Below are positions 1 through 64,000 of a DNA stretch of 64,000 bases, one piece after another; within the stretch, counting starts at the first letter, position 1; each line of letters opens with the position of its first letter. The position numbers and the translations under genes are program-made. The stretch is taken from positions 7,546 to 71,545 of the forward strand of contig DAINBB010000003.1 of assembly GCA_036733165.1 (NCBI GenBank), in the 5' to 3' direction. This stretch comes from Halobacteria archaeon. Lineage in GTDB: Archaea; Methanobacteriota_B; Thermococci; Methanofastidiosales; NM3. A model generated the notes under the pieces. That model saw only the letters and a list, made by a program, of their open reading frames with translations. It was not told where the DNA came from and did not search any database.

Positions 1-2
1 TG

Positions 3-1934
3 GGCGTCGAACTTGACGAGAACGGGTTCTTCAAGGAGCGCGACCTGATATCCTGCCCCATGGAGAGCTCAAGGCCGGGAGTGTTCCTTTCGGGCTGTTC
101 ACAGTCACCTAAGGATATCCCCGATTCTGTTGCCCAGGGTTCTGCGGCAGCTGCGATGGTCATGGACATATTGCCAAAGCCCGTCATCAAGCCTGTCGAG
201 CAGTCCCCTGAAAAGGCCATCAAGGCCGACGATGAACCAAAGATAGGCGTGTTCATCTGCATGTGCGGTAAGAACATAGCAGGTTACATGGATGTCAACA
301 AGCTCTCGGAGTACGCATTGTCATTGCCAAATGTCAAGCATGCGGAGACATTGATGTTCGCATGTTCACAGGATGCCCAGGGCAAGATCAAGAAGGCTAT
401 CAAGGACAACGACCTCAACCGTGTCGTCGTTGCGGCATGCACGCCAAGGACCCATGAGGCCCTCTTCCAGGACACGATAAGGGAAGTTGGAATCAACAAG
501 TTCCTCTTCGAGATGGCAAACATCAGGAATCAGTGCTCATGGGTGCATTCGAACGACCCAGAGGTCGCTCTTCAGAAGGCCAAGGAGCTTGTGAATATGT
601 CTGTCGCCAAGGCGCGTCTGCTGGAATCGTTGGACCAGGGTCAGATAGAGGTCGAGGAATCGGCCATGGTGATAGGCGGCGGTGTATCTGGCATGAGCGC
701 TGCACTGGCACTGGCGGAATCCGGTATCAAGGTCTATCTCGTTGAGAAAAAGGACAAGCTTGGAGGAATGTTGAACGAACTCACTACACTGTATCCTTCA
801 GACATCAAGGCCCAGGACGTAGTCGACAAGCTTGCAGACGAGATTTCCAAGAACAAGAACATCGATGTGATGATAAACACGGTCATTAAGAACATATCTG
901 GTTACATCGGCAACTTTGAGGTGGAGCTCAAGGAAGTTGATCCGATGTACAAGAACTTTGAGGAGCCATTCAAGGTCGGGACTGTAATCATCGCCACCGG
1001 AGCTGAGCTCATCGACCCCAAGGGAATATACGGGTATGGCGACAGCGACAAGATAATCACCCAGCAAGAACTGGAGAAGATGCTCAAGGAGGGCACGTTC
1101 CCCAAGGATGCCAAAGAGGTAATATTCATATCTTGCGCCGGAGCCAGGGAAGACGAGGGCAGGACCTACTGTTGCAGGGTAGGATGCGGCACGATGCTCA
1201 GGAACGCAAAGGCCCTCAAGGAACTTGACCCCGACCTGAACCTGTTCGTCCTCTTCAGGGACATGAGGTCCTTCGGTAAGAAAGAGGAGGAATACTATGT
1301 CGACGTTCAGGAAAAATACGGTGTCAAATTCCTTAGGTACGAGAAGGACAACAAGCCTCAGGTGACCGTCGAGAACGGAGATGTGAAGCTTCTTGTGCAC
1401 GACATGCTTCTGGGTGAGGACCTTGAGTTCAAGCCCGATATGGTCGTGCTCACAACACCGACAGAGGGACAGGCAGAGGACGTTGCAATGATGCTCAAGG
1501 TGCCAACGTCAAAGAACGGTGGGTTCTTCATGGAGGCCCATGCCAAGATAAGACCGCTAGACTTCGCCACTGATGGTGTCTATGTCTGCGGTAGTGCACA
1601 CTTCCCCAAGGGAGTTGCAGACTCGATCGCGCAGGCGGTCGGCGCGGCATCAAGGGCGGCGGTCCCGATTTTCGAGAGGATCGTCAAGGGAGAGGCCATC
1701 GTCAGCGATGTTGACCAGGAAAAATGCATCGGTTGCGGTATATGCGTCAGCATCTGTCCATACGGTGCAATGGCACTAACAGAGGGAAAGTCCCAGTCCA
1801 ACAAGGCTCTCTGCAAGGGGTGCGGCACATGCGCTTCGGCCTGCCCGATGTTCGCGATAAAGATGCCACACTTCACTGACGGCCAGATATTCGAACAGAT
1901 CAAGGCTGCGACCGAGAAGCCCGGAGGTGCATGA
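3..1934 (+). CDS. hdrA: HdrA-like flavoprotein, 5'-partial, apparent tandem fusion. The C-terminal part of an upstream HdrA-like FAD domain runs in frame into a complete HdrA (N-terminal Cys4 domain, FAD domain, C-terminal 2x[4Fe-4S] ferredoxin).
   Basis: Frame is open from window position 3 with no stop. Residues [26 protein letters not shown] match the HdrA FAD-domain C-terminal motif. This is followed by [19 protein letters not shown], which matches the N-terminus of the second HdrA at 3858 (MIGVFICFCGQNIGGYINV). Also present: [17 protein letters not shown] dinucleotide fold, two CxxCxxCxxxCP motifs near the C-terminus, and ATGA stop/start overlap with the next gene. Confidence 0.8.
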
Positions 1935-2686
1935 AAATGGCAGAAGAAAAGTTTGAACCTAAGATAGTGGCTTTCACATGCAACTGGTGTTCATATGCAG
2001 GTGCAGACCTGGCGGGTACATCGCGTATCCAATATGCGCCGAACATGCGCATCATCCGTGTCATGTGCTCTGGCAGGGTCGAACCTACCTTTATCCTGGA
2101 AGCCCTAAAAGAGGGTGCCGACGGCGTATGCGTTCTCGGCTGCCACTTCGGGGACTGCCACTACATAAGCGGGAACTATGAGGCCAACAGGAGAATGGAG
2201 CTTCTGAAGAAGCTCTTCCAGGACCTAGGCATCGATGAGAGAAGGATAATGATCGAATGGGTCTCTGCCTCTGAAGGGGAGAGATTCTCAGAGGTCGTCA
2301 ACAACTTCACGGAGCAGATAAGGGAACTTGGACCATTGCCCCCAGATTACAATGACAAGCTCGAGCTGATAAGGGGTGCCCTTGAGGGAGAGAGGCTCAG
2401 GATCGTCCTGGGTTCCACCAAGAGGGCGTTCGAAGGCGGCAGTGTAGAGGAGGAAAGGTACAATACGGCCCTCCACGACATCGCGAAGGACGAAATCGAC
2501 AGGGTCAAGATGTTCAAGGTCCTTGACAGGGAGGCTCGTCCGCTCACGGTTCCAGAGTTCTCTGAAATGACCGGAATTCCCAAGATGACGGTATGGAGAC
2601 ACGTACTCTCACTCACAAGGAAGAACCTCCTTGAGGCAATTGGTGAGGAGCATCAATACATGCTGTACCAAAGGAGGGGTGTGTAA
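1931..2686 (+). CDS. mvhD: MvhD-like (methyl-viologen-reducing hydrogenase delta subunit) domain protein with an approximately 110-aa C-terminal extension resembling a winged helix-turn-helix. The likely true start is ATG 1937 (RBS GGAGGTG 1924-1930).
   Basis: [19 protein letters not shown]...[36 protein letters not shown] is the canonical MvhD Cys pattern. The C-terminal [31 protein letters not shown] looks like an HTH recognition helix plus wing. Confidence 0.8.
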
Positions 2687-3861
2687 TGGTCATCAAGGAC
2701 GAGGAGATGGACTTCGAGTTCTCAAAGAAACTTGAGAAGGAGCTTGAGAACAGCTTTGCGAAGTGTTTCCAGTGCGGTACCTGCACAGCCAGGTGCCCCG
2801 GGGGCGTCATCTCCGATTACAGGACAAGAAAGTTCATGAGAATGGCCCAATTGGGTCTAAAGGACAAGATACTGGGCTCAGAAGACCTATGGAACTGCAC
2901 GACATGTTCCACCTGCAAGATCCTTTGCCCTTGGGAAGTAGACCCCCTATCCACGATCTTGAAGCTGAGAAGGGAAGCGGTCAAGGCCGGCAAGGAGAAC
3001 AAGAAGCATGATCCCCTAGTGAAGAGCCTTATCAACTATGACAACCCCTGGTTGCAACCAAGGGCGGCAAGGAAGAAATGGTACAAGGGTCTCGATGTCG
3101 TTGACCTCTCAAAGGAACCCGGCAAGGCGGATGTGCTCTATTACGTTGGATGCACGGCCACCTTCGACAAGAGGCTGTGGGGCATGTCAAGATCTGTGGT
3201 CAAGGTCCTCAACAAGGCAGGCATCACCGTAGGTGTGCTTGGCAAGGATGAGAAGTGCTGCGGAGGTACTGTCCGCGGTGTGGGTCATCCAGAGATCTTT
3301 GAAGAGCTGGCGAAACAGAATGTAGACGATCTCAACAACGCCGGCGTGGACACTATAATATTCTCATGTCCCGGATGTCTCAACACGATAAAGAACGCAT
3401 ACAAGGCCGAGAAGATAGGGGAAATAAAACCCAGGCTCATTCATGTCGTTGAATATGTGGACGAGCTTCTCAAGGAAGGCAAGCTGAAACTTGACAAGGA
3501 TGTCAAGAGGATAGTCACATACCATGACCCATGCCACCTTGGAAAGCACTGTGAGGTTTTCGATGCCCCGAGGGATATCCTCAAGGCCATCCCTGGACTT
3601 GACTTCAGGGAGATGAAGTTTGTAAGAAAGGATTCCTGGTGTTGCGGTGCCGGCGGAGGCGTGAAGACTGCATTCCCCGAGCGCGCGACAGAACTGGCGG
3701 TCAATCGTCTGGATCAGGCGGAGGAGACGGAAGCTGACACGATATGCAGCGCATGCTCGTTCTGCTATCAGAATCTTTTGGACGGTCTGGTGGCCAAGAA
3801 GGATTCCAAGATGGAGATGAAAGATATTATGGAACTTGTAGCGGAGGCGATTGAGGAATGA
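2686..3861 (+). CDS. hdrD: HdrD-like iron-sulfur/CCG-domain oxidoreductase (HdrC-like 2x[4Fe-4S] ferredoxin fused to an HdrB-like tandem CCG domain)
   Basis: CFQCGTCTARCP and CTTCSTCKILCP ferredoxin motifs. Two CCG domains (…GCTATFD…KCCGGTV… and …HDPCHLGKHC…WCCGAGGGV). TAATG overlap with mvhD, and RBS AAGGAGGGG upstream. Confidence 0.8.
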   Translation: MVIKDEEMDFEFSKKLEKELENSFAKCFQCGTCTARCPGGVISDYRTRKFMRMAQLGLKDKILGSEDLWNCTTCSTCKILCPWEVDPLSTILKLRREAVKAGKENKKHDPLVKSLINYDNPWLQPRAARKKWYKGLDVVDLSKEPGKADVLYYVGCTATFDKRLWGMSRSVVKVLNKAGITVGVLGKDEKCCGGTVRGVGHPEIFEELAKQNVDDLNNAGVDTIIFSCPGCLNTIKNAYKAEKIGEIKPRLIHVVEYVDELLKEGKLKLDKDVKRIVTYHDPCHLGKHCEVFDAPRDILKAIPGLDFREMKFVRKDSWCCGAGGGVKTAFPERATELAVNRLDQAEETEADTICSACSFCYQNLLDGLVAKKDSKMEMKDIMELVAEAIEE

Positions 3862-6140
3862 TTGGCGTATTCATATGTTTCTGCGGACAGAACATTGGTG
3901 GTTACATCAATGTCCCAGAGCTCACAGACTACTTCAATAACTGGAGAGATGACGTTGTTGCCTTCAACACAACATTCCTTTGCTCCGAGATCGGTCAGGA
4001 TTTGATCAAGGACAAGATAGAGGAATTGAACCTTGAGGCAGTGGTAATTGCTTCATGTTCTCCTAAGCACCATGGTGGGATCTTCCAGGCCTGCATTGGA
4101 CAGAAGATGAACCAGTACAGGTGGGAGTTTGCCAACATCAGGGAGCAGTGTGCTTGGGTGACACCCAACAAGAAGAATGCCACCGAGAAGGCCAAGGCCA
4201 TCATAGCCGGCGCCGTCGAGAAGGCCAGATTGTTGCAGGACATCGGTTCAACAAGGGTGCCTGTGACCAAGGACGTCCTTGTCATAGGCGGAGGTATCGC
4301 TGGTATGCACGGTTCCTTGGAACTCACTGACAAGGGATTCCATGTGCACATGGTGGAAAAACAGGAGACCATCGGCGGACACATGGTACAGTTCGACAGG
4401 GTATTTCCGACCGATGACTGTGCAATGTGTACGAGCTCGCCTATTCTTGCCGACGTAGCAATGGACCCACTGATAGACATATACTCCCTTTCCGAGGTCA
4501 TAGAGGTCCGAGGAAGGCCTGGAGAGTATATTGTGAAGATCAGAAGAAATCCAAGATATGTCGATGAGTCTAAGTGTACGGCCTGCGGTGACTGTACCAC
4601 GCACTGCCCAGTCGAGGCCTGGAGCGAATGGCGCTATGGAATGGCGGTCAGGTCTGCGATAGACAAGCCGCTTGCACAGGCTGTGCCGCTCAAGAACAGG
4701 ATATACAATGACACATGTATCAGGTGCGGGACCTGTGAGAACGTCTGTAAGGCAGATGCGGTTCTATATAATCAGGAACCCGAGGAGTTCGAGATAACCG
4801 TCGGTGCGATAATGATATCGACAGGCTACGACATTCTTGACCTTTCAAACACAGAATATCATCAGGAGCATCCCAATGTCATATCCCATCTGCAACTTGA
4901 GGCGCTGAAGGTGCCATCTGGTCCAACGGCCGGAGAGATTCTGAGGCCATCGGACGGTAAGATGCCGAAGCACCTCGTGTTCGTACTATGTGCGGGGTCC
5001 AGGGACAGGAGACACAACGTATACTGTTCCAAGGTGTGCTGCATGTACACCACCAAGAACGCAAGGCTGATCAAGGCGGAGAATCCCAACATGAAGATCA
5101 CCATTTGCTATATCGACGTCCGTGCTGCAGGAAGGGGATATGAGGAATACTTTGACAAGGCCCGTGAGATGGGCATAAACTATGTCAGAGGCAATGTGTC
5201 CGAGATAGTTCCCAACGGGGAGGACCTCATAGTGAGGCTCGAGGACACCTTCACGAGCGAGCCATTGGAGCTTGACGCTGACCTTGTTGTCCTGTCAAGC
5301 GGAATGGTGCCTTCGCAAGGTACCAGGGACATGTCCGAAGTGATACATGTGGTATCTGGCGCAGACAAGTTCCTTGCGCCGGTGCACGTGAAGATCGCGC
5401 CTGTCGACACTGCCAACACCGGTGTCTACATCGCGGGTACCGTTGAGGCACCCAAACCTATCCAGGAGTCAATCACGGACGCGGGTCTCGTGGCATCCAG
5501 GATAGCCACGTTCCTTAAGGATCCCGAGATAGAGATCGATCTGAAGACCTCGAAGATAAACGCCGACGTATGTATAAAGTGCGGCACATGCGCGGACAAC
5601 TGTGTCTACGATGCCATTGACACCACCGGTGAGGACTTCAAGGTGCTTGATGTGTCATGCCAGGCATGCGGTAAGTGCTCGGTGATATGTCCGACAGGGG
5701 CCATTGACCTTCAGTTGTACACCGAGGACCAGCTCATCAAACAGGTCGATGGTATACTGGAGCAGGACCCGGACTCGATAATAGGATACTGCTGTTACCA
5801 ATGCGGTTACAACGCCGCTGACCTTGCAGGTACTGCAAAGGCTTTCATAAACCCCAAGGTCAAGGTCGTATTGGTGCCCTGTTCAGGACGTGTGACCATA
5901 CAGCACATGCTCTATCCGTTCTTCAAGGGCGCGAAGGGCGTCTTCCTCGCAGCATGCCTCGAGGGCCAGTGCCATTACATAGACGGCAATCTGCAGGCCA
6001 AGGAGAAGGTCAAGCTGGCGAAGAAATCACTGGACCTGATGGGTGTTGGTGGACGTAAGCTGAATCTGTTCAACATGTCCTCGGCAGAAGGTCCTAAGTT
6101 TGTCGCTGCTGCTAAAAGGATGGTGGAAATATGTCAGTAG
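3858..6140 (+). CDS. hdrA: HdrA-MvhD fusion protein (HdrA2-type): N-terminal Cys4 domain, FAD domain with an inserted ferredoxin domain, C-terminal ferredoxin, then a fused MvhD domain
   Basis: MIGVFICFCGQNIGGY N-terminal domain; VLVIGGGIAGMHGSLEL FAD fold; four CxxCxxCxxxC(P) motifs; C-terminal YCCYQCGYNAADLAG…VPCSGRV…ACLEGQCHY is MvhD-like. ATGA overlap with the upstream gene. Confidence 0.85.
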   Translation: MIGVFICFCGQNIGGYINVPELTDYFNNWRDDVVAFNTTFLCSEIGQDLIKDKIEELNLEAVVIASCSPKHHGGIFQACIGQKMNQYRWEFANIREQCAWVTPNKKNATEKAKAIIAGAVEKARLLQDIGSTRVPVTKDVLVIGGGIAGMHGSLELTDKGFHVHMVEKQETIGGHMVQFDRVFPTDDCAMCTSSPILADVAMDPLIDIYSLSEVIEVRGRPGEYIVKIRRNPRYVDESKCTACGDCTTHCPVEAWSEWRYGMAVRSAIDKPLAQAVPLKNRIYNDTCIRCGTCENVCKADAVLYNQEPEEFEITVGAIMISTGYDILDLSNTEYHQEHPNVISHLQLEALKVPSGPTAGEILRPSDGKMPKHLVFVLCAGSRDRRHNVYCSKVCCMYTTKNARLIKAENPNMKITICYIDVRAAGRGYEEYFDKAREMGINYVRGNVSEIVPNGEDLIVRLEDTFTSEPLELDADLVVLSSGMVPSQGTRDMSEVIHVVSGADKFLAPVHVKIAPVDTANTGVYIAGTVEAPKPIQESITDAGLVASRIATFLKDPEIEIDLKTSKINADVCIKCGTCADNCVYDAIDTTGEDFKVLDVSCQACGKCSVICPTGAIDLQLYTEDQLIKQVDGILEQDPDSIIGYCCYQCGYNAADLAGTAKAFINPKVKVVLVPCSGRVTIQHMLYPFFKGAKGVFLAACLEGQCHYIDGNLQAKEKVKLAKKSLDLMGVGGRKLNLFNMSSAEGPKFVAAAKRMVEICQ

Positions 6141-8083
6141 ATGAGAAGAAGGAAGAACCTATCCAGGTATCCGGCGGATGCGAGATAGGTGGCGTCTTGG
6201 AATGTGCCACCTGCAAGAGATGTTCGCTTGTCTGTCCGACAGAGCTTAACCTGGAAAAGGTCGTAAGGATCTCAAGATACCTCAGGGACCCGAAAGGATC
6301 CCACAGGAACATCTTCAAGATCACGTCGAAGCTCGCCGGAATGGCGGAGACACAGAGCTGGCTCAAGAACGGCGAGACAGGCACTGACATAGCATACTTC
6401 CCAGGTTGTTCAGCCCTCTTTGACATACTGTTGCAGAGGGACACCAACTACGCTGGTTCCGCCGAGGCGGCCGTGCTCGTATTGAACAAGCTAGGTTTCA
6501 AACCAGAAGTCATCTATGGCTGTTGCGGACATGACCTATATTACTCGGGTGCGCTCGATGAGTTCGAGACCGTCAAGAAAGAGATGATGAAGAAGGTCGA
6601 GGGCAAGAAGATAGTGGTCGGTTGTGCCGAATGCTACCATATGCTCAAGAACGTATATGGCATAGAGGATACGATACCTTTCGCAGAGTTCGTCCTTCAG
6701 CACAATCCGAAGTTCGAAAAGACCGACCTCAAGACCACCTACCACGACCCATGCAGGCTTGGCAGGTACAACAGCGTCTACGATGCTCCAAGGGAACTTC
6801 TGAAGAAGGCATCCGACTTCAGGGAGATGGAGAACATAAGGGAAGAGGCCATATGTTGTTCCGTTTCCGCCTGGCTCAACTGCAACAAGACGGCAAGGGA
6901 GGTCAGATTCAACAGGATCAAGGAAGCGAAGGCGACTGGCGCGGATTACCTTGTGACCGCATGCAACAAGTGTTCCATACATCTCGACTGTGTCCATTAC
7001 GAACTCAACAAGGAAGAGGTCGAGGAGCTCAGCGATATCAAGATAATGGGGCTTGAGGAGGTCGTCGGCTACGCCATGGGTGTCTATGACCCGTTCAAGG
7101 AGGAGAAGTCGTACGAGGTGCCGGAGATCACAGGCAAGTTCCTTGAACCGATCGAGATCGAGAAGGACCTTGAGAGATATATCGACGAGGAACTTGTCGA
7201 AGAGGCGTTCAAGTGCACGTCCTGCAAGAACTGCGCCATTGTATGCCCCGTGCATTACGATACCCCCGGAATGATGATGGAGGTATTCAGGCCGGAGCTT
7301 GTAAAGCGCGGCCACGGTCCTGAGAAACACGCGAAGATAGAGGGCGTCCTAAGGAAGACCGGAAATGCTTTCGGTGCGGAGGAAGGCGTAAAGACCAAAC
7401 TAAATCCAAAGGCAAAGTATGTATACTTCCCGGGATGCGTTGCTCAGTTCAGGCGCGATGACGTTTTCCAGGCAACGACCAAGATCTTGGACCTTCTCAA
7501 GATCGACTATGAGATACCAGAAGGGCTCGTATGTTGCGGTTCCGTCCTGAAGAGGACAGGTCACCCGATGGACTTCCTGATCGAGCAGAACATGAAGCTG
7601 CTCAAGGGCAAGCCCATAATCACATCCTGTTCAGGTTGTTATGCAACCTTGAAGAAGGACTATGAGGGCCTTGAGGTGTATCACATAACAGATATCATCA
7701 AGGAGAATCTGGACAAGCTTCCGCTGAAGGAGGTCAAGAAGAAGGTCATGTACCACGATCCTTGCCACCTTGGAAGGAAGTTCAGTTACTACGACATCCC
7801 AAGGGAGATAATCGAGGCCATTCCGGGCATTGAGCTCGTACCCTTCGACAAGGAGAAGGAGAACGCGCAATGTTGTGGTGCAGGTGGCGGGGTGAAGTCT
7901 GCGAAGCCAGACATCGCAAACAAACTTGCACAGAAGAAGATGGACGAGGCCAAGGAAAAGAAGGCCGACATGGTCGTATCATCATGTCCCTTCTGTGAGC
8001 TCAATCTTCAGGACAACAACAACGACATACCGGTGGTCGACATCCTGAATCTCCTTATGGAATCACTGGGGGTGGAAGCATGA
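6131..8083 (+). CDS. Internally duplicated HdrD-like protein: two consecutive [ferredoxin + CCG + CCG] units in one polypeptide
   Basis: Unit 1: CATCKRCSLVCP; YFPGC…CCGHD; HDPCRLG…ICCSVSAW. Unit 2: FKCTSCKNCAIVCP; YFPGC…VCCGS; HDPCHLGRKF…QCCGAGGGV. Confidence 0.75.
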   Translation: MSVDEKKEEPIQVSGGCEIGGVLECATCKRCSLVCPTELNLEKVVRISRYLRDPKGSHRNIFKITSKLAGMAETQSWLKNGETGTDIAYFPGCSALFDILLQRDTNYAGSAEAAVLVLNKLGFKPEVIYGCCGHDLYYSGALDEFETVKKEMMKKVEGKKIVVGCAECYHMLKNVYGIEDTIPFAEFVLQHNPKFEKTDLKTTYHDPCRLGRYNSVYDAPRELLKKASDFREMENIREEAICCSVSAWLNCNKTAREVRFNRIKEAKATGADYLVTACNKCSIHLDCVHYELNKEEVEELSDIKIMGLEEVVGYAMGVYDPFKEEKSYEVPEITGKFLEPIEIEKDLERYIDEELVEEAFKCTSCKNCAIVCPVHYDTPGMMMEVFRPELVKRGHGPEKHAKIEGVLRKTGNAFGAEEGVKTKLNPKAKYVYFPGCVAQFRRDDVFQATTKILDLLKIDYEIPEGLVCCGSVLKRTGHPMDFLIEQNMKLLKGKPIITSCSGCYATLKKDYEGLEVYHITDIIKENLDKLPLKEVKKKVMYHDPCHLGRKFSYYDIPREIIEAIPGIELVPFDKEKENAQCCGAGGGVKSAKPDIANKLAQKKMDEAKEKKADMVVSSCPFCELNLQDNNNDIPVVDILNLLMESLGVEA

Positions 8084-8706
8084 GCGAAGCCGAGACAAAG
8101 AAGGTGGATCAGATGGAAGAGGACCCGTACGAACTGGAGAACTTCCACAAGATCCTTGAGGACAGCAAGATCCTCAACTGCGTCCAATGCGGGAAATGCA
8201 CCGGAGGCTGCCCTGCAGGAAGGGACTCCAGGATAAGGATAAGGGAGCTTATCCATCTTGCCCACGAGGGTCATGACATCAAGGACTGCAAGGAGCTATG
8301 GCTTTGCACAACATGCTACAACTGCCAGGAAAGGTGTCCCAAGGGCGTTGACACGACAGAGGCCATCATTTCCCTGAGAAACAGGGCCATAAGAAAGGGC
8401 GACCACAACTTCCCGGAGATCCACGTCACCGCGATCACGTCCTTGCGTGATCAGGCCGATGGATTCCCGCTCAGCCCCGATGTTGAGTCTATCAGGTCTG
8501 TCATCGGACTTCCGAAACATCCGCACGACCTGGCCCATGACCCAGAGGGTCTCAAGAAGTTCCAGGAACTCATGGACGACCTTGACATCGTGGGACTAAT
8601 CGAGAAGCAATGTGGCGACAGCAAGCCATGGAAGTACGTGGACATCGATTACAAGCCACCAGTTGCCAGAGGCGCCAAGAAGAAGGAGGCTGAGTCAGAT
8701 GAGTGA
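8080..8706 (+). CDS. hdrC: HdrC-like subunit (2x[4Fe-4S] ferredoxin)
   Basis: CVQCGKCTGGCPAG and CTTCYNCQERCPKGVD motifs. ATGA overlap with the upstream gene. Confidence 0.8.
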   Translation: MSEAETKKVDQMEEDPYELENFHKILEDSKILNCVQCGKCTGGCPAGRDSRIRIRELIHLAHEGHDIKDCKELWLCTTCYNCQERCPKGVDTTEAIISLRNRAIRKGDHNFPEIHVTAITSLRDQADGFPLSPDVESIRSVIGLPKHPHDLAHDPEGLKKFQELMDDLDIVGLIEKQCGDSKPWKYVDIDYKPPVARGAKKKEAESDE

Positions 8707-9604
8707 AGAGGAAACAAGGAAACAGGAGACTTACTCTCTTTTCCCTGGATGCATCGCCAAGAACATGTATCCCTCCATAGAGAAGTCTACATATACCATC
8801 TTTGAGAAGATAGGCGTAAAGCTTCTCAATCACAGATACTCCTGCTGTCCAGCACCAGGTGTCTTCAGGGGATATGACAGGAAGACCCACATGACACTAG
8901 GTGTCAGGAACATAGTCATGGCGGCACAGGACAACGTGGATGTCATGACAATATGCAACGGATGCTACGGTTCCCTTTGGGAAGCGAACGAGATGTTCAG
9001 GAAGAGCAAGGAGAACCAGGAATTTGTGAACGGGAAACTTGCCAAGATAGGGCTCTCATACGATGGGAAGACCGAGGTGCTCCACTTCGTGGATGTTCTT
9101 CACAAGCACTTGGAGGATGTGGAGAATGCAAAGGAGATCGATCTTGGTCTTAAGGTGGCGGTCCATTACGGATGCCATTATCTGAGGCCGTCTGACAAGC
9201 ATCCCGACATCAATCCCGAAAGCCCACACGTCATCGAGGATGTCGTTGAGGCATTGGGCTGCGAGAGCGTGGACTTCAAGAACAAGCTTTCCTGCTGCGG
9301 TGCCGGCGGAGGTGTCTGGAGCGGAGCAGAGGAACTTGGGCTCAGGGTCCTTGATGCGAAGCTCAAGAACGTTCAAGAGTCAGGCGCAGACTGCATAGTC
9401 AACATATGCCCGTTCTGCCACATGCACCTTGACCAGAGCCAGGGCAAGCTTGAGGAGAGGTACAAGATACCTATCCTGCACCTTAGCGAGTTGACCGGTC
9501 TGGCATTTGGCATAAGACCAAAACACCTTGCGATGCACACGCACCTGATATCCACGCGTGACATCGAGAAGAAGATCAAGAGCGCAAAGAAGGAAAAGGC
9601 ATAG
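8699..9604 (+). CDS. hdrB: HdrB-like subunit (two CCG domains)
   Basis: ATG at 8699 overlaps the hdrC stop (8704-8706). FPGCIAKN…SCCPAPG and HYGCHYLRP…SCCGAGGGV motifs. The track ORF began further upstream with out-of-context residues. Confidence 0.8.
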   Translation: MSEEETRKQETYSLFPGCIAKNMYPSIEKSTYTIFEKIGVKLLNHRYSCCPAPGVFRGYDRKTHMTLGVRNIVMAAQDNVDVMTICNGCYGSLWEANEMFRKSKENQEFVNGKLAKIGLSYDGKTEVLHFVDVLHKHLEDVENAKEIDLGLKVAVHYGCHYLRPSDKHPDINPESPHVIEDVVEALGCESVDFKNKLSCCGAGGGVWSGAEELGLRVLDAKLKNVQESGADCIVNICPFCHMHLDQSQGKLEERYKIPILHLSELTGLAFGIRPKHLAMHTHLISTRDIEKKIKSAKKEKA

Positions 9605-9650
9605 ACCTTTCCTTTATTTTTTTTCTATTTGTAAGACAAATTTTTTATTA
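9605..9650 (+). terminator. Oligo-T rich tract directly after hdrB (archaeal-type terminator candidate)
   Basis: cctttattttttttctatttgtaagacaaattttttatta; runs of 8 and 6 T. Confidence 0.4.
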
Positions 9651-9676
9651 CGAAAATCATACTACCTTCATACAAT

Positions 9677-11443
9677 ATGGTGGTCATGATGCTCAATTAT
9701 TCTGGTGGTCTTAATTTTCATAGAATGGGCCTCTTCATTGGAATTATAGTCTTCTTTATCATGTTGATGCTGCCATCGTTTGGTTCCATGGATGACAGCA
9801 GCTATGATGTAATCTATGAAAAACTGCCGACAGATCTGAAGGAAAAAATATCCAGCGAGTTCGGTGATGTTAATGATGACAACTTTGATGATTTCTTGGA
9901 ATACTCCAAGTCCGTGGGTGTCTCGATATCAAAGACATCGGCGTCCTTCATCTCGGACCAGACCTACGATTCCCTCTCTTACAAATCGAACTATGCGGCG
10001 CCCATAAGCCTCTATGAGCTGATAAAGGGACAGAGCGAGGCACAGATGAAGGTCTTGGCGATCGCCCTTCTGATGGCGATATGGTGGATCACGGAGGCGA
10101 TACCCGTTTCTGTGACAGCCCTTCTTCCTGCCATGTTGCTTCCGTTCCTGGGCGTATGCCATTACAACGGCAACACATACCCTGGATACTTCTCTGCCTT
10201 TGAGCAATATGCCAATTACCTGATATTCCTTTTCCTTGGGGGATTCATAATCGCGGCGTCTATGAGGAAATGGGGTCTGGACAAGAGGATATCCCTCAAC
10301 ATACTTCGTGTATTTGGAACAAAACCTTCCAGGGTAGTGCTGGGATTCATGGTGGCCACAGCATTCTTGTCAATGTGGATATCCAACACCGCCACCGCGG
10401 CAATGATGATGCCTGTGGCGCTGGCGGTCCTGACGCAGGCCGGCCTAAAACCCGGCAAGAGCTCCTTTGGGTTCTGCCTCATGCTATCCATAGCCTATGC
10501 GGCGTCCATAGGCGGCATTGGCACGTTGATAGGCACGCCTCCCAACGGCATTGCGGTGGGATTCATTGCACAGTTCCAGGGAAAGGTGATAACATTCGCC
10601 GATTGGCTGAAGATAGGCCTGCCCATTGTAATAATATTTCTTCCGATAGCGTGGAGATACATAATATGGCGCTTTCCGCCCGAAGTTGAGGAGATATCCG
10701 GTGGCAAGGGAGTTATCAGGGAAAACCTGCGCAAACTTGGCAACCTCTCGACCGGTGAGAAGACGACCCTTTTCGTTTTCGTCCTCACTGCCGTCATGTG
10801 GGCCACAAGGTCATCCATAGTAATAGGCGACTTCACATTGCTGAAGGGATGGTCAACATGGTTTGGGGGATACTTTTCGTTCGTTCATGACAGCACGGTG
10901 TCCATCCTGGCGGTCATACTCCTGTTCCTATTGCCTGTCGGTGAGGGGAAGTTCACAATGGACTGGAGTACTGCAAGCAGATATGTTCCATGGGGCACAT
11001 TGATACTGTTCGGCGGGGGTCTCACACTTGGCAAGTCCATAGCTAACACCGGGCTTTCCTCCTGGTTCGCTTCGCATCTCACATCGTTTGGATCAGTGAA
11101 TATCGTCATCGTGCTGCTTGCCATAGCCATTATGAGCGTGCTTCTATCAGAGGTCACCTCGAACACTGCGACCACCTCCATGCTGATGCCTGTCATGTTC
11201 TCGCTTGGGGTGGCACTGAACAGGGATCCCGTGACATTCATGATAACATCCGCCGTGGCAACATCCATGGTGTTTTCCTTGCCTGTCGCGACTCCGCCCA
11301 ATGCAATAGTCTTTGGAACTGGTTATGTGGGCATCGACAGGATGGCCAAGAACGGCATACTTCTTGACTTTATTGGCATAATAATCTGGACGATTGTTGT
11401 GTATCTGGTGATAGGGACGCTATTCGGCATAATCGCTGTCTGA
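9677..11443 (+). CDS. DASS/SLC13-family anion (di/tricarboxylate or sulfate) symporter with an N-terminal approximately 130-aa extension
   Basis: Polytopic membrane protein with internal repeat. Motifs of the ArsB/NhaD/DASS superfamily: SNTATAAMMMPV and SNTATTSMLMPV re-entrant loops. Confidence 0.75.
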   Translation: MVVMMLNYSGGLNFHRMGLFIGIIVFFIMLMLPSFGSMDDSSYDVIYEKLPTDLKEKISSEFGDVNDDNFDDFLEYSKSVGVSISKTSASFISDQTYDSLSYKSNYAAPISLYELIKGQSEAQMKVLAIALLMAIWWITEAIPVSVTALLPAMLLPFLGVCHYNGNTYPGYFSAFEQYANYLIFLFLGGFIIAASMRKWGLDKRISLNILRVFGTKPSRVVLGFMVATAFLSMWISNTATAAMMMPVALAVLTQAGLKPGKSSFGFCLMLSIAYAASIGGIGTLIGTPPNGIAVGFIAQFQGKVITFADWLKIGLPIVIIFLPIAWRYIIWRFPPEVEEISGGKGVIRENLRKLGNLSTGEKTTLFVFVLTAVMWATRSSIVIGDFTLLKGWSTWFGGYFSFVHDSTVSILAVILLFLLPVGEGKFTMDWSTASRYVPWGTLILFGGGLTLGKSIANTGLSSWFASHLTSFGSVNIVIVLLAIAIMSVLLSEVTSNTATTSMLMPVMFSLGVALNRDPVTFMITSAVATSMVFSLPVATPPNAIVFGTGYVGIDRMAKNGILLDFIGIIIWTIVVYLVIGTLFGIIAV

Positions 11444-11477
11444 GAAATGGAGCAAGACAATGAAACAAGGGGAATCG

Positions 11478-11493
11478 GGTCGTTGTATCGACC
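11478..11493. terminator. GGTCG-ttgtat-CGACC hairpin followed by a T-rich tract between convergent genes
   Basis: 5-bp inverted repeat with a 6-nt loop at 11478-11493, then ttccgtccttttgag. Confidence 0.3.
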
Positions 11494-11509
11494 TTCCGTC
11501 CTTTTGAGT

Positions 11510-12514
11510 CTATGGCCGGTTGATGTTCCTATAAGGGCTTTGATAATCCTCTGGTTTTCTTATCCCTGTTATCATGTCCTTTGAGAAGTCAAAGAGCGTC
11601 CTTGACGAGCGAGTGTCCTTTATTGTCATTTTCCCATCGTCGGTGACCTTGCCGATGACACATGAACTGACGCTGCCGACATTGAACAGTTCTATGATGT
11701 CCTCGCTGTTGTCCTCATCACATGTCATGATGAAACCAAATCCCGGATACATCCTTATCCAATCTAGGAAGTCTATTCCATCCGGTCGGGGAACCGAGTC
11801 CAAATCCACAACGGCGCCAACGCGCGATGTTTCCAACAACATGCCTATGGTGCCCAGCAATCCCGGGTTCGATATGTCCTTGGCAGCTGTTGCCAGTCCA
11901 TCCTCGGCCACGGTGACCATCTTCTCCAGCCTGCCCACAACCTCTGTTGGGGACCTCATGCTTGTGGAGTCCCAGTTGAAGAAGTTCTTATGCCTCTCGC
12001 CTCCAAGGTCTATCGCCACGACGATGTCCTGGCCAGGCCTGGCATCGAACGATGTCAGTATGCTCTTTGCCTCGCCGACTATTGATACTGATAGCGACAT
12101 GGTGCTTGTATCGGGATGAAGATGTCCTCCTACCATCGGCACCTTGAACTTCTTGCATGCCATGTTTATGCCCTTGAGCACATCGTTGCACCCATCCGCC
12201 TCGGTCGTCGATAGGATGTTGGTCATGGCAAGCGGCCTCCCTCCCATTGCGTAGATATCGTTCACATTCGCCAACACGGCGCAATATCCCGCCCATATAG
12301 GGTCGTTCTCCATAAGCCTTTTCCATATGCCATCTGCCGCAAAAAGAAGATAATGGCCTTCATCGTCCTTGATGACAGCACTGTCGTCTCCGAAAGATAT
12401 TATCGTCTTGCCAAAGTCATCCACATCTGCGAAACAGTTCACAAGCTTGCATATGGGATTTTTCCTCAATACGCCATCATAGTTTCTCACGGCACTGATC
12501 ACGTCGTCCATCAA
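11510..12514 (-). CDS. AIR-synthase-related (PurM-superfamily) protein, ThiL/HypE-like fold
   Basis: FGDDSAVIKDDEGHYLLFAADGI motif (GDDxA of the PurM family); approximately 330 aa; sits 16 nt downstream of the ABC ATPase gene on the same strand. Confidence 0.55.
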   Translation of the reverse strand: MMDDVISAVRNYDGVLRKNPICKLVNCFADVDDFGKTIISFGDDSAVIKDDEGHYLLFAADGIWKRLMENDPIWAGYCAVLANVNDIYAMGGRPLAMTNILSTTEADGCNDVLKGINMACKKFKVPMVGGHLHPDTSTMSLSVSIVGEAKSILTSFDARPGQDIVVAIDLGGERHKNFFNWDSTSMRSPTEVVGRLEKMVTVAEDGLATAAKDISNPGLLGTIGMLLETSRVGAVVDLDSVPRPDGIDFLDWIRMYPGFGFIMTCDEDNSEDIIELFNVGSVSSCVIGKVTDDGKMTIKDTRSSRTLFDFSKDMITGIRKPEDYQSPYRNINRP

Positions 12515-12530
12515 CTTCCAACACCCGCTC

Positions 12531-13262
12531 TCATTCTATCTTAGATAAGATCTTCTTCCTAATGTTGATAAAATCGTTCGATGTCCTGTCCCTGGGTCTT
12601 GGGAGGTCTATGATAACCTCCGCATTGACCATGGTGGGCCTGGCTGTAAGGATAAGCACTCTGTCGGCCAGGTAAACGGCCTCGTCCACATTGTGCGTGA
12701 TGAATATTATCGTGTTCTGTCTCTTCTCCCATACCTTGATGAGTTCCCTTTGGAGCACGTTTCTCGTCTGTGCGTCCAGGGAAACGAAGGGTTCGTCCAT
12801 CAGCAGGAGCTCAGGCTCTATCACCAGGGCCCTGGATATGGCCACCCTCTTTTGCATGCCCCCCGACAGTTCCTTTGGATAGGAGTTCTCGAATCCCTTG
12901 AGCCCCATGAACTCTATCAGTTCCGAGACCTTCTTCTTTATCTCGTCCTTGGGCATTTTTGAAAGTTCAAGCCCAAGCGCTATGTTGTTGTATGCGGTTC
13001 TCCAAGGAAGTAGGGCATCGTCTTGGAAAACGAATCCTATCTTGTGGTCACTGCCGTCCTCCCACTCCATGGTACCGCTTGTGGGTTTCTCAAGACCAGC
13101 TATGATTCTCAGGAGGGTGGTCTTCCCGCATCCGCTGGGTCCTACTATGCAGAGAAACTCCTTGTCTTTCACAGTGAAGTTCATATCCCTGACAGCAGTT
13201 ACCTTGCTCTTTTTCTCGGATATGAACGTCTTCTCCAAGTCTTTGATACGTAGCTTTTCCAT
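12531..13262 (-). CDS. ABC transporter ATP-binding protein, nitrate/sulfonate/bicarbonate (TauB/SsuB) type
   Basis: Walker A GPSGCGKTT, signature LSGGMQKRVAISRAL, Walker B LLLMDEPF. Confidence 0.85.
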   Translation of the reverse strand: MEKLRIKDLEKTFISEKKSKVTAVRDMNFTVKDKEFLCIVGPSGCGKTTLLRIIAGLEKPTSGTMEWEDGSDHKIGFVFQDDALLPWRTAYNNIALGLELSKMPKDEIKKKVSELIEFMGLKGFENSYPKELSGGMQKRVAISRALVIEPELLLMDEPFVSLDAQTRNVLQRELIKVWEKRQNTIIFITHNVDEAVYLADRVLILTARPTMVNAEVIIDLPRPRDRTSNDFINIRKKILSKIE

Positions 13263-13270
13263 GGGGACAC

Positions 13271-14041
13271 CTACTGTTTAATCTCCCTCCAGGAGAAATA
13301 TCTCTTCTCGATCAGCTTGAAGCTTCTGTCAATGAGCAGTCCGATTATGCCTATGTATATGATACCTGAGATGATTATGGAGATCTGCCCTACGGTATTG
13401 GCCTGCCAGATAAGGTACCCAAGCCCTGAAGGGGCTATCCCAGGCATCATCTCTGCGGCCACGAGGCACATCCATGCTATTCCCATGCCGATCCTGAGCC
13501 CAGTGACAATGTATGGCGAGGAATGCGGGATCACTATCTTCCTCATTATGTCATAGTCGCTTGCATCAAAGGTCTTTGCGACCTCGATGTGCGATTTGCT
13601 TATGCTCTTGACGCCCTCGATGGTATTGACCAGTATCGGGAAGAATGCGCCAAGGAATATTATCATCACGGCGGACCTGAGACCAAGACCCAACCATGCC
13701 ATTATGAGGGGTATCCAGGCAAGTGGTGGGATCGGCCTAAGCACCTCCACGATATAATCAAAGAGGTCCCCAAGGTACTTCGACCATCCCATCCCGACTC
13801 CGAGGGGGATGGCTATCAGGCATGCGAGTCCGAATCCCAGCACTACCCTCTTCAGCGAATAGTAGGTATTCTCTATCAAAGTGCCGGTTCCAAGAAGACT
13901 ATTGTTGGGATGGGTGACAATGGATAATATTTTTACAAGTTGAGGTAGTTTCCAAGGATTGTCGATAGACATCGCAATCAGTTCCCATCCTACCACTATA
14001 CAGATAGGCACTATCAGTTTAATGATCTTCCTGTTCATCAT
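13271..14041 (-). CDS. ABC transporter permease (TauC/SsuC-like, BPD inner-membrane component)
   Basis: Six predicted TM helices; conserved loop AAEMMPGIAPSGLGYLI. Operonic with the ATPase. Confidence 0.8.
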   Translation of the reverse strand: MMNRKIIKLIVPICIVVGWELIAMSIDNPWKLPQLVKILSIVTHPNNSLLGTGTLIENTYYSLKRVVLGFGLACLIAIPLGVGMGWSKYLGDLFDYIVEVLRPIPPLAWIPLIMAWLGLGLRSAVMIIFLGAFFPILVNTIEGVKSISKSHIEVAKTFDASDYDIMRKIVIPHSSPYIVTGLRIGMGIAWMCLVAAEMMPGIAPSGLGYLIWQANTVGQISIIISGIIYIGIIGLLIDRSFKLIEKRYFSWREIKQ

Positions 14042-14222
14042 AGCACCTTGACTATAGGATATATACTAAAATATATTATTATATAATATATTCTGGACCT
14101 TTCCCTGATAAAATCCATGACTACTTTCTGGCGTTTGTTTAAAAATCTTTCTTAAAATTATTTTATCTGTTTTAGGAATATTATTTACCCAAAAGTATAA
14201 ATAATTCTATTTTATACTACTT

Positions 14223-14756
14223 TTGTGTGTTTATATGACTTATATCGATGTCTTGAACTCTATAGCGATATCCCATGACAGGTTCATAGAGTCTCTTAAG
14301 AAGACGATATATGATGAACACCACATGTCCATATCCAGCTTCGCCGACTATTCCAAGATACCTAAGAGCACCTTGTATAAGATATTTGATGGAAACAGGG
14401 AACCTACCCTCAAGGCTGTGAGGGACATATTAAAATCCCTTAAAAGGTTGGAAGATGTGACAGACCAACCGTTCATTGCAGTAATAGCTGCCAGGTCAGT
14501 CCTTTCAATGTATTCCCGCAACACCATAAAGATAAATAACAAGGAATACACGATACGGGAATACTCTGCTGTCACGATGGACGATGCCATAATATCGGCC
14601 GTAAATGCCGAGAGGGGCGGGGCCTTGGCGATAGTGTGCGCCCCCATCGTGTCGCCTTCCATTGACAGATTGGTCAAGATCCCCGTAATCACCATGATGC
14701 CAAAGTTCGCGCTCGAGGACGCGATCAAGAGGGCTGCGAAAAAAATATCGGAATAA
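14223..14756 (+). CDS. Putative HTH-containing regulator (XRE-like helix-turn-helix plus uncharacterized C-terminal domain)
   Basis: SKIPKSTLYKIFDGNREPTLKAVRDILKSL resembles a Cro/C1 HTH. The likely start is ATG at 14235. Divergent from the ABC operon across an AT-rich spacer. Confidence 0.45.
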   Translation: MCVYMTYIDVLNSIAISHDRFIESLKKTIYDEHHMSISSFADYSKIPKSTLYKIFDGNREPTLKAVRDILKSLKRLEDVTDQPFIAVIAARSVLSMYSRNTIKINNKEYTIREYSAVTMDDAIISAVNAERGGALAIVCAPIVSPSIDRLVKIPVITMMPKFALEDAIKRAAKKISE

Positions 14757-14772
14757 TAAAATAAAAAAGGAA

Positions 14773-15972
14773 TTAGACCTTGTAGTCTATTCCTGATTCC
14801 TGCAAAGCGTATTTGATCATTACATCCTGTATTGCGCCTATCATCGGAACGCCGATCTTTACAGTATCCCCTTCAGCGTACATCTCCTTTATCCAGTCGA
14901 TGAACTCGTCCCAGTTGTCCGCCGGCACATCGTTTGCAACAACAACACCCGAACCCTCTGTCTGCACTGGGGAGATTATCTTGGCTGGCGAGCCCTGGTC
15001 AATGAACATGATCGCCGGTGGGGCGCCGATGATCGCATAATCGAGATTTCCCTGGCTTATCGCCGTCATCACTGCGGAACCTGCTGAGAACTCTATGACA
15101 TTGACATTCGCGACCAAGGTCTCGTTCACATACAACTGGTAATCTGTCCCAGTCCCTGGGTTATCTGAATACAGATATATGCCAACATTGTCCCTGAAGT
15201 ATTCCCAATCATAGGCTGCCACGAAGAGTGCTGCATCATGGTCCGATGGAAGATAACCGAAACTTACCGTGGGGACGTTCCCTGAGAACTCATCATCGAG
15301 GTAGTCCATGCTCGTTAGGCTTTCATAGGCATCGTTGTATAGGCCAAGCTCAAGCAGGGCATCCAGTAACTCGTCGCCGGAAAGGTCCACCAGTTTGTCG
15401 TTTATCATGTCTATCTCCTTAAGGGACTCAACGAAGAGCTCTATGCCATTCAGCCAATCCTCGGATGGTTCCGTGACAAACCTTATCGTCTCTATCGACA
15501 TCTCCTCGACGTCGTATGAGTTCACTATGATGTCTCCGAAGGCCAGGTCCTCGCCACCAAAGAGCCAGTCGGCACAATATGCCACCGTTTCCTCCGTATG
15601 AGTCTCAATGTAGGAATCTGCACTGATCATCAACATGGTGAGGTACTTGACTATATCATAGTCCTCTTCAATGAAACTGTCAGTGGATACAAGGCAGCAA
15701 CACGGATGATTGGTCCATTGTCCGTCTGGTGGAAGGTTCTCTGAATATGTAATGACCTTTCCAACCTCAGCGACCTCTGCCACAGACACCATAGGTTGCC
15801 AGGCGATATATGCATCCAATTGATCGTTCGCTAGGGCAGAGGGCATTGTTCCACACCCTGACATGTAGACGAGTTCCACCACAGGTGTATCGGTTTCCTC
15901 ATCTCCACCTATACAGCCCGAACAAACAATTCCAACCAGTATGATCAAACCAATCAATATCCTCTTTAGCAT
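14773..15972 (-). CDS. NMT1/SsuA/TauA-like substrate-binding lipoprotein with a long acidic insertion
   Basis: N-terminal signal with lipobox-like SGCIGG. SBP-like segments (AWQPMVSV; GNLDYAIIGAPPAIMFIDQG). Start moved to M17 (ATG 15970-15972) with GGTGA upstream. Confidence 0.55.
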   Translation of the reverse strand: MLKRILIGLIILVGIVCSGCIGGDEETDTPVVELVYMSGCGTMPSALANDQLDAYIAWQPMVSVAEVAEVGKVITYSENLPPDGQWTNHPCCCLVSTDSFIEEDYDIVKYLTMLMISADSYIETHTEETVAYCADWLFGGEDLAFGDIIVNSYDVEEMSIETIRFVTEPSEDWLNGIELFVESLKEIDMINDKLVDLSGDELLDALLELGLYNDAYESLTSMDYLDDEFSGNVPTVSFGYLPSDHDAALFVAAYDWEYFRDNVGIYLYSDNPGTGTDYQLYVNETLVANVNVIEFSAGSAVMTAISQGNLDYAIIGAPPAIMFIDQGSPAKIISPVQTEGSGVVVANDVPADNWDEFIDWIKEMYAEGDTVKIGVPMIGAIQDVMIKYALQESGIDYKV

Positions 15973-16302
15973 AAATTCACCAAAGATAACATCTAGCTGT
16001 GATTTATATATTTTTCCCATATATTCAAAATAAATTGTCTTTTAATATAAAATATTTTATAATAATATACCTTAAGGTATTATATTTATATATTTCATAC
16101 ATATTAATGATACAATTCAGCAATGTGCGACTATTGGGATGGACATTTCACACAGGCGGATATGTTACTCGCATCGTGCATAACGCCCTCATTTCACAGG
16201 AGTTATCACTAAAATGAATAAATGAGGATCATTAGGATCAACTTATCGGTCCCTGACAATACAATCCCCAAATGTTCCTGCTAAATAGTACATGAGGTCT
16301 GC

Positions 16303-16761
16303 TCAGAAGAATCTTATCTCATGGGCATGTTTGTAAATCTCCGTGAACGTGGAGACGTGGATCATGCCGATTCCTGACTTGACGCCATCTATCGTCTTGA
16401 TCTTCTCATTCACGAATCGTCCTATGGACCTCTCATCAGGACCGATTACTTCCATGACTATGTCGTGGTCACCGCCAGTGGTACCTATCATCGTTACCTC
16501 ATCGAACTTTGATATTTTGTCTGCCACTTCTTCTATCTTGTCAGGCTGTACTGTCAGGCCCACTATCTTGCATGCTGGATATCCTACCTTCTTGGGATCG
16601 ACTATTGCTGCAAATTTCAAGATTATTCCGTTCTCGACCATTTTTTTTACTCTGGAGTGAACGGTCGTTGAACCAACATCCAACATCTTTCCGATTTCAT
16701 AGTACGGCGTTTTATCGTTCTTCTGTAAGATTTCAAGGATTTTCTTGTCCAAATCATCCAT
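16303..16761 (-). CDS. lrp: Lrp/AsnC-family transcriptional regulator
   Basis: MDDLDKKILEILQKNDKTPYYEIGKMLDVGSTTVHSRVKKMVENGII HTH plus C-terminal RAM domain. Confidence 0.85.
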   Translation of the reverse strand: MDDLDKKILEILQKNDKTPYYEIGKMLDVGSTTVHSRVKKMVENGIILKFAAIVDPKKVGYPACKIVGLTVQPDKIEEVADKISKFDEVTMIGTTGGDHDIVMEVIGPDERSIGRFVNEKIKTIDGVKSGIGMIHVSTFTEIYKHAHEIRFF

Positions 16762-16959
16762 AACAGCACCAAAATATAGAATAATATATTTATATTTAAA
16801 CTTATTGGAGAAGATGGTACATTTTTGCTTGGTTTTGGAGGTATTTCCTATATTGTATCTTATTTTTTTCTTATGGAATGAGGTCCATTTTTATCTGAAT
16901 ATTATACTTACTTATCAGAAGATGCAAAGATATTTATACCGTTCCCATTTTTTATAGCC

Positions 16960-17988
16960 ATGGACGACATCTTCGTCTTCGGTGTTCCTCTCGATCCTGA
17001 TGAACGAGAGGAGACTGTCATAAAAAAGAACGACACCGCCTTGAGGGACAAGCTTGGAATGAAGGATCCCTATGCCGCCATAAGTGATAGGCTGCCATTC
17101 AGAAAAAACCTTATCGGCAACGCCCCCGTCGAGGGCTGGCTGACACCATGCCCCCCGGATGAGGAACTCTTCATGTGCACGGTTGAGAACTATGTGGCGT
17201 TCATTGATTGCGATGGGTGCTGGGAATACACAAAGGCCATAAAGGATTCCATGGGCTCCATGATAGGGGGCAACAGGTCCCTCATGATAGCTGTCGACCA
17301 CTCTGTCGCCTGCGCCTCGATGATGCATTCAGCGGAAATATATGGGAGGGATGACCTTGGGGTGATCATATTTGATAGTCATTTCGATGGCATCTTGCCA
17401 AGCTATAGGTGCGGCCTGATACAATACGACATCGATACAAATCCACGCTCCCCATTCGATCCGAACGACCCGTTCATCTTTGATAGGCCGGACAGCTTCA
17501 ATGCAGATTCGTTCCTGTTCAAGATGATAGATGACGGTTACCTGCTTCCGGAGAACATCACAGTCATAGGCGTGTCGGACTATCCTTCGAATAAATCCGA
17601 AAAGATAGACGACGAGAGGGTGGCACGGTATCTAGAATTTTATCATGGCTATGAGGAACGGGGGCTGAACATAATATCCAAGGACAGACTTAGGGCGAAC
17701 AAGAGACTATTTGACCTTTCACAGTTGGAAGCTGGCCATCTGCATGTGTCCATAGATGTGGACGTGGGTTCCAGAATGGCCCTTCACGGTGCCAGATTCA
17801 TAGATTACAAAGGGCTCTCGGAGAGAGAGATATTCTCTCTGTTGGAAAGCGTAAGGTCCTCGAACAAAAGGATCGTCAGTTCAGATATCAACGAGATGGA
17901 CGTTTGGAAGGCGGGCCAGATGTACTCGGGGAAAAAGGACAGGACATACGACATTGCCGTAAGGATGACCAACAGCTTATTTGGATAG
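16960..17988 (+). CDS. Arginase/agmatinase/formiminoglutamase-family (ureohydrolase fold) protein
   Basis: Mn-binding motif series: AVDHS, IFDSHFDG (DxHxD), SIDVDVGS (SxDxD). Confidence 0.6.
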   Translation: MDDIFVFGVPLDPDEREETVIKKNDTALRDKLGMKDPYAAISDRLPFRKNLIGNAPVEGWLTPCPPDEELFMCTVENYVAFIDCDGCWEYTKAIKDSMGSMIGGNRSLMIAVDHSVACASMMHSAEIYGRDDLGVIIFDSHFDGILPSYRCGLIQYDIDTNPRSPFDPNDPFIFDRPDSFNADSFLFKMIDDGYLLPENITVIGVSDYPSNKSEKIDDERVARYLEFYHGYEERGLNIISKDRLRANKRLFDLSQLEAGHLHVSIDVDVGSRMALHGARFIDYKGLSEREIFSLLESVRSSNKRIVSSDINEMDVWKAGQMYSGKKDRTYDIAVRMTNSLFG

Positions 17989-18064
17989 GTCATTCATATC
18001 CTTTCGTCAAATGCAAAGCAACTGGTCCGGATTAGCATAAATTATTTATCATATATATGCCATT

Positions 18065-18078
18065 ATGACATATGTCAT
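18065..18078. promoter_or_regulatory. Perfect 14-bp palindrome ATGACATATGTCAT overlapping the start codon of the 18072 gene
   Basis: Read directly from sequence; candidate operator. Confidence 0.4.
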
Positions 18079-18650
18079 ATGGACCCAAACCGAACTTCCA
18101 CGAATTTGATGTTATTAGAGCGTTGTACATCGTAGATACCAAGGGCCCCATAGGTAGACACCTCTTGAGGAAAGAGCTCGACATAACTGAATGTTCGGTG
18201 AGGACCATATTGAAAAAGTTGATCAGGGACGATTTCATCGGTTCGACCTCATCGGGCCAGGTGATCAGGAAGGAAGGCAAAAAGGAACTCTCTTCTTGGC
18301 ACTTCTTTGACAGGGCACGCTATATCGATGTGGGGAATCTAAGTCTTGGAGACCATGATTTCCTCATAATTGCCGATAATCTAAAGAGGGAGGTCACAAA
18401 CGGGCTGGACCAAAGGGATGAGGCGATAAAGATCGGTGGGGATGGCGCGACCATCCTATTATACAAGGATGGCAAGTTCCATATGCCCCCGGGTTTCATG
18501 GACCTTGAGGAGAACTATCCCGAGGAGGTCAAAAAGCTTCGTTCAACGTTGGACCTATCCGACGGCGACACGCTGATCATCGGCAGCGGGAAGACAAAGA
18601 GGCTGGCACAGCTCGCTGCGATGGCCGCCTTCAGTTCCCTGAAGGGTTAA
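18072..18650 (+). CDS. Archaeal winged-helix domain protein (DUF4443-like putative regulator)
   Basis: N-terminal wHTH-like segment IGRHLLRKELDITECSVRTILKKLIRDDFI. Confidence 0.4.
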   Translation: MSYGPKPNFHEFDVIRALYIVDTKGPIGRHLLRKELDITECSVRTILKKLIRDDFIGSTSSGQVIRKEGKKELSSWHFFDRARYIDVGNLSLGDHDFLIIADNLKREVTNGLDQRDEAIKIGGDGATILLYKDGKFHMPPGFMDLEENYPEEVKKLRSTLDLSDGDTLIIGSGKTKRLAQLAAMAAFSSLKG

Positions 18651-18925
18651 CCTGCGCCAGTGTTCTCGCTCATCTCGCCGCTCTGAATGGCCCTTTGGAG
18701 GTCTTCCTGCATCTCCTTTTGCTTGTCTATGTCCAGCTCTTTGATGGCCTCTTTCTTCGCCACGGGCTTGTCGGTCTTTTCAAGGTATTCCATATCATAA
18801 TAGAGGTCTGTTCCTTCAAGTAGGGCGAACATCCTGCCATCTATCTCCTTGATCTCGGAGACCTTGCCAACTGTTCCGGTATTTACATACCTTGCATAAT
18901 CACCTTGTTCAATCATCTGCATCAT
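18647..18925 (-). CDS. Small conserved archaeal hypothetical protein (KOW/SH3-like N-terminus, acidic C-tail)
   Basis: 92-aa ORF; 17-nt overlap with the upstream gene on the same strand. Confidence 0.4.
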   Translation of the reverse strand: MMQMIEQGDYARYVNTGTVGKVSEIKEIDGRMFALLEGTDLYYDMEYLEKTDKPVAKKEAIKELDIDKQKEMQEDLQRAIQSGEMSENTGAG

Positions 18926-19466
18926 ATCCGATGATGATTGTCCAGAAGTTCTCAGATGTGTTGGACAACTTTTTGAGGTATGCGTCCGCTGGAGGCGAAA
19001 CAGTTCCGCTGACCACGTTTCTTATCCCCTCCACATCATCCAGTTCTGGAAATGGCAATGGCGGCATCATGAAAAAGCATTTTCCCACCCTGGGCGTCTT
19101 CTTGTAGAGAACAAAGTCATTGCTGATGAACTGGACGTCATCCCTTTCCTTGAACTCTTCCATACGTTCCTCTGGTATCCATTCCCCCACCGTGTTGCCC
19201 ATCTCATCGACTATGAGGGTCCATGAGCAGGGGGGATTCCTGAAACCCTGTTCCATGTCTGCCACTATAAGTACCAGGTGTTTTCTTCCAAGGGAGTCCC
19301 ATACGCCCTTGTTCTTGAACTCCATCATGCCTCCTGCGGCACCGTTGTCCTCGGCCAGCTTTTCGAGCTTGGAGATATTTCTCTTGTCCTTGAGGTCAAG
19401 TTTCATGATCTTCAGGATCCCCGGGACCTCCAACAGCCTCTTTTCCACATTTTCGTAAATGTCCAT
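18909..19466 (-). CDS. Hypothetical protein, co-oriented immediately downstream of ksgA
   Basis: 185-aa ORF; 5-nt gap to ksgA; no recognisable motif. Confidence 0.4.
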   Translation of the reverse strand: MDIYENVEKRLLEVPGILKIMKLDLKDKRNISKLEKLAEDNGAAGGMMEFKNKGVWDSLGRKHLVLIVADMEQGFRNPPCSWTLIVDEMGNTVGEWIPEERMEEFKERDDVQFISNDFVLYKKTPRVGKCFFMMPPLPFPELDDVEGIRNVVSGTVSPPADAYLKKLSNTSENFWTIIIGYDADD

Positions 19467-19470
19467 GGTC

Positions 19471-20265
19471 TCACCCGATGGCGTTGATTATGTAATCTGT
19501 GATCTCCTTCATCTTGTAAATGTCCAGGTCCTTTCCCCTGACATTCCTGTAAGGCACATCTTCCGCAACCACCCTCATTTCTTCCTTGTCTTTGTTAAAA
19601 CTTTCTCTGGAATCTATCAGGGCGTTCCTGACGATCTTTTTCTTGTGCGTCATCAGGCTCGTCACCACGGTCGAGTATGCCTCATCCACAGTGAACTTCC
19701 TGTTCGGCACTATCCTCACGATCATGGAATTGACCTTTGGCCTTGGGAAGAATGCCTTTGGCGGAACCTTCATCACAGGCGTCGTGTCACATAGCGCCTG
19801 GCTCATCATGGTCAATCTGGAGGGATTCTCGCTTGAATAGAGCTTCTCTGCAAACTCCTTCTGCAACATGAGCACAAGATATTCGTATTCTAGGCCCAAC
19901 AGCTTGAAGAGCAGGGGTGAGGAGATGGAATATGGCACCGAGGATATGCACACATCGAATCTTGGGACCTCCATCTCCAACACATCGGCGTATATTATCT
20001 CGACATTGTCCCAGTCGTGTTCCTGTGTCAGCACCCTTACCATGTTGGGGTCCTTTTCTATCGCAATGACGTTTTCCGCGTTCTTTGCCAACTCTTCGGT
20101 AAGTGTGCCAAGCCCCGGTCCGACCTCCAGGACGGTACCCTTTGCATAGGATGCCATCTTTTGGATAACCTGTCCGGAAACCAGGAAGTTCTGGGAGTAA
20201 TAGCTCTTTGCCCGCAGGCCGTACCTGGATAGAAGGGACCGTGGATCGATCGTCATCGGATACAC
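19471..20265 (-). CDS. ksgA: 16S rRNA (adenine1518/1519-N6)-dimethyltransferase KsgA/Dim1
   Basis: QNFLVSGQVIQKM, SAM motif VLEVGPGLGTLT, 264 aa. Confidence 0.85.
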   Translation of the reverse strand: MYPMTIDPRSLLSRYGLRAKSYYSQNFLVSGQVIQKMASYAKGTVLEVGPGLGTLTEELAKNAENVIAIEKDPNMVRVLTQEHDWDNVEIIYADVLEMEVPRFDVCISSVPYSISSPLLFKLLGLEYEYLVLMLQKEFAEKLYSSENPSRLTMMSQALCDTTPVMKVPPKAFFPRPKVNSMIVRIVPNRKFTVDEAYSTVVTSLMTHKKKIVRNALIDSRESFNKDKEEMRVVAEDVPYRNVRGKDLDIYKMKEITDYIINAIG

Positions 20266-20288
20266 TATCGGAGACAGGGATTAAAGGT

Positions 20289-20861
20289 TTATCTGAAGAT
20301 GGGATTGACGAATATCTTGTATCTGTCCTCGTTGTTTAATTCAGATATGATCCTTTTGACCACCATGTTGAGCGGATCAGGTATCGATGATATCCTTTCC
20401 TGAATGTCCTTGAAGGAGTCAAAGCTTCTCTTTTCCCTCTCCCCAAGTATCTCTTTCATGAGTTTCTTTCCGACACCAGGCAATAGCTCTAGTTGGTGGT
20501 ATCTTATCGAGAGCGGTTGGGACGTGTTGAAGAACTTGACGAACCTCGTATCATCCTCCATGACGATACTCTTCAGGATGTCCTCTATCTCTGACTTTGC
20601 GTATGATGTGAGGTCATCATACAATATCCTTCTCTTTACATGGGATATCTTGGTCCTGTCGCCCTTACCGATGAAGACCCTCTCATGGGATGAGAGCTCG
20701 GACTTGGGGACGACTTCCAAGAGTGAGAAGAAGTTCACGCCTATTATCTGTGCCAGAGGCACCCTCTTGTAGGACGGGGTGCTGTCCCCTATATGTCCTG
20801 TTGGCAGGTAATCCAGCACTACCGCTTCGGTTTCATACCTTTTTTGTACCATTTTTCTCAC
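20289..20861 (-). CDS. DUF655-family archaeal RNA-binding protein
   Basis: N-terminal EAVVLDYLPTGH motif and conserved position between rpoF and ksgA. Confidence 0.6.
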   Translation of the reverse strand: MRKMVQKRYETEAVVLDYLPTGHIGDSTPSYKRVPLAQIIGVNFFSLLEVVPKSELSSHERVFIGKGDRTKISHVKRRILYDDLTSYAKSEIEDILKSIVMEDDTRFVKFFNTSQPLSIRYHQLELLPGVGKKLMKEILGEREKRSFDSFKDIQERISSIPDPLNMVVKRIISELNNEDRYKIFVNPIFR

Positions 20862-20873
20862 CTCAAGAGATTC

Positions 20874-21212
20874 TTACCTATAGTTGTCAACTATCTCCAG
20901 AATCTTGTTCACTTCGTCATCGGTGAGGATAATTCGTTCCTTAGAAAAGATTAGGTTTAGGTCTTCCTTATCTGTAGGCATTATGTCTATTATCTTTACT
21001 ATGTTGTCTTCCTTGATCCTGGGCACTCCCTCTTCCAGCCTGTTGAGCATCTCCAGTCCTTGCTCCTCTGTGATCTTTGTGAACTTATGGATTATGTCCA
21101 AGGCTATCCTTTGCTCATATAGAGGCTCGGCTATGCTTTCCCTGGCCTCTAGTATGGCCCTGGCCTCTGACTGAGTCACATTTCGCTCATTGATCAACTT
21201 TTTTCCTATCAT
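20874..21212 (-). CDS. rpoF: DNA-directed RNA polymerase subunit F (Rpo4)
   Basis: 112 aa; conserved position next to L21e; Rpb4-like helical pattern. Confidence 0.65.
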   Translation of the reverse strand: MIGKKLINERNVTQSEARAILEARESIAEPLYEQRIALDIIHKFTKITEEQGLEMLNRLEEGVPRIKEDNIVKIIDIMPTDKEDLNLIFSKERIILTDDEVNKILEIVDNYR

Positions 21213-21216
21213 TATC

Positions 21217-21513
21217 TCACATTGCTTGGAGTTTGAGATGTTCGGGCCTGGATATGACTATCTTCCTTGCGTCCCCTTCCCTTATTTCCAGAAGATAGCT
21301 CCTACCCCTTCTTTCAAGGACTGTGCCTGTCTTTCCCTGGAATCTTGGATGTGGCATGCCTTTGTGGACTGAAGGTTCTATGGCGATGTGCACCTTCTGG
21401 CCTTGTTCGAATGTGGCAAGGGATCTGGTAATTGGGAACATGCCCTTCTTTCTGCTCTTCTTTGAAAGCTTGTTTCTCGTGCTTCTCCTGAATCCTTTGG
21501 ATTTTAGAGTCAT
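21217..21513 (-). CDS. rpl21e: 50S ribosomal protein L21e
   Basis: HKGMPHPRFQGKTGTV motif typical of L21e; 98 aa. Confidence 0.85.
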   Translation of the reverse strand: MTLKSKGFRRSTRNKLSKKSRKKGMFPITRSLATFEQGQKVHIAIEPSVHKGMPHPRFQGKTGTVLERRGRSYLLEIREGDARKIVISRPEHLKLQAM

Positions 21514-21517
21514 TGTC

Positions 21518-22603
21518 TCACCTGGAATGATCGTAATGTATCTTCATTACATCTAGCTTTAAACAAGTCAGTTCCATATTTAAAAGACTTGCGGCGCTAG
21601 GTGTGGTACGACCTTCATCACCAGAGATTAGTTCCTTAATATAAAGGCCACCATCACAATAAATCTCTAGTTCTGTAGTTTTATTGTTTTTTCCTATTAC
21701 TTTATAAACCTTTCTCTTTCTTATTTTATCGCTTCTTCGATGGGAAACCCTGATCGGGGTCCTTTGTTCAATTTCTGTTGTTAATTCATTTTCTATTATG
21801 GAAATATCATTATTTGTAATCTTTTTGTCCAAATGGGCCACGTATGTCTTTTTAAATTTGCCGTTCTTAAGGTGTTCGATCAATGATTTCTCACAATTTT
21901 CTAGGCCAGATACCTTGACCCTTTCGTCCTCGTTGACGAGCGCCTCCATCTCCGCCAGGTCCAGTTCCCTCGCCTTTGGATTGATTATCTCGATGACGAA
22001 TGGCCTGCCATCGCCGAGCATCCTGACATCTATGTCCTCCCTGCCGGCCCCATGGAACCTTGATTCCCTCCCCCTGGTGGCTTCCAGGAGGGGGGCGGCG
22101 ATTATTTCCTCCACAGAAGTCGGATACATCTTGCCCGTGAAGTCGCATCTCTTGCATCCCCTTCCCCTACAGGACTTGCAATGCCATTTTGTCTGCGGTA
22201 TCTCCCTTGAGAGCTTGCGGTATCTGCCGAACAATGTCAGTGACCTTATCTTGTAGAACACCCTGCCCTTCGCGAAGTTGATCTCGAATGTGACATCAGG
22301 ATTCTCAAGATCCACCGTTTTTCCCAGTCTTTTTGAAAGTACGTCCCTCAACTCCCGATTGAACTCTGTCTTGTAGCTTCTGACGTTTGATAGGCAAAGT
22401 TCCCTAACAAGTCCCGCCTCTCTCTCGGACGCGGAGGGGGGGAGCACTATGCCAACGTTGAATGATTCATACTCGAAGTCGGGAGATATGGAATCTATGA
22501 GGTCGGTCCTGTCAAGTACATTTTGACATATTTGGCATTCTCCTTCCTCGGAATCCTCTATTCCCAATCTTTTCGCACATCGGTCGCAAAGGATGGGCCT
22601 CAT
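21518..22603 (-). CDS. pus10: tRNA pseudouridine(54/55) synthase Pus10
   Basis: N-terminal zinc ribbon (CDRC…CQIC), internal CKSCRGRGCKRC, catalytic-region motif GAGREDIDVRMLG. Confidence 0.75.
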   Translation of the reverse strand: MRPILCDRCAKRLGIEDSEEGECQICQNVLDRTDLIDSISPDFEYESFNVGIVLPPSASEREAGLVRELCLSNVRSYKTEFNRELRDVLSKRLGKTVDLENPDVTFEINFAKGRVFYKIRSLTLFGRYRKLSREIPQTKWHCKSCRGRGCKRCDFTGKMYPTSVEEIIAAPLLEATRGRESRFHGAGREDIDVRMLGDGRPFVIEIINPKARELDLAEMEALVNEDERVKVSGLENCEKSLIEHLKNGKFKKTYVAHLDKKITNNDISIIENELTTEIEQRTPIRVSHRRSDKIRKRKVYKVIGKNNKTTELEIYCDGGLYIKELISGDEGRTTPSAASLLNMELTCLKLDVMKIHYDHSR

Positions 22604-22680
22604 AATATTGGAGTGAAAGATGATGTTTAAAAAGTTTTCAATTTGTCAATGGCAAGTCTTATATATGGCATCTTTGAGGT

Positions 22681-24060
22681 ATGCTGATGCAGGAGGAACA
22701 GGCGAGGAACCATCGTTATAGATTGTTGGACTCGAATCCGAAGAAGGGTATCATATCCTTGGCGATGCCAATGATCATCGCCTTTCTCTTCCAGAGCGGT
22801 TTCAATATCGTTGACACCATATTCGTGGGAAGGCTTGGGTACAGCGCCATCGCCGGCGTGAGCCTTGCGTTCCCCTTCCAGATGTTCATAATATCCATCT
22901 CTGCCGGACTTGGGATTGGGGCACAGTCCCTCATAGCGAGATCGATAGGCCGATCAAGGAAAGAGGATGCTGACAGGGCCGCAGGTCATGTAATAGTTCT
23001 GGCATTGATTTTCGGAGCGATAACCACATCGATAGGGCTCTTGATCTCACCCGCTCTTGTTTCCTCGCTTGATGCGTCGGAGGATGTGGTAGATAACTGC
23101 CTTTTATATCTTACACCCATACTTGCCGGTTCGGTCTTCATATACCTGAACATGGTCATGAATTCTGTATTTCGTGGAGAGGGCGACACTAAGCGCCCAA
23201 TGTACTTCATGGCCATCAGTGCCGTGATGAACATAGTGCTCGATCCCATCTTCATATTCTATCTGGACTATGGGGTGAGCGGAGCTGCCTATGCAACAGT
23301 ATTGTCGAGGATCACCGCGATATTGATCATCCTTTACTACATATTGATCAAGAAGAGCACATATGTCAGTTTCGTTAAGGATTCATTCAAGCTGAAGATC
23401 GGGACGATAAAGAACATAATCGATGTTGGTCTCCCAGCCTCGCTGGCCCAGACCGCCATGTCCCTTTCGTTGTTCTTCCTCAATGATATAGTTTCCCCAT
23501 TCGGCGACGAGGCATTGGCGGCATTCGGCGTGGGATTCAGGGTGGAGTCCTTGGTATTTCTTCCCATGATAGGATTTTCGAACGCCTTTATCTCCGCTGT
23601 CGGTTACTTCAAGGGTTCTGGCCAACCTCATAAAATCAAGACCATCCACACATATACTATCAAATTGCTGATAATGTTCATGGTCTTTTGTAGCATCCTG
23701 TTCTATACCATGCCGGACATCATATACGCCATATTCACAAATGAAGCCAACGTCATATCGATAGGGGAGGGATATCTGAGGATATTGGCGCTGTTCTATC
23801 CCATCATGCCATTCTCTCTCATGTCGGCCGCAGGGTTCCAAGGCATCGGAAAAGGGTATCCGTCGCTCGTGCTGGCCTTGGTCAGGTCGGGATGTGTATC
23901 GGTCCCAATGGCATATTACTTCACCGTCGTGGCGGGCGGTTCCATAAGGTACATATGGCTTGCCATAGCCATGGGTGACCTCTTCTCCGCGGTGTTTGGA
24001 CACATATGGTTCAAGATTGAGCAGAGAAAATTAGAAAATATGGCAACGAAAAATATTTAA
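22681..24060 (+). CDS. MATE-family multidrug/oligosaccharidyl-lipid efflux transporter
   Basis: 459 aa, 12 TM helices, two-fold repeat, N-terminal KKGIISLAMPMIIAFLFQSGFNIVDTIFVGRLG typical of MATE. Confidence 0.8.
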   Translation: MLMQEEQARNHRYRLLDSNPKKGIISLAMPMIIAFLFQSGFNIVDTIFVGRLGYSAIAGVSLAFPFQMFIISISAGLGIGAQSLIARSIGRSRKEDADRAAGHVIVLALIFGAITTSIGLLISPALVSSLDASEDVVDNCLLYLTPILAGSVFIYLNMVMNSVFRGEGDTKRPMYFMAISAVMNIVLDPIFIFYLDYGVSGAAYATVLSRITAILIILYYILIKKSTYVSFVKDSFKLKIGTIKNIIDVGLPASLAQTAMSLSLFFLNDIVSPFGDEALAAFGVGFRVESLVFLPMIGFSNAFISAVGYFKGSGQPHKIKTIHTYTIKLLIMFMVFCSILFYTMPDIIYAIFTNEANVISIGEGYLRILALFYPIMPFSLMSAAGFQGIGKGYPSLVLALVRSGCVSVPMAYYFTVVAGGSIRYIWLAIAMGDLFSAVFGHIWFKIEQRKLENMATKNI

Positions 24061-24091
24061 ACACATTTTGCCAATCGCCTTTATCAATTGT

Positions 24092-24166
24092 GCTCCGATA
24101 GTGTAGTCCGGTCAATCATCCAGCCCTCTCGAGGCTGAGACCCGGGTTCGAATCCCGGTCGGAGCA
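24092..24166 (+). tRNA. tRNA-Glu (anticodon CUC), no encoded CCA
   Basis: Cloverleaf by eye: acceptor GCUCCGA/UCGGAGC, anticodon stem CAGCC/GGCUG with loop CU-CUC-GA, T-arm CCGGGTTCGAATCCCGG. Close to the archaeal tRNA-Glu consensus. Confidence 0.85.
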
Positions 24167-24174
24167 CTCACATT

Positions 24175-24360
24175 CTACGATAAGCGTTTCTCTTTTTCCC
24201 TGTGATTGACCCACAATACTGTCAGGACAATTATAATTATGACCGCGAACAGCATCGTCACGTCACCGTCGTCCAGTCTTTCAGTCGCTCTGCCATACAG
24301 TATTATTGCAACAATACCTAAAAAGAAAGCTCCCATTGCCCGAATGTATTTGTTTTGCAT
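24175..24360 (-). CDS. Small two-TM membrane protein (hypothetical)
   Basis: 61-aa ORF with two hydrophobic helices; no homolog recognised. Confidence 0.3.
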   Translation of the reverse strand: MQNKYIRAMGAFFLGIVAIILYGRATERLDDGDVTMLFAVIIIIVLTVLWVNHREKEKRLS

Positions 24361-24408
24361 AGGGTAAAAACATCCTGAGGATATAAAAAATAATCTGTCA
24401 GAGTGTCA

Positions 24409-25158
24409 TCAGCTATCGTTCCTTTCCCTTACAAGCGCGCTTAGCGCCCTCAGTGTGGAAAATCCCTTTTCCGTGATCATGTAGTCTCCACGGTCATGCC
24501 TTTGCATTATCATCCCGGAACATTGAAGCTTCTGAAGGTGGAAAAGTAGGTTCCCTCCGTTAAGGTCCGTCATCCTTGAGATCTCCGAGAATGTCATTGT
24601 CCGCTTTGACAAGGCAAGCATTATCTGCATTCTCCTGTCATTTGCGATAGGTTCAAGGTATTCGTCAACTATGCCTTCAAGGTCGCCTATTGAAACGTCT
24701 AGGTCTTCCTGGCCCGCACCACTATATACGTCCAGTGAGCTAATGAGCCTCAAGTGCCTGTCGAAGATGTTCGACAGCTCTGTGGCACAGGTCTCACATT
24801 TGTCATAGGGCGCCTTGTCCTTTATCTCCATGATCAGGTCCTTTTTTATATCAGAGACCATGTCTTCGTTTTCTGCGTTGTCTATGATATCGATGTTTCT
24901 TTCGATAAGGTCCCTGAAATAATCGATGCACTTCGTCCTGTTGGGACATTCATTATCGATGTATCTGTTGAGGGACTCGTCGGAATTCTTCATGAGACTG
25001 TCGAGCATCCTCTCGCGCATCATGTCCCATGTGGCCTTCAGGACAACTTCGTAGTGTTTCTTATCGGTGGATTCCATATATCTTCTCAGTTCTTCCTGAA
25101 GACAATCCATCTTCTTGTCCATCTTTTCAAGCTTGTCATGGATTTCACCTTCGTTCAT
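24409..25158 (-). CDS. ArsR/SmtB-type wHTH transcriptional regulator with an N-terminal coiled-coil and Cys4 (CPNRTKC…CETC) region
   Basis: C-terminal RRMQIMLALSKRTMTFSEISRMTDLNGGNLLFHLQKLQCSGMIMQ is an ArsR-like HTH. Start set at M17 (ATG 25156-25158) with GGGTGA upstream. Confidence 0.6.
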   Translation of the reverse strand: MNEGEIHDKLEKMDKKMDCLQEELRRYMESTDKKHYEVVLKATWDMMRERMLDSLMKNSDESLNRYIDNECPNRTKCIDYFRDLIERNIDIIDNAENEDMVSDIKKDLIMEIKDKAPYDKCETCATELSNIFDRHLRLISSLDVYSGAGQEDLDVSIGDLEGIVDEYLEPIANDRRMQIMLALSKRTMTFSEISRMTDLNGGNLLFHLQKLQCSGMIMQRHDRGDYMITEKGFSTLRALSALVRERNDS

Positions 25159-25250
25159 TTGATTCACCCAGGTCTCAAAAATGTAGTTGGTATATTTTAA
25201 TAACAAAAAAATATATAAATATAACTGAATCTAATCATATCGGTGATACA

Positions 25251-25631
25251 ATGACCAAACTTACCAAGGAAGTAATCGATCTGCTCAATAAGGAACACCT
25301 TGTCTATGCCGCCACATCCTCAAAGGATGGTGTACCCAACGTGTCTCCGAAAGGCAGCATCACCGTGATCGACGAGGAAAAGCTTATTTTCGCTGAGATC
25401 GCATCCCCCCACACGATTGAGAACCTCAAGGCCAACCCCAAGATTTCCATGTACGTTCTGGACAGGGAATCGAACAAAGGATGCCAGATAAAGGGCACAT
25501 GCGTCTTGATGGATTCGGGCCCCATATTTGATAATGTGGCAAAGAAATTGAAGGAAATGATGCCCCAGCTTCCACCCACCAACTATGCGGTAATGGTGAA
25601 TGTTGAGGAGCTGTTCCCCTACAATCTATAA
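25251..25631 (+). CDS. Pyridoxamine 5'-phosphate oxidase-like FMN-binding split-barrel protein
   Basis: 126 aa from ATG 25251; VYAATSSKDGVPNVSPKGS pattern of the PNPOx-like family. Divergent from the ArsR gene. Confidence 0.6.
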   Translation: MTKLTKEVIDLLNKEHLVYAATSSKDGVPNVSPKGSITVIDEEKLIFAEIASPHTIENLKANPKISMYVLDRESNKGCQIKGTCVLMDSGPIFDNVAKKLKEMMPQLPPTNYAVMVNVEELFPYNL

Positions 25632-25634
25632 TTT

Positions 25635-26549
25635 TCACTCTCTTTTATTTTTTATCAGATACTCTGCTATTCCATATCCTTTCTTTCCATCATAGGTGTA
25701 TTCGGCAAGCGTTTCGTGCATTACGGACAATGTTTTCTTATCCTCGCTCATGAACGGCAGTTTGATGTTCTTGATGACCTTCGCGTCCACACTTCTTACT
25801 CTTCCCTCTGCGTCGGTCAGTTCCATCGTGAAGCTCTCCGGCGCACCATCGTCACCGAAGACGGTATCTATATTTGCGCCGATGATGGGGTGGTCTGTCC
25901 CATCTACATGGAAGAATCCAGCATCGACCTCCCCCTCGTCCACGATCAGTTTTGTGACGTTTAGGGCAAGCTTCTCTGAGAACTGCCCCGTCAACCATAT
26001 CCACATCCTGGGGGCGTTCCAGTCCCTGACCCCCCAACTGTGGTCCCTTTCCCCAAGACCATCGATCTCAAGGGTCTTTTCAAGCATCTCTATCTTCCCT
26101 GTGACCCTGCCAAACTGTTCGTAATGCTCAGACGCCACGGACCGGGACATCATTTCCTTGGGTCCGGTAACACATTTCCTGTAATCGAACATGTCGTTGA
26201 GGGCATTGAACTCTAGGTCGAGCTTCACGTCAATATATTCCAGAGTCTTGCACGAGACGACCTTCATGTCCCCTTCGTATGTCATCTTCCATCTCTTCTC
26301 TGCCTCAAGCTTCTCGTATTTCAATCCGTTTGTTTCCATCCCGTTGTGGTATATGTGCCCGTAGGCCCTCTTCCCTGCGACGATATGCGGGGTCGAGATG
26401 TAGCAGAACATGTTCTTCTCCTTTTTGTTGGGTCTCAACCCCATTCTCATGAATGCATAGGAATCATTGTCCTTATCATAAAAACTAAAATAGAAGCTCT
26501 CGTTCCATTCAGGTTCGCTGTTCGGTTCATGCAAAACATCTGTGTCCAT
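25635..26549 (-). CDS. Hypothetical protein (304 aa), translationally coupled downstream of the PEP-utilizing enzyme
   Basis: Start at MDTDVLHEPN (ATG 26547-26549) with GGAGTGA 8 nt upstream and only 4 nt after the upstream stop. No motif recognised. Confidence 0.5.
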   Translation of the reverse strand: MDTDVLHEPNSEPEWNESFYFSFYDKDNDSYAFMRMGLRPNKKEKNMFCYISTPHIVAGKRAYGHIYHNGMETNGLKYEKLEAEKRWKMTYEGDMKVVSCKTLEYIDVKLDLEFNALNDMFDYRKCVTGPKEMMSRSVASEHYEQFGRVTGKIEMLEKTLEIDGLGERDHSWGVRDWNAPRMWIWLTGQFSEKLALNVTKLIVDEGEVDAGFFHVDGTDHPIIGANIDTVFGDDGAPESFTMELTDAEGRVRSVDAKVIKNIKLPFMSEDKKTLSVMHETLAEYTYDGKKGYGIAEYLIKNKRE

Positions 26550-26553
26550 ATTA

Positions 26554-29187
26554 TCACTCCTCAAGATAAATAACTCCTTCATTACCGTCCAATGTGATCT
26601 TCTGCCCGTTCTTAAAAAAAGATGTTGCGTTCTTGACCGCGGTGACCGCCGGTATGCCATATTCCCTTGAGACCACGGCGCCATGTGAGAGTATTCCTCC
26701 CGTCTCCGTTATCAATCCGCCAAGTTTGGCGAAGATGGGCGTCCATCCCGGGTCCGTGTTCGAAGTGACCAGAATCTCGTCATCGTTGACAGATGGCAAC
26801 TGTTCGATGGATTCCACCACCCTTGCATATCCTGTGACTATGCCCGGGCTCGCCGATGTCCCTATGATCTTCACGACATCCTTGTCGTACATCACGGTGT
26901 CGTCGAACTCTGTCCTCCCCTTGAGGAACTTTGGTGGGAGCTTGTACCTGTTCTTCTCGAACTCCCCCCGTCTGGACTTTATGTGTCGTAGGGCGGCCCT
27001 GCTGCCACCGGCCGCGATTGAGAAGACCTCCTCCCTGGACAGAAAGAAAACGTCTTCAATAGAGTCTGTCAGTCCTTCTTCATGGAAGCGCCTGCCATAC
27101 TCGAGAAAGAGCCTTCTGGTCCTACAGAGGATGTGGTCGAGATAGAACCTCTGATTCTCCCTGAATATCAGGTATGTCTGAGCATATCTCAAAACGACAT
27201 TGAAGATTCTCTTCCTGAAGAAACCCATCGGCATCTTGCCAATCCTTTCGTCTATAAGTTTCTGGACCTCCAGTCTCTCCATTACATTTTTCTGCTCGAT
27301 CTCCTCAAAATCAATAGGTTGGGATCCAACAAGGGACCTGAGTATATCTATCACGAGACCTTGGTCCTCTGACCACCTTGGGAAGAGGATCTCCCTGGTA
27401 TGTGACCTATGGCCATATTCATCGATAAATCCCTGATAGTGCAGATATTGTGGTCTTCCCCTAAGTGTCTCGAGAAACTCTTCTTCTCCGCCATCTATCA
27501 AGGCCTTCGTCAAATCTTCGTCTTTCCTTATCATATCGGCAAGCCTGGCAATGGCCATGTTGGTCAATATCGTCTTGTTGTCTGGCAGGCCTGATATCAA
27601 CTTGGAGTACAGTTCGCCTGTTGAGTCGTCCAACCAATCCACCAACCATCTCTTGACCATAAGGTTGGTGCCTATGCTGTGGGTGACCATTCCGTACCTT
27701 ATCAGCCTGAAGTGCTTTAAGAATGCGCACTCCATGTAGTCGTACTGTGCCTTGAGCTCCTCGAAAGATAGCTTGCCGAGGTCCGTCCTGTCGTATGCCT
27801 CCATGGCGGCAAGAAAGTTCTCCGTCCATTCCCTGTATGCCTTGTCGGTCTTCATCATGCTTCCGTCAGGGTCTTTTAGCATGATCCTGATCTCTGCCCA
27901 GAGCCTTCTGAGGGTCTTCGTCTTGGCATTTGCGATCCTGTCCTGGTCCTTTATCGGAAAATAGTTGAGAAGTTCCTTTGTCCTTGAGAACCTTGGATTG
28001 AACGTGAACACTTCCTCAAGTACCTTTGAGTTGAAGTAGATGTGCCCCTTATGGAGCTTTAGTAGCTTAAGGTCCGTCAGTTCCTTGTATCCCATTATCT
28101 CGGAACCCTCATCGTTCACATACCTTGTGAGATAATGCCCAAGAAATGAAAAGAACAGCGGGGAAGTGGCATCGGCCCAGTATTCATCACCGTATGCCCT
28201 TGTCCACAATATATCCCCTCCGTCCCCGAGCGTTGTGATGGGGCGGGACTGAAGCAGCAGTATGGAACCATCCTCTATAGACCATTCTATGTCCTGCGGG
28301 CCGTCGAAATGATCCTCTATCCTCCTTCCAAAATCCAATAGTTCCATTATCTGCTCTTCCGATAGCGAGGATGACTCTTGTCTTCCTCGATCTATCGTTA
28401 CCGCTTCGTTTCCTGAATCGGAGAGGAATATGCCCCTTTCTTTCCTGTTGATCTTTTTCTCAACAATACTGCGACTTTCAAGGTCTATTACAAACCTGTC
28501 AGGGGTTACCAATCCAGATACTATCGACTCTCCCAGGCCCCAACTGGATTCGATGATGGCCCTTTTGCCGTTCTTGTCAACAGGGTCCCTGGTGAACATT
28601 ACGCCCGAGACATCGGAGTCCACCATCCTTTGGACGATGACTGCGACACCCCCCTCCGTGTGGGAAATGCCTGCGTAATGCCTGTACGACATGGCCCTCT
28701 CGTTCCAATATGATGCCCAACATCTCTTGATCGCACCCAGGACCGACTTGTCATCGACATTGAGAAATGTGTCCTGTTGTCCGGCAAAAGATGCTTCCGG
28801 AAGGTCCTCTGCGACAGCAGATGATCTTATGGCCCAAACTGTTCCGTCTGCAGATTCCCGTATCAGGCCCTCTATCTCATCTACGATACCTTTCCCGATG
28901 GCCGGAGCGGTGATCATCTCCCGTATGGCGTCCGAGCACATCTTTAGGGCGTTCTTGTCGTTCAGGTCGGCGTCCTGAAGCAAATCTGCTATTTTGCCGT
29001 CCAGGCCGTTTGACCCTATGAAGTCCAGGTACGCGTCCACTGTAACGACAAAGCCCCTGGGCACGGGGAATCCCCCTTCCAACAGCCTTATGAGATTGGC
29101 AGCCTTGCCCCCTACCTTGTTCAGGTCGCCCGATCTTGTTGTGTCAAGAGGTATACAATTGCTGTACATTCCATCACTTGCCAGCAT
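26554..29187 (-). CDS. PEP-utilizing enzyme with PPDK_N ATP-grasp N-terminal domain and C-terminal phosphohistidine swivel domain. It lacks the PEP/pyruvate-binding TIM-barrel domain, giving a rifampin-phosphotransferase-like architecture.
   Basis: N-terminus GGKAANLIRLLEGGFPVPRGFVVT (PPDK_N). Extreme C-terminus TSNTDPGWTPIFAKLGGLITETGGILSHGAVVSREYGIPAV (mobile His domain). 877 aa. Confidence 0.75.
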   Translation of the reverse strand: MLASDGMYSNCIPLDTTRSGDLNKVGGKAANLIRLLEGGFPVPRGFVVTVDAYLDFIGSNGLDGKIADLLQDADLNDKNALKMCSDAIREMITAPAIGKGIVDEIEGLIRESADGTVWAIRSSAVAEDLPEASFAGQQDTFLNVDDKSVLGAIKRCWASYWNERAMSYRHYAGISHTEGGVAVIVQRMVDSDVSGVMFTRDPVDKNGKRAIIESSWGLGESIVSGLVTPDRFVIDLESRSIVEKKINRKERGIFLSDSGNEAVTIDRGRQESSSLSEEQIMELLDFGRRIEDHFDGPQDIEWSIEDGSILLLQSRPITTLGDGGDILWTRAYGDEYWADATSPLFFSFLGHYLTRYVNDEGSEIMGYKELTDLKLLKLHKGHIYFNSKVLEEVFTFNPRFSRTKELLNYFPIKDQDRIANAKTKTLRRLWAEIRIMLKDPDGSMMKTDKAYREWTENFLAAMEAYDRTDLGKLSFEELKAQYDYMECAFLKHFRLIRYGMVTHSIGTNLMVKRWLVDWLDDSTGELYSKLISGLPDNKTILTNMAIARLADMIRKDEDLTKALIDGGEEEFLETLRGRPQYLHYQGFIDEYGHRSHTREILFPRWSEDQGLVIDILRSLVGSQPIDFEEIEQKNVMERLEVQKLIDERIGKMPMGFFRKRIFNVVLRYAQTYLIFRENQRFYLDHILCRTRRLFLEYGRRFHEEGLTDSIEDVFFLSREEVFSIAAGGSRAALRHIKSRRGEFEKNRYKLPPKFLKGRTEFDDTVMYDKDVVKIIGTSASPGIVTGYARVVESIEQLPSVNDDEILVTSNTDPGWTPIFAKLGGLITETGGILSHGAVVSREYGIPAVTAVKNATSFFKNGQKITLDGNEGVIYLEE

Positions 29188-29392
29188 TGATAGTAGATTA
29201 TCATTAAAATACGTTTTTCCATTTTTAAATGGTACCTAATAGGAAAAGTGAGGGGGTGGAAGGTGTCGAAGGTGGGAGGTTCCACATCCATTCCGTCGGC
29301 ATCGTGAATGAGGACGCCATACATTACCTGGTCGACAGGCGTTTTTGCATGATGGCGGAACAGATGGGGAAATATTCATTGGACCGAAAGGG

Positions 29393-30826
29393 TCATCTTG
29401 CCTCGTAGAAGGCCTTGAACCCTTTCTTTGTCATCCAGAGGTCTGCCTTTGATGCGATTTCGAAGGAAGAGTGCATGGACAATAGGGCAGGCCCGACGTC
29501 CACGACCTCCATGCCTAGGCGCGCCATGTACTTGGCTATCGTACCGCCGCCTCCCTCATCGACCTTTCCCAGTTCACCGGACTGCCAGACGATGTTGTTG
29601 TCGTTGAATATCTTCCTTATCTCTGAGACGAATTCGGCATTCGCATCGTTGGCCTCATATTTGCCGCTGGTACCGCTGTACTTTTGGATATAGAGGCCGT
29701 TCCCGAGCCTGGGTGCATTGTTCTCCTCGTGGACCTTTGGGAAGTTCGGATTCAGTGCGGCGCCGACATCGGAGGATATCGTCTTTCCGCCCATAAGGGC
29801 GTCCATAAGCTTCTGATTCGTTGTTTCACCCTGGATTGACATCATCTTAGACAGTGCCCAAGGGAAGAAGTTGCTTTGCATGGCGGTGTTGCCTTCGGAG
29901 TGGGTCTCCTCCTTGTCTGCCAGGAAGACTATCGATGTGTACTCCGGCACATCCATCTCCATCAAGGCCTTGAGCGAACAGAATACGCATATCCTGTCGT
30001 CCTGGCCATATGCGCCGATCATGCTCATGTCTATTCCGACATTCCTTGACTTTCCTGCCGGAACGGCCTCGATCTCCGCTGACACGAAGTCCTCTTCAGT
30101 TATGCCATACTTCTCATACAACAGCTTCAGCGCCATCATCTTTGTCTTCGTATCCATCTTCGTGTCCTTGTCTGGAATGCTTGAGAAGAGTATGTTAAGT
30201 TCCTCGCCCTTGATGACGTCCGGGGTCTTCCTTTCGTACTGGACCTTCTTGGACAGGTGTATCAGGATGTCGTTGACGGTGAACACGGGTTCGTCCTCGT
30301 TCTCGCCTATGGTGATGTCCACCCTGCTGCCGTCCCTTTTGTATACGACCCCGTGCAGTGCAAGGGGTATATTCGCGAAATGGTACTTCTTGATGCCGCC
30401 GTAGTAATGGGTCTTGAGCATTGCAAATTTCTTGGTCTCGATCAACGGATTTGGCTTGAGGTCAAGCCTTGGCGAGTCGACATGCGAGCCGATCATCCTG
30501 AATCCCTCGCTCAATGGCCTTTTTCCAATGACGAAGAGCACGATGTTCTTTTCCTTGTTCTTGACATATACCCTTTTTCCCGCCATTGTCCCTTTTCCAT
30601 CTTTCTTGAAAGATGCCTCGAGATCCTCTATTGGGACGAATCCGTCTTTTAGTGCCATCCTCTCGGAAAGTTCCACGACCTCCCTTTCGGTCTTTGCGTT
30701 ATCTATGAAGTCCCTGTACTCCCTTGAGAGCACTTCTATCTCATCTTTTTCGTCATCCCCTATGACGTTCCATACGGATTTCCTGTTCAACGTCAATTCC
30801 TCGTCAGTCAGCATAGAATTCCCCAC
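29393..30826 (-). CDS. M18-family aminopeptidase (aspartyl aminopeptidase-like)
   Basis: GSHVDSPRLDLKPNP (the AHTDSP-type motif), 477 aa. Confidence 0.7.
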   Translation of the reverse strand: MGNSMLTDEELTLNRKSVWNVIGDDEKDEIEVLSREYRDFIDNAKTEREVVELSERMALKDGFVPIEDLEASFKKDGKGTMAGKRVYVKNKEKNIVLFVIGKRPLSEGFRMIGSHVDSPRLDLKPNPLIETKKFAMLKTHYYGGIKKYHFANIPLALHGVVYKRDGSRVDITIGENEDEPVFTVNDILIHLSKKVQYERKTPDVIKGEELNILFSSIPDKDTKMDTKTKMMALKLLYEKYGITEEDFVSAEIEAVPAGKSRNVGIDMSMIGAYGQDDRICVFCSLKALMEMDVPEYTSIVFLADKEETHSEGNTAMQSNFFPWALSKMMSIQGETTNQKLMDALMGGKTISSDVGAALNPNFPKVHEENNAPRLGNGLYIQKYSGTSGKYEANDANAEFVSEIRKIFNDNNIVWQSGELGKVDEGGGGTIAKYMARLGMEVVDVGPALLSMHSSFEIASKADLWMTKKGFKAFYEAR

Positions 30827-30917
30827 GTTCGATAAACGATTGTAAATTTATAGCTTATTAGGGGGAGAAACCTTTTTAAAAACTTTGCATATCCCTTATA
30901 TAACGGCTGTGAAAATC

Positions 30918-31142
30918 ATGAAAGAGAAGGTAAAAGAAGTATTGGACAAGATTCGCCCAATGCTACAGGCGGATGGCGGGGATGTCGAACTTGTCGATGT
31001 CGATGAGGAGACAGGGAAGGTCATGGTGAAACTTACAGGTGCATGCGGCGGGTGTCCCATGTCCCAGATGACCTTGAAGTTCGGTATAGAGGCCGAACTG
31101 AAGAAGGAGATCCCAGAGGTCACGGAAGTAGTCAACCTTTGA
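30918..31142 (+). CDS. NifU-like (Nfu) Fe-S cluster scaffold domain protein
   Basis: LTGACGGCPMSQMTL CxxC motif of the NifU C-terminal domain; start set at ATG 30918. Confidence 0.7.
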   Translation: MKEKVKEVLDKIRPMLQADGGDVELVDVDEETGKVMVKLTGACGGCPMSQMTLKFGIEAELKKEIPEVTEVVNL

Positions 31143-31154
31143 TTTTTTGGATTT

Positions 31155-31481
31155 TTATTTTGATTCCTCTTTTTTTATACGCTTAGCTTCTGCCTTGATC
31201 CTCTTTTTCTCGATCTTGAGGCGTTCTTTCTCCGGTCCGTCGTCATTGTCAGTGATCAAGGTATTTTCTTCATTTTTTAGAATATGTTCACGATTGTGGC
31301 TATATGTCAGTAAAATCGCAATAAGCGCATATAGGCAAAGCCCCCCCACTATAACATAGACCATGCGTTCTGGAACTTCAGGATAGAATCTGGTAATCGC
31401 GAAAAATATAGATAACAATGCCAATGCGGCCCATGCATGATGCTTGTACCATCCGTAGCTTCTCTTTGCATCATCGCCCAT
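31155..31481 (-). CDS. Small membrane protein with a lysine-rich C-terminal tail (hypothetical)
   Basis: 108 aa, two TM helices. Confidence 0.4.
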   Translation of the reverse strand: MGDDAKRSYGWYKHHAWAALALLSIFFAITRFYPEVPERMVYVIVGGLCLYALIAILLTYSHNREHILKNEENTLITDNDDGPEKERLKIEKKRIKAEAKRIKKEESK

Positions 31482-31518
31482 TACAATAGATTGTGTGGGC
31501 TATCTATTAATAATATCG

Positions 31519-32283
31519 CTACAGTTCCAGCTCCAGTGCAATGGGGCAATGGTCGCTGCCCATGACGTCAGAGAGCATGTAGGATGCCTTCACGTTGCCG
31601 ACAAGCCCCTTGCTGACATAGAAGTAGTCTAGCCTCCAACCGACGTTCCTTTCCCGTGCCCTTGTCTTGTAGTCCCACCAGCTGTAGTGTCCGCCTTCAT
31701 CGTTAAACAGTCTGAACGTGTCTACAAGCCCGTTCTCGATGAATCTGTCCAGCCATTCCCTCTCCTCTGGCAGGAATCCGGAGGCCATCTCGTTCTCTTT
31801 GGGTCTGGCGATGTCCTTTTCTGTGTGGGCGGTATTCACATCGCCGCATACCACCAAGTCCATCCCTTTTGACATCATGTCCTTGCACTGTTCGATGAAC
31901 ACCTTGTAAAAGTCCATTTTGTACTCCAGCCTCTCCTTGGACATCTTTCCGTTCGGAAAGTATATGTTCATAAGATGGAATCTGTCGTAATCGGCAACGA
32001 TTATCCTTCCTTCATCCTCGACATCACCGAAATAGAACGTTTTATTGACAGATGTTGGGGATTGCCTGGTGTATATCGCGACACCACTGTAACCTCTTCG
32101 CTCAGGATACGAGAAAATGGCATCATACCCTTCTATATATCTCAGGTCCAGGGGAAGCTGATCCTCATGGGACTTGGTCTCCTGGATGCAGAGGATGTCA
32201 GGCCCCACAGACCTGAACCATTCCAGAAATCCCTTCTTGTACACTGCCCTGAGGCCATTGACGTTCCATGAGACGATCTGCAT
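31519..32283 (-). CDS. xth: Exodeoxyribonuclease III (Xth/APE1 family)
   Basis: [13 protein letters not shown], …QETK…, SDHCP motifs; 254 aa. Confidence 0.85.
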
Positions 32284-32310
32284 TTGAATCAGAAAAGGAA
32301 AATGGAAAGG

Positions 32311-32946
32311 TCAATCGACCTTCTTGTAGCAGAACCACCAGTCCTTGCACTCGAGGCTGTCGTCCTTGAGCCTTTTCTCCGCTTCCTCGACAGTGGTCGC
32401 GGGCGGAACTATGGCCCTGCCGCCTATGAACTCGTTGTTCGGCCAGTTGGCGGGCGCGGCAACCTTGTTCTTGTCCGTGAACTGGAGCGCCTTGACTATC
32501 CTCACTATCTCATCGAGGTTTCTTCCGATCTCCTGTGGATAGTATAGTATTACCCTTATTATGCTGTTCGGGTCTACAACGAACACCGCCCTGACGGTGT
32601 TGGAACCCTTGTTTGGATGAAGCATTCCAAGCATCTTTGAAAGTTTCCCATGGTCGGCGATAACTGGGAAAGGTATCTTTACACCAAGATTCTCTTCTAT
32701 CCATTGGACCCACATGATGTGTGAGAATACTTGGTCTATCGAGAGCCCTATTAGTTCACAGTTGAGCTCCTTGAGTTCAGGCGCCTTCTTTGCGAACCCT
32801 GCAAACTCGGTAGTGCATACTGGAGTGAAGTCACCTGGGTGACTAAAAAGGATGAACCATTTTCCCGAATATTCATTGGGAAGTATCTTCCTTCCCATGG
32901 TAGTTACCACCTTGACCTCCGGGAACTTATCCCCGATGAGGGGCAT
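32311..32946 (-). CDS. Peroxiredoxin (1-Cys/Prx6-type thiol peroxidase)
   Basis: [19 protein letters not shown] peroxidatic Cys motif; start set at [10 protein letters not shown]. Confidence 0.85.
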
Positions 32947-33085
32947 GCTTCTTTCTTCTTCACACATTTCAATACCTCTTTTGATTTGTGATAATCGTTA
33001 TGTTGGGGGATTATAATAATTTTTTTCAGAAAAGCATTAAAAACTTGTAGAAAATATGAATACAAAGAAAAAAAGGAGGTATCTC

Positions 33086-33202
33086 ATGACGAAGGTAGGA
33101 GAAAAGTACATCTGCGACATATGCGGAAACGAGGTCGAGGTCGTCAAGGCCGGAGGCGGGACGCTTGTATGTTGCGGAGTAAAGATGAGACTTACAGATT
33201 AA
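33086..33202 (+). CDS. dsr: Desulforedoxin (37 aa), absent from the ORF track
   Basis: MTKVGEKYICDICGNEVEVVKAGGGTLVCCGVKMRLTD with the CxxC…GGGTLVCCG desulforedoxin signature. RBS GGAGGT 6 nt upstream. Confidence 0.7.
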   Translation: MTKVGEKYICDICGNEVEVVKAGGGTLVCCGVKMRLTD

Positions 33203-33208
33203 TCTGAG

Positions 33209-33225
33209 TCCATGCCCTGCATGGA
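33209..33225 (+). other. Short hairpin TCCATG-ccctg-CATGGA followed by a C/T-rich tract between dsr and fprA
   Basis: 6-bp inverted repeat read from sequence. Confidence 0.25.
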
Positions 33226-33251
33226 CCCTTCCCTTTTCAAGGGGGATCCCA

Positions 33252-34442
33252 ATGAACAAAATAGAGTTGAAGAACGGTATATACTGGGTCGGGGCTATAG
33301 ATTGGAATCTCCGCGATTTCCACGGATACAAAACGCCGAACGGGTCTACATATAATGCATATCTCGTAGTTGGCGAGAAGATTGCATTGATAGACACGGT
33401 GAAGAGACCTTTTCTGAACGACCTTGTTGAAAACATCAGGAACATAGTGGAACCTGAGAAGATCGATTATCTTATAGTAAACCATGTCGAGATGGACCAT
33501 TCAGGTTCATTCCCGGAGATCGTGAAACTGCTCAAGAACGCCCGCATTGTCGCCACCAAGGAGGGCAAGGAGGAACTTTTGAAGCACCACGGCAAGGATT
33601 ATGACATAACGGTCGTGGAGGACGGTGACACGATATCCCTGGGCAACAAGACCCTCAGATTCATAAAGACTCCGATGCTGCATTGGCCCGACTCGATGAT
33701 GACATATGTCCAGGAGGACAAGGTGATATTTACTTCGGACGCCTTTGGCCAACATTACGCCTCCACAGAAAGGTTCGACGACGAGCTTGACGAGAAGACG
33801 CTCTATGACGCGGCTGGGGAATACTATTCCAACATACTTTGGCTCTACAGCCCGCTTGTATCACGCCTGATCGAGAAGGTGATGGACATGGGCATCAAGC
33901 TGGAGATGGTGGCACCCGACCATGGCATAATATGGAGAAACGACCCGCATAAACCCATAAACTGGTATTGCGAGTGGGCAAATGGAAAGTCTGTGAACAA
34001 GGTGTTGCTGGTATATGAAACGATGTGGGGCTCCACGGAAAAGATGGCCAGGGCGATAGCCAAGGGAATAACAGACCAGGGAATGAACGTCAAGCTGATG
34101 AAGCTTAAGGAGACCGAATACAGCTACGTGATCAAGGAACTGCTCGGGTGCAGAGGCATACTTGTGGGCACACCTACCCTCAACAACAACATGTTCCCCT
34201 CCATGGGCGGTTTTCTGACATATCTTAAAGGGCTCAGGCCAAAGGGAAGGATAGGAGCGACCTTTGGTTCCTATGGCTGGGGCGGCGGTGCGTGCAAGGC
34301 CGCGGAGGAGATGCTGGACGAGGCGGGTGTCAGGATAGCGTTCCCGCCACTGGAGCTTAAATGGGTCCCTACGGCCGAAGAGCTCGAGGACTGTTACACC
34401 TTTGGAAAGGAGTTTGCATCTAAAGCTATGGAGAAGATATAG
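33252..34442 (+). CDS. fprA: Flavodiiron protein FprA (metallo-beta-lactamase-like diiron domain + flavodoxin domain)
   Basis: HVEMDHSGS (HxExDH) motif plus a C-terminal flavodoxin-like domain; 396 aa. Confidence 0.85.
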   Translation: MNKIELKNGIYWVGAIDWNLRDFHGYKTPNGSTYNAYLVVGEKIALIDTVKRPFLNDLVENIRNIVEPEKIDYLIVNHVEMDHSGSFPEIVKLLKNARIVATKEGKEELLKHHGKDYDITVVEDGDTISLGNKTLRFIKTPMLHWPDSMMTYVQEDKVIFTSDAFGQHYASTERFDDELDEKTLYDAAGEYYSNILWLYSPLVSRLIEKVMDMGIKLEMVAPDHGIIWRNDPHKPINWYCEWANGKSVNKVLLVYETMWGSTEKMARAIAKGITDQGMNVKLMKLKETEYSYVIKELLGCRGILVGTPTLNNNMFPSMGGFLTYLKGLRPKGRIGATFGSYGWGGGACKAAEEMLDEAGVRIAFPPLELKWVPTAEELEDCYTFGKEFASKAMEKI

Positions 34443-35342
34443 TTGGAGAAACAGGATCTTAAGAATGAGGCATGGAAGAAGGTCGGCACAAAGTTTGCAC
34501 ATATAACAAGTGTCCATCCATGCTACAATGAGGATGCGCATCACAAAAACGCCAGGATACACCTCCCAGTGGCCCCGAAATGCAACATCCAATGCAGATT
34601 CTGCAGCAGGGGTCTGGACAAGTGTGCCAATCGGCCTGGCGCCTATTCCCACCTATTGAGCCCCGAGGGGGCTGTGGAACGGGTCAGGGAGGCGAAGAAG
34701 AAGTATAGGACGCTCCGGGTGGTCGGAATAGCGGGCCCGGGCGAACCATTGTTCAACCTCGAGACGTTCGAGACATTGTCAATGGTTGACAAGGCGTTCC
34801 CGAAACTATACAAGTGCATAGCCACCAACGGCCTCCTATTGCCAAAGAAAGTGGACATCCTCAAGAGCAACAACGTCGGCAGCGTCACCGTGACGGTGAA
34901 CGGCCTGGACCCGGATGTCGTTTCACAGATAGTGTCATGGGTGGTGTACGAGGGCAAGCTGTACAAGGACGAAAGGGGCGCCGAGAAGCTGATAGAGAAT
35001 CAGCTTGAAGGGATCGAAAAGGCCGTTAATGCGGGAATGGTGGTGAAGGTCAACACGGTCCTCATACCTTCCATCAACATGGACGAGGTAGAGATGATAG
35101 CAAAGACCGCATCCGAGCTTGGCGCATGGATAATGAACATCATCCCACTGATACCGCTCAACGATTTCTCAGACATGGAACCGCCGGGTTGCGATGACCT
35201 CAAGAGGGCAAGGCAGATGGCCGAGAAGCATATAAATCAGTTCAGGCTCTGCAAACAGTGCAGGGCGGATTCCTGCGGCGTTCCGGGAAAAGAGGACCAT
35301 TCAATACCAAGGACCTGCGCATCAGAATATTTCCATGGGTGA
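34443..35342 (+). CDS. NifB-like radical SAM protein (minimal NifB, no NifX domain), apparent TTG start abutting the fprA stop
   Basis: HPCYNEDAHHKNARIHLPVAPKCNIQCRFCSRGLDKCANRPG is nearly the NifB signature (HPCY…AHH…ARMH…VAP.[21 protein letters not shown]). There is no in-frame ATG before this motif. Confidence 0.7.
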   Translation: MEKQDLKNEAWKKVGTKFAHITSVHPCYNEDAHHKNARIHLPVAPKCNIQCRFCSRGLDKCANRPGAYSHLLSPEGAVERVREAKKKYRTLRVVGIAGPGEPLFNLETFETLSMVDKAFPKLYKCIATNGLLLPKKVDILKSNNVGSVTVTVNGLDPDVVSQIVSWVVYEGKLYKDERGAEKLIENQLEGIEKAVNAGMVVKVNTVLIPSINMDEVEMIAKTASELGAWIMNIIPLIPLNDFSDMEPPGCDDLKRARQMAEKHINQFRLCKQCRADSCGVPGKEDHSIPRTCASEYFHG

Positions 35343-35348
35343 TCCGGC

Positions 35349-37685
35349 ATGGAAGGGAGGTTCCATCTCGAGGGAATACACTGTGCAGGGTGTGTGAAGA
35401 AGATAGAGGATGCACTAAGGTCCCTTGATGGCGTGAAAGATGTGGCCATCAACCTTGCATCCAATTCTGGAACAGTCGATTACGATGAATCCGTTGTAGA
35501 CGGCAGGACGATATCGGCGAAGATATCCTCTCTGGGTTACAAGGTGAAGCTCGAGAGCGTCGTGGTGGACATAGTGGGCATGCACTGCGCCAACTGCGCG
35601 CTCGGTCTTGAGAAGGCCCTGGGCGGCACCGACGGCGTATCCAGTGCAAATGTGAACTTCAACACTGGCAGGGCGTTTGTCACCTACGACCCCTTGGCGT
35701 TCGATGCGGGGCTTATCAACGATATAGTTGAGAAGAGGGGGTACAAGGTCGCCTCAAGGGAGAAGACCGACGAGAAGGAAAGCAATCCGTATCTGAGGAC
35801 GTTCATCTTTACCTTGCTGCTCGCAGTTCCTGTCATATTCATCACCCACTTCACCGAGTTTGACAACAGGCCCATCGTGCTTTTCCTTTTGACAACGCCG
35901 ATACAGTTTATCTCGGGCTTTACATTCTACAGAAGCGCCCTCTACTCTCTCAAGGGTGGTAGCGCCAACATGGATGTCCTCGTGATGCTTGGGACATCTG
36001 CGGCATACTTCTATTCGGTGGGGACGACGTTCTTCTTCGAAGGCCCACTGTTCTTTGAGACCACCGCAATGCTCCTTTCGTTCATACTGCTGGGAAAACT
36101 GCTTGAGACATACGCCAAGGGTAGAACCTCCCAGGCCCTAAAGAAGCTGATGGCACTGCAGGTCAAGTTCGCACTGGTCGAACGCGACGGAAGACAGATA
36201 GAGGTGCCCATAGACTTCGTGAAGGAGGGAGACATAACGATAGTGAGGCCAGGGGAACGCGTGCCCGTGGACGGCATCGTCACTGAAGGGTATTCGACGG
36301 TGGACGAGTCCATGATAACGGGCGAGTCGATACCCAGGGAGAAGGTCGGGGGCGATGATGTCATAGGGGGCACCATAAACGGCAATGGCCTTCTGAAGGT
36401 AAGGGCCACCAAGGTGGGGGCGGATGCCATGCTATCCCAGATAATATCGTTTGTCGAGAAGACCCAGGGCACCAAGCCGCCCATACAAAGGTTCGCCGAC
36501 AGGGTGTCATCCTATTTCGTCCCGGCGATCATCATCATCGGCCTGACCACCTTCGCATTGTGGTATCTCGTCCTTGACGAGACATTCGTCTTCTCGCTGA
36601 CCAGGATGATAGCCGTGCTTGTCGTGGCGTGCCCATGCGCGCTGGGCCTTGCGACACCCACGGCCATTGCGGTCGGCACGGGTGTGGGGGCGAACAACGG
36701 CATCCTGATAAAGAGCGGCGAGGCGCTTGAGAAGGTCCAGGACGTCGACACGGTAGTGTTCGACAAGACGGGGACCCTGACCAGGGGAACGCCGGAGGTC
36801 ACTGACTACACATCCATGGATGTGCTCAGGTACGCTGCCAGCATTGAAAAGGGGTCTACGCATCCCCTTGCCGAGGCCATCGCCTCAAAGGCGGAGCAAG
36901 AGGGCATAGAACTGGCCGGCGTTGAAAAGCTGAACACGATCCCTGGAAGGGGCATCGAGGCCGAGATGGGCGGCAAGAGGTACCTTTTAGGCAATTCATC
37001 ATTATTGAAGGACAATCATATCCCGTTCAGGGAGGAGGGGGCCATACTTCTTGAAAACAGGGGAAACACCGTTGTGCACCTGGCAAGGGAGGGCGAGTAT
37101 CTGGGACATGTGGCTTTGGCAGACACGGTAAAGGACAATGCGCCCCGGGCGGTTGCAGACCTTCGCAGGAGGGGCATATCCGTATGGATGATCACGGGGG
37201 ACAATGAGAACACGGCCAGGGCCATATCACATCAGCTTGGCATAGACAACTTCATGTCCAACATACTTCCAAAGGACAAGGCGCTCAAGATAAAGGAGCT
37301 TCAGGACGGCGGAAAGAAGGTCGCGATGGTCGGCGACGGCATCAACGACGCGCCCGCCCTGATACAGGCGGACGCGGGGATAGCCATCGGCTCCGGTTCC
37401 GAGATAGCCATAGAATCCGGAGAGATAATACTGGTCGGTGACGACATAGGCGATGTCAACGTCTCCTTGTCCCTGTCCAAGAGCATATATTCGAAGATAA
37501 TGCAGAACATGTTCTGGGCGCTGTTCTACAATTCCCTGATGATCCCCATCGCCGCAGGGCTACTGTCGGGTCATGGCATAAACATGAGGCCCGAGCTGGC
37601 GGCGCTCGCCATGTCAATGTCCTCCGTGTCTGTGGTTTCCAACTCCCTTTTGTTAAGAAGATTTAAAATGAAGGATTCAGATTAG
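35349..37685 (+). CDS. copA: Cu+-translocating P1B-type ATPase CopA with two N-terminal HMA domains
   Basis: GIHCAGC and GMHCANC metal-binding sites; CPC, DKTGTLT, HP and [10 protein letters not shown] motifs. Confidence 0.9.
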
Positions 37686-37705
37686 TGTGTTGGAGGTAGG
37701 AACAA

Positions 37706-38200
37706 ATGAGCAACCCCCTTGATCTGGCCATAAAGACCGAAAAGGACGGTATAGCGTTCTATAAGAAAGAAGCCGAAAAGAGTGGCGATGAAATGGGAAG
37801 GAAGATGTTCCTTTCATTCGTTGAGGATGAGAAGCGGCACCTTGAGATACTTCAAAAGATGTCATGCAAGGAACATGTCTGCATATCCGACATTGAGAAC
37901 TACAGTCCGAAAAAGAACCTCAAGACCATATTCTCTGAGATGAAGGAAGAGGAAAGGAAGGGTTCCATCGACACCTCGACGGACATTGGGGCGCTTGAGT
38001 TGGCCATGGAGATGGAAAGGATGGGCTATGACCAATACATGGAGGCAGCGAAGATGGAAAAGGACGAGGAACACAAGAGGATATACATGAAGCTTGCCCA
38101 GGAGGAGAAGGAGCACTTTGACCTTCTGCAGGAGGCAAGGAGCTATCTTGAAGACACAGGGAACTGGTACATGTGGTACGAGCACAAGTTCCCGACATAG
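37706..38200 (+). CDS. Ferritin-like diiron protein (rubrerythrin family, no rubredoxin domain)
   Basis: Two ExxH motifs (EDEKRH, EEKEH) in a four-helix pattern; RBS GGAGGT upstream. Confidence 0.6.
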   Translation: MSNPLDLAIKTEKDGIAFYKKEAEKSGDEMGRKMFLSFVEDEKRHLEILQKMSCKEHVCISDIENYSPKKNLKTIFSEMKEEERKGSIDTSTDIGALELAMEMERMGYDQYMEAAKMEKDEEHKRIYMKLAQEEKEHFDLLQEARSYLEDTGNWYMWYEHKFPT

Positions 38201-38319
38201 GAGATGAGATTATGTACGATGATGACGAAATGGAGACGTTGTTCTGCTTCGAGCCTTCGAAGCATGTTGGAAAGAGCAATGGCAGGGTACTTTACTTTCT
38301 ATACAACAAATATATGTAG

Positions 38320-38808
38320 GTGCTATGGGTGACATATACTGTTAAGGACATACTCAACATTGCCGTAAGGTCCGAAGAGGAGGCGGAACTGTACTATTCC
38401 CGCCTGGGCGACAAGACCGAAAATGTATTTTTTAAAGAAAAGTTACGGCAGCTATCGGCAGAGGAGAAGGGACACAAGGCCGTGATACTCTCATTGATGG
38501 GTGAACAAGGCGTGAATGTTGCCATAAGTGAGGAGAAGGCCGTATCCCTGGAGCTGCCTTCCCTGACGTTCGACGACTCAAAGCCCATGTCCTTGCTCAT
38601 AGAGGCGGCCATGGATGCAGAGAATGCGGCAAGGGTCTTTTACAAGACATTGTCGGAGAGTGTCGAGGAAGGACGCGAACGTGCGATGTTGGAGTACCTT
38701 GCATCGTTTGAAGCGTCCCATTATCACATGCTGGAGGCCGAGATGGCGGCCATCAAGCATTTCGAGGACTACGATGAGTTCAACGAGATGATGCATGTGG
38801 GGCCCTAA
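38320..38808 (+). CDS. Ferritin-like diiron protein, paralog of the upstream gene
   Basis: EEKGHKAV and EASHYHMLE ExxH motifs; GTG start (alternative GTG at 38329). Confidence 0.55.
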   Translation: MLWVTYTVKDILNIAVRSEEEAELYYSRLGDKTENVFFKEKLRQLSAEEKGHKAVILSLMGEQGVNVAISEEKAVSLELPSLTFDDSKPMSLLIEAAMDAENAARVFYKTLSESVEEGRERAMLEYLASFEASHYHMLEAEMAAIKHFEDYDEFNEMMHVGP

Positions 38809-39641
38809 GCCCTCATTTTCACCATTTCAATAAGCTCTTCTTTTGAGGAAAAACCATCCCTTGAGCCCATATTTCTCACGTTCAGCGCCGTACATGCCAC
38901 CCCCCACCTTCCGCATTCCTCAAGTCCGAACCCTTCTGTCAGGCCATAGATGAATCCCGCATCGAACGCGTCCCCGGCGCCCGTGGTGTCCAGGGCCTCA
39001 TCTTCCCAGCCCCGCACCCTGAGCGTGCCGTTGATGACGCAACCGCCGCCGTTCATCGTGACAACGATGTTCCCAGGGGGGTTTCCGTCGACCTCTTCCT
39101 GGTGCCTTCCGTATTCGTCCTCGTTCATGAAGAGGTAGTCCACCTTGTCCAGGATCCCCTCATGCAGCGAGTCCGAGGGGTCCCACGAGACCGTTATGCC
39201 ATGGCGCTCGGCGAATCTGACAATGCTTTCGGCCATTTTTTTCTTCACTGAGGACATATGGATGTGCGAGGCATTGTCATACTGGTCCTCGTCGAAGGGG
39301 ATGTCGTTGTTCGCTCCAGCGACCTTTATCATCCTCTTGTCCTGCCCGCACGAGATGATGGTGGCCAGACCAGTTCGCCTGCAGCTTCTTCCGATGGTCG
39401 TCGTGTCGACACCTGCCGACTTTAGATCCTCTATGGCATCGTCGCCAAGTCTGTCCCTTCCGACACACCCCACCATCCTGGCATCAGCACCCATCCTTGC
39501 CAACCACCATGCGGTGTTCGCGGCGGAACCACCCTGGCCGATATAATAGTAACGGGTGGTCACCTTCTCATGGCATCCTGGAAATCTGTCCAGCGAAAAG
39601 ATGATGTCCTGGTTGATGTTACCGCATAGGCATACTGTCAT
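38805..39641 (-). CDS. PfkB-family carbohydrate/nucleoside kinase
   Basis: N-terminal GG motif (GQGGSAAN) and C-terminal DTTGAGDAFDAGF anion-hole motif. Confidence 0.8.
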   Translation of the reverse strand: MTVCLCGNINQDIIFSLDRFPGCHEKVTTRYYYIGQGGSAANTAWWLARMGADARMVGCVGRDRLGDDAIEDLKSAGVDTTTIGRSCRRTGLATIISCGQDKRMIKVAGANNDIPFDEDQYDNASHIHMSSVKKKMAESIVRFAERHGITVSWDPSDSLHEGILDKVDYLFMNEDEYGRHQEEVDGNPPGNIVVTMNGGGCVINGTLRVRGWEDEALDTTGAGDAFDAGFIYGLTEGFGLEECGRWGVACTALNVRNMGSRDGFSSKEELIEMVKMRA

Positions 39642-39667
39642 TGTGATAGTTATCGCCCTTGATGATT

Positions 39668-40180
39668 TTATCTTTTGCGTTCGATGCGCATGCCCTCGTA
39701 GAACGGCATGAAGTACAGGGTGGCAACGCCTATGATCAGAAGTATCTGCATGTTCGTCTGCCCCTCACCCATGAAGTATATGTCATAGAGGCCGAACCGT
39801 GACAACAGTCCGAACGTGATGATTATCGCTGCCAGATAGAGCATTGGGGGAACGTATTTCCTGTTCCTTCTCAACCTGAGCCATGGTAGCCCCATACCCC
39901 TTGCCTTGTTGAGAGTGTGTTCGAGTGCGACCAGCATTGGCAGCAATATGGCAATGGTGAACGACAGCGTGGACGTATCGAACGCGTTCTTGAAATGAAA
40001 GAGATGGGAGAGGATCATTGCGTCCGAGAACGCTATCAGGAGCAGACCTCTTTCGTTCCACCTGTATGTTAGGGCGATGGACAGGATGGCCAGCAATGAA
40101 AGCATGACAAGATACTGCCACGCCACTCCGGAGTAAATGCCTATTGCGAGGGAGTAGAATGAGAACAGAATTGCCATCAT
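39668..40180 (-). CDS. Polytopic membrane protein, terminal gene of the MoxR operon
   Basis: 170 aa, about 5 TM helices; 4-nt overlap with the DUF58 gene. Confidence 0.45.
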   Translation of the reverse strand: MMAILFSFYSLAIGIYSGVAWQYLVMLSLLAILSIALTYRWNERGLLLIAFSDAMILSHLFHFKNAFDTSTLSFTIAILLPMLVALEHTLNKARGMGLPWLRLRRNRKYVPPMLYLAAIIITFGLLSRFGLYDIYFMGEGQTNMQILLIIGVATLYFMPFYEGMRIERKR

Positions 40181-41592
40181 GACAGTTCACCCTTTATCTT
40201 TGGATATATGATACTAAGTGTGTCTTCGGGCGTCTCTTCGATTATCCTGACCCCGACGTTCCTCATCGTGGACATGTTCCTCCTCTTTGTCAGATAGTTC
40301 TTGTAGAGCCCTTCGGCAGTCTTTATGTCCATTGAGGAGATATCCATGTCGTACCATGGGGAATATGGCGTGATGAGAAGGACCTCCCCACCCCTGGAGC
40401 TTATCATCTTGATGGTGTCAATCAATGCCTTCGAGTTCGATTCAAGGTCCGAGATCACCAGCATCAGGCTCTTTTCGTACTTCTCCCCCATCGCCATGAC
40501 GGTACTGTACAGTCCCGATACGCCCATGATGGACTTGACGGCCCTTCTGCTGCCTGAGAGGTATGGCAGGACCTTTCCTAGGAATTCCTTCGATTCCTCA
40601 TCAAGCGCGTCCTGCTCATATCTGGGGTCGAGAGGATATGTCGCCCTGTACGTGTCAGGCAGCCTCTCGAGCGAGGAGAGGATCGTGCTGTACTGTCCCC
40701 TGTTGAAGAAGGCCGGCACGTTCTCGACCACAGTGTGCTCATCGAAGGCTATGAATCCTGTAGGATTCTCATGTTCAAGGAATATCTTCGTCAATTGCAT
40801 TGTGAGAAGTATGGAATGATTGAACTTGGACCTGTCACCATATGTTGCCCTCATAGACCTGGAGACGTCAAGCAGGACGTATATGCTGCCATACCCCTCC
40901 GCTTCTGAGAGCTTTGTGAGCAGTTTCTGGAGCCTTGACGAGGCCTTCCAGTCTATGTCGGATATCCTGTCCCCAGGTTGGTACTCACGTATCCCTGCAA
41001 AGTCCATCCCTGTGGTGAGCACAGTTTCCTCCTCGACCAGCTCCTCCCTTGAAGAACCTTTTGCAATGTAATCGGCCCTCTTGATCCTGTCTCTGGAATC
41101 CTGGTATGTTATCTCGTTGCGGAGGTCGTACCCCCTCTGGAACATGAACAGCCCCCGCTTGTCAACTACATTGGTCTCAATGGCCTCGAAGACGGCCGTT
41201 CCCCTGCTTTCCCTCACAAGGTCATACGAGTACTCTATTCCCCTCAGGGAGCTGACGACATCGGTATGGACGTTGCTCCCCTCCAGCACGAACGAGTCCT
41301 TCGGGATCCTATCCTTGATCTCGAGGAAGACCTCGTCCGTGAACGGATAGGAGTAACTGACGCTGACCCTTACGGGTTCCTTAGCGAAATAGGTCTTCTT
41401 TTGGATGTTCCTTTGTATGTTCACGTCTTGACTGTCCACGGCGGCGGCGAACGATGATCTGCAGAAGAGGATGTATGAAAGTACGCCGATGCCAAGCAGG
41501 GAGGGAAGGACATTTCCAGAGAGATAGCTCTGCAAGAAGAGCACGAAGATCAGTGCGAACAATATCCTTGCGTCCCTACTAAGTTCCATCAA
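40177..41592 (-). CDS. DUF58-domain protein (vWA-like partner of MoxR) with N-terminal TM helices
   Basis: DWKASSRLQKLLTKL…IYVLLDVSRSMRA is the DUF58 core. Confidence 0.7.
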   Translation of the reverse strand: MMELSRDARILFALIFVLFLQSYLSGNVLPSLLGIGVLSYILFCRSSFAAAVDSQDVNIQRNIQKKTYFAKEPVRVSVSYSYPFTDEVFLEIKDRIPKDSFVLEGSNVHTDVVSSLRGIEYSYDLVRESRGTAVFEAIETNVVDKRGLFMFQRGYDLRNEITYQDSRDRIKRADYIAKGSSREELVEEETVLTTGMDFAGIREYQPGDRISDIDWKASSRLQKLLTKLSEAEGYGSIYVLLDVSRSMRATYGDRSKFNHSILLTMQLTKIFLEHENPTGFIAFDEHTVVENVPAFFNRGQYSTILSSLERLPDTYRATYPLDPRYEQDALDEESKEFLGKVLPYLSGSRRAVKSIMGVSGLYSTVMAMGEKYEKSLMLVISDLESNSKALIDTIKMISSRGGEVLLITPYSPWYDMDISSMDIKTAEGLYKNYLTKRRNMSTMRNVGVRIIEETPEDTLSIIYPKIKGELS

Positions 41593-41597
41593 TTACA

Positions 41598-43013
41598 CTA
41601 CCTTTTCTCCAACGGTACTTTGATGTTCTCCAAAATATTGTTGATTACCCCCCCTATCGAACCCTCCTCGGGGTCCAGGTCGGGGGATGGCAGCAGTCTG
41701 TGGTTCAAGGTGTCATACACAACGTCCTTCACGTCATCGGGTATGATGTAGTCCCTCCCCCTTATGCAGGCCTTTGCCCTTGCGGCGTACAATAGCTGTT
41801 CCGAGGCCCTCGGGGAGGCGCCGATGGTGATCAGTCGGCTGTTCCTTGTGGAGGCTATGATCTCGTTGATGTACTCTATGATGCTTTCATCGACAAACAC
41901 GTTGTCATAGGCCTCTTCCAATCTCTCGAGGTCGAAGACCTTTGGGGGAGCATGACTGGTCCGTTTCCCGTTTGCCTTCATCCTCAGGAGCTCTAGCTCC
42001 CTTTCCTTTGATATATAGCCCATGTTTACCTTTAGCATGAATCTGTCTGCCTGGGCCATGGGCAACTGGTACACTCCGTCGTGTTCGATTGGATTGATCG
42101 TGGCGATCACCATGAAGGGTTGGGGCAGCACGAAGGTCTTGCCCTCTATCGTGACCTGTTTCTCCTCCATGGACTCCAAGAGTGCGGACTGGGTCTTTGG
42201 CGTAGTACGATTTATCTCGTCGGCCAAGAGCAGATTGGAGAAGATGGGTCCCTTCCTCAGCTCGAACTCATGGGCCATCTGGTTGTAGAAGAAGTGACCG
42301 GTAATGTCCTGCGGCAGCATGTCTGGCGTGAACTGTATCCTCTGGCATTCCATTCCCAATGTCGATGTGAATGTCTTGGCGAGGGTCGTCTTCGCGATTC
42401 CTGGAACGCCTTCGAGGAGGACATGCCCCCTTGCCAGAAGGGCTATCAGCAAGTTCTCGACAATATCGTCATAGCCGATGACGACACGGCTGATCTCCCG
42501 CTTGAACTCCTGGACCATGTCCAGGATATCTTTGTTCAGGCAGCCTTCCGCCGGCATGTCGCCAAATATGCTGTCTCTGACGACGTTAATTGGGGATACT
42601 TCATCGTTCACGGCCTGGGGGGGAATCTGCTCATCCTCGAACATGTTCTCGATGATCTCGCCTTTCTCAGCGACGACGGGGGATACGTCGGCCGGTGGCT
42701 CGCCCTCCTCATACAGGTCCTCGGGCGCTTCAAACGTTTCCACGCGTTCGTTGGGTGGCATCTGTTCTTCGATGGCCATGTCATCTTCGGCTGCCTGATC
42801 CTCGTAGACCGTTGTTTTTTCATGCTCGGACGCTTCCTCTGCCGCGATGGGCTCTTCGGGCGTCTTTGCGTCTTCTTCCCTGTCCTCCGTCATTGCCGCC
42901 GTTTCGTCGATATTGATGTTTTCCAAGTCCTTGAGGGTCTCTTCCATATCCTTGTATATCTGGGCGATGGTGTCCTTGACCTCCTCATGGGACAGTTTTT
43001 TCGTTTCTTCCAT
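41598..43013 (-). CDS. MoxR-family AAA+ ATPase with an approximately 150-aa acidic low-complexity N-terminal extension
   Basis: LLEGVPGIAKTTLAK Walker A; QFTPDMLPQDITG typical of MoxR. The N-terminus is E/D-rich. Confidence 0.85.
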   Translation of the reverse strand: MEETKKLSHEEVKDTIAQIYKDMEETLKDLENINIDETAAMTEDREEDAKTPEEPIAAEEASEHEKTTVYEDQAAEDDMAIEEQMPPNERVETFEAPEDLYEEGEPPADVSPVVAEKGEIIENMFEDEQIPPQAVNDEVSPINVVRDSIFGDMPAEGCLNKDILDMVQEFKREISRVVIGYDDIVENLLIALLARGHVLLEGVPGIAKTTLAKTFTSTLGMECQRIQFTPDMLPQDITGHFFYNQMAHEFELRKGPIFSNLLLADEINRTTPKTQSALLESMEEKQVTIEGKTFVLPQPFMVIATINPIEHDGVYQLPMAQADRFMLKVNMGYISKERELELLRMKANGKRTSHAPPKVFDLERLEEAYDNVFVDESIIEYINEIIASTRNSRLITIGASPRASEQLLYAARAKACIRGRDYIIPDDVKDVVYDTLNHRLLPSPDLDPEEGSIGGVINNILENIKVPLEKR

Positions 43014-43022
43014 ATAATCCCC

Positions 43023-44120
43023 CTACCTGAACTTTGAAAAAAATGAATTGAGACCTGAAGCCTGCCATTCCGGATGCATCTTCTTAAGCGAATCTATCAA
43101 TTCCTTCCTATCCGTACTTCTTAAAGATGTTTCCTTACCGAATTTAAACTTATTTATAATATGTCTTGAGACCGAACCGACATACGATAACAGATTGCCC
43201 TCTATCACGAGCACGATCAAGAGGAATGATATGATGATGTATCTGAAGAGGGGATTGTTAGGCATGGTGAGCACCACGTTGAACCTCTCTATGTCCTCCA
43301 AGGTGCCAAGATGCGCCTCGTCTATGTATACCGTCTTTGAGTAGTTGTCCGTGATATCCTCCATCATATGATGTAAAAATGCCATGTTGTCCATCTTGCC
43401 GATCATGTTGTTTATGAGGATGCTGGGGTCGGAGATCATGTACACGATCCCGTCCCCTATCTCCACGCTCGCCACGACCGTAAAGGGCCCGCTGATATCG
43501 CCTTTGCCATAGGAACCGTCCTCATCTATGTCCAGGAATGCCATGCTTGTGGTCTCGAATATCGGTATCACGTCCCCTTCTATGGTGGAAGGGTAGTTGA
43601 GGAGCAGGCTGTACTCAGAGAGCTCGCCTCCCTTGTAGGCTATGGGGAATGCACCCGCCTTTTCGAAGACGGTGTCCAGCATCGGCAGATTGCTGAATCT
43701 TGCCTCGAGCCCTATCCCTTCAAGTACTTCGTTCCCCGTGCCGAAATCGTCGGCTATGAGCAGTGTGCCGCCACCCTCGACAAATTGCCTCAAGAACGCT
43801 TTTTCGTCCCCCGAGTAGCTTGCCCTTGGCCCTATTATGACCACTACGGAGTCATTGTAATCTCCCTCCAGGGTCTCTGACAGGTCTCCGAAGAACGCGT
43901 TGAGGTACCTTTCCTCGTTCATCTCAAGGTCTATGGCACTGACGTTCTCCATATAATCCCTATAGAATCCCGAGGTCCCGTTCCAGCCATTGTTAAAGAC
44001 ACTGAAGTCCGAGGACCTTGAGAGGTAGGGCACCACCAACGGGACGAATATGAACACTATGACTATGATAAAGATAAGAAGATAGACGTAGAACTTCTTC
44101 ATTCCTGGCGAAAACATCAT
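43023..44120 (-). CDS. DUF4350-like membrane-anchored protein
   Basis: N-terminal and C-terminal TM helices, extracytoplasmic middle; gene-context match to MoxR/DUF58 operons. Confidence 0.5.
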   Translation of the reverse strand: MMFSPGMKKFYVYLLIFIIVIVFIFVPLVVPYLSRSSDFSVFNNGWNGTSGFYRDYMENVSAIDLEMNEERYLNAFFGDLSETLEGDYNDSVVVIIGPRASYSGDEKAFLRQFVEGGGTLLIADDFGTGNEVLEGIGLEARFSNLPMLDTVFEKAGAFPIAYKGGELSEYSLLLNYPSTIEGDVIPIFETTSMAFLDIDEDGSYGKGDISGPFTVVASVEIGDGIVYMISDPSILINNMIGKMDNMAFLHHMMEDITDNYSKTVYIDEAHLGTLEDIERFNVVLTMPNNPLFRYIIISFLLIVLVIEGNLLSYVGSVSRHIINKFKFGKETSLRSTDRKELIDSLKKMHPEWQASGLNSFFSKFR

Positions 44121-45775
44121 CTCCCACCACCTATCCTTCCGACAACGTGTCTGACAGACCTGAAGAACGAGCTTTTCCTGTCTTTTCCTATGTCCCTCCC
44201 GGAGTACCTTGCCAGTTCGAAGGTGGCGGTTATGTCCCTGACCTCGTTGGCCGAATCCGAGATCGTTCTCAGTTCCCTGTCTATGTCCGTATGGGTCGTC
44301 GACGGGTGCAGATGCACGACCCTGCGGACCGCAAGGAACTCTATCATCCTGGAATAGGCGAGTATCACGGATTCCTTGACATTTCCTATCTTCTCAAGAA
44401 TGCCCAGTTCAATCAGGAACGTTTCCCTGCGTCCAATATCCTCCATCCCTTCCGTTTCTGGGGACGAGGATTGCATATCTTTTCTCGCATGGCCATCTCT
44501 CCAGTGCACGAGAAGGGCGATAACAAGGCCCGACACCACCGTAATTGCCAACAGCATCTCATATATGTTATTGGAACCTTGCCCTGCCTCTGTTACATGG
44601 GTGCTGAACTCAAGGGCCTGCGACCTGCTTTGAACGAACGGGGCACCTTCCTCAGGGACAAACTCTGCGTACACAACATAGTCAGCATCGTCGATGCCCT
44701 GAACAGTATGTTCGAATAGGCCGTCTTCCCCGGTGACGATGTGGGTCGCCTCCCCGTTTATGTTCAATAAGACGTTCCTGTCTTCCAATCCGTGCCCATA
44801 GATGTCATCAAGCCTGCCTGTAAATAATATGGAATAATCGTTTCCTGCCGGCCCCTGTCCCCTCGACAGTGATATCGTTGTAGGTATTTCGACATACACC
44901 TCAATCTCGTCCGACAGTATTGTCTCATATTGATATGTGGTCTGGGCCATTATGTTAATATGGTCGAAGTCGGCATTGACGGGAAGGTCGTAAAGATAGC
45001 TGAAATGTCCATCCTCGTCAGTTTCAAGCGTTATGGCCGATCCGTTGATGACCAACCCTATGTCGTGAAGTCCCACGGGCAGACCTTCAAAATAGAGATG
45101 TCCATCGACGATAAGCCTGTAGTTCTCGCTAGACCCTGTGTCATATGCGCTGATAAACAGGCCGTTGCCCTGGTACCCATTGTTCTCCATGAGTGCGTCT
45201 ATGGAATCCCTGTAGGTATCGAGGGTGCCCCTGAGCAGCGATATGGAGGCTGCCACGTTCCCCGTCTCATAACCTAATCCTAAAAGGCCGGATGCCGCCT
45301 CCTCGAGATTGTCAAGTCTTGACTCTATCTGGGCGAGCATGTTATCGGCAATTATTATGTGTGATCCGATGTCCGGTCCATCCCCCATCGTCTCAAGGCC
45401 CTCCAGGAGCGTTTTCAATTCTGGCTGGATATTGATGATGCCGTACAGCTGTTCATAAATCGCTTGGAATGACCGATAGTAGAGTGGGAGAAGCTGTTCT
45501 TCAAGTTCCTTGGTGTCCAGCTCTAGCACTATTTCCCCCGGGACCGCAAGGTCGTTTGAAAGTGTTCCTATCCCTTCCATGGCACCCTGGAAGTTCTCTT
45601 GGGAAAGGTGGAAGACCGCATCGGATATGATAGTCACATCGCCCATGAAGTATGAATGCAGGACCTCTGGGTCCTCCATGGCCTCGTTTATGTTCTGGTG
45701 AGAAGGCGAACCCGCCAAGGGGCATGAGGACATTAGCACTATGGCCAACGCGATGGCCAAATGATATTTTCTCAT
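44117..45775 (-). CDS. Secreted/membrane protein with C-terminal DUF4129-like cytoplasmic domain
   Basis: Signal peptide; CarboxypepD_reg-like beta-sandwich segment; TM helix near residue 420; C-terminal …TFELARYSGRDI… resembles the DUF4129 motif. Confidence 0.5.
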   Translation of the reverse strand: MRKYHLAIALAIVLMSSCPLAGSPSHQNINEAMEDPEVLHSYFMGDVTIISDAVFHLSQENFQGAMEGIGTLSNDLAVPGEIVLELDTKELEEQLLPLYYRSFQAIYEQLYGIINIQPELKTLLEGLETMGDGPDIGSHIIIADNMLAQIESRLDNLEEAASGLLGLGYETGNVAASISLLRGTLDTYRDSIDALMENNGYQGNGLFISAYDTGSSENYRLIVDGHLYFEGLPVGLHDIGLVINGSAITLETDEDGHFSYLYDLPVNADFDHINIMAQTTYQYETILSDEIEVYVEIPTTISLSRGQGPAGNDYSILFTGRLDDIYGHGLEDRNVLLNINGEATHIVTGEDGLFEHTVQGIDDADYVVYAEFVPEEGAPFVQSRSQALEFSTHVTEAGQGSNNIYEMLLAITVVSGLVIALLVHWRDGHARKDMQSSSPETEGMEDIGRRETFLIELGILEKIGNVKESVILAYSRMIEFLAVRRVVHLHPSTTHTDIDRELRTISDSANEVRDITATFELARYSGRDIGKDRKSSFFRSVRHVVGRIGGGR

Positions 45776-45907
45776 CGCAATTTTGCTATATTTAAATGTT
45801 AATATATTTTTCCTATTCGGTCCATATAATAAGATAGGAAAATTGCATATTTGAACATGTTAATAACTAGAATAATGTGTTACAATATATGATATTTTCA
45901 TTGAATG

Positions 45908-45951
45908 GTGTTATTAATGATAACAACTTTTTTAAAATGATGTTATTAGTG
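45908..45951. promoter_or_regulatory. Direct repeat TGTTATTA(A/G)TG twice, 30 bp apart, in the AT-rich promoter region of the ABC importer operon
   Basis: gtgttattaatga at 45908-45920 and gatgttattagtg at 45938-45951. Confidence 0.3.
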
Positions 45952-45967
45952 CAGTGTTGGTGTAATA

Positions 45968-47287
45968 ATGGCAAATGACACTAAGAAGATTGGAGCTGTA
46001 GCATTGACCGCTATAGTGATCATAGCTGCTATTTTCATATTTTACGACAGAGGCCCCGACCAGGACCTCACAGAGGCCTTGGGAGAGAACACCGAGTTCT
46101 CCGACCTCTTTGACGCTTTGGAGTCAACAGGAATCCTTGAGGGCCTTGCCGGAAGCGAATACACGATACTGGCCCCCACTGACGGCGCCTTCGACGACTA
46201 CGATACAGAGCTTTATGGCGACCTTCTGGAGGACACCGACTCCCTTGGGGCATTGTTGAACTATCACATCATAGAAGGCAAGTACTCTGTGGCAGATATA
46301 TCGAAGATGTCTACCGTAACGACACTGCAGGGAGAGGTTATCTCGATATCCACGACCGGCAATGTGACGGTTAACGATGTTGAGATATCCCAGAGCGAGG
46401 AGATAGAGTGCGAGAACGGATATATCATCCCCGTGGGCGAGATACTCCTGCCACCAACCATCGAGAGTACCTACATCGACCTGACGATCACGGATGCTGC
46501 TGGAAGGGAGGTATACATCAAGAAGGTCCCTGAAAGGATAGTATCGATTGCGAGTTCCGCCACGGAGACGCTGTATGCGATCAATGCGGGGGACCTCCTG
46601 GTCGGAAGGGACAAGTACAGTGTCTATCCTGAGGAGGCCAACGATCTTCCAGATCTCGGCAGCGGTTCATCCCTCGCCCTTGAGGAGACATTGAACCTGA
46701 ATCCGGACCTTGTGATCACGTGGTACTACAGCACCTCGGCGATAGAGAGCCTTGAACAGAACGGAATAACCGTCCTTGCCATAGGGCCGTCATCGGTTCA
46801 GGACGTACTGGACCTTATCACGTTGTTTGGTCAGATATGCGACCACGAAGCCGATGCCCAGGCCATAGTCCAAGATATGCAGACGACCATCGATGAGATC
46901 TCATCATATGCGGAATCCTTGTCCGAAGATGAGAAGGTCAAGGTGTTCTACGAGCTGTCAACCGCCTTCAAGAGCGTGAGCGACCAGACGTTCACAGGGG
47001 AGCTTATAGAGCTTGCGGGGGGCATAAACATCGCGGCGGACCAGGAGGCGACATATCCGCAGATGTCCAGCGAATGGATAATAGACCAAAATCCCGATGT
47101 TGTTGTCGTTGTCTCATACGGCGCCACAACGGACGAGATCAAGTCAAGGGACGGTTGGGACTCCATCGATGCAGTTTTAAATGACAAAGTGTATTCTATT
47201 GAGAGCAACTGGGTCAGTTCTACCCCTAGAATGGTATTGGGGCTTGAACAGTTCGCCAAGTGGTTCTACCCTGAACACTTTGCGTGA
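45968..47287 (+). CDS. Siderophore/cobalamin-type (BtuF/FepB-like) ABC substrate-binding protein with an N-terminal fasciclin (FAS1) domain
   Basis: FAS1 motifs YTILAPTDGAFDD, LLNYHIIEG and NGYIIPVGEILLPP. Then BtuF-like IVSIASSATETLYAINAGDLLVGRDKYS…NPDLVITWYY. N-terminal TM anchor. Confidence 0.75.
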   Translation: MANDTKKIGAVALTAIVIIAAIFIFYDRGPDQDLTEALGENTEFSDLFDALESTGILEGLAGSEYTILAPTDGAFDDYDTELYGDLLEDTDSLGALLNYHIIEGKYSVADISKMSTVTTLQGEVISISTTGNVTVNDVEISQSEEIECENGYIIPVGEILLPPTIESTYIDLTITDAAGREVYIKKVPERIVSIASSATETLYAINAGDLLVGRDKYSVYPEEANDLPDLGSGSSLALEETLNLNPDLVITWYYSTSAIESLEQNGITVLAIGPSSVQDVLDLITLFGQICDHEADAQAIVQDMQTTIDEISSYAESLSEDEKVKVFYELSTAFKSVSDQTFTGELIELAGGINIAADQEATYPQMSSEWIIDQNPDVVVVVSYGATTDEIKSRDGWDSIDAVLNDKVYSIESNWVSSTPRMVLGLEQFAKWFYPEHFA

Positions 47288-48345
47288 ATCAAATGCATAA
47301 CATCGACGGATACTACCAAGACATAAAGCACAAGAGGTTTATGCTTCTCATAGGCCTCTTGATTATTCTTTTTTTCGTCACCGTTCTTGGGATAATGGTG
47401 GGTCCGGTTTTCATAAGCCCCAAGGTGGTGCTCAAGATACTGGCCTCCAATCTGCCCCTGATAGGCGACGACATCGTTCAGACATGGCCTGGAACGTACA
47501 ACAGCATAGTGATGGACGTCAGGCTTCCACGGGTGTTGGTCGGTCTGATGGTGGGTGCAGGCCTGTCGGTTGCCGGCTGCGGCATGCAGGGGCTTTTCAG
47601 GAACCCAATGGCATCTCCGTACGTCACGGGCATATCATCCGGCGGCGCCTTCGGTGCAGCCCTTGCGGTGAATCTCGGCATAATATATTATCTTGTTCCG
47701 GCATTCGCGTTCTTTTTCTCTGCCATGACGGTGTTCTTGGTCTATGCAATCTCCATGGTGCGCGGAAAGGTCAGGATGGAGACCTTGCTCCTTTCGGGAA
47801 TAGCTGTGGCATCCTTCTTCTCGGCCCTCGTCTCCCTGATGATGTACCTGGCCGCGCAGAAGCTTGAGAGCATCGTCTTCTGGATGATGGGGGGATTCTG
47901 GGCGTCGGGCTGGGACGAGGTGATGATCATCCTGCCGTTCGTCATAGTATGCATCCCGATATACATCTTTCTTTCAAGGGACCTAAATGCGATGATGCTT
48001 GGGGAGGATGCCGCAAGGGACCTTGGCATAGATGTGGAGACGACTAAGAAGATAGTCCTCGTGCTCACAGCGATCCTTGTCGGATGCTGTGTTGCAGTTT
48101 CGGGGACCATTGGTTTCGTGGGCCTTATAATCCCCCACATCACCAGGATAATCGTGGGCCCGGACCACAGGGTCCTCATCCCCGCCTCTGTGTTCACAGG
48201 AGGCATATTCATGATATTCACGGACATTGTGGCACGAATGATAATACAGCCATCGGAGCTCCCTGTCGGCATCATAACGTCCTTGTGCGGAGTGCCCTTC
48301 TTCCTATATCTACTTAGGAGGAGAAAGTCTTCAATGGGGTGGTAG
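47284..48345 (+). CDS. FecCD/BtuC-family ABC permease
   Basis: 353 aa polytopic; typical FecCD glycine-rich TM pattern; ATGA overlap with the SBP gene. Confidence 0.8.
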   Translation: MNQMHNIDGYYQDIKHKRFMLLIGLLIILFFVTVLGIMVGPVFISPKVVLKILASNLPLIGDDIVQTWPGTYNSIVMDVRLPRVLVGLMVGAGLSVAGCGMQGLFRNPMASPYVTGISSGGAFGAALAVNLGIIYYLVPAFAFFFSAMTVFLVYAISMVRGKVRMETLLLSGIAVASFFSALVSLMMYLAAQKLESIVFWMMGGFWASGWDEVMIILPFVIVCIPIYIFLSRDLNAMMLGEDAARDLGIDVETTKKIVLVLTAILVGCCVAVSGTIGFVGLIIPHITRIIVGPDHRVLIPASVFTGGIFMIFTDIVARMIIQPSELPVGIITSLCGVPFFLYLLRRRKSSMGW

Positions 48346-48346
48346 G

Positions 48347-49129
48347 GTGGACCTGAACGTGGAATCTCTTTATTTCGGATACTTCAAGAAGAACATTCTC
48401 AAGGATGTCAGCTTCACTGCCAAGAGCGGGGAGGTCATGGGAATAGTCGGACCCAATGGTTCCGGAAAGACCACACTTCTCAAGTGCATCAGGAAGGCGC
48501 TCACCCCAAGGCAAGGGAGTATAATGCTGGACGGCGAGGACATAATGGAATGGGATAGGACGAAGATAGCCAAGTACTTTGGCGTCGTTCCCCAAAACAC
48601 GAACATTACATTTCCCTTCACCGTTCTCGAGATAGTCATGATGGGGAGGATACCCCACCTGAAGAGGATGCAGGGGGAGGGTGAGGACGATGTCTATGTG
48701 GCCAAGAAGGCCATGTCCCTGACAGCCATTGAACATCTCTACTACCGTTACGTCAACAATCTTTCAGGAGGCGAGGTGCAAAGGGTCATCATTGCCAGGG
48801 CTCTTGCCCAGGAACCCAAGATACTCCTGCTCGACGAACCGACATCGAACCTGGACATAAATCACCAGTTCGAGACCATGAAGCTTATCAGAAAACTTGC
48901 AAAGGATGAGGACATGATAGTTGTCATCATATCCCATGACCTCAACCTTTCGATGAGATATTGCGACAATCTAATCCTTCTGCACGACGGCGAGGTATTC
49001 TCGAGCGGCAGGCCCGTCGATGTGCTGACGAAGGAAAACATAAGAAAGGTCTACGGCGTCGAGGCCCAGATAGACTTCAACACCGCAATAGACTCAAATC
49101 AGATAACGCTGATAGATATTGTGGAATGA
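48347..49129 (+). CDS. ABC ATP-binding protein (FecE/BtuD-like), GTG start
   Basis: GPNGSGKTT, LSGGEVQRVIIARAL, LLLDEPTSNLD. Confidence 0.8.
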   Translation: MDLNVESLYFGYFKKNILKDVSFTAKSGEVMGIVGPNGSGKTTLLKCIRKALTPRQGSIMLDGEDIMEWDRTKIAKYFGVVPQNTNITFPFTVLEIVMMGRIPHLKRMQGEGEDDVYVAKKAMSLTAIEHLYYRYVNNLSGGEVQRVIIARALAQEPKILLLDEPTSNLDINHQFETMKLIRKLAKDEDMIVVIISHDLNLSMRYCDNLILLHDGEVFSSGRPVDVLTKENIRKVYGVEAQIDFNTAIDSNQITLIDIVE

Positions 49130-49813
49130 TCACTTCTTGAAGGGCAGCATGGGTGTCAACCATGAGGCGAACGCGGTCGGATTCCTTGTCTGCATGAAGA
49201 CCTTTCCCCGTCCTCTGAGCTTGAGGACCAGGCCCTCCCCTGAGAGGAACGTCGATTTCAATCCGCCGATCTTTTTTACCTCGTATTGTATCCCGCCCTG
49301 GAACCCAACCAAGTGACCGGTGTCAACGATGAGCTCGCCGTCGAGGTCGTATTCGTACAGGGCGCCGAACGCGGATATGAAGATGTCCCCGACCCCCTCT
49401 GCCTTAAGGAAAAATAGGCCTTCCCTGGAGACGAATCCCTTAAGCCCCTGGAACTTGGTGTCGAGGTCTATGTTGACGTTCGATGCCAGGAAGGCTCCCC
49501 CCTGCAGGAACCAGGTCTCATTGTTGAGCTCTAACCTCTCCACATCCCCAGGATAACCCGGGGCCAGCGTTATCTCTCCCTGGCCGTCAGCCTTGAAGAT
49601 GTTCTGGAAGAAGGACTCGCCTCCGAGGGCGCTCCTCTTAAGGGCATTGAACATCCCGCCCTGCATTTTCGTCTCTATATTTAAGTTGGGCGTCATGGAG
49701 ACCAGGGCGCCTGCCTCTGCCTTTATCTCCTGTCCATCTTTGAGACCCACTTTCAGCAACGTGTAAGCAGGACTCTTGAAAATTTCATATTCATAGTCTA
49801 TTCCGGTTGGCAT
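49130..49813 (-). CDS. AIM24/DUF124 (TIGR00266) family protein
   Basis: 227 aa, with the characteristic Gly-rich beta pattern of the family. Confidence 0.55.
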   Translation of the reverse strand: MPTGIDYEYEIFKSPAYTLLKVGLKDGQEIKAEAGALVSMTPNLNIETKMQGGMFNALKRSALGGESFFQNIFKADGQGEITLAPGYPGDVERLELNNETWFLQGGAFLASNVNIDLDTKFQGLKGFVSREGLFFLKAEGVGDIFISAFGALYEYDLDGELIVDTGHLVGFQGGIQYEVKKIGGLKSTFLSGEGLVLKLRGRGKVFMQTRNPTAFASWLTPMLPFKK

Positions 49814-49886
49814 GTATACACCGATAATAATAGCTTTATAATGTATATAATCTTATTGATATTTGAACATATGTGACGTGGCGGCA

Positions 49887-50834
49887 ATGGAGTATCTGAT
49901 AATCCTGGCTTCCTTTGCGGTGGCCTTGAGCATAGGCGCCAACGATATGGCGAACGCTATCGGAACGACCGTCGGTTCTAACGTGCTGAGGTACAGGAGG
50001 GCCATCTTGTACGGAGGGATCGCCGTAGGCATAGGGGCGCTTTGGGGCGGGAGCAATACCATCGAGACTGTGGGAAAGGGCGTCATAGACACGACAACAG
50101 TGGAACCCGCGGTCCTTGCGGCCGCGATATTCTGTGCCGCGCTCACCGTGGGCGTTGCAACGTACCTGAGCTTTCCGGTCTCTGCAACACAGGCCCTTGT
50201 AGGTTCCCTCGCCGGCACGGGCATGGCAATGGGCATAGAATTGAACAGTCAGGTCCTCCTCGACATCGCCGTTGTCTGGCTGTTCCTACCATTCCTGTCG
50301 ATGGCCCTGTCGTTCTCCCTTTATTTTGTGATTAGGGTCCCGTTCAGTGCCATATATGGCCGATGGTATGGGGCATACCAGATACTTATCCGGTACCTTG
50401 TCATATTCTCGGGCATACTGGTTGCCTTCTCGTTGGGGACGAACAACATCGGGAACGTGGTCGGCGTCCTGGAGGTGAATTCCGTGTTGGGCACAGTTCC
50501 CTCCGTAGTCCTGGGTGCCGTGGGGATCACCATAGGGGCCTTCTTGTTCTCCCAGGGTGTAATACTGTCGATAGGCAAGCGGATCACCACGCTGGACCCC
50601 CTGCGCGCATTTGTCAGCCAGCTTGCGACGGCGCTTTCGGTCCTTGTATGCACCGCGATTGGCATACCCGTATCATTGAGCCAGGCAATGGTCGGAAGTG
50701 TCATGGGTTGCGGCCTTACAAAGGGCAGGGCATACATAAACAAGGGATTCATGTTAAAGGTGGTCGCCAGCTGGGCGCTTTGTCCCTTGTTATCAGGGCT
50801 GACGATGTATGTGCTCTATGGCATCATAGCCTGA
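49887..50834 (+). CDS. PiT-family inorganic phosphate transporter
   Basis: Twice-repeated GANDxANAIGT motif (GANDMANAIGTTVGS; GTNNIGNVVG). ATG at 49887; the track ORF began at an upstream TTG. Confidence 0.8.
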   Translation: MEYLIILASFAVALSIGANDMANAIGTTVGSNVLRYRRAILYGGIAVGIGALWGGSNTIETVGKGVIDTTTVEPAVLAAAIFCAALTVGVATYLSFPVSATQALVGSLAGTGMAMGIELNSQVLLDIAVVWLFLPFLSMALSFSLYFVIRVPFSAIYGRWYGAYQILIRYLVIFSGILVAFSLGTNNIGNVVGVLEVNSVLGTVPSVVLGAVGITIGAFLFSQGVILSIGKRITTLDPLRAFVSQLATALSVLVCTAIGIPVSLSQAMVGSVMGCGLTKGRAYINKGFMLKVVASWALCPLLSGLTMYVLYGIIA

Positions 50835-51588
50835 TCCTTGTGCCGGGATTCTTGCCTTCCAGCGCCATTCTCAAAGACCCTTTCTTCTCCAGATTCGTGA
50901 TCACTATCTCGTTGATGTGTCCCTTGAACTGCAGTATTTCGTCCAGTTTGCCCTTCATGCCACCGGTGGCATCGCCTGTGGTGCCCGCATCTATCTTTTC
51001 CAATTCGTCGAAAGTTATCTCTTTAAGAAGCTTGGCATTGCCATCGACCTTTGGATCTGTGGTATATATGCCTTCCACATCTGTTAGGAATATTGCCTTG
51101 GAACCGGGATATCTCTCCGCCATTTTCCTCATTATCTGGTCTCCGGAGACTATGCTGAAAGCGTTGGTCCTGTCGTATACCACATCCCCGTACAGTATCG
51201 GCACGAAACCGAGTTTCACCAGGTTATCTATCAATTCCAGATCAAAGTTCTTGATGATGCCGTTGTCGGCGTCCATTATCGCGCTCGTTTGGAGGGCGAA
51301 TGGCCTGCACCCTTCCTTCTCCAACGCCTCCGCTACTATGTTGGACAGCCTCCTCATCGCTATGTTTATCTTGGACACGCCCCTTTTCTGGTCGTCTGTG
51401 CCAATCTTCCCAACGATGTTGTACTTCAGTGCCAATGGATGGCCAAATGACCCGCCCCCATGGCAGATCACCATTTCCTGCCTGGTCCCGGACAGCTCAC
51501 TGGCAAGCGTACAGAGCGCTTCCTTCTTTATGGAGAAAGGGGTCCTCTTGTCAGTCAGGGCCGAGCCCCCCGCCTTGATCAGAATCAT
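50824..51588 (-). CDS. ipk: Isopentenyl phosphate kinase (amino-acid-kinase fold; archaeal mevalonate pathway)
   Basis: MILIKAGGSALTDK…ICHGGGSFGHP matches IPK rather than NAGK. Confidence 0.75.
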   Translation of the reverse strand: MILIKAGGSALTDKRTPFSIKKEALCTLASELSGTRQEMVICHGGGSFGHPLALKYNIVGKIGTDDQKRGVSKINIAMRRLSNIVAEALEKEGCRPFALQTSAIMDADNGIIKNFDLELIDNLVKLGFVPILYGDVVYDRTNAFSIVSGDQIMRKMAERYPGSKAIFLTDVEGIYTTDPKVDGNAKLLKEITFDELEKIDAGTTGDATGGMKGKLDEILQFKGHINEIVITNLEKKGSLRMALEGKNPGTRIRL

Positions 51589-51596
51589 TCCATCAC

Positions 51597-52232
51597 CTAA
51601 AATTTAAGGAAGGATATTGCCCGTGATATGTCCTCTTCGTTCACGATGAAGATGGTGTTTGTCCAACAGCTCATCGTCTCTTTTATGTTTATCCCATGCT
51701 CTCCGAACAATGAGTAGAGGTAGGCGGTCACACCGGCCGTGTTCTCAAGTTCCTGAGGGCTCTTTATGGTGATCATTGCCAGGTCCTCAGACATCTTGAT
51801 GATGTCGTCGCCTATCATGCTCTCCACCGCGTCCTTGTGCTTCTGTGTGGTGATGAGCGTTATGGCGGTGGACCCCTCTATGCTGTAGAAGATGTCCTGC
51901 CTGTCCTTGATCTTGTCCTCCAGTGTGAGGATGATCTTTTGGGGAATCCCCTTCTTGATGATGGCCACCACGATCCTGTTCTTGATCTCAAGCTCGCTCT
52001 TCCTAAGGATCTCCATGACCTTGTCCTCGTGGGTCTTCTTTGGCTTGAGATGTTCGAAGTACCTTCTGCTGGCCACGATGATGGCGTCCTTGCTGGTCTT
52101 TTTCTCGATGTGCATCTCGCCTGCGATCTTTTCCGCCAGTTTGGAATAGTTTATAAGATTGTTCCTTATGCAGTCCTTGATGGATGGATGAGTGTCAATA
52201 TACTCCTTGGTGATCTCTGCAGTTGTTTTCAT
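51597..52232 (-). CDS. COG2150-like putative regulator with ACT domain
   Basis: C-terminal ACT-like beta-alpha-beta-beta-alpha-beta segment. Confidence 0.45.
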   Translation of the reverse strand: MKTTAEITKEYIDTHPSIKDCIRNNLINYSKLAEKIAGEMHIEKKTSKDAIIVASRRYFEHLKPKKTHEDKVMEILRKSELEIKNRIVVAIIKKGIPQKIILTLEDKIKDRQDIFYSIEGSTAITLITTQKHKDAVESMIGDDIIKMSEDLAMITIKSPQELENTAGVTAYLYSLFGEHGINIKETMSCWTNTIFIVNEEDISRAISFLKF

Positions 52233-52390
52233 ATTAAGGGAGTGATATTATTTCTTATATAAATGTTTTTAGAAGAACATTGACGTTTGATATCAAATTG
52301 TTTAAAAATCACTTTATTGTTGTTTGAATAGTTCGAAATTGGTCGATACTTTTAAGTTAATATCAGCACTGCTCATCCTCAGTGATAATA

Positions 52391-53602
52391 ATGGAGAACA
52401 AGAAGGTTATCTTGGCATACAGTGGAGGCCTCGACACATCCATAATACTGAAGTGGCTCGTGGAAAGGGGCAACGAGGTAGTTGCCTACGTCGCCGATGT
52501 AGGGCAGGATGATGATTTCAAGAAGATCGAGGAGAAGGCTTACTATTGCGGAGCCTCAAAGGTATACGTGAGCGACCTCAGGGAGGAGTTCATCACCGAA
52601 TATGTGTTCAGGGCGCTAAAGGCCAATGCGGTCTACGAGGGCACATACCTCCTGGGCACCGCTGTTGCAAGGCCCCTGATAGCCAAGGAGCATGTAAGGA
52701 TCGCCAAGCTCGAGAACGCCACGGTGCTGTGTCATGGCGCCACAGGCAAGGGGAACGACCAGGCGAGATTCGAGATAGGTTACATGGCGCTTATGCCCGA
52801 GGCGGAGATATACAGTCCTTGGAAGGACGCCGAGTTCCTCAATGAGTTCCAGGGCCGAAAGGACATGATCAAGTATGCCGAGGAACATGACATACCCATA
52901 CCGGTGACACTGAAGAAACCATTCTCCATTGATGAGAATCTGTTGCACACGAGCTACGAGGCCGGAATCCTGGAAGACCCGGCAAACAAGTACGATCCTG
53001 CGATGTTCAAAAAAGGCATACATCCAAAGGACGCGCCAGACCAGACGGAGACGATCAAACTGACGTTCAAGGAAGGCGTCCCTGTGGAAGTGGAAAATCT
53101 TGGCACCGGAGCCTCCTACACGGATCCGTTGGAGCTCTTCACATACCTCAACGATCTTGGTTACAAGCACGGGATAGGGATTGTCGACATGGTGGAGAAC
53201 AGATTGATGGGAATGAAGTCACGTGGTGTGTACGTGACCCCTGGCGGCACGATACTCTATAACGCCCACAAGGACCTTGAGACGATAACGTTGGACAAGG
53301 AAGTGCAGCATTACAAGCTCCTTATGTCCTCCGAGATAGGAAGGATAATATACAACGGCCTCTGGTTCTCGCCGGAAATGGAGTTCCTGATGGCCGCCAT
53401 CGACAACAGCCAGAAAAGCGTCAATGGCGAGGTAGAGATGTGCCTTTATAAAGGAAATGCCATCGTCACGTCGAGAACATCCGAGAACTCTTTATATAAT
53501 GAGGGCATAGCTTCAATGGACATCAACGGAGACTATGACCAGACGGACGCAAAGGGATTCATAAGGATCTATGGACTGAGATTGAGAGGCAGGTACCAGT
53601 AG
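52391..53602 (+). CDS. argG: Argininosuccinate synthase
   Basis: ILAYSGGLDTS PP-loop and a conserved C-terminal region. Start moved to ATG 52391. Confidence 0.9.
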   Translation: MENKKVILAYSGGLDTSIILKWLVERGNEVVAYVADVGQDDDFKKIEEKAYYCGASKVYVSDLREEFITEYVFRALKANAVYEGTYLLGTAVARPLIAKEHVRIAKLENATVLCHGATGKGNDQARFEIGYMALMPEAEIYSPWKDAEFLNEFQGRKDMIKYAEEHDIPIPVTLKKPFSIDENLLHTSYEAGILEDPANKYDPAMFKKGIHPKDAPDQTETIKLTFKEGVPVEVENLGTGASYTDPLELFTYLNDLGYKHGIGIVDMVENRLMGMKSRGVYVTPGGTILYNAHKDLETITLDKEVQHYKLLMSSEIGRIIYNGLWFSPEMEFLMAAIDNSQKSVNGEVEMCLYKGNAIVTSRTSENSLYNEGIASMDINGDYDQTDAKGFIRIYGLRLRGRYQ

Positions 53603-54790
53603 ATGAAGCTGTGGGAAAAGAACATACCACATGATGAGGACGCATCAGAGTTCTCGGCAGGAAAGGACAAGGTTCAGGACGACCTGCTACTGCCATACGA
53701 TTGCAAGGCATCCATCGCGCATGCCAAGGGACTTTGCAAGATAGGCATGCTCACAGATGCCGAGACGGATGAGATCGTGGGCGTGCTGGAGGACATCATA
53801 TCCGCACATGCCGAGGGCAAATTCTCCTTGACGGACGAGGACGAGGACTGTCACAGCGCCATAGAGCGTCATCTCACCGAGCGATTGGGCGACGTGGGCA
53901 GGAAGATACATACCTGCCGTTCAAGGAACGACCAGGTGCTCTGCGCGCTCAGGCTCTACTACATAGACAGCATGGACGACATATCGCACAGCGCCATCAA
54001 CCTGATAACGTCCCTTCACGACTTTCTCGAGAAACATGGAAAGACAGAGTTCCCCGGACACACCCATACCCGCAAGGCCATGCCCACCTCCGTCAAGGAC
54101 TGGGCCATGGGATATATAGCGTGCGTCAAGGACAGTATCGCGATCATGGACTTCCTGGTCAAGATGCTGAGGTCGAATCCTTTGGGCACGGGGGCCGGTT
54201 ATGGTCTGCCCATTGAGACGGACAGGAAATTTGTAGCGAGGGAGCTCGGTTTCGGGACGATCGATGTCAATGGCATATATTCCCAGCTGAGCAGGACCAA
54301 GCACGAGAAGATGATAATGTGCTCTCTCTCGGCCGCCATGTACGACCTGAACAGGATGGCCAGCGACCTGATATTGTTCACCTACCCTGATATAGGCTAC
54401 TTCGTCCTCGATAGGTCCCTCACCACAGGTTCCTCCATAATGCCACAGAAGACCAACCCCGACGTGCTCGAGATAATAAGGGGGTATTATTCCGTCATAC
54501 AGGGATATGAGCTGCAGACATCCACATTGTCGCAAAATCTCATATCAGGCTACCACAGGGACCTCCAGCTCTCTAAATCGGCCATCTTCGAGTCCTTCGG
54601 GATAGTTGACAGATGCCTTGACATGATGGCCAAGGTGATAGATTCCCTTTCGGTCTCCCCCGAGAAATGCAAAGAGGCCCTTACCGACGACATCTATCTG
54701 ACGATGAAGGCATATGAGCTCGTGAAAAAGGGCATACCTTTCAGGACAGCGTATCAGCAGGTTGCCAATGAGTACCTCGATGAGGAGTAA
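53603..54790 (+). CDS. argH: Argininosuccinate lyase
   Basis: Fumarate-lyase signature GSSIMPQKTNPD; abuts the argG stop. Confidence 0.9.
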   Translation: MKLWEKNIPHDEDASEFSAGKDKVQDDLLLPYDCKASIAHAKGLCKIGMLTDAETDEIVGVLEDIISAHAEGKFSLTDEDEDCHSAIERHLTERLGDVGRKIHTCRSRNDQVLCALRLYYIDSMDDISHSAINLITSLHDFLEKHGKTEFPGHTHTRKAMPTSVKDWAMGYIACVKDSIAIMDFLVKMLRSNPLGTGAGYGLPIETDRKFVARELGFGTIDVNGIYSQLSRTKHEKMIMCSLSAAMYDLNRMASDLILFTYPDIGYFVLDRSLTTGSSIMPQKTNPDVLEIIRGYYSVIQGYELQTSTLSQNLISGYHRDLQLSKSAIFESFGIVDRCLDMMAKVIDSLSVSPEKCKEALTDDIYLTMKAYELVKKGIPFRTAYQQVANEYLDEE

Positions 54791-54797
54791 ATTATTA

Positions 54798-55910
54798 ATG
54801 TTTGCTGATTCATCTATCTCTGGTGTTAATTTGCTTGATATTGAGGATTATCTTGAGGACAGCAAGAAGGTCATAGAACCGTTGATAGAGAGGGCGCTTC
54901 CAAAGGTCATCAGCGAGAACTATATTAACTATTTATCAGGGCGGCCATCCTATGCCTACGACACGATGGCCCTTAACAAGGGCATAAGCGAACCTGTTTG
55001 GGATTTTCTCTCCAGGGGCGGCAAGAGATGGAGACCAGCGCTCTTCCTCCTGATAACGAAGGCCCTTGGCGGGGATCTGGACAGGACAAGGCCCTTTGCC
55101 GCGATACCGGAGCTGGTCCACAACGGCACGATAATCATTGACGACATCGAGGACGGTGCGGACACCAGAAGGGGAAAGCCCAGCCTTCATCTCAAGTTCG
55201 GCGTTGACACTGCCATCAACTCTGGAAATGCCATATACTTCATACCCTTGGCGATAATAGAGGCGAACAAGGGCAGATTCGCCGAGGAGGTGTTGCTGGA
55301 CCTTTATTCTGTATATTCCAAGGAGATGATAAACGTTCACATGGGACAGGCGATGGACATAGCCTGGCATCGCGGGGAGAGGGATCCTTCCGAGATAGAT
55401 GAAATGCAGTACATGCAGATGTGCGCCTACAAGACAGGGACCCTTGCCAGGATGTCGGCGAAGCTTGCCGCCGTCCTTTCTGGCGCCAGCGACGAGCAGC
55501 TGGACGCCTTGGGAAGATTTGCAGAGTCCATAGGCATAGCCTTTCAGATACAGGACGACATACTCGACATCGTGACAAGCGGAGAGGAAAGGGAGAAGTT
55601 CGGAAAACCGTACGGCAACGACATCACGGAAGGCAAGATAACCCTGATAGTCATCAAGACGCTCCACAAGGCAGACGCGAGGGACAGGAAGGCGCTCACT
55701 AGGATACTGCAGTCCCATACCAAGAACAAGCGTTCCATAGACGCGGCCATCCGCATCATCGAGAAGTACGGCGCCATAGAGGAATGTGAGAAAGTGGCCC
55801 GTTCACTTGTCGAATCGTCTTGGGAAAAAGCCGAGAAAGTTATCCCAGACGGACATTCTAAGGATGTTTTGGGGGCATTTGCTAACTTCTTAATTGAAAG
55901 AAAACTATAA
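54798..55910 (+). CDS. Geranylgeranyl diphosphate synthase (trans-polyprenyl synthetase) with an approximately 40-aa N-terminal extension
   Basis: FARM IIIDDIEDGADTRRG and SARM FQIQDDILD. Start set at ATG 54798 (RBS GAGGAG 54783-54788). Confidence 0.8.
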   Translation: MFADSSISGVNLLDIEDYLEDSKKVIEPLIERALPKVISENYINYLSGRPSYAYDTMALNKGISEPVWDFLSRGGKRWRPALFLLITKALGGDLDRTRPFAAIPELVHNGTIIIDDIEDGADTRRGKPSLHLKFGVDTAINSGNAIYFIPLAIIEANKGRFAEEVLLDLYSVYSKEMINVHMGQAMDIAWHRGERDPSEIDEMQYMQMCAYKTGTLARMSAKLAAVLSGASDEQLDALGRFAESIGIAFQIQDDILDIVTSGEEREKFGKPYGNDITEGKITLIVIKTLHKADARDRKALTRILQSHTKNKRSIDAAIRIIEKYGAIEECEKVARSLVESSWEKAEKVIPDGHSKDVLGAFANFLIERKL

Positions 55911-56159
55911 TTTTGCTTTTTTCTTCAATTGAATTTTAGTATTTACAATGTAGTAATTGCATTATTTCCTTATTTTTTTTATTTTACAGTAAAACCACTG
56001 CAAAAAGTATTTAAAGGAAAAGTTACATTAAATGCCTATATAGCTATACGGAGTGTTGGAGCGTGAACATGTTCGAAAAAGTAATCCAATTAGTTAATGG
56101 TATATTTACACACGATTCTGATACAGATTTTGTCAATGATAAGTATGGTTGGAGGTTTA

Positions 56160-59100
56160 ATGATGCGACCTGTATATAAGAAGGGAATTTCGATATTATT
56201 TGGAATATTGATCGTTATGAGCCTCGTCTACATCAACGTCGGCTCCACCCGTGCGGCATCTGCCATCACTGGCGCTACTGATGCCGTTTGGTACGACACG
56301 GACGGAAATGGGGTCTTCGATGCTGGAGAGGGGATTGGGAACATCAATGTTTATCTGGACAATTCAGGGGTGGTAGTTGCAACAACGGATGCCAACGGTT
56401 CCTTCCCTGATGTGTTCGCAACCGCTGATTCAGACCTTGATTGGGATGGAGAGCACTATCTAACATTCAAGGCTGATGGTTTCAGGACTGTGACATACAA
56501 TGTCAGCAACGTTGCTGGGGTATATGCTCTTCCGGCAGGGTCGGTCCAGATGGTCACCCAGGACAGCATTTACGGAAGGGTGGTCGACGACGACGGACAA
56601 CCGGTGGCGGGCATCACCATCGAGGCATTGGTGTATGGCACAGGCATCGTGGCCACCGATGTTGTCGGGGGAACGGCCCAGACGGTCACTGATCAGTACG
56701 GTAATTATGTTATAAAGGGATTGCCGGCGGCCACTTACGACATAAGGTCCAAGAAGGCCGAGTACATAACCCAGATCCTGACCGGTGTGAAGGTCGTTTA
56801 CGGCAAGACAACGGAGAACGTCAACTTCACGATGGTGCCTAACTACGGGTCCATCACGGGTCATGTGACAGACGGCGCGACGCCGATACAGGGCGCTGTC
56901 GTCTCCATACCAGGCCTTGGACTATCCGCCGTCACGGACTCGAACGGACAGTACACCATAACGGATGTAATGCCGGGCAGCTACACGATGATATGTGAGA
57001 AGGACGGTTACAAGATATGTGTTCTATACTATAATGACACTGGATCGTCCTATGCTTGCAACCCTGCCGACTATTCGCCATTCGTCCAACCAGGTCCGTC
57101 CGTGACACCTGTCTCTGCAGACTTCAACCTGGAGCCTGAACCGCTGACACCGGTGAATGGATACATCTCAGGTCTCCTCACTGATGAGGACGGGACCCCG
57201 ATAGAATGCGCATATGTGACAATTCCGGGGCTGGGAATGGAAGTGTGCACTGACAAGGGCGGCTACTACATATTCGAGGAAGTTCCCAACGGGGAGTACG
57301 ATGTGTTGGCCCAGGACCCCAATCCAACCACGGGGACCTTGGAACACAAGTCGGCGAAGGCGAGAATTGATGTGATACAGGGCGAGAACTCAGATGCCGA
57401 CTTTTCACTGGACAACAACACGGGTTTCATCGTTGGACAGATATATGATAAGGATGCATTGCCCGTCAGCGGCGCGTCTGTGACCATACCGAACTCCACA
57501 ATATCCTCACTTACCGACCTGAACGGCTGGTATGCCCTTGAGGATGTCGATGTGTGCAGGTATTCCGTATATGACTACACTGCGGAAACGATCACCTACG
57601 TAGTGGCCAATGTTGTCGTAAAGGCATCAAATTCGGACTACAACTCCAACACGCTGATAGTGGAGCCCATACCTGCGAACGGTTCGTACTATAATACATA
57701 TAATATTAATATATTCAAGAAAACTGGCGTCATCAAGGGACAGGTCTATGAAGTAGGGACCGGACAGCCTATCGAGAACGCTAGGGTCAGGGTCTACGGC
57801 AGGGAGGCCATCACCGACGAGAGTGGCGTTTACGAGTTCGTAGGCGTCCCTGTGGGAAGTTACACTGTCGTCGCAGGTGAGGGCCCTGAACAGACATACA
57901 CCGAGACGACCTATGACATAGTCATAGCGACCAACGTGACCGTAGGATCAAATGCGCAGACGATGAAGAACTTCTATCTCCCTGACGACACCAGCTCGCT
58001 CTACGGATACGTATCTGGCATATTATACGATGATGTCAACGGGAGCTCGGGCTTCTCTGAAGGCGAGGGTCTCTCTGGCGTCACCGTTGAGATACCTGGA
58101 TACTCCATTGTGGAGACCGATGACTTCGGATTCTATATAGTCTCAGCCGATGCCGGTGACCATTATCAGGTCATATACGGCGACGACTACGAGTGGGTGA
58201 ACAACGGGCTTGTCACATTCACAAGCGATGTTGAGGATCCGGGCAACGACCTTGAACTTGTCAGGAAGACCGGAGAGCTTATAGGAAACGTTAGCGAGGA
58301 CGGCGCGCCTGTCGAGAGTGCCGAGCTGTGGGTTCCCCAATATGACAACGATTGGGAAGAGGGGTCCACATCGGTAGTACAGGTGACATCCGACGCATAT
58401 GGTAACTACGCCTTCGCAGATTCCTATTCATTGGAGAAGGGCAGACATCTTCTCGTAGTCCAGAGATGGGACGACGGAAACATGTCATTCGAGTTCGACT
58501 TATCATTCGTCAACATAGCATCGACCGTTACCAAGAACGTGTCCCTAACACGTGAGACGGGACGCGTCGAGGGTTACGCATGGGACGACCTCGATGGCGA
58601 TGGCCTCAAGGACGTTAGCGAGCCATACCTTCCGGACGTGGAAGTGTCTCTCTCGAAGGTTTACTCGACGATGACAGACAGCACGGGTTACTACACGATA
58701 TTGGACGTGCCTGTCACCTTGGACAGGTCGACCACACATCCGACACCCGCATACGAGATAAACAGGTACACCGGCATAGCCTACCTTACAGGTTATGACA
58801 CCGAGACCTACGTCATCGATCCGCCTGTGGCTGCCGATCCGGAGATATACGATCACACGAGCATTGCCACAGTAGAATACGTGGACTGCAACAACATAGC
58901 GATATTTGAGGACATATCACTCTCAGATGTCACGACAAACATCGACTATCCCTTGGACAAGGCCGACCCTCTGCCAGTGACAGGGTCCGTGTCGGGCTAT
59001 GTGAACCTTGACATGAATCTGATAAATGCAGAGGCCGAGGTCTGGATAGAGGGCACGAACATGAACACATGGTCGGACATCGAAGGATTCTGGATAATCC

Positions 59101-62100
59101 TGGACGTGTCCCCTGACAACTATGCGATACAGGCCGGAAAGCCCAACTACGTGTCCCAGATACAGGCGAACGTGCCGATAATAGAGGGATACGAGAGTGA
59201 GAACATAGACTTCTCCCTGGAGAAGGACGGTTTCATATATGGTACCGTCTTTGAGGACATAGACCACGATGGGATAAAGGACGCGACAGACGTCCCGATA
59301 CAGGGCGCTGTGGTCACCATCGCTGGCAAACAGGTCTACACTGACTCCAATGGAGAGTTCATCATAGACGACGTCTATGCCAACGCCCCCTACAACGGGT
59401 ACACAGTGACGGCAACGAAGCAGAACTACACGATGGACGTCGAGTATGATGTGGAGGTCATACACGCCGATCCAAACGGCACAGAGGTCAACTTCCTCCT
59501 TGAGAAGTATGAAGGATTCTTCATAGGCAAGGTATCTGACCACTCCACCATGGATGGCATTGCGAACATTGATGTCTATGCCATGGACGATCTGATCACC
59601 AACAACACCGAGACGGGAACGACGGACGACGCAGGTTACTATGTGATCGAGGCCAACAGGGGCACATACACGCTCCAGGCCCCCATGGAACCAAACGCGA
59701 CCGACTATGTCACCAAGGAGATCTACGACGCTTCCCTCGGCGGGTACTCGATAACCAGGGAGAACTTCGTGCTGTGGGACGAGACGACAATGCCTGACAA
59801 CAATGTGTTCGGCATCGTTTACCGTGATGACAATTCAAACTCGACCTATGATGACGGAGAGGAGATCGGTGGCGTCCAGGTGTCCATACCGGGCCTTGGC
59901 ATGACAGTGATCAGCGCCACGGACCTGACGGACCCGGACGGGACGCCGAACTCTGGGGACGAGTACAACTACATATTCATGGATGTCCCGAACAACGGCT
60001 ATCATTACACCGTCACTGCAAAGATGGCCATCCCAGGAACATCGCCTACCCAGTACATAATCGAGTACATAGTGAATGTCGAACCTTCGACAACGGTCCA
60101 GTGGAACATAGGGATGGAATGGCCTCCGACGAGCCCGTACGACTCGTGGATAGAGGGCATAGTGTTCTGGGATGAGAACGGCAACGGCACGGTCGACGAG
60201 AACGAGAGACTGGCCGATATGGACGTTTACATACCAGGGTCATCCGTCGACAACGAGGTCGCCACGGCATTCCTGACGGCCGTTACGGACTCCACGGGAT
60301 ACTACATCATAGATGACATCCCTTCAAGGATAGATGACGTGTCAGTGACATGCACGGTCCTTGCAGGGGAGCCAAGTGCCACCGCAATCTATGAGATTGG
60401 GATCCAGAGGAATCTCCCGATCCAGTCAGGACTGGGCACATGGATAGACTTCCCGCTCGTGAGGACGACATCGTACACCTCGGCATACATCTTTGGAGAG
60501 GTGTACTTCGATGCCGATGACTCTGGCACATACGACGTTGATGATACTCCCTACACCGAGGGCATACTCAATGCCACACTCACAATAGGTTCGGACACGC
60601 AGACGACCGACAGCTTCGGTTTCTACATATTCGACGGGCTCACGGCGAACCAGACATATCTGGTAAACGTCACCGCAAACGGTTATGAGGACCACAACGA
60701 GTATGAGACCGCCAAACTCGGTTACAACGCGAAGGTGAACTTCTCAATGACAAAGGAGGCCAACTCCATATCTGGCTTCGTCTTCGAAGACGTCAATGAG
60801 AACGGTATACTGGACGCGGGCGACAAGATAATCAACGCCAAGATAACCGCGGTCAAGGACGGTGGCGGAAACTATGAGGCTTACACGGACGCCACAGGTT
60901 TCTACCTGCTTCCAAATCTGCCGGTTGGCGACTATGACATAGTGTGCACGCAGATCGTCAGCGGTCTTGAGCTTCCGGAATACCAGGACTGGACGTATCT
61001 TGACAATCCGGTGACCATCACCGCAGGCAACGCGGCCACGGTGGACATCCCGATGGCAAGGTACTATGTCGATGTCGACGGAACTGTCACGGATTCGGAC
61101 ACGTCGATGGCAATAGTGAACGTTACAGTGGCTTGGTACTCTCCAGATGACTTCGTAACGCCTAGATATATAGCACTTACAGACCTTTACGGAGATTGGA
61201 GCACCAGCGCCAACCCTGGCTCGGATGATGACTGGAACCATGCTGACCTTGATGGCGACGGAATTGTCGACCCAGACGAGGTCGGCGTACCTGTAGGCAC
61301 ATGGTACGTGGTATTCTCCGCAACAGGATACAACACCACTTCAAAGTGGGTGGTGCTGGACTATGATGACTATCCGGGACCAATAACGATCGACATTGAG
61401 CTTGATCCGACATCGGCCGATGTCGGCACCCTGGAAGGTTCCGTGACCAACAATAATGGCGGCACACCGATAGAGAACGCCACGATCACGGCAACGAACC
61501 AGACCACGCTTGACATATTTGCCATACAGAGCCTGGCCGACGGCAGCTACTCGCTAGTGGTGCCGGAGGGAACATACGATATAGTGTGCTCCAGGGTCGG
61601 ATTCGTCAGCGAGACTGTGACAAATGTCGTTGTGGGAATAGGCGCCACCGTCACCAACGACTTTGGCCTTGACCCGGCCGGAGGACTTGGCGACATCGTA
61701 GTGAACGTTGAGGACGAAAGCATGAATCCGCTCGACGATGTGCTCGTGACGGTATGGTACCAGAGCCCGACATCGAATCTGTTCGAGATCATCGTGGATG
61801 GCCTCACGACCGCTGGAACGATCACGTTCGTGGACGTGCCGGAAGGCACGTACTATGTATGTGCATCCGACAACGACAACGACAGGATAATGCAGACCGA
61901 GGAAGTGGTCCTCGCTGCAAATGCCACAGAGACAGTGGACTTCACGCTTGTTGACGGAACATCATCGACGATAACGCTTGACGGAACGACATCGCAGTGG
62001 TACCTGCTTTCGCTGCCGGTACTGGTCGAGGACGATACCTTCTGGCCGGCACTGCTATACGCAAGCGGTATAGACCTGACGGATTGGGACATGATAGCTT

Positions 62101-62531
62101 CATGGAGCAATACGACCGACGCCTATGAATACTATGACATGACGCTTTCGAGGACCACGGAGTACTGGCTTGTAAGGGACCCGTCCCTGACATACGAACC
62201 GGGCGTGTGGATCCACATGGAGGCCGGAACATACAATCTCAAGGTAGTGGGCACTGAGGAGACGAGTGTGCAGTACACTCTGCCCGGAGGCCACTGGTCG
62301 CTCGTTGGCTACGCGTTGACAGCAGATGGCAACCCGATCGCGACGGCGCTTGAGCAGACTCCTGAGGACTCGGTGAATCTCATGTGGACATACGACATAC
62401 CACCTACGGCGGCAGAGTTGTATGACCCAAGGGGTAGATTCGTACCTCCAGACTTCACCACGTTCGACATATGGCATGCCTACTGGGTCTATGTGGACTA
62501 TGACTGCACATTGACAATATCCTCCCCATGA
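56160..62531 (+). CDS. Giant secreted surface protein (about 2,120 aa) of about 18 tandem CarboxypepD_reg-like / SdrD-B-like Ca-binding beta-sandwich repeats, a distinct approximately 190-aa C-terminal domain, and no membrane anchor
   Basis: Signal peptide after MMRPVYKKGISILFGILIVMSLVYINVGSTRAASA. Recurring G-x-V-x-D-x-x-G-x-P-I-x-G-A-x-V-x-I-P-G motifs and DxDxDG Ca-sites (DDLDGDGLKD, DIDHDGIKD, DLDGDGIVDPDE). RBS GGAGGT 56151-56156. Confidence 0.8.
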   Translation: MMRPVYKKGISILFGILIVMSLVYINVGSTRAASAITGATDAVWYDTDGNGVFDAGEGIGNINVYLDNSGVVVATTDANGSFPDVFATADSDLDWDGEHYLTFKADGFRTVTYNVSNVAGVYALPAGSVQMVTQDSIYGRVVDDDGQPVAGITIEALVYGTGIVATDVVGGTAQTVTDQYGNYVIKGLPAATYDIRSKKAEYITQILTGVKVVYGKTTENVNFTMVPNYGSITGHVTDGATPIQGAVVSIPGLGLSAVTDSNGQYTITDVMPGSYTMICEKDGYKICVLYYNDTGSSYACNPADYSPFVQPGPSVTPVSADFNLEPEPLTPVNGYISGLLTDEDGTPIECAYVTIPGLGMEVCTDKGGYYIFEEVPNGEYDVLAQDPNPTTGTLEHKSAKARIDVIQGENSDADFSLDNNTGFIVGQIYDKDALPVSGASVTIPNSTISSLTDLNGWYALEDVDVCRYSVYDYTAETITYVVANVVVKASNSDYNSNTLIVEPIPANGSYYNTYNINIFKKTGVIKGQVYEVGTGQPIENARVRVYGREAITDESGVYEFVGVPVGSYTVVAGEGPEQTYTETTYDIVIATNVTVGSNAQTMKNFYLPDDTSSLYGYVSGILYDDVNGSSGFSEGEGLSGVTVEIPGYSIVETDDFGFYIVSADAGDHYQVIYGDDYEWVNNGLVTFTSDVEDPGNDLELVRKTGELIGNVSEDGAPVESAELWVPQYDNDWEEGSTSVVQVTSDAYGNYAFADSYSLEKGRHLLVVQRWDDGNMSFEFDLSFVNIASTVTKNVSLTRETGRVEGYAWDDLDGDGLKDVSEPYLPDVEVSLSKVYSTMTDSTGYYTILDVPVTLDRSTTHPTPAYEINRYTGIAYLTGYDTETYVIDPPVAADPEIYDHTSIATVEYVDCNNIAIFEDISLSDVTTNIDYPLDKADPLPVTGSVSGYVNLDMNLINAEAEVWIEGTNMNTWSDIEGFWIILDVSPDNYAIQAGKPNYVSQIQANVPIIEGYESENIDFSLEKDGFIYGTVFEDIDHDGIKDATDVPIQGAVVTIAGKQVYTDSNGEFIIDDVYANAPYNGYTVTATKQNYTMDVEYDVEVIHADPNGTEVNFLLEKYEGFFIGKVSDHSTMDGIANIDVYAMDDLITNNTETGTTDDAGYYVIEANRGTYTLQAPMEPNATDYVTKEIYDASLGGYSITRENFVLWDETTMPDNNVFGIVYRDDNSNSTYDDGEEIGGVQVSIPGLGMTVISATDLTDPDGTPNSGDEYNYIFMDVPNNGYHYTVTAKMAIPGTSPTQYIIEYIVNVEPSTTVQWNIGMEWPPTSPYDSWIEGIVFWDENGNGTVDENERLADMDVYIPGSSVDNEVATAFLTAVTDSTGYYIIDDIPSRIDDVSVTCTVLAGEPSATAIYEIGIQRNLPIQSGLGTWIDFPLVRTTSYTSAYIFGEVYFDADDSGTYDVDDTPYTEGILNATLTIGSDTQTTDSFGFYIFDGLTANQTYLVNVTANGYEDHNEYETAKLGYNAKVNFSMTKEANSISGFVFEDVNENGILDAGDKIINAKITAVKDGGGNYEAYTDATGFYLLPNLPVGDYDIVCTQIVSGLELPEYQDWTYLDNPVTITAGNAATVDIPMARYYVDVDGTVTDSDTSMAIVNVTVAWYSPDDFVTPRYIALTDLYGDWSTSANPGSDDDWNHADLDGDGIVDPDEVGVPVGTWYVVFSATGYNTTSKWVVLDYDDYPGPITIDIELDPTSADVGTLEGSVTNNNGGTPIENATITATNQTTLDIFAIQSLADGSYSLVVPEGTYDIVCSRVGFVSETVTNVVVGIGATVTNDFGLDPAGGLGDIVVNVEDESMNPLDDVLVTVWYQSPTSNLFEIIVDGLTTAGTITFVDVPEGTYYVCASDNDNDRIMQTEEVVLAANATETVDFTLVDGTSSTITLDGTTSQWYLLSLPVLVEDDTFWPALLYASGIDLTDWDMIASWSNTTDAYEYYDMTLSRTTEYWLVRDPSLTYEPGVWIHMEAGTYNLKVVGTEETSVQYTLPGGHWSLVGYALTADGNPIATALEQTPEDSVNLMWTYDIPPTAAELYDPRGRFVPPDFTTFDIWHAYWVYVDYDCTLTISSP

Positions 62532-64000
62532 TGGTGAAACTGATGAGAAGATATCCTATAGGTCTCGCACTGGCTCTTATCGTGCTCCTCAGCGCGGTCC
62601 AGGTAGCCGGTGTGACCTATGAGCACTACATCGTCTGGGACGAACAGGAAAGGGTGGTGTATGCCGGGAACAGCGCAGAGTTCAATCTGACCATAGTTAC
62701 CACGGCACAAGGCACACCCACATCCACTCCCTCTCCCACGAATCCGCCGACCACGTGGCCTACACCGCCACCACCACCAGACGATTCGGCTTCCCTAGGT
62801 CCGCTGTCATATTCCATGAACGGAGCCGCGGGCGCTGTCCAATCGTCCTTTTCCCTGGCAGATATTAAGAATGTCTACCTGAGCGCAACGGCACCCCAGG
62901 GGTGGGATGTCGAGCTTTCAGCCGACACGCTTTACATGAACGGAGAGGACTCGGAGGAAGTGCTGGTGGAGGTGACATCCCCTTCGGATGCCGAACCCGG
63001 AGTTTACTCCATACTCTTCACTGCCAAGATGGAGGGGGTGGACAAGACCGTAGAGCTGCTCGTGAGGGTGCTCGACCCGTTCGATGTATTCATCTCGAAC
63101 ATATCCTACAGTCCCGCCGAACCCCAGTTGGGACAGGAGATAACGTTCACGGCGGACGTTACCCTTGACGGGAACGTACTGATACCGACAAAGACTGTCG
63201 CACTCTACATAAATGACATCTCCCAGTCGAAACTTGCCAGTGTGGAGGTAGATATAGATCCAAATTCCACAGAAACCATATCTTTAACATGGACCGCAAG
63301 CCAGATCGGTGACTTCACCGCAAGATTGTATCTAAACCCGACCAGCAACGAGTCCGACCTCACCAACAACGAGATATCCACAACGATATCGATACTGCCT
63401 GCCGAGGACCCATGCACACTTGCAGATGATACATACGCCCTGGCACTTGGTATGTATGATGAGGACTGCCAGTCCGCGATGTCAACCCTCGCGGTGGCCA
63501 AGGCCTTGTACGAACAATGCGGGGACACAAACGGCGCGACGCTGTGCCAAGAGCTCATAGACAAGTGCGAGGACTACACCCTAGCCGAGGAGCTGGAGTC
63601 ACAGGGGGACGTACTGGCCGCAAATGGAGATTGCGAGGGCGCCATAGCGAAATGGGAGGCGGCCATAGCGATCTATGAGGACTATGGTGACCAGGACAGG
63701 ATAGATTCCCTTAACACGAAGATTGACAATTGCGAATTGGAGCCAGAGCCGGAACCCCAGAAGGGATTCTTTGGCAAGTACTGGAAGTGGATAGTCTTGC
63801 TTCTTGTCGCTCTACTGCTCTTGCTAATATTACTGTACTCCAGAAGGAAGAAGGAGGACGAAGGCGACACCACGTTTGGTATCTATCCATCCGAGGGCGG
63901 AGCCAAGAAGGAACCCGATTCCTTGTTCGGAGGGCCGCTTGAGGAAGAGCTGGAGATCCCGCCTGTGATACCGATACCCTTGGTGACGAGAAAGGACGAG
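62528..64000 (+). CDS. 3'-partial membrane-anchored surface protein: signal peptide, Pro/Thr-rich linker, CARDB-like domain, Cys-rich helical region, TM helix, cytoplasmic tail
   Basis: Open frame from ATG 62528 to the window end. PTSTPSPTNPPTTWPTPPPPPDD linker. CARDB-like …ISYSPAEPQLGQEITFTADV…LTNNEIS. TM WKWIVLLLVALLLLLILLY. Overlaps the stop of the giant gene (ATGA). Confidence 0.7.
   Translation, partial: MMVKLMRRYPIGLALALIVLLSAVQVAGVTYEHYIVWDEQERVVYAGNSAEFNLTIVTTAQGTPTSTPSPTNPPTTWPTPPPPPDDSASLGPLSYSMNGAAGAVQSSFSLADIKNVYLSATAPQGWDVELSADTLYMNGEDSEEVLVEVTSPSDAEPGVYSILFTAKMEGVDKTVELLVRVLDPFDVFISNISYSPAEPQLGQEITFTADVTLDGNVLIPTKTVALYINDISQSKLASVEVDIDPNSTETISLTWTASQIGDFTARLYLNPTSNESDLTNNEISTTISILPAEDPCTLADDTYALALGMYDEDCQSAMSTLAVAKALYEQCGDTNGATLCQELIDKCEDYTLAEELESQGDVLAANGDCEGAIAKWEAAIAIYEDYGDQDRIDSLNTKIDNCELEPEPEPQKGFFGKYWKWIVLLLVALLLLLILLYSRRKKEDEGDTTFGIYPSEGGAKKEPDSLFGGPLEEELEIPPVIPIPLVTRKDE

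Follow-up and report, generated by a model that had tools for sequence, protein, structure and literature searches.

Gene content and organization of the locus

The stretch of DNA analyzed here, a 64-kb window on a contig of a methane-producing archaeon in the uncultured class Ca. Methanofastidiosa, opens with seven genes (g1 to g7; positions 1 to 9604) that all lie on the + strand with overlapping stops and starts, as the original prediction had it. Their products are all soluble flavin and Fe-S proteins of the Hdr/MvhD type, in agreement with the flavin/Fe-S bifurcation-type assembly foreseen there. From g1 to g7 the overlaps measure 4, 1, 4, 10, 4, and 8 nt. ATGA or TAATG overlaps, expected throughout, are present at four of the six junctions, the remaining two being ATG...TAG (10 nt) and ATGAGTGA (8 nt). 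A GGAGG/GGTGG-like motif is found 5' of every start, and a conserved BRE/TATA-like element 5' of g1 only. A run of eight T residues (T8; 9617 to 9624, + strand, read directly from the sequence) begins 13 nt past the g7 stop codon and is a probable archaeal oligo-T terminator of the operon. The six overlapping junctions, the BRE/TATA-like element before g1 alone, and the T8 run after g7 make it likely that g1 to g7 form a single operon, and to that extent the proposed single transcript is supported. The conserved downstream neighbor of the cluster, g8 (9677 to 11443, + strand), encodes a DASS-family anion symporter of 588 aa (TIGR00785, 317 bits, above cut-off); it is preceded by a TATA-like TTTTTTATTA at 9641-9650 and is probably its own transcription unit. 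The g1 to g7 gene order is repeated on independent contigs (L002, L082/L099, and L098) with protein identities of 70-93%, a recurrence far beyond chance.

Domains were called with Pfam, and family scores were taken from NCBIfam with the family cut-offs. These profile searches returned the Hdr, MvhD, CCG, and ferredoxin identities first assigned to the products, and all seven proteins fall short of the NCBIfam equivalog cut-offs. The cluster holds three HdrA-type FAD modules (two in g1, one in g4) instead of the two first counted, the third having emerged when g1 was extended past the window edge. The count of two MvhD domains (g2 and the g4 C-terminus) is unchanged. Eight complete CX(n)CCX(n)CXXC (CCG) motifs make up four two-CCG HdrB-like modules (g3, the N and C halves of g5, and g7), not five, and all ten Cys are intact in each.

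Module A: g1 to g3

Module A comprises a fused HdrA (g1), a long MvhD adaptor (g2), and an HdrD-like protein (g3). The window contains the 3' 1,934 nt (1 to 1934, + strand) of the 3,063-nt g1 gene, a "type II" fused HdrA. On the parent contig (JGI 3300010350, Ga0116244_10000231) the start lies 1,128 nt further left, and translation of this extension gives a full product of 1,020 aa with two thioredoxin-reductase (TrxR)/FAD modules. Module 1 (aa 1-445, its end at window 1-206, + strand) is a TrxR/FAD unit with an inserted 2x[4Fe-4S] ferredoxin domain. Module 2 (aa 446-1020, window 207-1931, + strand) consists of an N-terminal Cys domain, TrxR/FAD, and a C-terminal 2x[4Fe-4S] ferredoxin domain. 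The protein matches solved HdrA in three segments (E 9e-218). In a MAFFT alignment with 5ODC_A, Arg777 of module 2 (codon at 1200-1202, + strand) aligns with Lys409 of solved HdrA, the lysine at flavin N5; in module 1 the lysine is retained as K280, encoded left of the window. A table of Cys and Lys positions from the alignment shows that the two halves have lost the N-domain and Cys194/197 in complementary fashion: the Cys197-type ligand comes from half 1, as do the inserted ferredoxin domain and the FAD site that bears the lysine. By alignment, g1 is an asymmetric HdrA pseudo-dimer whose halves are covalently fused. The same pattern of loss has been proposed for self-heterodimeric fused HdrA in ANME (PMC9012536). 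The cryo-EM structure of BamE shows the same fused-HdrA asymmetry, with Lys280 at the bifurcating FAD and Gln768 at the non-bifurcating FAD, as against K280 and R777 in g1 (preprint 10.64898/2026.04.10.717634).

The g2 product (1931 to 2686, + strand; 251 aa; Pfam FlpD/MvhD 3e-57) begins with an MvhD [2Fe-2S] adaptor (aa 7-137, window 1949-2341, + strand) and extends about 115 aa beyond it, ending, after a helical linker, in a C-terminal winged helix-turn-helix (wHTH; aa 196-248, window 2516-2674, + strand). Its match to solved MvhD (E 5e-53) covers aa 9-137 only. The wHTH region has weak Pfam matches (HTH_IclR 6e-4). An AF2 model (pLDDT 84.5) places helices at 207-214 and 218-230 and a beta wing at 234-248, and Foldseek aligns it with MvhD (TM 0.86-0.89) and weakly with ArsR-type wHTH proteins. 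Similar MvhD+wHTH genes are found in L067, L101, and L102 (32-44% identity), two HdrA units always adjoining. The modeled layout is that of BamF, an MvhD adaptor more than 100 aa over the usual length whose wHTH touches the input module as a protein-protein interface (preprint 10.64898/2026.04.10.717634), and the winged helix of g2 would likewise be a protein-docking element rather than a DNA binder. It is very unlikely that g2 is instead a redox-sensing transcription factor in which the [2Fe-2S] MvhD domain controls a DNA-binding winged helix and the operon is autoregulated. Such a role would fit the weak matches to IclR/MarR/ArsR-type wHTH families and a conserved palindrome near the promoter, TGATTTCC-N7-GGAAATCA, which follows the BRE/TATA-like element 5' of g1. 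It fits poorly with the translational coupling of g2 within a structural operon and with the solved BamF interface, and a separate, divergently transcribed HTH gene upstream of the operon is the more obvious regulator.

In g3 (2686 to 3861, + strand; 391 aa), an HdrC-type 2x[4Fe-4S] domain is fused to an HdrB-type unit (Pfam ferredoxin domain plus 2 CCG, 3e-34). Ferredoxin motifs lie at 2764-2928 and the two CCG motifs at 3151-3378 and 3532-3765 (all + strand), both non-cubane-cluster motifs being intact. Its best NCBIfam match is the C-terminal part of TfrB (230 bits, cut-off 385). Natural fusion proteins of the MvhD::HdrD type are collinear with g2 plus g3, and the g1 to g4 order is matched whole in L095. 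The g1-g2-g3 trio has its counterpart in the BamE/F/D core of class II benzoyl-CoA reductase (BCRII), in which HdrD-like BamD hands electrons to an ETF and not to a disulfide; most BamD homologs have a degenerate distal cluster, in contrast to the g3 and g5 modules with all ten Cys (preprint 10.64898/2026.04.10.717634).

Module B: g4 to g7

Module B comprises an HdrA::MvhD fusion (g4), a tandem HdrD (g5), HdrC (g6), and HdrB (g7). The g4 product (3858 to 6140, + strand; 760 aa; E 4e-175 to 5ODC_A) has all four HdrA domains complete, with every Fe-S cysteine and the equivalents of Glu356 and Lys409 present, followed by a fused C-terminal MvhD domain (aa 641-757, window 5778-6128, + strand; Pfam HdrA plus FlpD 1e-33). 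Its best NCBIfam match is HdrA2 (815 bits, cut-off 1100).

The g5 product ("dHdrD"; 6131 to 8083, + strand; 650 aa; Pfam 4 CCG, 2e-60) is made of two HdrB-like units (N half 6131-7120, C half 7121-8080, + strand), each with one CxxCxxCxxxC motif and two complete CCG motifs; the N half carries two additional invariant Cys, C251 and C287. Foldseek matches EtfD, LutA, and HdrB to its AF2 model (pLDDT 89.3, pTM 0.84). Only about 5 clusters among 1.84 billion representatives make up the full-length family. Five independent relatives were checked (L083/84, L085, L093, L094), and in every one the tandem HdrD gene comes immediately after one for an HdrA::MvhD fusion; the clusters of L085, L093, and L094 also include hdrC-hdrB. 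The family also occurs in non-methanogens, namely Hydrothermarchaeota, where the g4-g5 pair stands alone, and a contig that bears an Arf/Ras-type GTPase gene.

Both g6 and g7 are, as judged by homology, bona fide HdrC and HdrB. The former (8080 to 8706, + strand; 208 aa; Pfam Fer4_8) has two CxxCxxCxxxC motifs, matches solved HdrC at E about 1e-24, and scores 116 bits with TIGR03290 (120 for the standard Methanofastidiosum HdrC). The latter (8699 to 9604, + strand; 301 aa; Pfam 2 CCG 9e-37) has two complete CCG motifs, matches solved HdrB (5ODC_B) at E 7e-83, and scores 334 bits with TIGR03288 (327 for the standard HdrB), so that it and the standard-operon HdrB are equally close to solved HdrB.

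Relation to standard and multi-HdrA clusters

The genome of a Ca. Methanofastidiosum (L090) contains a standard hdrA-hdrC-hdrB-mvhD operon, to whose products g7 (HdrB, 41% identity) and g4 (HdrA, 39%) are paralogs. Since this operon is present elsewhere in a genome of the same class, the g1 to g7 cluster is probably an extra one. The closeness of g6, g7, and the MvhD domains to solved Hdr/Mvh subunits might suggest an ordinary duplicated methanogen hdrABC/mvhD locus. The architecture contradicts this reading, which is scarcely credible: L090 is laid out differently and simply, two modules are fused in g1, g2 carries an added domain, g3 and g5 are HdrD-type, the g5 family is very small, and no mvhAG or fdhAB lies upstream. 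Clusters of this general type have precedent in the literature, and to our knowledge no biochemical work has been published on any of them. ANME, Methanosarcinales, and acetogens are known to have fused type II HdrA and multi-HdrA/MvhD/HdrD clusters (PMC9012536; PMC12054007). The g1 to g7 cluster is a variant of those already described for ANME and Methanosarcinales, and with the BamE/F/D trio structurally solved, the arrangement has more precedent than was first implied.

Proposed mechanism

We infer each functional step from homology and gene order. With confidence about evenly balanced, g1 to g7 are read as encoding a putative second, non-standard, soluble flavin-based electron-bifurcating (FBEB) heterodisulfide reductase-type assembly of a Ca. 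Methanofastidiosa methanogen. Electrons would enter at the MvhD [2Fe-2S] centers from a donor encoded elsewhere, and bifurcation would occur at the Lys-bearing flavins of g1 half 1 and g4. HdrC-type cubane clusters would carry the high-potential branch to as many as four HdrB-type sites, predicted to reduce CoM-S-S-CoB or a closely related disulfide, and the low-potential branch would pass through the inserted ferredoxin domains to ferredoxin.

TfrB, the best match of g3 and g5, is a thiol-oxidizing protein. The g5 substrate need not be CoM-S-S-CoB, since the family occurs in non-methanogens and beside fumarate-reductase-like or Acd/EtfAB genes: frdAB-like genes and fumarase lie near its relatives in L085 and L094, and acd-etfBA near that in L093. 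It is conceivable, though somewhat improbable, that g3 and g5 work with another thiol/disulfide, with an ETF-like protein, or in a thiol cycle linked to fumarate, leaving g6/g7 as the sole true Hdr. The TfrB matches, the solved-structure matches of g3 and g5 (EtfD and LutA among them), the transfer from BamD to ETF (preprint 10.64898/2026.04.10.717634), and the conserved DASS-family (dicarboxylate/anion) neighbor g8, whose functional link is putative, are consistent with this. However, each module keeps the ten Cys that most BamD homologs do not, and the window has no gene for an ETF, an Frd flavoprotein, or any other acceptor. In L082, moreover, the CCG part of gene 3 is swapped for a copy of the g5 C half, which argues that g3 and g5 share the same job.

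A simple Mvh-Hdr analogy does not explain the need for four HdrB-like sites. A reading that we regard as distinctly unlikely is series-coupled double bifurcation, in which modules A and B form one machine via g2 and the g4 MvhD domain, the output of one HdrA-type bifurcation feeds the next, and several exergonic disulfide reductions at the four sites pay for one ferredoxin reduction. Reduced ferredoxin could then be made at very low H2, the condition under which Methanofastidiosum is inferred to live (PMC7382037). Both modules lie within one translationally coupled operon, BCRII provides a precedent for the stacking of FBEB modules, the wHTH of its long MvhD homolog docking the upstream module (preprint 10.64898/2026.04.10.717634), and Lyu et al. 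suggested that clusters of type II plus type I HdrA perform a second bifurcation (PMC12054007). MvhD+wHTH genes occur in clusters of the present type and in L067, L101, and L102, all with at least two HdrA units, and the single-unit clusters L013, L020, L024, and L105 have plain MvhD. Yet L095 and L106 combine several HdrA units with plain or differently fused MvhD, the case is purely architectural, any contact between A and B being putative, and the energetic argument is our own proposal.

The electron donor

No hydrogenase (MvhA, MvhG) or formate dehydrogenase (Fdh) gene is present across the 64-kb window, as noted from the start, nor in the 7.5 kb to its left, which carry NUDIX, HTH regulator, EF-Tu-like, DUF2124, YaaH-family, rubredoxin, and PQQ_2-repeat genes. 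This would suit a hydrogenase-independent complex. Comparable to Methanosarcina HdrA2B2C2, it would depend on ferredoxin or F420H2, act as a heterodisulfide reductase or by confurcation, bind its donor directly at the HdrA or MvhD domain, and have no subunit missing. HdrA2B2C2 uses F420H2 and ferredoxin without extra subunits (PMC12054007; PMC5296606). HdrA2 is the best match of g4, the HdrA::MvhD fusion is typical of HdrA2, the g4-g5 pair stands alone in Hydrothermarchaeota, and no donor gene occurs in the cluster or its close relatives. Such a complex is nonetheless unlikely: the HdrA2 score is under the cut-off, the elongated adaptor g2 suggests a docked partner, and Mvh-type hydrogenase genes lie inside the cluster of L067, a Thermoplasmata relative built from the same components. 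Their best NCBIfam matches are VhuG and VhuA, below cut-off; hdrC and hdrB come next, and type II HdrA genes lie farther on at the same locus. Both MvhADG and Ehb are reported for Methanofastidiosa (PMC7302380; PMC6019823). The L067 genes and the reported MvhADG favor a donor encoded elsewhere, probably an Mvh-type [NiFe] hydrogenase, and so narrow what had been left as an undefined donor.

The Hdr Operon and Its Surroundings

The seven genes at window positions 1-9604 (g1 to g7) form one operon, whose products contain three flavin modules of the HdrA type, a pair of MvhD adaptors, and four HdrB-type sites that are all intact. As the original prediction had it, all seven ORFs are co-directional (+ strand) and every junction is a stop/start overlap, of 4, 1, 4, 10, 4, and 8 nt in turn; a GGAGG/GGTGG-like motif lies ahead of each of the seven starts. 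The predicted content was correct for the two MvhD domains, which are the [2Fe-2S] adaptors of g2 and g4, and is revised in two respects: the cluster has three FAD modules (two in g1 and one in g4) rather than two HdrA modules, and its CCG motifs make up four HdrB-type sites rather than five CCG modules. A membrane-type hydrophobic segment is absent from all seven products (maximum KD19 ≤1.82). The frame of the first ORF is open as far as base 1 of the window. On the parent contig (Ga0116244_10000231, JGI metagenome 3300010350, 98.7 kb), of which 7.5 kb ahead of window position 1 was read (locus L001), g1 starts 1,128 nt left of the window and specifies a product of 1,020 aa. Upstream of it are genes for a NUDIX hydrolase, a divergent HTH regulator, an EF-Tu-like protein, a DUF2124 protein, a YaaH-family protein, a rubredoxin, and a PQQ_2-repeat protein. 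The predicted absence of hydrogenase and formate dehydrogenase genes was confirmed over the whole 64 kb and extends to the 7.5 kb on the left; MvhA and MvhG in particular were found neither in the 64-kb window nor in the 7.5 kb upstream. The remaining window genes have housekeeping, transport, and oxidative-stress functions.

The promoter region was read from a three-way upstream alignment of the window contig with two related loci, L082 and L002, a sigma-70 promoter/hairpin-terminator scan being unsuited to an archaeon. The region of interest, L001 6164-6229, is some 1,290-1,360 nt ahead of the first base of the window. A BRE/TATA-like element, CGAAAACTTTTTAAAT, is invariant in all three, an inverted repeat, TGATTTCC-N7-GGAAATCA, lies ~27 nt downstream of it, the leader up to the g1 start spans ~165-190 nt, and the divergent HTH gene occupies L001 4727-5485. 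Judged from sequence, the element, palindrome, and divergent HTH gene look like a regulated promoter with its operator. In the long 5' leader, Rfam gave a sole match, a chance one to a human lncRNA model. At the other end of the operon, a T8 run (9617-9624) follows g7 and precedes a TATA-like element and the gene of a DASS-family sodium/anion (dicarboxylate or sulfate) symporter with a 120-aa N-terminal extension (window 9677-11443). A DASS symporter gene of 74% identity also lies directly 3' of the operon in L082/L099.

The HdrA::MvhD and HdrCB Proteins

The HdrA::MvhD fusion g4 (760 aa) matches solved HdrA from end to end (E 4e-175) and has the four HdrA domains, in which every Fe-S cysteine is kept along with Cys197, Glu356, and Lys409 (numbering of the methanogen HdrA in PDB 5ODC). 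Its C-terminal MvhD domain (aa 641-757) matches FlpD at 1e-33 and MvhD chains at 1e-19 to 1e-27. The HdrB protein g7 has both CX(n)CCX(n)CXXC (CCG) motifs complete and, with E 7e-83 to 5ODC_B, is as near to solved HdrB as the standard Methanofastidiosum HdrB is; the HdrC protein g6 matches solved HdrC at E about 1e-24 and carries two CxxCxxCxxxC [4Fe-4S] motifs, one at aa 34 and the other at aa 76. All three score below the NCBIfam equivalog cut-offs (TIGR03288, TIGR03290, NF041778): g7 reaches 334 vs 345, g6 116 vs 160, and g4 597 vs 1400. Since the standard Methanofastidiosum subunits fall short by the same margins (327 for HdrB, 120 for HdrC, and 643 for HdrA), these misses reflect lineage divergence. 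The standard operon itself, found with the Methanofastidiosum HdrA sequence from the supplement of PMC12054007 as query, is hdrA(659)-hdrC(182)-hdrB(299)-mvhD(137)-hycI in GCA_001587695.1 (L090), and identity to its products amounts to 41% for g7 (HdrB), 39% for g4 (HdrA), and 61% for the MvhD domain of g2 (MvhD). Because both HdrB/HdrC pairs score alike and are equally near solved HdrB, the window cluster is, at the level of the class, an additional system with a genuine HdrBC of its own.

The proteins g4, g6, and g7 and the MvhD domains are clear homologs, with every cofactor ligand conserved, of subunits of the MvhADG-HdrABC of hydrogenotrophic methanogens (PDB 5ODC), Fdh-Hdr (7BKB), and Elp-Hdr (8RVU), and the chemistry is probably that of MvhADG-HdrABC, FAD-based bifurcation to ferredoxin and CoM-S-S-CoB. 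The window cluster differs in having no MvhA/MvhG, Fdh, or Elp donor genes with it, in adding three protein types (a fused HdrA, MvhD+wHTH, and HdrD-like/tandem HdrD), and in its four HdrB-like sites, whereas MvhADG-HdrABC has one such site per HdrA. With HdrB and HdrC, the g4 fusion also resembles HdrA2B2C2 of Methanosarcina acetivorans (PMC5296606), and the best NCBIfam match of g4 is HdrA2 (NF040770; 815 bits, below the cut-off of 1100); here, however, g4 is joined by a tandem HdrD and shares its operon with a type II HdrA module.

The Asymmetric Fused HdrA and Its Likeness to BamE/F/D

The two halves of the fused HdrA g1 are unequal. In an alignment with 5ODC HdrA, half 1 (aa 1-445) retains Cys194/Cys197, the eight Cys of the inserted ferredoxin domain, the Cys of the thioredoxin-reductase cluster, Glu356, and Lys409 (K280 in g1), whereas half 2 (aa 446-1020) lacks Cys194/197 and the inserted domain and has Arg777 at the Lys409 position. 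Each half being without the complementary parts, g1 is not a four-domain HdrA; it is of type II, with two thioredoxin-reductase/FAD domains per polypeptide and complementary loss of the N-domain and Cys197. Such complementarity was proposed by Chadwick et al. (PMC9012536) for fused or tandem HdrA as a self-heterodimer, and HdrA of this pattern is what Lyu et al. (PMC12054007) term "type II." No peptide of g1, g4, or the related locus L095 matched any of the entries listed in the supplementary HdrA table of the latter paper, and the FdhB and catalytically dead molybdopterin oxidoreductase of its "consistent cluster" are absent from the window and the upstream stretch.

The first part of the g2 product is an entire MvhD (E 5e-53 over aa 9-137); another 114 residues after it bring the length to 251 aa, vs 129-141 aa in solved MvhD chains. 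An AF2 model (pLDDT 84.5) predicts an MvhD fold joined through a helical linker to a helix-turn-helix that bears a beta wing (wHTH), at aa 207-248; Foldseek matched the model to MvhD (TM 0.86-0.89), with weak matches to ArsR-type winged helices. A search with the C-terminal 118 aa returned two close relatives and no others. The distribution of the extension was derived from tblastn on fetched loci, and because MvhD+wHTH genes resembling g2 recur in L067, L101, and L102 (32-44% identity), it is a real, conserved domain.

The trio of g1, g2, and g3 recalls part of the class II benzoyl-CoA reductase (BCRII) of Geobacter metallireducens as described in a cryo-EM study (preprint 10.64898/2026.04.10.717634). 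In that complex BamE is a fused HdrA dimer whose first flavin alone (Lys280) bifurcates, the second (Gln768) having a structural role; BamF, an MvhD adaptor >100 aa over the usual length, docks the input module through its winged helix-turn-helix; and BamD, an HdrD-like protein, is the high-potential output (preprint 10.64898/2026.04.10.717634). Compared in architecture, g1 (K280/R777) likewise has Lys at one FAD only; g2 is also >100 aa longer than MvhD, with a wHTH in its predicted structure; and an HdrD-like protein (g3) is the third part of both architectures. The likeness is thus one of architecture. The g3 protein retains every Cys of the distal non-cubane cluster, unlike most BamD homologs, and g2 has Cys where its Bam counterpart has selenocysteine. 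BCRII proper was rejected on the absence of its defining partner genes, the BCRII-specific BamBC (tungsten AOR-type) and BamGHI (HydBC-like) modules, from the window and upstream flank.

The CCG Proteins g3 and g5

In the HdrD-like g3, a two-cluster ferredoxin domain of the HdrC type is joined to a two-CCG unit, and g5 is a head-to-tail duplication of ferredoxin plus two-CCG unit with one cubane motif per half. None of the eight CCG motifs of the operon is incomplete; g5 has four of them, and g3 and g7 have two each, which is enough to build four HdrB-type sites. The layout and fold of g3 and of both g5 halves are common to the HdrD/TfrB/EtfD/LutA family, from which the two proteins differ in having neither cytochrome b (HdrE) nor a membrane domain. 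HdrDE was rejected as an identification, given the lack of a NarI-like gene (cytochrome b HdrE) and of any membrane helix-type segment in g1-g7. The best family match of g3 and g5 is TfrB, covering positions 129-488 only and scoring 230 and 316 bits vs the NCBIfam cut-off of 385; TfrAB was rejected as well, neither protein having the N-terminal [2Fe-2S] domain and the TfrA flavoprotein partner being absent. The window has no FAD_binding_2/Succ_DH gene, although such genes do adjoin the g5 family in L085 and L094.

The closest relatives of g5 are Ca. Methanofastidiosa MAG proteins (65-87% identity) annotated only as "hypothetical" or "(Fe-S)-binding," and its family has only ~5 full-length clusters at 50% identity among 1.84 billion representatives. 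A contig profile scan with the g5 alignment was dominated by generic CCG motifs (CCGGGGGVK, YHDPCHLG) and returned mostly single HdrD genes; L002 was the only ortholog among the matches, which also included L013, L020, L024, and L067. Natural MvhD::HdrD fusions number ~25 among g5 matches. Given that TfrB is the best family match and that relatives of g5 adjoin Frd-like and Etf genes, g3 and g5 may act on another partner than the heterodisulfide. Gene 3 of L082, from a related species (6535-7614; about 13,800-14,890 in L099), speaks against this: it is a chimera whose first ~65 aa are g3-like and whose remaining CCG part is a copy, at 69% identity, of the g5 C half, which argues that g3 and g5 are functionally interchangeable. 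The chimera, after which a stray 38-codon ORF remains, is evidence that CCG modules within the operon have recombined.

Related Loci and Other Hdr Systems

The gene order of the operon is kept in L002, L082/L099, and L098, with proteins 70-93% identical; because the order recurs there and the g5 relatives are of that class, the operon is real, conserved, and characteristic of Ca. Methanofastidiosa. Like it, the ANME/Methanosarcinales type II clusters (PMC9012536, PMC12054007) and L095 have two complementary HdrA units, fused or in tandem, together with MvhD, an HdrD-like protein, another HdrA::MvhD, and hdrCB. They differ in their FdhB, molybdopterin-oxidoreductase-like gene, and GltD insertion, none of which the window cluster has, and in host, that of the window being a methyl-reducing methanogen of the class Methanofastidiosa. 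L095 reads hdrC, hdrB, two HdrA, MvhD::HdrD fusion, HdrA::MvhD, polyferredoxin, and is collinear with g1-g4. Its first HdrA is 63% and 51% identical to g1 half 1, its second HdrA 46.5% identical to g1 half 2, and its MvhD::HdrD fusion 57% identical to the g2 MvhD domain and 31% to g3 (full length). In the window cluster, by contrast, MvhD and HdrD are separate, a wHTH is added to MvhD, and a tandem HdrD takes the position of the polyferredoxin.

A g5 homolog is located directly 3' of the HdrA::MvhD gene in 5/5 independent contexts read. In L083/84 (Hydrothermarchaeota) HdrA::MvhD and tandem HdrD stand alone, with TfrAB- and HdrDE-like genes nearby. In L085 (3862-11947) and L094 (2293-11941), both Methanomassiliicoccales-type, the order is hdrC, hdrB, frdB-like, frdA-like, hdrA::mvhD, tandem HdrD, and these clusters could encode a bifurcating, thiol-linked fumarate reductase. 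Their frdA-like product is a 551-aa FAD_binding_2 (fumarate-reductase-like) flavoprotein and the frdB-like one an Fe-S protein; class I fumarase genes adjoin the L094 cluster. L093 (1457-11959) has acd, etfB, etfA, hdrC, hdrB, hdrA(GltD insert)::mvhD, and tandem HdrD, with an HdrA of 1,274 aa; an Arf/Ras-type GTPase gene near it could point to an Asgard archaeon. In L067 (190-14138; Thermoplasmata), two genes with best NCBIfam matches VhuG and VhuA (below cut-off) precede hdrC and hdrB; next come an opposite-strand HTH gene, MvhD+wHTH, a 1,009-aa type II HdrA, MvhD, an HdrD-like gene, and a split HdrA pair; hydrogenase genes thus occur there at one locus with two type II HdrA units.

Fused two-module HdrA of the g1 type is also found in the MetFV-HdrABC-MvhD systems of acetogens (Moorella type): a more distant g1 homolog, in L105 (45% identity), is the HdrA of an acetogen-type FTHFS-HdrA-MvhD-MetV-HdrC-HdrB-MetF cluster. 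The partner set differs, neither MetF nor MetV being present in the window, and this identification was rejected for want of the defining partner genes. The sHdr sulfur-oxidation system was rejected on the same ground. Its marks are the gene order hdrC1B1A-hyp-hdrC2B2, genes for lipoate-binding proteins, and a short HdrA that lacks ferredoxin domains, and the window cluster does not match them; the cluster has no LbpA/GCV_H gene, and the sHdrA structure 6TJR matches the thioredoxin-reductase core only (E 4e-53 and 1e-33 vs ~1e-175 or better for methanogen HdrA). In L102, a 474-aa glycine-cleavage-H (lipoyl-carrier) domain protein (4994-6418), encoded just upstream of a type II HdrA and MvhD+wHTH, recalls the sHdr lipoate-binding proteins.

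Proposed Function

We infer that the g1-g7 product is a soluble flavin-based electron-bifurcating heterodisulfide reductase. Electrons would enter through MvhD from a donor encoded elsewhere, the most likely being an Mvh-type hydrogenase, since L067 carries such genes and MvhADG has been reported for Methanofastidiosa (PMC7302380; PMC6019823). The Elp-Hdr complex illustrates that the donor module of Hdr can be replaced by another, including an MvhD-related subunit (PMC12350162; PDB 8RVU). By analogy with HdrA2B2C2, ferredoxin or F420H2 may instead serve as donor. High-potential electrons would pass to CoM-S-S-CoB at g7, and probably also at g3 and g5, and low-potential electrons to ferredoxin.

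It is conceivable, if rather improbable, that g1-g7 work as one machine with two HdrA-type bifurcations in series, the g2 wHTH docking g4-g7 (module B) onto g1-g3 (module A) as BamF docks its input module, and the four HdrB-type sites paying for one or two ferredoxin-reducing arms. Such a machine would act as a "low gear," with which a methyl-reducing methanogen could reduce ferredoxin from H2 at partial pressures too low for the standard 1:1 Mvh-Hdr bifurcation to remain exergonic. In a variant, the CCG protein after each MvhD may sit at the donor position, and the mid-potential partner would be a thiol/disulfide couple in place of H2.

In methanogens that lack cytochromes, energy coupling centers on soluble Hdr complexes. 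What fused "type II" HdrA and multi-HdrA clusters do in ANME and methanogens is a recognized question (PMC9012536; PMC12054007). Fused HdrA and multi-HdrA/MvhD/HdrD clusters have been catalogued already, none of them characterized. New here are the g1-g7 combination in Methanofastidiosa, the occurrence in a methanogen of an MvhD+wHTH like BamF, the strict pairing of the rare tandem HdrD with HdrA::MvhD, and the absence of the FdhB/molybdopterin-oxidoreductase partners typical of described type II clusters. An architecture of the BamE/F/D type, just solved in a bacterial aromatic-ring reductase, is thereby encountered in a methanogen beside a complete HdrA::MvhD/HdrCB set. If the modules are coupled, the stoichiometry of energy conservation would be altered in methyl-reducing methanogens at very low H2; if the cluster is merely a second Hdr isoenzyme, interest in it would be mainly specialist. 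The compact operon, which has all cofactor ligands intact and no donor gene, makes a clean candidate for heterologous expression and cryo-EM.

Other Genes in the Window

An oxidative-stress island (window 32311-38808) comprises a peroxiredoxin (- strand), a small desulforedoxin-like gene, a radical SAM protein, two rubrerythrins, an FprA-type flavodiiron protein (33252-34442), and a heavy-metal P-type ATPase (35349-37685). Positions 56097-62531 encode a 2,144-aa protein with many CarboxypepD_reg/SdrD_B/SpaA-type Ig-like repeats, presumably located at the cell surface and without an exact-sequence record in the protein collection. On the - strand, an operon at 39668-45775 encodes a MoxR-type AAA ATPase, DUF58, DUF4350, and DUF4129 proteins, and includes a second 471-aa gene.

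Follow-up and report, generated by a model that had tools for sequence, protein, structure and literature searches.

The open reading frame at the start of the window (the entire 64,000-nucleotide stretch of DNA analysed) is part of a genuine gene fusion encoding a type II (HdrA3/HdrA4) HdrA, in which two HdrA-like modules are joined in a single polypeptide, and the gene stands first in an hdr/mvhD operon of seven genes. HdrA is the central flavoprotein of flavin-based electron bifurcation, both in methanogens and in many other anaerobes. The fused protein probably acts as a covalently linked pseudo-heterodimer, which replaces the HdrA homodimer and has a single bifurcation path at the flavin of its N-terminal module (N-module).

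Architecture and class of the fused protein

Translation of positions 3-1931 of the window (plus strand, as for all features given here) gave 643 codons with zero stops, and the frame continues uninterrupted to a TGA stop at 1932-1934, which shares ATGA with the ATG of the next gene. In the source contig (L085), which showed 0 mismatches to the window across 8686 nt, a complete hdrA-type gene with an RBS was found at positions 2942-6004; its intact ORF of 1020 amino acids runs through the junction between the modules. The window part represents the C-terminal 643 of these 1020 residues, with 377 residues of the protein lying upstream of the window. FAD motifs are present at residues 13-18 (GAGITG) and 602-607 (GGGVSG) of the 1020-aa ORF, and two Pfam Pyr_redox_2 matches were obtained in an orthologue (P0001, 87% identical); the window contains the end of the first TrxR domain and the whole of the second.

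Domain boundaries were set by alignment to HdrA (5ODC_A). The tail of the TrxR/FAD domain of the N-module lies at nt 3-158 (window residues 1-52; residues 378-429 of the full protein) and aligns to approximately residues 508-560 of 5ODC_A. A sequence-only reading of the window had recognised this remnant as the end of an HdrA-like FAD domain, which is correct, but had put its length at about 35 codons instead of about 52. It is followed by a Pro/Lys/Glu-rich inter-module linker of 26 residues (nt 159-236; residues 53-78). The second module (C-module) begins at window residue 79 with an N-terminal FeS (MvhD-like) domain (nt 237-617; residues 79-205), which aligns to 5ODC_A residues 2-130 and carries cysteines at window residues 86, 88, 121, 146 and 178 (463, 465, 498, 523 and 555 of the full protein). 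The TrxR-like FAD domain of the C-module (nt 618-1688; Pfam Pyr_redox_2 at residues 221-546) contains GGGVSG at nt 675-692, a retained equivalent of E356 (nt 1065-1082 region), a cluster cysteine pattern of C..CCxxGC (nt 1128-1190) and Arg as the equivalent of K409 (nt 1194-1211 region). The chain ends in a C-terminal 2x[4Fe-4S] ferredoxin domain (nt 1689-1931; Pfam Fer4/Fer4_7/Fer4_21 at residues 553-630; aligning to 5ODC_A 572-648), with Cys motifs at nt 1725-1760 and nt 1812-1847.

The HdrA fold was matched by both modules, by sequence as well as by Foldseek. P0001 aligned by sequence to 5ODC_A with an E-value of 5.6e-213, while Foldseek against solved HdrA gave an E-value of 2.7e-52 and TM-scores of 0.74-0.80 (normalised to target length); the AF2 model of P0001 was only moderate (mean pLDDT 74, pTM 0.75). 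No PDB chain matching both modules was found by sequence or by Foldseek.

The two modules complement rather than duplicate each other, as judged from alignment-based residue censuses of 115 close homologues and 91 diverse type II ORFs. Cys57 and Cys60 of the full protein, in the N-module, correspond to Cys194 and Cys197 (5ODC_A numbering), and these cysteines were found in the N-modules of 114/115 close homologues and 88/91 diverse ORFs. All 8 cysteines of the inserted ferredoxin domain were present in the N-modules of both censuses, which carried no N-domain and no C-terminal ferredoxin. The absence of a C-terminal ferredoxin domain from the upstream module, suggested by the earlier reading, was borne out by the 5ODC_A alignment, by the homologue census and by the full gene in the source contig. 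K409 was found in the N-modules of all members of both sets, and E356 in 114/115 and 91/91 (E227 and K280 in the protein studied here). The N-domain cysteines of the C-module were kept in 115/115 close homologues and, among the diverse ORFs, at four positions in 91/91 and at the fifth in 75/91; the C-terminal ferredoxin had 8/8 cysteines conserved in 115/115 homologues. Neither a Cys at 194/197 nor an inserted ferredoxin domain was found in any C-module of the two censuses (115 and 91), and the residues aligned to 194/197 here are I645 and Q648. The E/K pair is relaxed in the C-modules of the 91 diverse ORFs (E or D in 84/91; K in 63/91; R in 18/91), and in the window protein the Glu is kept (E735) and Lys is replaced by Arg (R777). 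The C-module had been taken for a complete HdrA; with neither the inserted ferredoxin domain (5ODC 237-315) nor Cys194/Cys197, and with a feature set that is the reverse of that of the N-module, it is not complete.

This is the architecture of type II HdrA (A3/A4; HdrA3/HdrA4; PMC9012536, PMC12054007), in which, as here, two TrxR/FAD domains are held in one chain of ~1000 amino acids, the N-part starts directly at GxGxxG and the gene usually lies in a cluster with mvhD and hdrBC. The N-part of the protein is A6-like (no N-terminal FeS, no C-terminal ferredoxin, Cys197 present) and the C-part is A12-like (N-terminal FeS, no Cys197, C-terminal ferredoxin); PMC12054007 derives type II from an A6-like HdrA fused to an A12-like one, and states that no type II HdrA has been characterised biochemically or structurally. 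E356 and K409 are reported to be kept in both TrxR domains of 75% of type II HdrA. Fused HdrA also appears in a survey of archaeal fusions (PMC11237513). The module order given in the prose of PMC9012536 is the reverse of that found here; in the searched portion of the PMC12054007 supplement, as here, the TrxR domain with Cys197 comes first in the type II sequences, and the N-terminus of the window protein had no match in that portion.

Neither module is a canonical HdrA (type I, class A1), which has the full domain set with a single TrxR in a chain of ~650 amino acids. The equivalog cutoffs of NCBIfam NF041778 and NF041891 were not reached by P0001 (791.7 vs 1400 and 754.4 vs 1300, respectively), and the window fragment scored 385 and 374. 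The C-terminal MvhD fusion of HdrA2 (type Ia) is absent, the ORF ending at 1934 and MvhD being encoded by the separate next gene; the NF040770 (HdrA2) score of 1066.6 was under the cutoff of 1100. Both modules share their fold and cofactor motifs with the canonical HdrA of MvhAGD-HdrABC (PDB 5ODC, 7BKB, 8RVU, 9SFI). That enzyme, however, is built symmetrically from two identical 650-aa subunits of five domains each, so that every domain occurs twice, whereas a single chain here carries one N-domain, one inserted ferredoxin domain, one C-terminal ferredoxin domain and two FAD domains.

A scan of species-representative genomes gave at least 589 relatives with the fused architecture. Among the matches listed it was common in non-methanogens (Chloroflexaceae, Desulfobacterales, Syntrophobacterales, Asgard archaea and Thermoplasmata), and no Methanofastidiosales genome was found among these listed matches. 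The fused two-module HdrA, which the sequence-only reading had overstated as atypical, is thus ordinary, because the type occurs widely among anaerobic archaea and bacteria and has been described before.

The hdr/mvhD operon and its host

The type II hdrA is directly followed by mvhD (1931-2686), which encodes an FlpD domain at residues 12-134 (Pfam PF02662, 3.3e-57) and a C-terminal extension of ~115 amino acids, and which has GGAGGTG just upstream; an MvhD-like ORF lies directly after type II hdrA in 66/91 of the diverse set. The next gene (2686-3861) encodes an HdrC-HdrB fusion (HdrD-like) of 391 amino acids with a 4Fe-4S dicluster and two CCG domains (Pfam CCG 3.3e-34, Fer4_17/Fer4_9), and an HdrD-like gene occupies the equal position in the orthologous loci L001 and L085. 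A second hdrA (3858-6140) encodes a type Ia HdrA-MvhD fusion of 760 amino acids (Pfam FlpD at residues 641-757, Fer4, Pyr_redox_2). This fusion protein contains every domain of canonical HdrA, the inserted ferredoxin among them, as well as the DCAMC motif (Cys194/197), and it scored 814.9 bits against NCBIfam HdrA2, below the cutoff of 1100. The remaining genes, assigned by Pfam and by synteny with L001, encode a four-CCG protein of 650 amino acids (6131-8083), an HdrC-like protein (8080-8706) and an HdrB-like protein (listed ORF 8612-9604), the last with a probable start near 8699 by analogy with a 301-aa orthologue.

Genes for an electron-donor module (hydrogenase, Fdh or FrhB) are absent from the operon. 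Linkage to metF/metV, which would mark an Hdr-type methylene-THF reductase, was also absent, no MetF/MetV domain being found in the eight genes of window positions 1-11443, in L001 or in L085. The type II cluster of ANME/Methanosarcina termed 'consistent' includes genes for FdhB and a molybdopterin oxidoreductase, neither of which is in the operon here, where the HdrD-like fusion, the type Ia HdrA-MvhD and the four-CCG protein are found instead.

The HdrA proteins of the Hdr-type MTHFR of Sporomusa ovata (942 aa) and Moorella thermoacetica (1487 aa) (PMC9430772) also have an extra N-terminal TrxR-like FAD domain, and their C-part is like that described here (MvhD-like N-domain, TrxR without inserted ferredoxin, C-terminal ferredoxin); their partners are HdrBC and MvhD (PMC9430772). 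The N-part of the S. ovata protein, however, has fewer clusters, giving 5 [4Fe-4S] in total (PMC9430772) compared to seven cluster sites predicted here from Cys motifs, a GltD/NAD(P)H insertion is present in the Moorella protein, and both are linked to metFV, unlike the gene studied here.

The closest named homologues were those of Methanofastidiosia, at 72-74% identity, and of 'Candidatus Methan...', at 86%, and the names attached to these homologues indicate that the host is probably a Methanofastidiosia-type archaeon. No methanogenesis marker was found in the 64-kb window. Scanning of the window for Rfam families and tRNAs gave one tRNA-Glu and nothing bearing on the HdrA fusion.

Proposed electron path and alternative readings

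In the canonical homodimer, each subunit contributes its Cys197 to complete its partner's N-domain cluster, and Sec/Cys197 bridges the FAD and the N-domain cluster (PMC13518236). Fused HdrA has been described as its own heterodimer partner on the basis of Cys197/N-domain complementarity (PMC9012536). In the pseudo-heterodimer that is favoured here, the N-module would supply a TrxR/FAD domain with the invariant E356/K409, the trans-ligand Cys197 (Cys60), the putative TrxR-domain [4Fe-4S] and the sole inserted ferredoxin domain, while the C-module would supply the sole N-terminal FeS domain, a second FAD domain with its own putative [4Fe-4S] site and the sole C-terminal ferredoxin domain. Electrons would be bifurcated at the N-module flavin, the predicted bifurcating flavin, with the participation of the adjacent MvhD and HdrB/C-like partners. 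[quoted passage not shown]

The C-module of the window protein differs from that of other type II HdrA in that the fourth cluster ligand lies at position 400 (CCxxGC) and not at 403, and in having Arg at K409. A ligand at 400 was found in 19/91 diverse type II ORFs and in all 115 close homologues, in a group that spans Methanofastidiosia, Theionarchaea, some Thermoplasmata and Heimdallarchaeota, and K409 is Arg in the C-module of the nearest relatives of the window protein. It is possible, though rather unlikely, that this clade forms a type II subfamily of its own, with the fourth ligand moved from 403 to 400. In that case its second flavin may have turned into a non-bifurcating relay or site of donor entry, and the seven-gene operon may build an asymmetric super-complex coupling two different HdrA types, a kind of complex that has not been described.

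Alternatively, both flavins may be catalytic, as PMC12054007 proposes in suggesting that both could bifurcate, with two bifurcation/confurcation events per polypeptide and each module feeding its own HdrBC-like unit. Each module does keep GxGxxG, the four-Cys TrxR-domain cluster site and a Glu at E356, K409 is K or R in 81/91 C-modules (the change here being a conservative Lys-to-Arg), and several HdrB/C-like units are encoded in the operon. However, one N-domain/Cys197 pair and one inserted ferredoxin domain per protein leave only one complete low-potential exit, and the E/K pair is invariant in the N-module only; in the S. ovata homologue E/K is likewise conserved only in the N-terminal TrxR (PMC9430772). 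Two events per polypeptide were therefore considered unlikely, and a single path at the N-module flavin is preferred.

It was also considered whether the complex serves a redox couple other than CoM-S-S-CoB, such as another disulfide or a partner enzyme like MetFV. The frequency of the architecture in non-methanogenic bacteria and archaea, the lack of a methanogenesis marker in the 64-kb window and the use of such an HdrA by Hdr-type MTHFR (PMC9430772) all fit this reading. It was nevertheless judged improbable, as the closest named relatives are Methanofastidiosia, for which H2-dependent methyl-reducing methanogenesis relying on Mvh:Hdr bifurcation has been proposed (PMC6019823), and the operon contains no metFV and encodes HdrB CCG domains in abundance.

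Authenticity and significance of the fusion

The sequence-only reading had described a frame, open from nt 3 and truncated at the edge of the window, in which a TrxR-like or HdrA-like module is fused to an HdrA-like one, and on this it was right: the modules lie in one open frame (3-1934), with no in-frame stop and no Shine-Dalgarno-plus-ATG in the linker. A phmmer search returned E = 0 for more than 100 proteins of 980-1110 amino acids that covered 98-100% of the query. The orthologue P0001 was found in the same operon in at least 4 independent assemblies, and both modules were in one frame of at least 900 amino acids at 78/80 loci from diverse archaeal and bacterial genomes. Codon differences from L001 were mostly synonymous in both modules (157 synonymous and 21 non-synonymous in one, 216 and 67 in the other); the linker showed no indel, with 8 synonymous and 8 non-synonymous differences. 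Motif-to-motif spacing across the linker was 35 residues in 47/62 homologues. The fused gene is confirmed as real and is not an assembly artefact.

Unfused counterparts were identified at nine loci (L027, L028, L033, L036, L043, L066, L068, L082 and L084), where an N-like gene of ~445 amino acids is followed by a C-like gene of ~568 amino acids and then mvhD, the same order as in the fusion. The complementary feature sets of these pairs match those of the modules of the fused protein, and a stop, RBS and ATG are found at the position of the linker. Recoding at the single in-frame stop between the modules was considered for two Bathyarchaeota loci (L027 and L036) and rejected, a plain TAA/TAG being followed by an RBS and ATG. 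The unfused tandem pairs described previously (HdrA5/6 and HdrA12/13; PMC9012536) are likewise two polypeptides, in contrast to the one chain with a 26-residue linker found here.

That the one gene gives two proteins, by internal initiation or by proteolysis of the linker, with the C-module freed as an HdrA12-like subunit, is very improbable. In-frame Met codons occur at residues 52 and 54 (nt 156-167), and the linker is variable in sequence and predicted to be unstructured; however, no Shine-Dalgarno-like sequence precedes these Met codons, whereas true split genes have one, and the length of the linker is conserved, which suggests a role as a tether. Least probable of all, to the point of being negligible, is an artefact in which adjacent HdrA6-like and HdrA12-like genes were joined by a lost stop or frameshift near nt 100-240, the error that the earlier reading had named as its refutation: a two-gene state is biologically possible, because authentic split pairs exist in other lineages with a stop and restart exactly at the linker position, but the source contig has the fused frame, as do four assemblies of the 87%-identical orthologue, the >100 homologues and the 78/80 loci, distant lineages included, and the indel-free linker has no RBS/ATG at the junction.

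The locus adds nothing qualitatively new, and is a clean and complete example of the fusion with a rich hdr operon. For annotation, it follows that a long hdrA of type II is a real gene and is not to be split. As fused and split asymmetric HdrA pairs show, a built-in heterodimer in which each accessory iron-sulfur domain occurs only once can take the place of the textbook symmetric homodimer, and such asymmetric pairs are a natural system for testing which cofactors a single bifurcation event requires.

Integrity and layout of the hdrA gene

The reading frame cut by the 5' edge of the window was found by translation to encode 643 residues without a stop (window 3-1931, + strand), and it ends in a TGA (1932-1934) that is interlocked with the start codon of the following gene in the tetranucleotide ATGA, with the sequence GGAGGTG located shortly 5' of this overlap. 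Domain limits were set by alignment to the solved canonical HdrA chain 5ODC_A, whose residue numbering is used for key positions. The frame (+ strand throughout) opens with the end of a TrxR FAD domain (aa 1-52, nt 3-158; 5ODC_A ~508-560), followed by a Pro/Lys/Glu-rich linker with no 5ODC_A equivalent (aa 53-78, nt 159-236), an N-terminal FeS domain bearing FICMCG, FACSQD, AACTPR and QCSWVH (aa 79-205, nt 237-617; 5ODC_A 2-130), a TrxR/FAD domain with GGGVSG (aa 206-562, nt 618-1688; 5ODC_A TrxR core) and a C-terminal 2x[4Fe-4S] ferredoxin domain (aa 563-643, nt 1689-1931; 5ODC_A 572-648). The sequence-only reading had correctly observed an in-frame fusion of TrxR-like and HdrA-like parts, and its interpretation was largely correct; the upstream remnant it described is present but spans ~52 codons in this alignment, not 35.

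The complete gene was located on L085, a 98.7-kb JGI metagenome contig reached through an exact match to the neighbouring MvhD protein. L085 agrees with the window at all 8686 overlapping bases, which makes it the source of the window, and carries an intact hdrA ORF of 1020 codons (2942-6004). The full-length protein begins MSKEKETSVLVIGAGITG, its start is immediately preceded by the ribosome-binding site GGTAGGTG, and window residue i corresponds to full-protein residue i+377. L085 belongs to the same assembly as the window and independent support was taken from other sequences. Four separate assemblies, each from a different sample, contain an orthologue of 1021 aa (P0001, 87% identical) in the same operon. 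Homologues that span 98-100% of the query number more than 100 and measure 980-1110 aa. A scan of species-representative genomes gave at least 589 relatives, and at 78 of the best 80 of these loci a single frame of 900 codons or more covers both modules. Codon differences to the orthologous locus L001 are predominantly synonymous in the two modules (157 synonymous against 21 non-synonymous in one, 216 against 67 in the other), with 8 of each kind and no indel in the linker, the spacing of which is 35 residues in 47/62 homologues. The fusion is real: the intact L085 ORF, independent assemblies, one-frame homologues, diverse loci and codon differences exclude the frameshift or lost stop near the junction that had been raised as a possible artefact.

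Complementary modules and a proposed electron path

Key positions were tallied in 115 close homologues and 91 diverse bacterial and archaeal type II ORFs (fused HdrA with two TrxR/FAD modules in one chain) following alignment to 5ODC_A. The N-module starts directly at GxGxxG, carries Cys194/Cys197 (114/115 and 88/91), an inserted ferredoxin domain with all eight Cys, four TrxR-domain cluster Cys in a CSxxCC pattern and invariant E356 and K409, and lacks both the N-terminal FeS domain and, as was noted earlier for the upstream part, the C-terminal ferredoxin domain. The C-module starts with the N-terminal FeS domain and its Cys, never has Cys at 194/197, lacks the inserted ferredoxin domain, has four cluster Cys of which the fourth varies in position, and ends with the eight-Cys C-terminal ferredoxin domain; position 356 is E or D in 84/91, and position 409 is K in 63/91 and R in 18/91, with Arg in the window. 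It is consequently not the complete second HdrA it had been taken for. In the whole protein the FAD domain occurs twice but every accessory iron-sulfur domain exactly once, a single Cys197 matching the single N-domain, and as judged from these positions the modules are complementary halves, with no duplication.

The fourth C-module ligand was found at position 403 in 72/91 diverse ORFs, while the remaining 19/91 and 115/115 close homologues, window included (CCRVGC, nt 1167-1190), have Cys at 400 and Gly at 403. The two states were mutually exclusive (type II ORFs from loci L005-L084), a swap which would define a type II subfamily.

Canonical HdrABC contains an HdrA homodimer in which the N-domain [4Fe-4S] cluster of one subunit is completed by Cys197 of its partner (Sec197 in some species), a residue that also bridges this cluster to the flavin; the low-potential electron exits via the inserted ferredoxin domain, and the high-potential electron reaches HdrC and HdrB by way of the TrxR-domain cluster (PMC9012536, PMC13518236). 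When this path is mapped onto the one-copy domain set, only one low-potential route appears possible: from the N-module FAD, electrons would pass to the cluster of the C-module N-domain and Cys60, then to the N-module inserted ferredoxin domain and on to ferredoxin. Input would probably come from MvhD via the single C-terminal ferredoxin domain, and the high-potential electron would probably go to one of the HdrB/C-like partners. We favour a single bifurcating flavin, in the N-module, with the second acting as a relay or structural cofactor, because E356/K409 are invariant in the N-module only, as in the HdrA homologue of Sporomusa ovata (PMC9430772). Bifurcation at both flavins (PMC12054007) would fit the retention of GxGxxG, Glu, Lys/Arg and the four-Cys site by the C-module, but is unlikely given the single low-potential route and the same invariance pattern. 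An AlphaFold2 model of P0001 had a mean pLDDT of 74 and a pTM of 0.75, and both modules match solved HdrA structures.

Operon and host context

Type II hdrA is the first of seven operon genes conserved in orthologous loci, followed by mvhD (251 aa with a C-terminal extension; 1931-2686), an HdrC-HdrB fusion/HdrD-like protein (391 aa), a type Ia HdrA-MvhD fusion (760 aa), a four-CCG-domain protein (650 aa; 6131-8083), hdrC (8080-8706) and hdrB (listed ORF 8612-9604). A DASS-family transporter gene comes next, and no hydrogenase, Fdh, FrhB or MetFV genes were found in the operon context. Among the diverse loci, an MvhD-like ORF lies directly 3' of type II hdrA in 66/91.

The operon MvhD comprises an FlpD domain (residues 12-134) and a ~115-aa extension with only weak, sub-threshold HTH_IclR/HTH_24 matches. 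Long MvhD (255-281 aa) recurs in loci of Asgard, Bathyarchaeia and bacteria (e.g. L010, L023, L028, L050, L065-L069, L079, L084), where its gene directly follows hdrA of the type II or split form; the usual ~150-aa form occurs too. The 650-aa protein is a doubled HdrB: its CCG (HdrB-type) domains number four, and a ferredoxin-like Cys motif lies midway. It is kept as 668 aa in L001, and Methanoperedens-type loci (L021, L024, L042, L049, L080) encode ~350-aa relatives upstream of their type II hdrA. As listed, the hdrB ORF starts with GTG at 8612, encodes 330 aa and shares ~95 nt with hdrC; since its L001 orthologue is annotated with 301 aa and shares 8 nt, a true start near 8699 is probable.

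A Pus10 with an archaeal THUMP domain is encoded in the window, indicating an archaeal host. The nearest named homologues are from Methanofastidiosia (72-74% identity) and 'Candidatus Methan...' (86%), and no methanogenesis marker was found within the 64-kb window. Elsewhere, a 2144-aa ORF (56097-62531) with many CarboxypepD_reg/SdrD_B/SpaA-type Ig-like repeats is presumably surface or adhesin-like; four minus-strand genes, for DUF58 (40177-41592), a MoxR-type AAA_3 ATPase (41598-43013), DUF4350 (43023-44120) and DUF4129 (44117-45775), resemble a MoxR-associated module; and at 33252-35342 a radical SAM protein adjoins a flavodiiron-like protein of 396 aa (ODP/metallo-beta-lactamase plus flavodoxin), followed by a heavy-metal P-type ATPase that carries two HMA domains (35349-37685).

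Split counterparts and the type II class

Two type II hdrA-mvhD units were found in tandem in several genomes (Asgard, Bathyarchaeia, Desulfobacterales, Clostridia; loci L023, L031, L044, L050, L053, L065, L067, L068, L070, L075 and L079), some of which additionally carry a split hdrA pair at that locus; together these show extensive paralogy of the hdrA-mvhD module.

Canonical HdrA identity was rejected: neither module has the full domain set, the protein scores below the NCBIfam equivalog cutoffs, and no PDB chain with both modules was found among the sequence and structure matches. The architecture had been considered atypical, but the fused HdrA of the window belongs to a known, widespread class with at least 589 relatives. 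Such fusions were described as 'HdrA3/HdrA4', in which one chain provides both partners of a heterodimer (PMC9012536), and as 'Type II HdrA', a fusion of A6-like and A12-like HdrA (176 sequences, no biochemistry; PMC12054007), whose supplementary sequences likewise start with a Cys197-bearing TrxR domain. The HdrA of the Hdr-type methylene-THF reductase of S. ovata and Moorella thermoacetica has the same architecture (PMC9430772), and a survey of archaeal protein fusions also covers it (PMC11237513). What remains new is the ligand-shift/Arg subfamily and the unusually rich hdr operon.

At nine fetched loci an N-like gene (~430-458 aa) is directly followed by a C-like gene (~565-583 aa) and then mvhD, these split pairs sharing gene order and complementary features with the fusion. 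At two Bathyarchaeota loci (L027 7300-7345; L036 1215-1240) the N-like and C-like hdrA lie in the same frame with a single stop between them, TAA or TAG followed by a ribosome-binding site and ATG exactly at the position of the window's linker. They are genuine split genes, one mutation short of the fused state. Unlike these, the window linker has no such ribosome-binding site and ATG, in agreement with the earlier remark that the junction lacks an obvious internal start signal. A fused protein with split counterparts points to type II HdrA as a heterodimer joined into one chain.

Follow-up and report, generated by a model that had tools for sequence, protein, structure and literature searches.

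A long MvhD protein with a winged helix-turn-helix tail, probably a BamF-type adaptor encoded in a seven-gene Hdr operon

The window analysed here, a stretch of DNA of 64,000 nucleotides, encodes close to its start a 251-aa protein composed of three parts: a canonical MvhD/FlpD domain, a helical linker of ~45 aa and a C-terminal winged helix-turn-helix (wHTH). We report the domain architecture, fold, conservation, synteny, and fusion and fission variants of this 'long MvhD'. The protein probably functions like BamF, as a stoichiometric adaptor in an HdrA-based electron-bifurcating complex that is cytoplasmic, depends on flavin and is organized around a fused-dimer HdrA.

The gene begins with an ATG located 5 nt downstream of a GGAGGTG sequence. 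Its start overlaps the stop of the upstream gene (ATGA), and its stop overlaps the start of the following one (TAATG). An identical 251-aa protein is encoded on JGI contig Ga0116244_10000231. Residues 12-134 match PF02662 end to end (profile positions 1-123 of 123; E=3.3e-57; 192.3 bits versus a cut-off of 22.3), and residues 7-137 are 56-60% identical to the solved MvhD chains 5odc_D, 8rvu_F, 7bkb_F and 9sw2_D. The Cys motifs of the [2Fe-2S] site and of the neighbouring redox Cys are present (CxxC, MCSGR and GCHxGDCHY); C17, C20, C46, C71 and C76 are invariant among 109 sequences and align to 5odc_D. These five Cys residues and the GCHxGDCHY motif are shared with the canonical MvhD/VhuD subunits of MvhAGD-HdrABC, Fdh-Hdr-Fmd and Elp-Hdr (PDB 5ODC, 7BKB, 8RVU, 9SW2), which superpose on the N-terminal domain of the window protein at 1.4-2.3 Å. 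Moreover, the canonical gene adjoins hdrA, as does the window gene, by its ATGA overlap with a fused-dimer hdrA. In contrast to the window protein, however, the canonical chain stops at the point where the linker begins. The solved chains measure 129-141 aa, so the window protein has ~110 aa extra, its extension comprising residues 138-251, and the earlier note was right to single out its length. Note that genes for the [NiFe] hydrogenase subunits MvhA and MvhG were not found among the ~26 larger ORFs of the window scanned by Pfam.

Table 1. Features of the long MvhD gene and its operon (positions in the window)
Feature	Position	Strand	Description or basis
Fused-dimer HdrA (BamE-like), 3' two-thirds of 1020 aa	1..1934	+	L007 gene 6392-9454
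Long MvhD gene	1931..2686	+	251 aa: MvhD domain, helical linker, wHTH; ORF listing and sequence
MvhD/FlpD [2Fe-2S] domain, residues 12-134	1964..2332	+	PF02662; aligns to 5odc_D, 8rvu_F
Helical linker, residues 138-184	2342..2482	+	AF2 helices 140-151, 154-161, 163-168, 174 onward; column conservation
Winged helix-turn-helix, residues 185-248	2483..2674	+	AF2, Foldseek, family-level Pfam HTH matches
Helix 3 ('recognition helix'), residues 218-230	2582..2620	+	Column conservation
HdrC/HdrB fusion (HdrD-/BamD-like), 391 aa	2686..3861	+	4Fe-4S dicluster (Fer4) and two CCG domains
HdrA-MvhD fusion, 760 aa	3858..6140	+	Second, short MvhD domain (residues 641-757) without extension
650-aa protein, double HdrB/HdrD-like	6131..8083	+	Four CCG domains
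HdrC-like protein	8080..8706	+	4Fe-4S dicluster
HdrB-like protein, 301 aa as called on source contig	8699..9604	+	Two CCG domains

The tail was modelled with AF2 and compared with known folds. The full-length model, based on the 109-sequence alignment, reached a pLDDT of 88.3 and a pTM of 0.85, and the extension modelled alone a pLDDT of 88. The predicted topology of the tail is a helix (174-201), a strand at 205, two helices (207-214 and 218-230) and a hairpin (234-240/243-248). In wHTH terms, H1 carries the near-invariant E188 and R191, H2 spans 207-214, H3 spans 218-230 and the wing 234-248. The pTM of the full-length model indicates that the extension is fixed rigidly relative to the MvhD core. 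In Foldseek, the extension aligned with the Zalpha domain of PKZ (4kmf_A) with a TM-score of 0.86 and an rmsd of 1.5 Å over 63 columns. NolR, PerR, TFE-alpha, CadC, SmtB and MarR were also matched, with 1.5-2 Å for the Zalpha, ArsR/SmtB, MarR and TFE wHTH domains. The full-length model retrieved canonical MvhD, followed by lumazine-synthase-like flavodoxin folds and then Zalpha. Thus, the tail has true wHTH geometry and is not a helical arm devoid of it, the outcome that the earlier note had held up against its own proposal. That proposal, a wHTH in the last ~80 residues, was correct as to the fold, while the wHTH proper comprises ~65 residues and the ~45-residue linker had not been separated from it.

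By Pfam, the tail of the window protein scored below threshold for HTH_IclR (19.9-21.2 bits; cut-off 22), HTH_24 (16.6-18.1; cut-off 21.9) and TrmB (14.8-16.7; cut-off 25.6). Across 35 homologous extensions, matches were obtained to PF0610-like_N (20), ArsR HTH_5 (19), HTH_24 (17) and TrmB (17), with best E-values from 3e-8 (PF0610-like_N) to 4e-7. The tail is clearly homologous to the DNA-binding wHTH domains of the ArsR/TrmB type.

Long MvhD belongs to a cluster of seven Hdr genes on a single strand (Table 1). The window starts inside the gene for the fused-dimer HdrA, and it is this cut that produces the spurious 624-aa ORF at 60..1934. The two halves of the 1020-aa HdrA are homologous to each other (E=6e-41), and three stretches of it match solved HdrA chains. 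Note that the mechanical ORF of the HdrB-like gene at the end of the cluster begins at 8612. The conserved leader of the operon gave nothing credible in Rfam.

The extension is widely distributed. A profile of it matched at least 287 protein clusters (50% identity) at E<=1e-10, from Methanofastidiosa, Methanomassiliicoccales, Thermoplasmata, Bathyarchaeia, Asgard archaea, ANME-1, Deltaproteobacteria, Dehalococcoidia and others. The earlier note had envisaged that it might be absent from close relatives; it is conserved in the orthologs and far beyond, and the wHTH seems to be of ancient origin and integral to the long-MvhD subfamily. Homologous loci were collected by a genome scan with the full-length alignment. 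Among the long-MvhD genes in fetched loci with sufficient upstream DNA (n=27), 25 lay directly 3' of an HdrA-like coding sequence of ~2.9-3.1 kb, corresponding to a fused-dimer HdrA of ~1000 aa. The gene order giant HdrA-long MvhD-giant HdrA-short MvhD recurs in Methanomassiliicoccales, Bathyarchaeota, Hodarchaeota, Promethearchaeia, Dehalococcoidia, and delta- and betaproteobacterial MAGs. In every case in which the context was checked, the wHTH extension was located inside an Hdr gene cluster.

Fusion and fission of the gene follow the same arrangement. A 1737-aa polypeptide (P0235) combines HdrA, MvhD (598-720), the extension (730-838), Fer4, Fer4_20 and Pyr_redox_2, and in P0184 the extension sits between MvhD and a GltD-like module. 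HdrA-MvhD-extension fusions with the extension in terminal position also occur, for example P0153 (810 aa). Three loci (L045, L090, L091) have a separate long MvhD gene followed by the same GltD-like gene as in the fusions. These fusions suggest that the module linked by the adaptor may be the product of the gene immediately downstream. Conversely, in two loci (L088, L089) a short MvhD is followed, with a 4-nt overlap and in the same operon slot, by an ORF of 120-130 aa that consists of the extension alone. Among the best 150 of the 287 strong profile matches, 78 also contained MvhD, 3 were multi-wHTH repeat proteins matching in the wHTH part only, and 64 were extension-only products of <=160 aa. 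We considered the latter as possible free transcription factors; the 2 of the 64 with readable context (L088 and L089) are mid-operon split genes.

The closest described counterpart is BamF of Geobacter metallireducens BamBCDEFGHI, a class II benzoyl-CoA reductase. In its cryo-EM structure, the MvhD-homologous [2Fe-2S] adaptor BamF, like the window protein, exceeds the usual length by over 100 aa and contains a wHTH, which contacts BamI; its neighbours in the gene triad are BamE, an HdrA dimer fused into one chain, and the HdrBC-like BamD (bioRxiv 10.64898/2026.04.10.717634). The BamE/BamF/BamD triad thus equals the window triad of fused-dimer HdrA, long MvhD, and a protein with Fer4 and two CCG domains. 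The BamF wHTH forms a protein-protein interface, and homology of the window extension to it is deduced from architecture and context rather than from an alignment. There are also differences. BamF is described with two Rossmann-fold domains in addition to the wHTH, and with Sec19 (bioRxiv 10.64898/2026.04.10.717634), whereas the window protein is predicted to have a single MvhD domain plus helical linker, and both redox positions of its CxxC motif are Cys. BamF shares the use of selenocysteine in this motif with the deltaproteobacterial long MvhDs, and the bacterial relatives in L045 and L043 have in-frame TGA codons at conserved Cys positions. Genes for BamGHI (NuoEFG/HydBC-like) or BamBC (tungsten AOR) were found neither in the window operon nor in the archaeal loci examined. 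The window protein is therefore not a benzoyl-CoA reductase subunit but probably an adaptor of the same type as BamF, and its docking partner and substrate must differ from those of BamF.

Among the PDB sequence and Foldseek matches of the window protein there was no BamF-like chain. Starting from a Sec-type long MvhD of deltaproteobacterial origin, a homolog search yielded 120 close relatives, none recognisable as BamF or as Geobacter. Two loci from this search contain HdrD-like, giant HdrA, long MvhD and GltD-like genes and no BamB/BamGHI operon. In the literature on C-terminal extensions or (winged) helix-turn-helix domains of MvhD/HdrL, we found no description other than that of BamF. As the BamF structure already shows a wHTH as docking arm, such docking is not a new principle.

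In the arrangement that we propose, the N-terminal MvhD domain would carry the [2Fe-2S] relay cluster and bind the fused-dimer HdrA, the product of the preceding gene. The linker and wHTH would form a rigid protein-protein docking arm, keeping a second module within electron-transfer range. Candidates for this module are the HdrC/B-like protein and the HdrA-MvhD fusion, both encoded downstream; in other lineages, another giant HdrA or a GltD/NfnB-like NAD(P)H module may take its place. We infer both that the wHTH touches protein and not DNA, and which partner it meets. Against docking stand the net positive helix 3 with R229 and K/R231, which is compatible with nucleic-acid contact, the absence of BamGHI from the operon, and the homology of the domain to DNA-binding wHTH domains of the ArsR/TrmB type.

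Near-invariant residues of the extension are located in the linker and H1 (R155, R157, E188, R191); the linker carries an R155-L-R157 motif, together with the G170 position and E175. In helix 3, the core-facing residues and H224 (84%) are conserved, while the exposed positions 219, 220, 223, 227 and 230 are hypervariable (entropy 2.4-3.4 bits) with mixed charge. R229 and K/R231, at the helix end, are the only conserved residues of DNA-contact type on the exposed face, and conserved polar or basic contact residues do not extend over this face and the wing. Net charge gives no clean distinction: helix 3 is positive (family mean +2.7; window protein +4), the wing acidic (mean -1.3, with a wing tip ~50% acidic) and the extension as a whole weakly acidic. 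Transcription factors of the ArsR/SmtB, TrmB, IclR-N and PF0610-like families share wHTH topology and family-level Pfam similarity with the extension, but the latter differs from them in its unconserved DNA-reading face and acidic wing.

The earlier note had offered a redox-linked transcription factor or a moonlighting structural subunit as explanations. A structural subunit is favoured, although 'moonlighting' is the wrong word for it, because of the translational coupling in the Hdr operon and the synteny with fused-dimer HdrA, because the extension is found internally in multi-domain redox polypeptides or as a separate in-operon ORF, and because conservation is concentrated away from the DNA-reading face and the wHTH of BamF docks a partner subunit. 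PutA provides the precedent of an enzyme doubling as repressor. A long MvhD acting as a transcription factor or PutA-like dual-function subunit would bind an operator through its wHTH, for example that of its own operon, and [2Fe-2S] redox state or Hdr assembly would switch it between DNA and enzyme. We consider this unlikely. It is in keeping with the true wHTH fold and its homology to the DNA-binding domains of ArsR, TrmB and IclR-N, with the basic helix 3 and its conserved R229 and K/R231, and with the label 'predicted transcriptional regulator' given to some members by JGI auto-annotation. However, those positions of H3 that would read bases are hypervariable, the wing carries acidic charge, and it is the linker and H1 that hold the invariant residues. 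Also contrary are the position of the domain mid-way in the 1737-aa redox polypeptide and its occurrence as a mid-operon ORF in both split cases checked. The giant-HdrA synteny spans archaeal and bacterial phyla, over which operator sequences would not stay conserved; a search for operators upstream of the window operon returned only AT-rich inverted repeats, partly conserved in the closest relative; and the wHTH of the solved relative BamF binds protein. That the wHTH is a working DNA-binding domain, and that this core Hdr subunit represses its own operon in a PutA-like manner gated by [2Fe-2S] redox state, seems quite improbable; if true, it would mean that many anaerobic archaea and bacteria couple transcription directly to the thiol/ferredoxin redox state of the cell.

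Two further readings dispense with DNA binding. DsrD is a winged-helix protein of Zalpha-like structure that acts as an allosteric activator of DsrAB. The extension could similarly be regulatory or ligand-sensing, modulating electron flow through HdrA or binding a small thiol or cofactor, which would agree with Zalpha-type domains being the best structural matches, with H224 as a possible ligand or metal site on helix 3, and with the resemblance of the free 120-130-aa split form to a small accessory subunit. This, too, we regard as unlikely: column conservation revealed neither a motif for ligand binding nor an extra Cys/His cluster in the extension, and DsrD is not among the Foldseek matches listed. 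It overlaps heavily with docking, and sequence cannot separate the two. Very improbable is an evolutionary relic, in which mvhD at one time fused with a transcription-factor gene and the tail has kept no function other than folding. The sub-threshold HTH Pfam scores of the window protein would fit, but the extension is kept in at least 287 clusters (50% identity) from many phyla, combines near-invariant R155, R157, E188 and R191 with a confident fold, and survives as a separate ORF after splitting.

HdrA-type bifurcating complexes outside the classical methanogens are mostly without known partners or wiring. As a genomic marker, the long-MvhD subfamily, nearly always paired with fused-dimer HdrA, makes BamE/BamF-like architectures simple to recognise. 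As a caution for annotation, 'predicted transcriptional regulator' labels on long MvhDs are most likely wrong. Sulfate reducers and acetogens have HdrL/HdrA-MvhD gene pairs, such as HdrL-MvhD of Desulfobacterium autotrophicum (PMC2702500) or those in HdrCBA-MvhD-MetVF clusters, in which an mvhD gene comes after every large HdrA or HdrL gene, the order also seen in long-MvhD loci. That some of the MvhDs in such pairs carry a wHTH extension goes unmentioned in the literature on them. A deltaproteobacterial relative (L010) has the gene order hdrC-hdrB-hdrL (1480 aa)-long mvhD-giant hdrA-mvhD-metV-metF.

Residues 12-134 of the long MvhD match the full Pfam FlpD/MvhD profile (E=3.3e-57), and residues 7-137 share 56-60% identity with the solved MvhD subunits 5odc_D, 8rvu_F, 7bkb_F and 9sw2_D. 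These chains are only 129-141 residues long and terminate where the extension of long MvhD (residues 138-251) starts. All 109 aligned relatives share the five cysteines of the CxxC, MCSGR and GCHxGDCHY motifs. The start codon is preceded at 5 nt by a GGAGGTG motif and overlaps the stop codon of the upstream gene (ATGA); at the 3' end, the TAA stop overlaps the start codon (ATG) of the gene that follows. The identical protein is encoded on the JGI metagenome contig Ga0116244_10000231 (98.7 kb; locus L007). The closest relatives are 72-90% identical, several of them labelled Methanofastidiosa by NCBI.

Searched alone, the tail of long MvhD matched HTH families below threshold only (HTH_IclR, 19.9-21.2 bits; Pfam cut-off, 22). 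Among 35 homologous tails, Pfam matches were obtained to PF0610-like_N (20 tails, best 3e-8), ArsR HTH_5 (19), HTH_24 (17) and TrmB (17). Using a 109-sequence alignment as input, AlphaFold2 modelled long MvhD with a pLDDT of 88.3 and a pTM of 0.85. C-terminal to the MvhD core, the model contains three short helices between residues 140 and 168, then a long helix (174-201), a one-residue strand, helices 207-214 and 218-230, and a beta-hairpin (234-248). The predicted topology of residues 174-248 is that of a textbook winged helix-turn-helix (wHTH). The extension modelled alone adopted the same fold (pLDDT 88). Foldseek matched it to Zalpha domains (4kmf_A; TM 0.86, rmsd 1.5 Å over 63 columns) and further to NolR, PerR, TFE-alpha, CadC, SmtB and MarR. 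The Pfam matches of the MvhD domain and of the homologous tails, together with AlphaFold2 and Foldseek, thus confirm the architecture suggested in the earlier note, an MvhD with a C-terminal wHTH. The extent of the latter is refined: the true wHTH comprises ~65 residues and is preceded by a helical linker of 45 residues.

Within the linker, R155 and R157 form a near-invariant R-L-R motif on the second helix. E175 is also near-invariant, as are E188, R191, K193 and I194 on the long helix; conserved core positions of the wHTH are S206, V207, V221, H224, I225, L228, P244 and Y246. On helix 3, the solvent-exposed positions expected to read bases (219, 220, 223, 227 and 230) have an entropy of 2.4-3.4 bits and mixed charge, and the wing tip is ~50% acidic. 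Net charge is +2.7 for helix 3, contributed mostly by R229 and K/R231 at the helix end, -1.3 for the wing and -1.4 for the whole extension. Judged from sequence, the variable helix 3 face and the acidic wing argue against a conserved DNA-reading surface and would be compatible with backbone contacts.

A search for homologous MvhD-HTH fusions in related genomes, proposed earlier, revealed that the 250-residue architecture is common. Relatives with 44-50% identity at >90% coverage occur in Methanomassiliicoccales, Thermoplasmata, Bathyarchaeota, Hermodarchaeota and Hodarchaeota. A scan of species-representative genomes added Sifarchaeum, Promethearchaeia and Methanophagales among the archaea, and deltaproteobacterial MAGs, Syntrophorhabdus, Syntrophobacteraceae, Dehalococcoidia and a betaproteobacterial MAG among the bacteria. 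An extension-only profile, searched against 1.84 billion cluster representatives, retrieved 998 proteins at E<=1e-3 and 287 at E<=1e-10. Of the best 150 matches, 78 also contain an MvhD domain, 64 are extension-only proteins of <=160 residues, 5 are longer without MvhD, and 3 are multi-wHTH repeat proteins matching in the wHTH part only. Note that P0219 (516 aa), P0253 (756 aa) and P0271 (364 aa) carry two tandem extension-like modules and no MvhD domain, with an additional C-terminal 4Fe-4S dicluster in P0253. In bacterial long MvhDs, an in-frame TGA occurs at a conserved cysteine (FCCTW*GYAAAD in locus L045, VFG*HLGDCHY in L043), which indicates selenocysteine (Sec). Because of this TGA many bacterial members are called ~30 residues short, explaining hundreds of N-terminally truncated 222-236-residue 'MvhD' gene calls.

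The window starts within the upstream gene. The apparent 624-residue 'HdrA' (60..1934) represents the C-terminal portion of a 1020-residue protein, and is hence a truncation artefact rather than a normal-sized HdrA. The two halves of the full protein are mutually homologous (E=6e-41), and three stretches of it match solved HdrA chains; by these sequence comparisons it is a fused HdrA dimer. Five more genes follow long mvhD on the same strand, with mostly overlapping stops and starts. With four CCG domains and one ferredoxin-like motif, the 650-residue product of the third amounts to a doubled HdrB/HdrD-like unit. Its gene is flanked by that of the HdrA-MvhD fusion on one side and by separate HdrC and HdrB genes on the other, and the operon therefore encodes three different CCG-type thiol/disulfide modules. 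For HdrB, the mechanical ORF (8612-9604; GTG start at 8612, 330 aa) overlaps hdrC by 95 nt; the gene call on the source contig (start 8699, 301 aa) is more plausible.

Coordinates of the long MvhD operon and of variant long MvhD genes in relatives
Feature	Position	Strand	Basis or remark
Long MvhD ORF, 251 aa	1931..2686	+	ORF listing and sequence
HdrA, 1020 aa, fused dimer	window 1-1934 (3' part); L007 6392-9454	+	source contig gene
Downstream gene 1, 391-aa Fer4 + 2xCCG protein		+	HdrC/B fusion
Downstream gene 2, 760-aa HdrA-MvhD fusion		+	MvhD domain short
Downstream gene 3, 650-aa protein	6131-8083	+	four CCG domains
Downstream gene 4, HdrC		+	
Downstream gene 5, HdrB		+	
Split gene	L088 3006-3844		short MvhD 149 aa + separate extension ORF 130 aa
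Split gene	L089 3141-3895		short MvhD 131 aa + separate extension ORF 120 aa
Bacterial long MvhD, in-frame TGA	L045 7992-8780		second Cys of CxxC
Bacterial long MvhD, in-frame TGA	L043 8007-8770		GCH Cys

When the window protein and the 1020-residue HdrA were compared with all retrieved loci by tblastn, 25 of the 27 long-MvhD genes whose upstream sequence was long enough were directly preceded by an HdrA-like coding sequence of ~2.9-3.1 kb. A four-gene core of giant HdrA (~1000 aa), long MvhD, giant HdrA and short MvhD recurs across archaeal and bacterial phyla, with variable additions of HdrB/HdrC, FrhB-like, Fer4_22 + NAD_binding_1 and GltD/NfnB-like proteins and MetVF.

The fusion and fission variants were the most informative result. 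The extension follows MvhD in fusions to the HdrA C-terminus (P0153, P0211, P0245, P0289 and P0198). In P0235 (1737 aa) it is internal (730-838), between the HdrA-MvhD part and a Fer4, Fer4_20, Pyr_redox_2 (GltD/NfnB-like) part, and the order MvhD-extension-GltD-like recurs in P0184. At L045, L090 and L091, a free-standing long MvhD is followed by the GltD-like gene of these two fusions. At L088 and L089, a short mvhD is followed, with a 4-nt overlap at its stop, by an ORF of linker and wHTH only, the pair occupying the operon slot of long MvhD ahead of the second giant hdrA; this split may reflect either a genuine fission or a frameshift in the assembly. With redox modules fused to it on either side, or freed as a small in-operon subunit, the extension behaves like a structural part of a complex.

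A precedent is provided by the cryo-EM structure of the Geobacter class II benzoyl-CoA reductase (2026 preprint, bioRxiv 10.64898/2026.04.10.717634). There BamE is a fused HdrA dimer, BamD is a member of the HdrABC-like Bam-FED module, and BamF is an MvhD-homologous adaptor >100 residues longer than known MvhDs. The wHTH of BamF contacts BamI, connecting the BamED core with the input module, and Sec19 is near the cluster. The window shares this triad in its fused-dimer HdrA, wHTH-bearing long MvhD and HdrCB-like protein; Sec likewise occurs in the CxxC motif of deltaproteobacterial family members. The best-supported explanation is that long MvhD is probably a BamF-type adaptor. Its MvhD domain would relay electrons at the fused-dimer HdrA, and the linker-wHTH arm would dock an adjacent module, most likely one encoded by a gene further downstream. 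That the two extensions are equivalent is suggested by architecture and context, not by sequence alignment: BamF was absent among the PDB chains searched, and none was recognisable among the homologs retrieved for a Sec-type relative. No BamB (tungsten AOR) or BamGHI-like operon was seen adjoining long MvhD in the loci examined.

Between the two roles envisaged in the earlier note, redox-linked transcription factor or structural subunit, the structural one is favoured. A transcription factor retains a small share of the probability, since the wHTH is homologous to DNA-binding domains and helix 3 is basic, but a DNA-binding role is opposed by the mid-polypeptide occurrence of the extension, by synteny that holds across phyla and by the variability of the would-be reading face. 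An allosteric or ligand-sensing role, inseparable from docking by sequence, appears similarly unlikely, and a functionless relic is highly improbable because the extension is conserved. We found no description of a wHTH extension of archaeal MvhDs in the literature searched; with BamF, a long MvhD whose wHTH serves as docking arm next to a fused-dimer HdrA has already been described, and automated annotation has flagged the HTH in some members. Long MvhD is a useful genomic marker for BamE/BamF-like bifurcating complexes of uncultured archaea, and the finding corrects 'transcriptional regulator' labels on family members.

The leader of the fused-dimer hdrA, which on the source contig precedes the window (~200 nt; L007 6160-6390 versus 6700-6937 in the relative's locus L005), is unusually conserved for two genomes at roughly 80% protein identity. 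It contains a BRE/TATA-like ACGAAAACTTTTTAAAT and a block GGAAATCATTTTCTTTTTAYGGGGGAGGGAAAGGTGAA, had no credible match in Rfam, and may represent either a structured 5' UTR or a small ORF. Also preceding the window, L007 carries on the minus strand (4727-5485) the gene of a 252-residue HVO_A0261_N/ArsR-type (HTH_5) regulator, located ~900 bp upstream of the Hdr operon with a NUDIX gene in between. As a candidate for regulating the operon, this protein is more conventional than the MvhD tail. Elsewhere in the window, a 2144-residue ORF (56097-62531) with many CarboxypepD_reg, SdrD_B and SpaA-type Ig-like repeats presumably encodes a giant surface protein.
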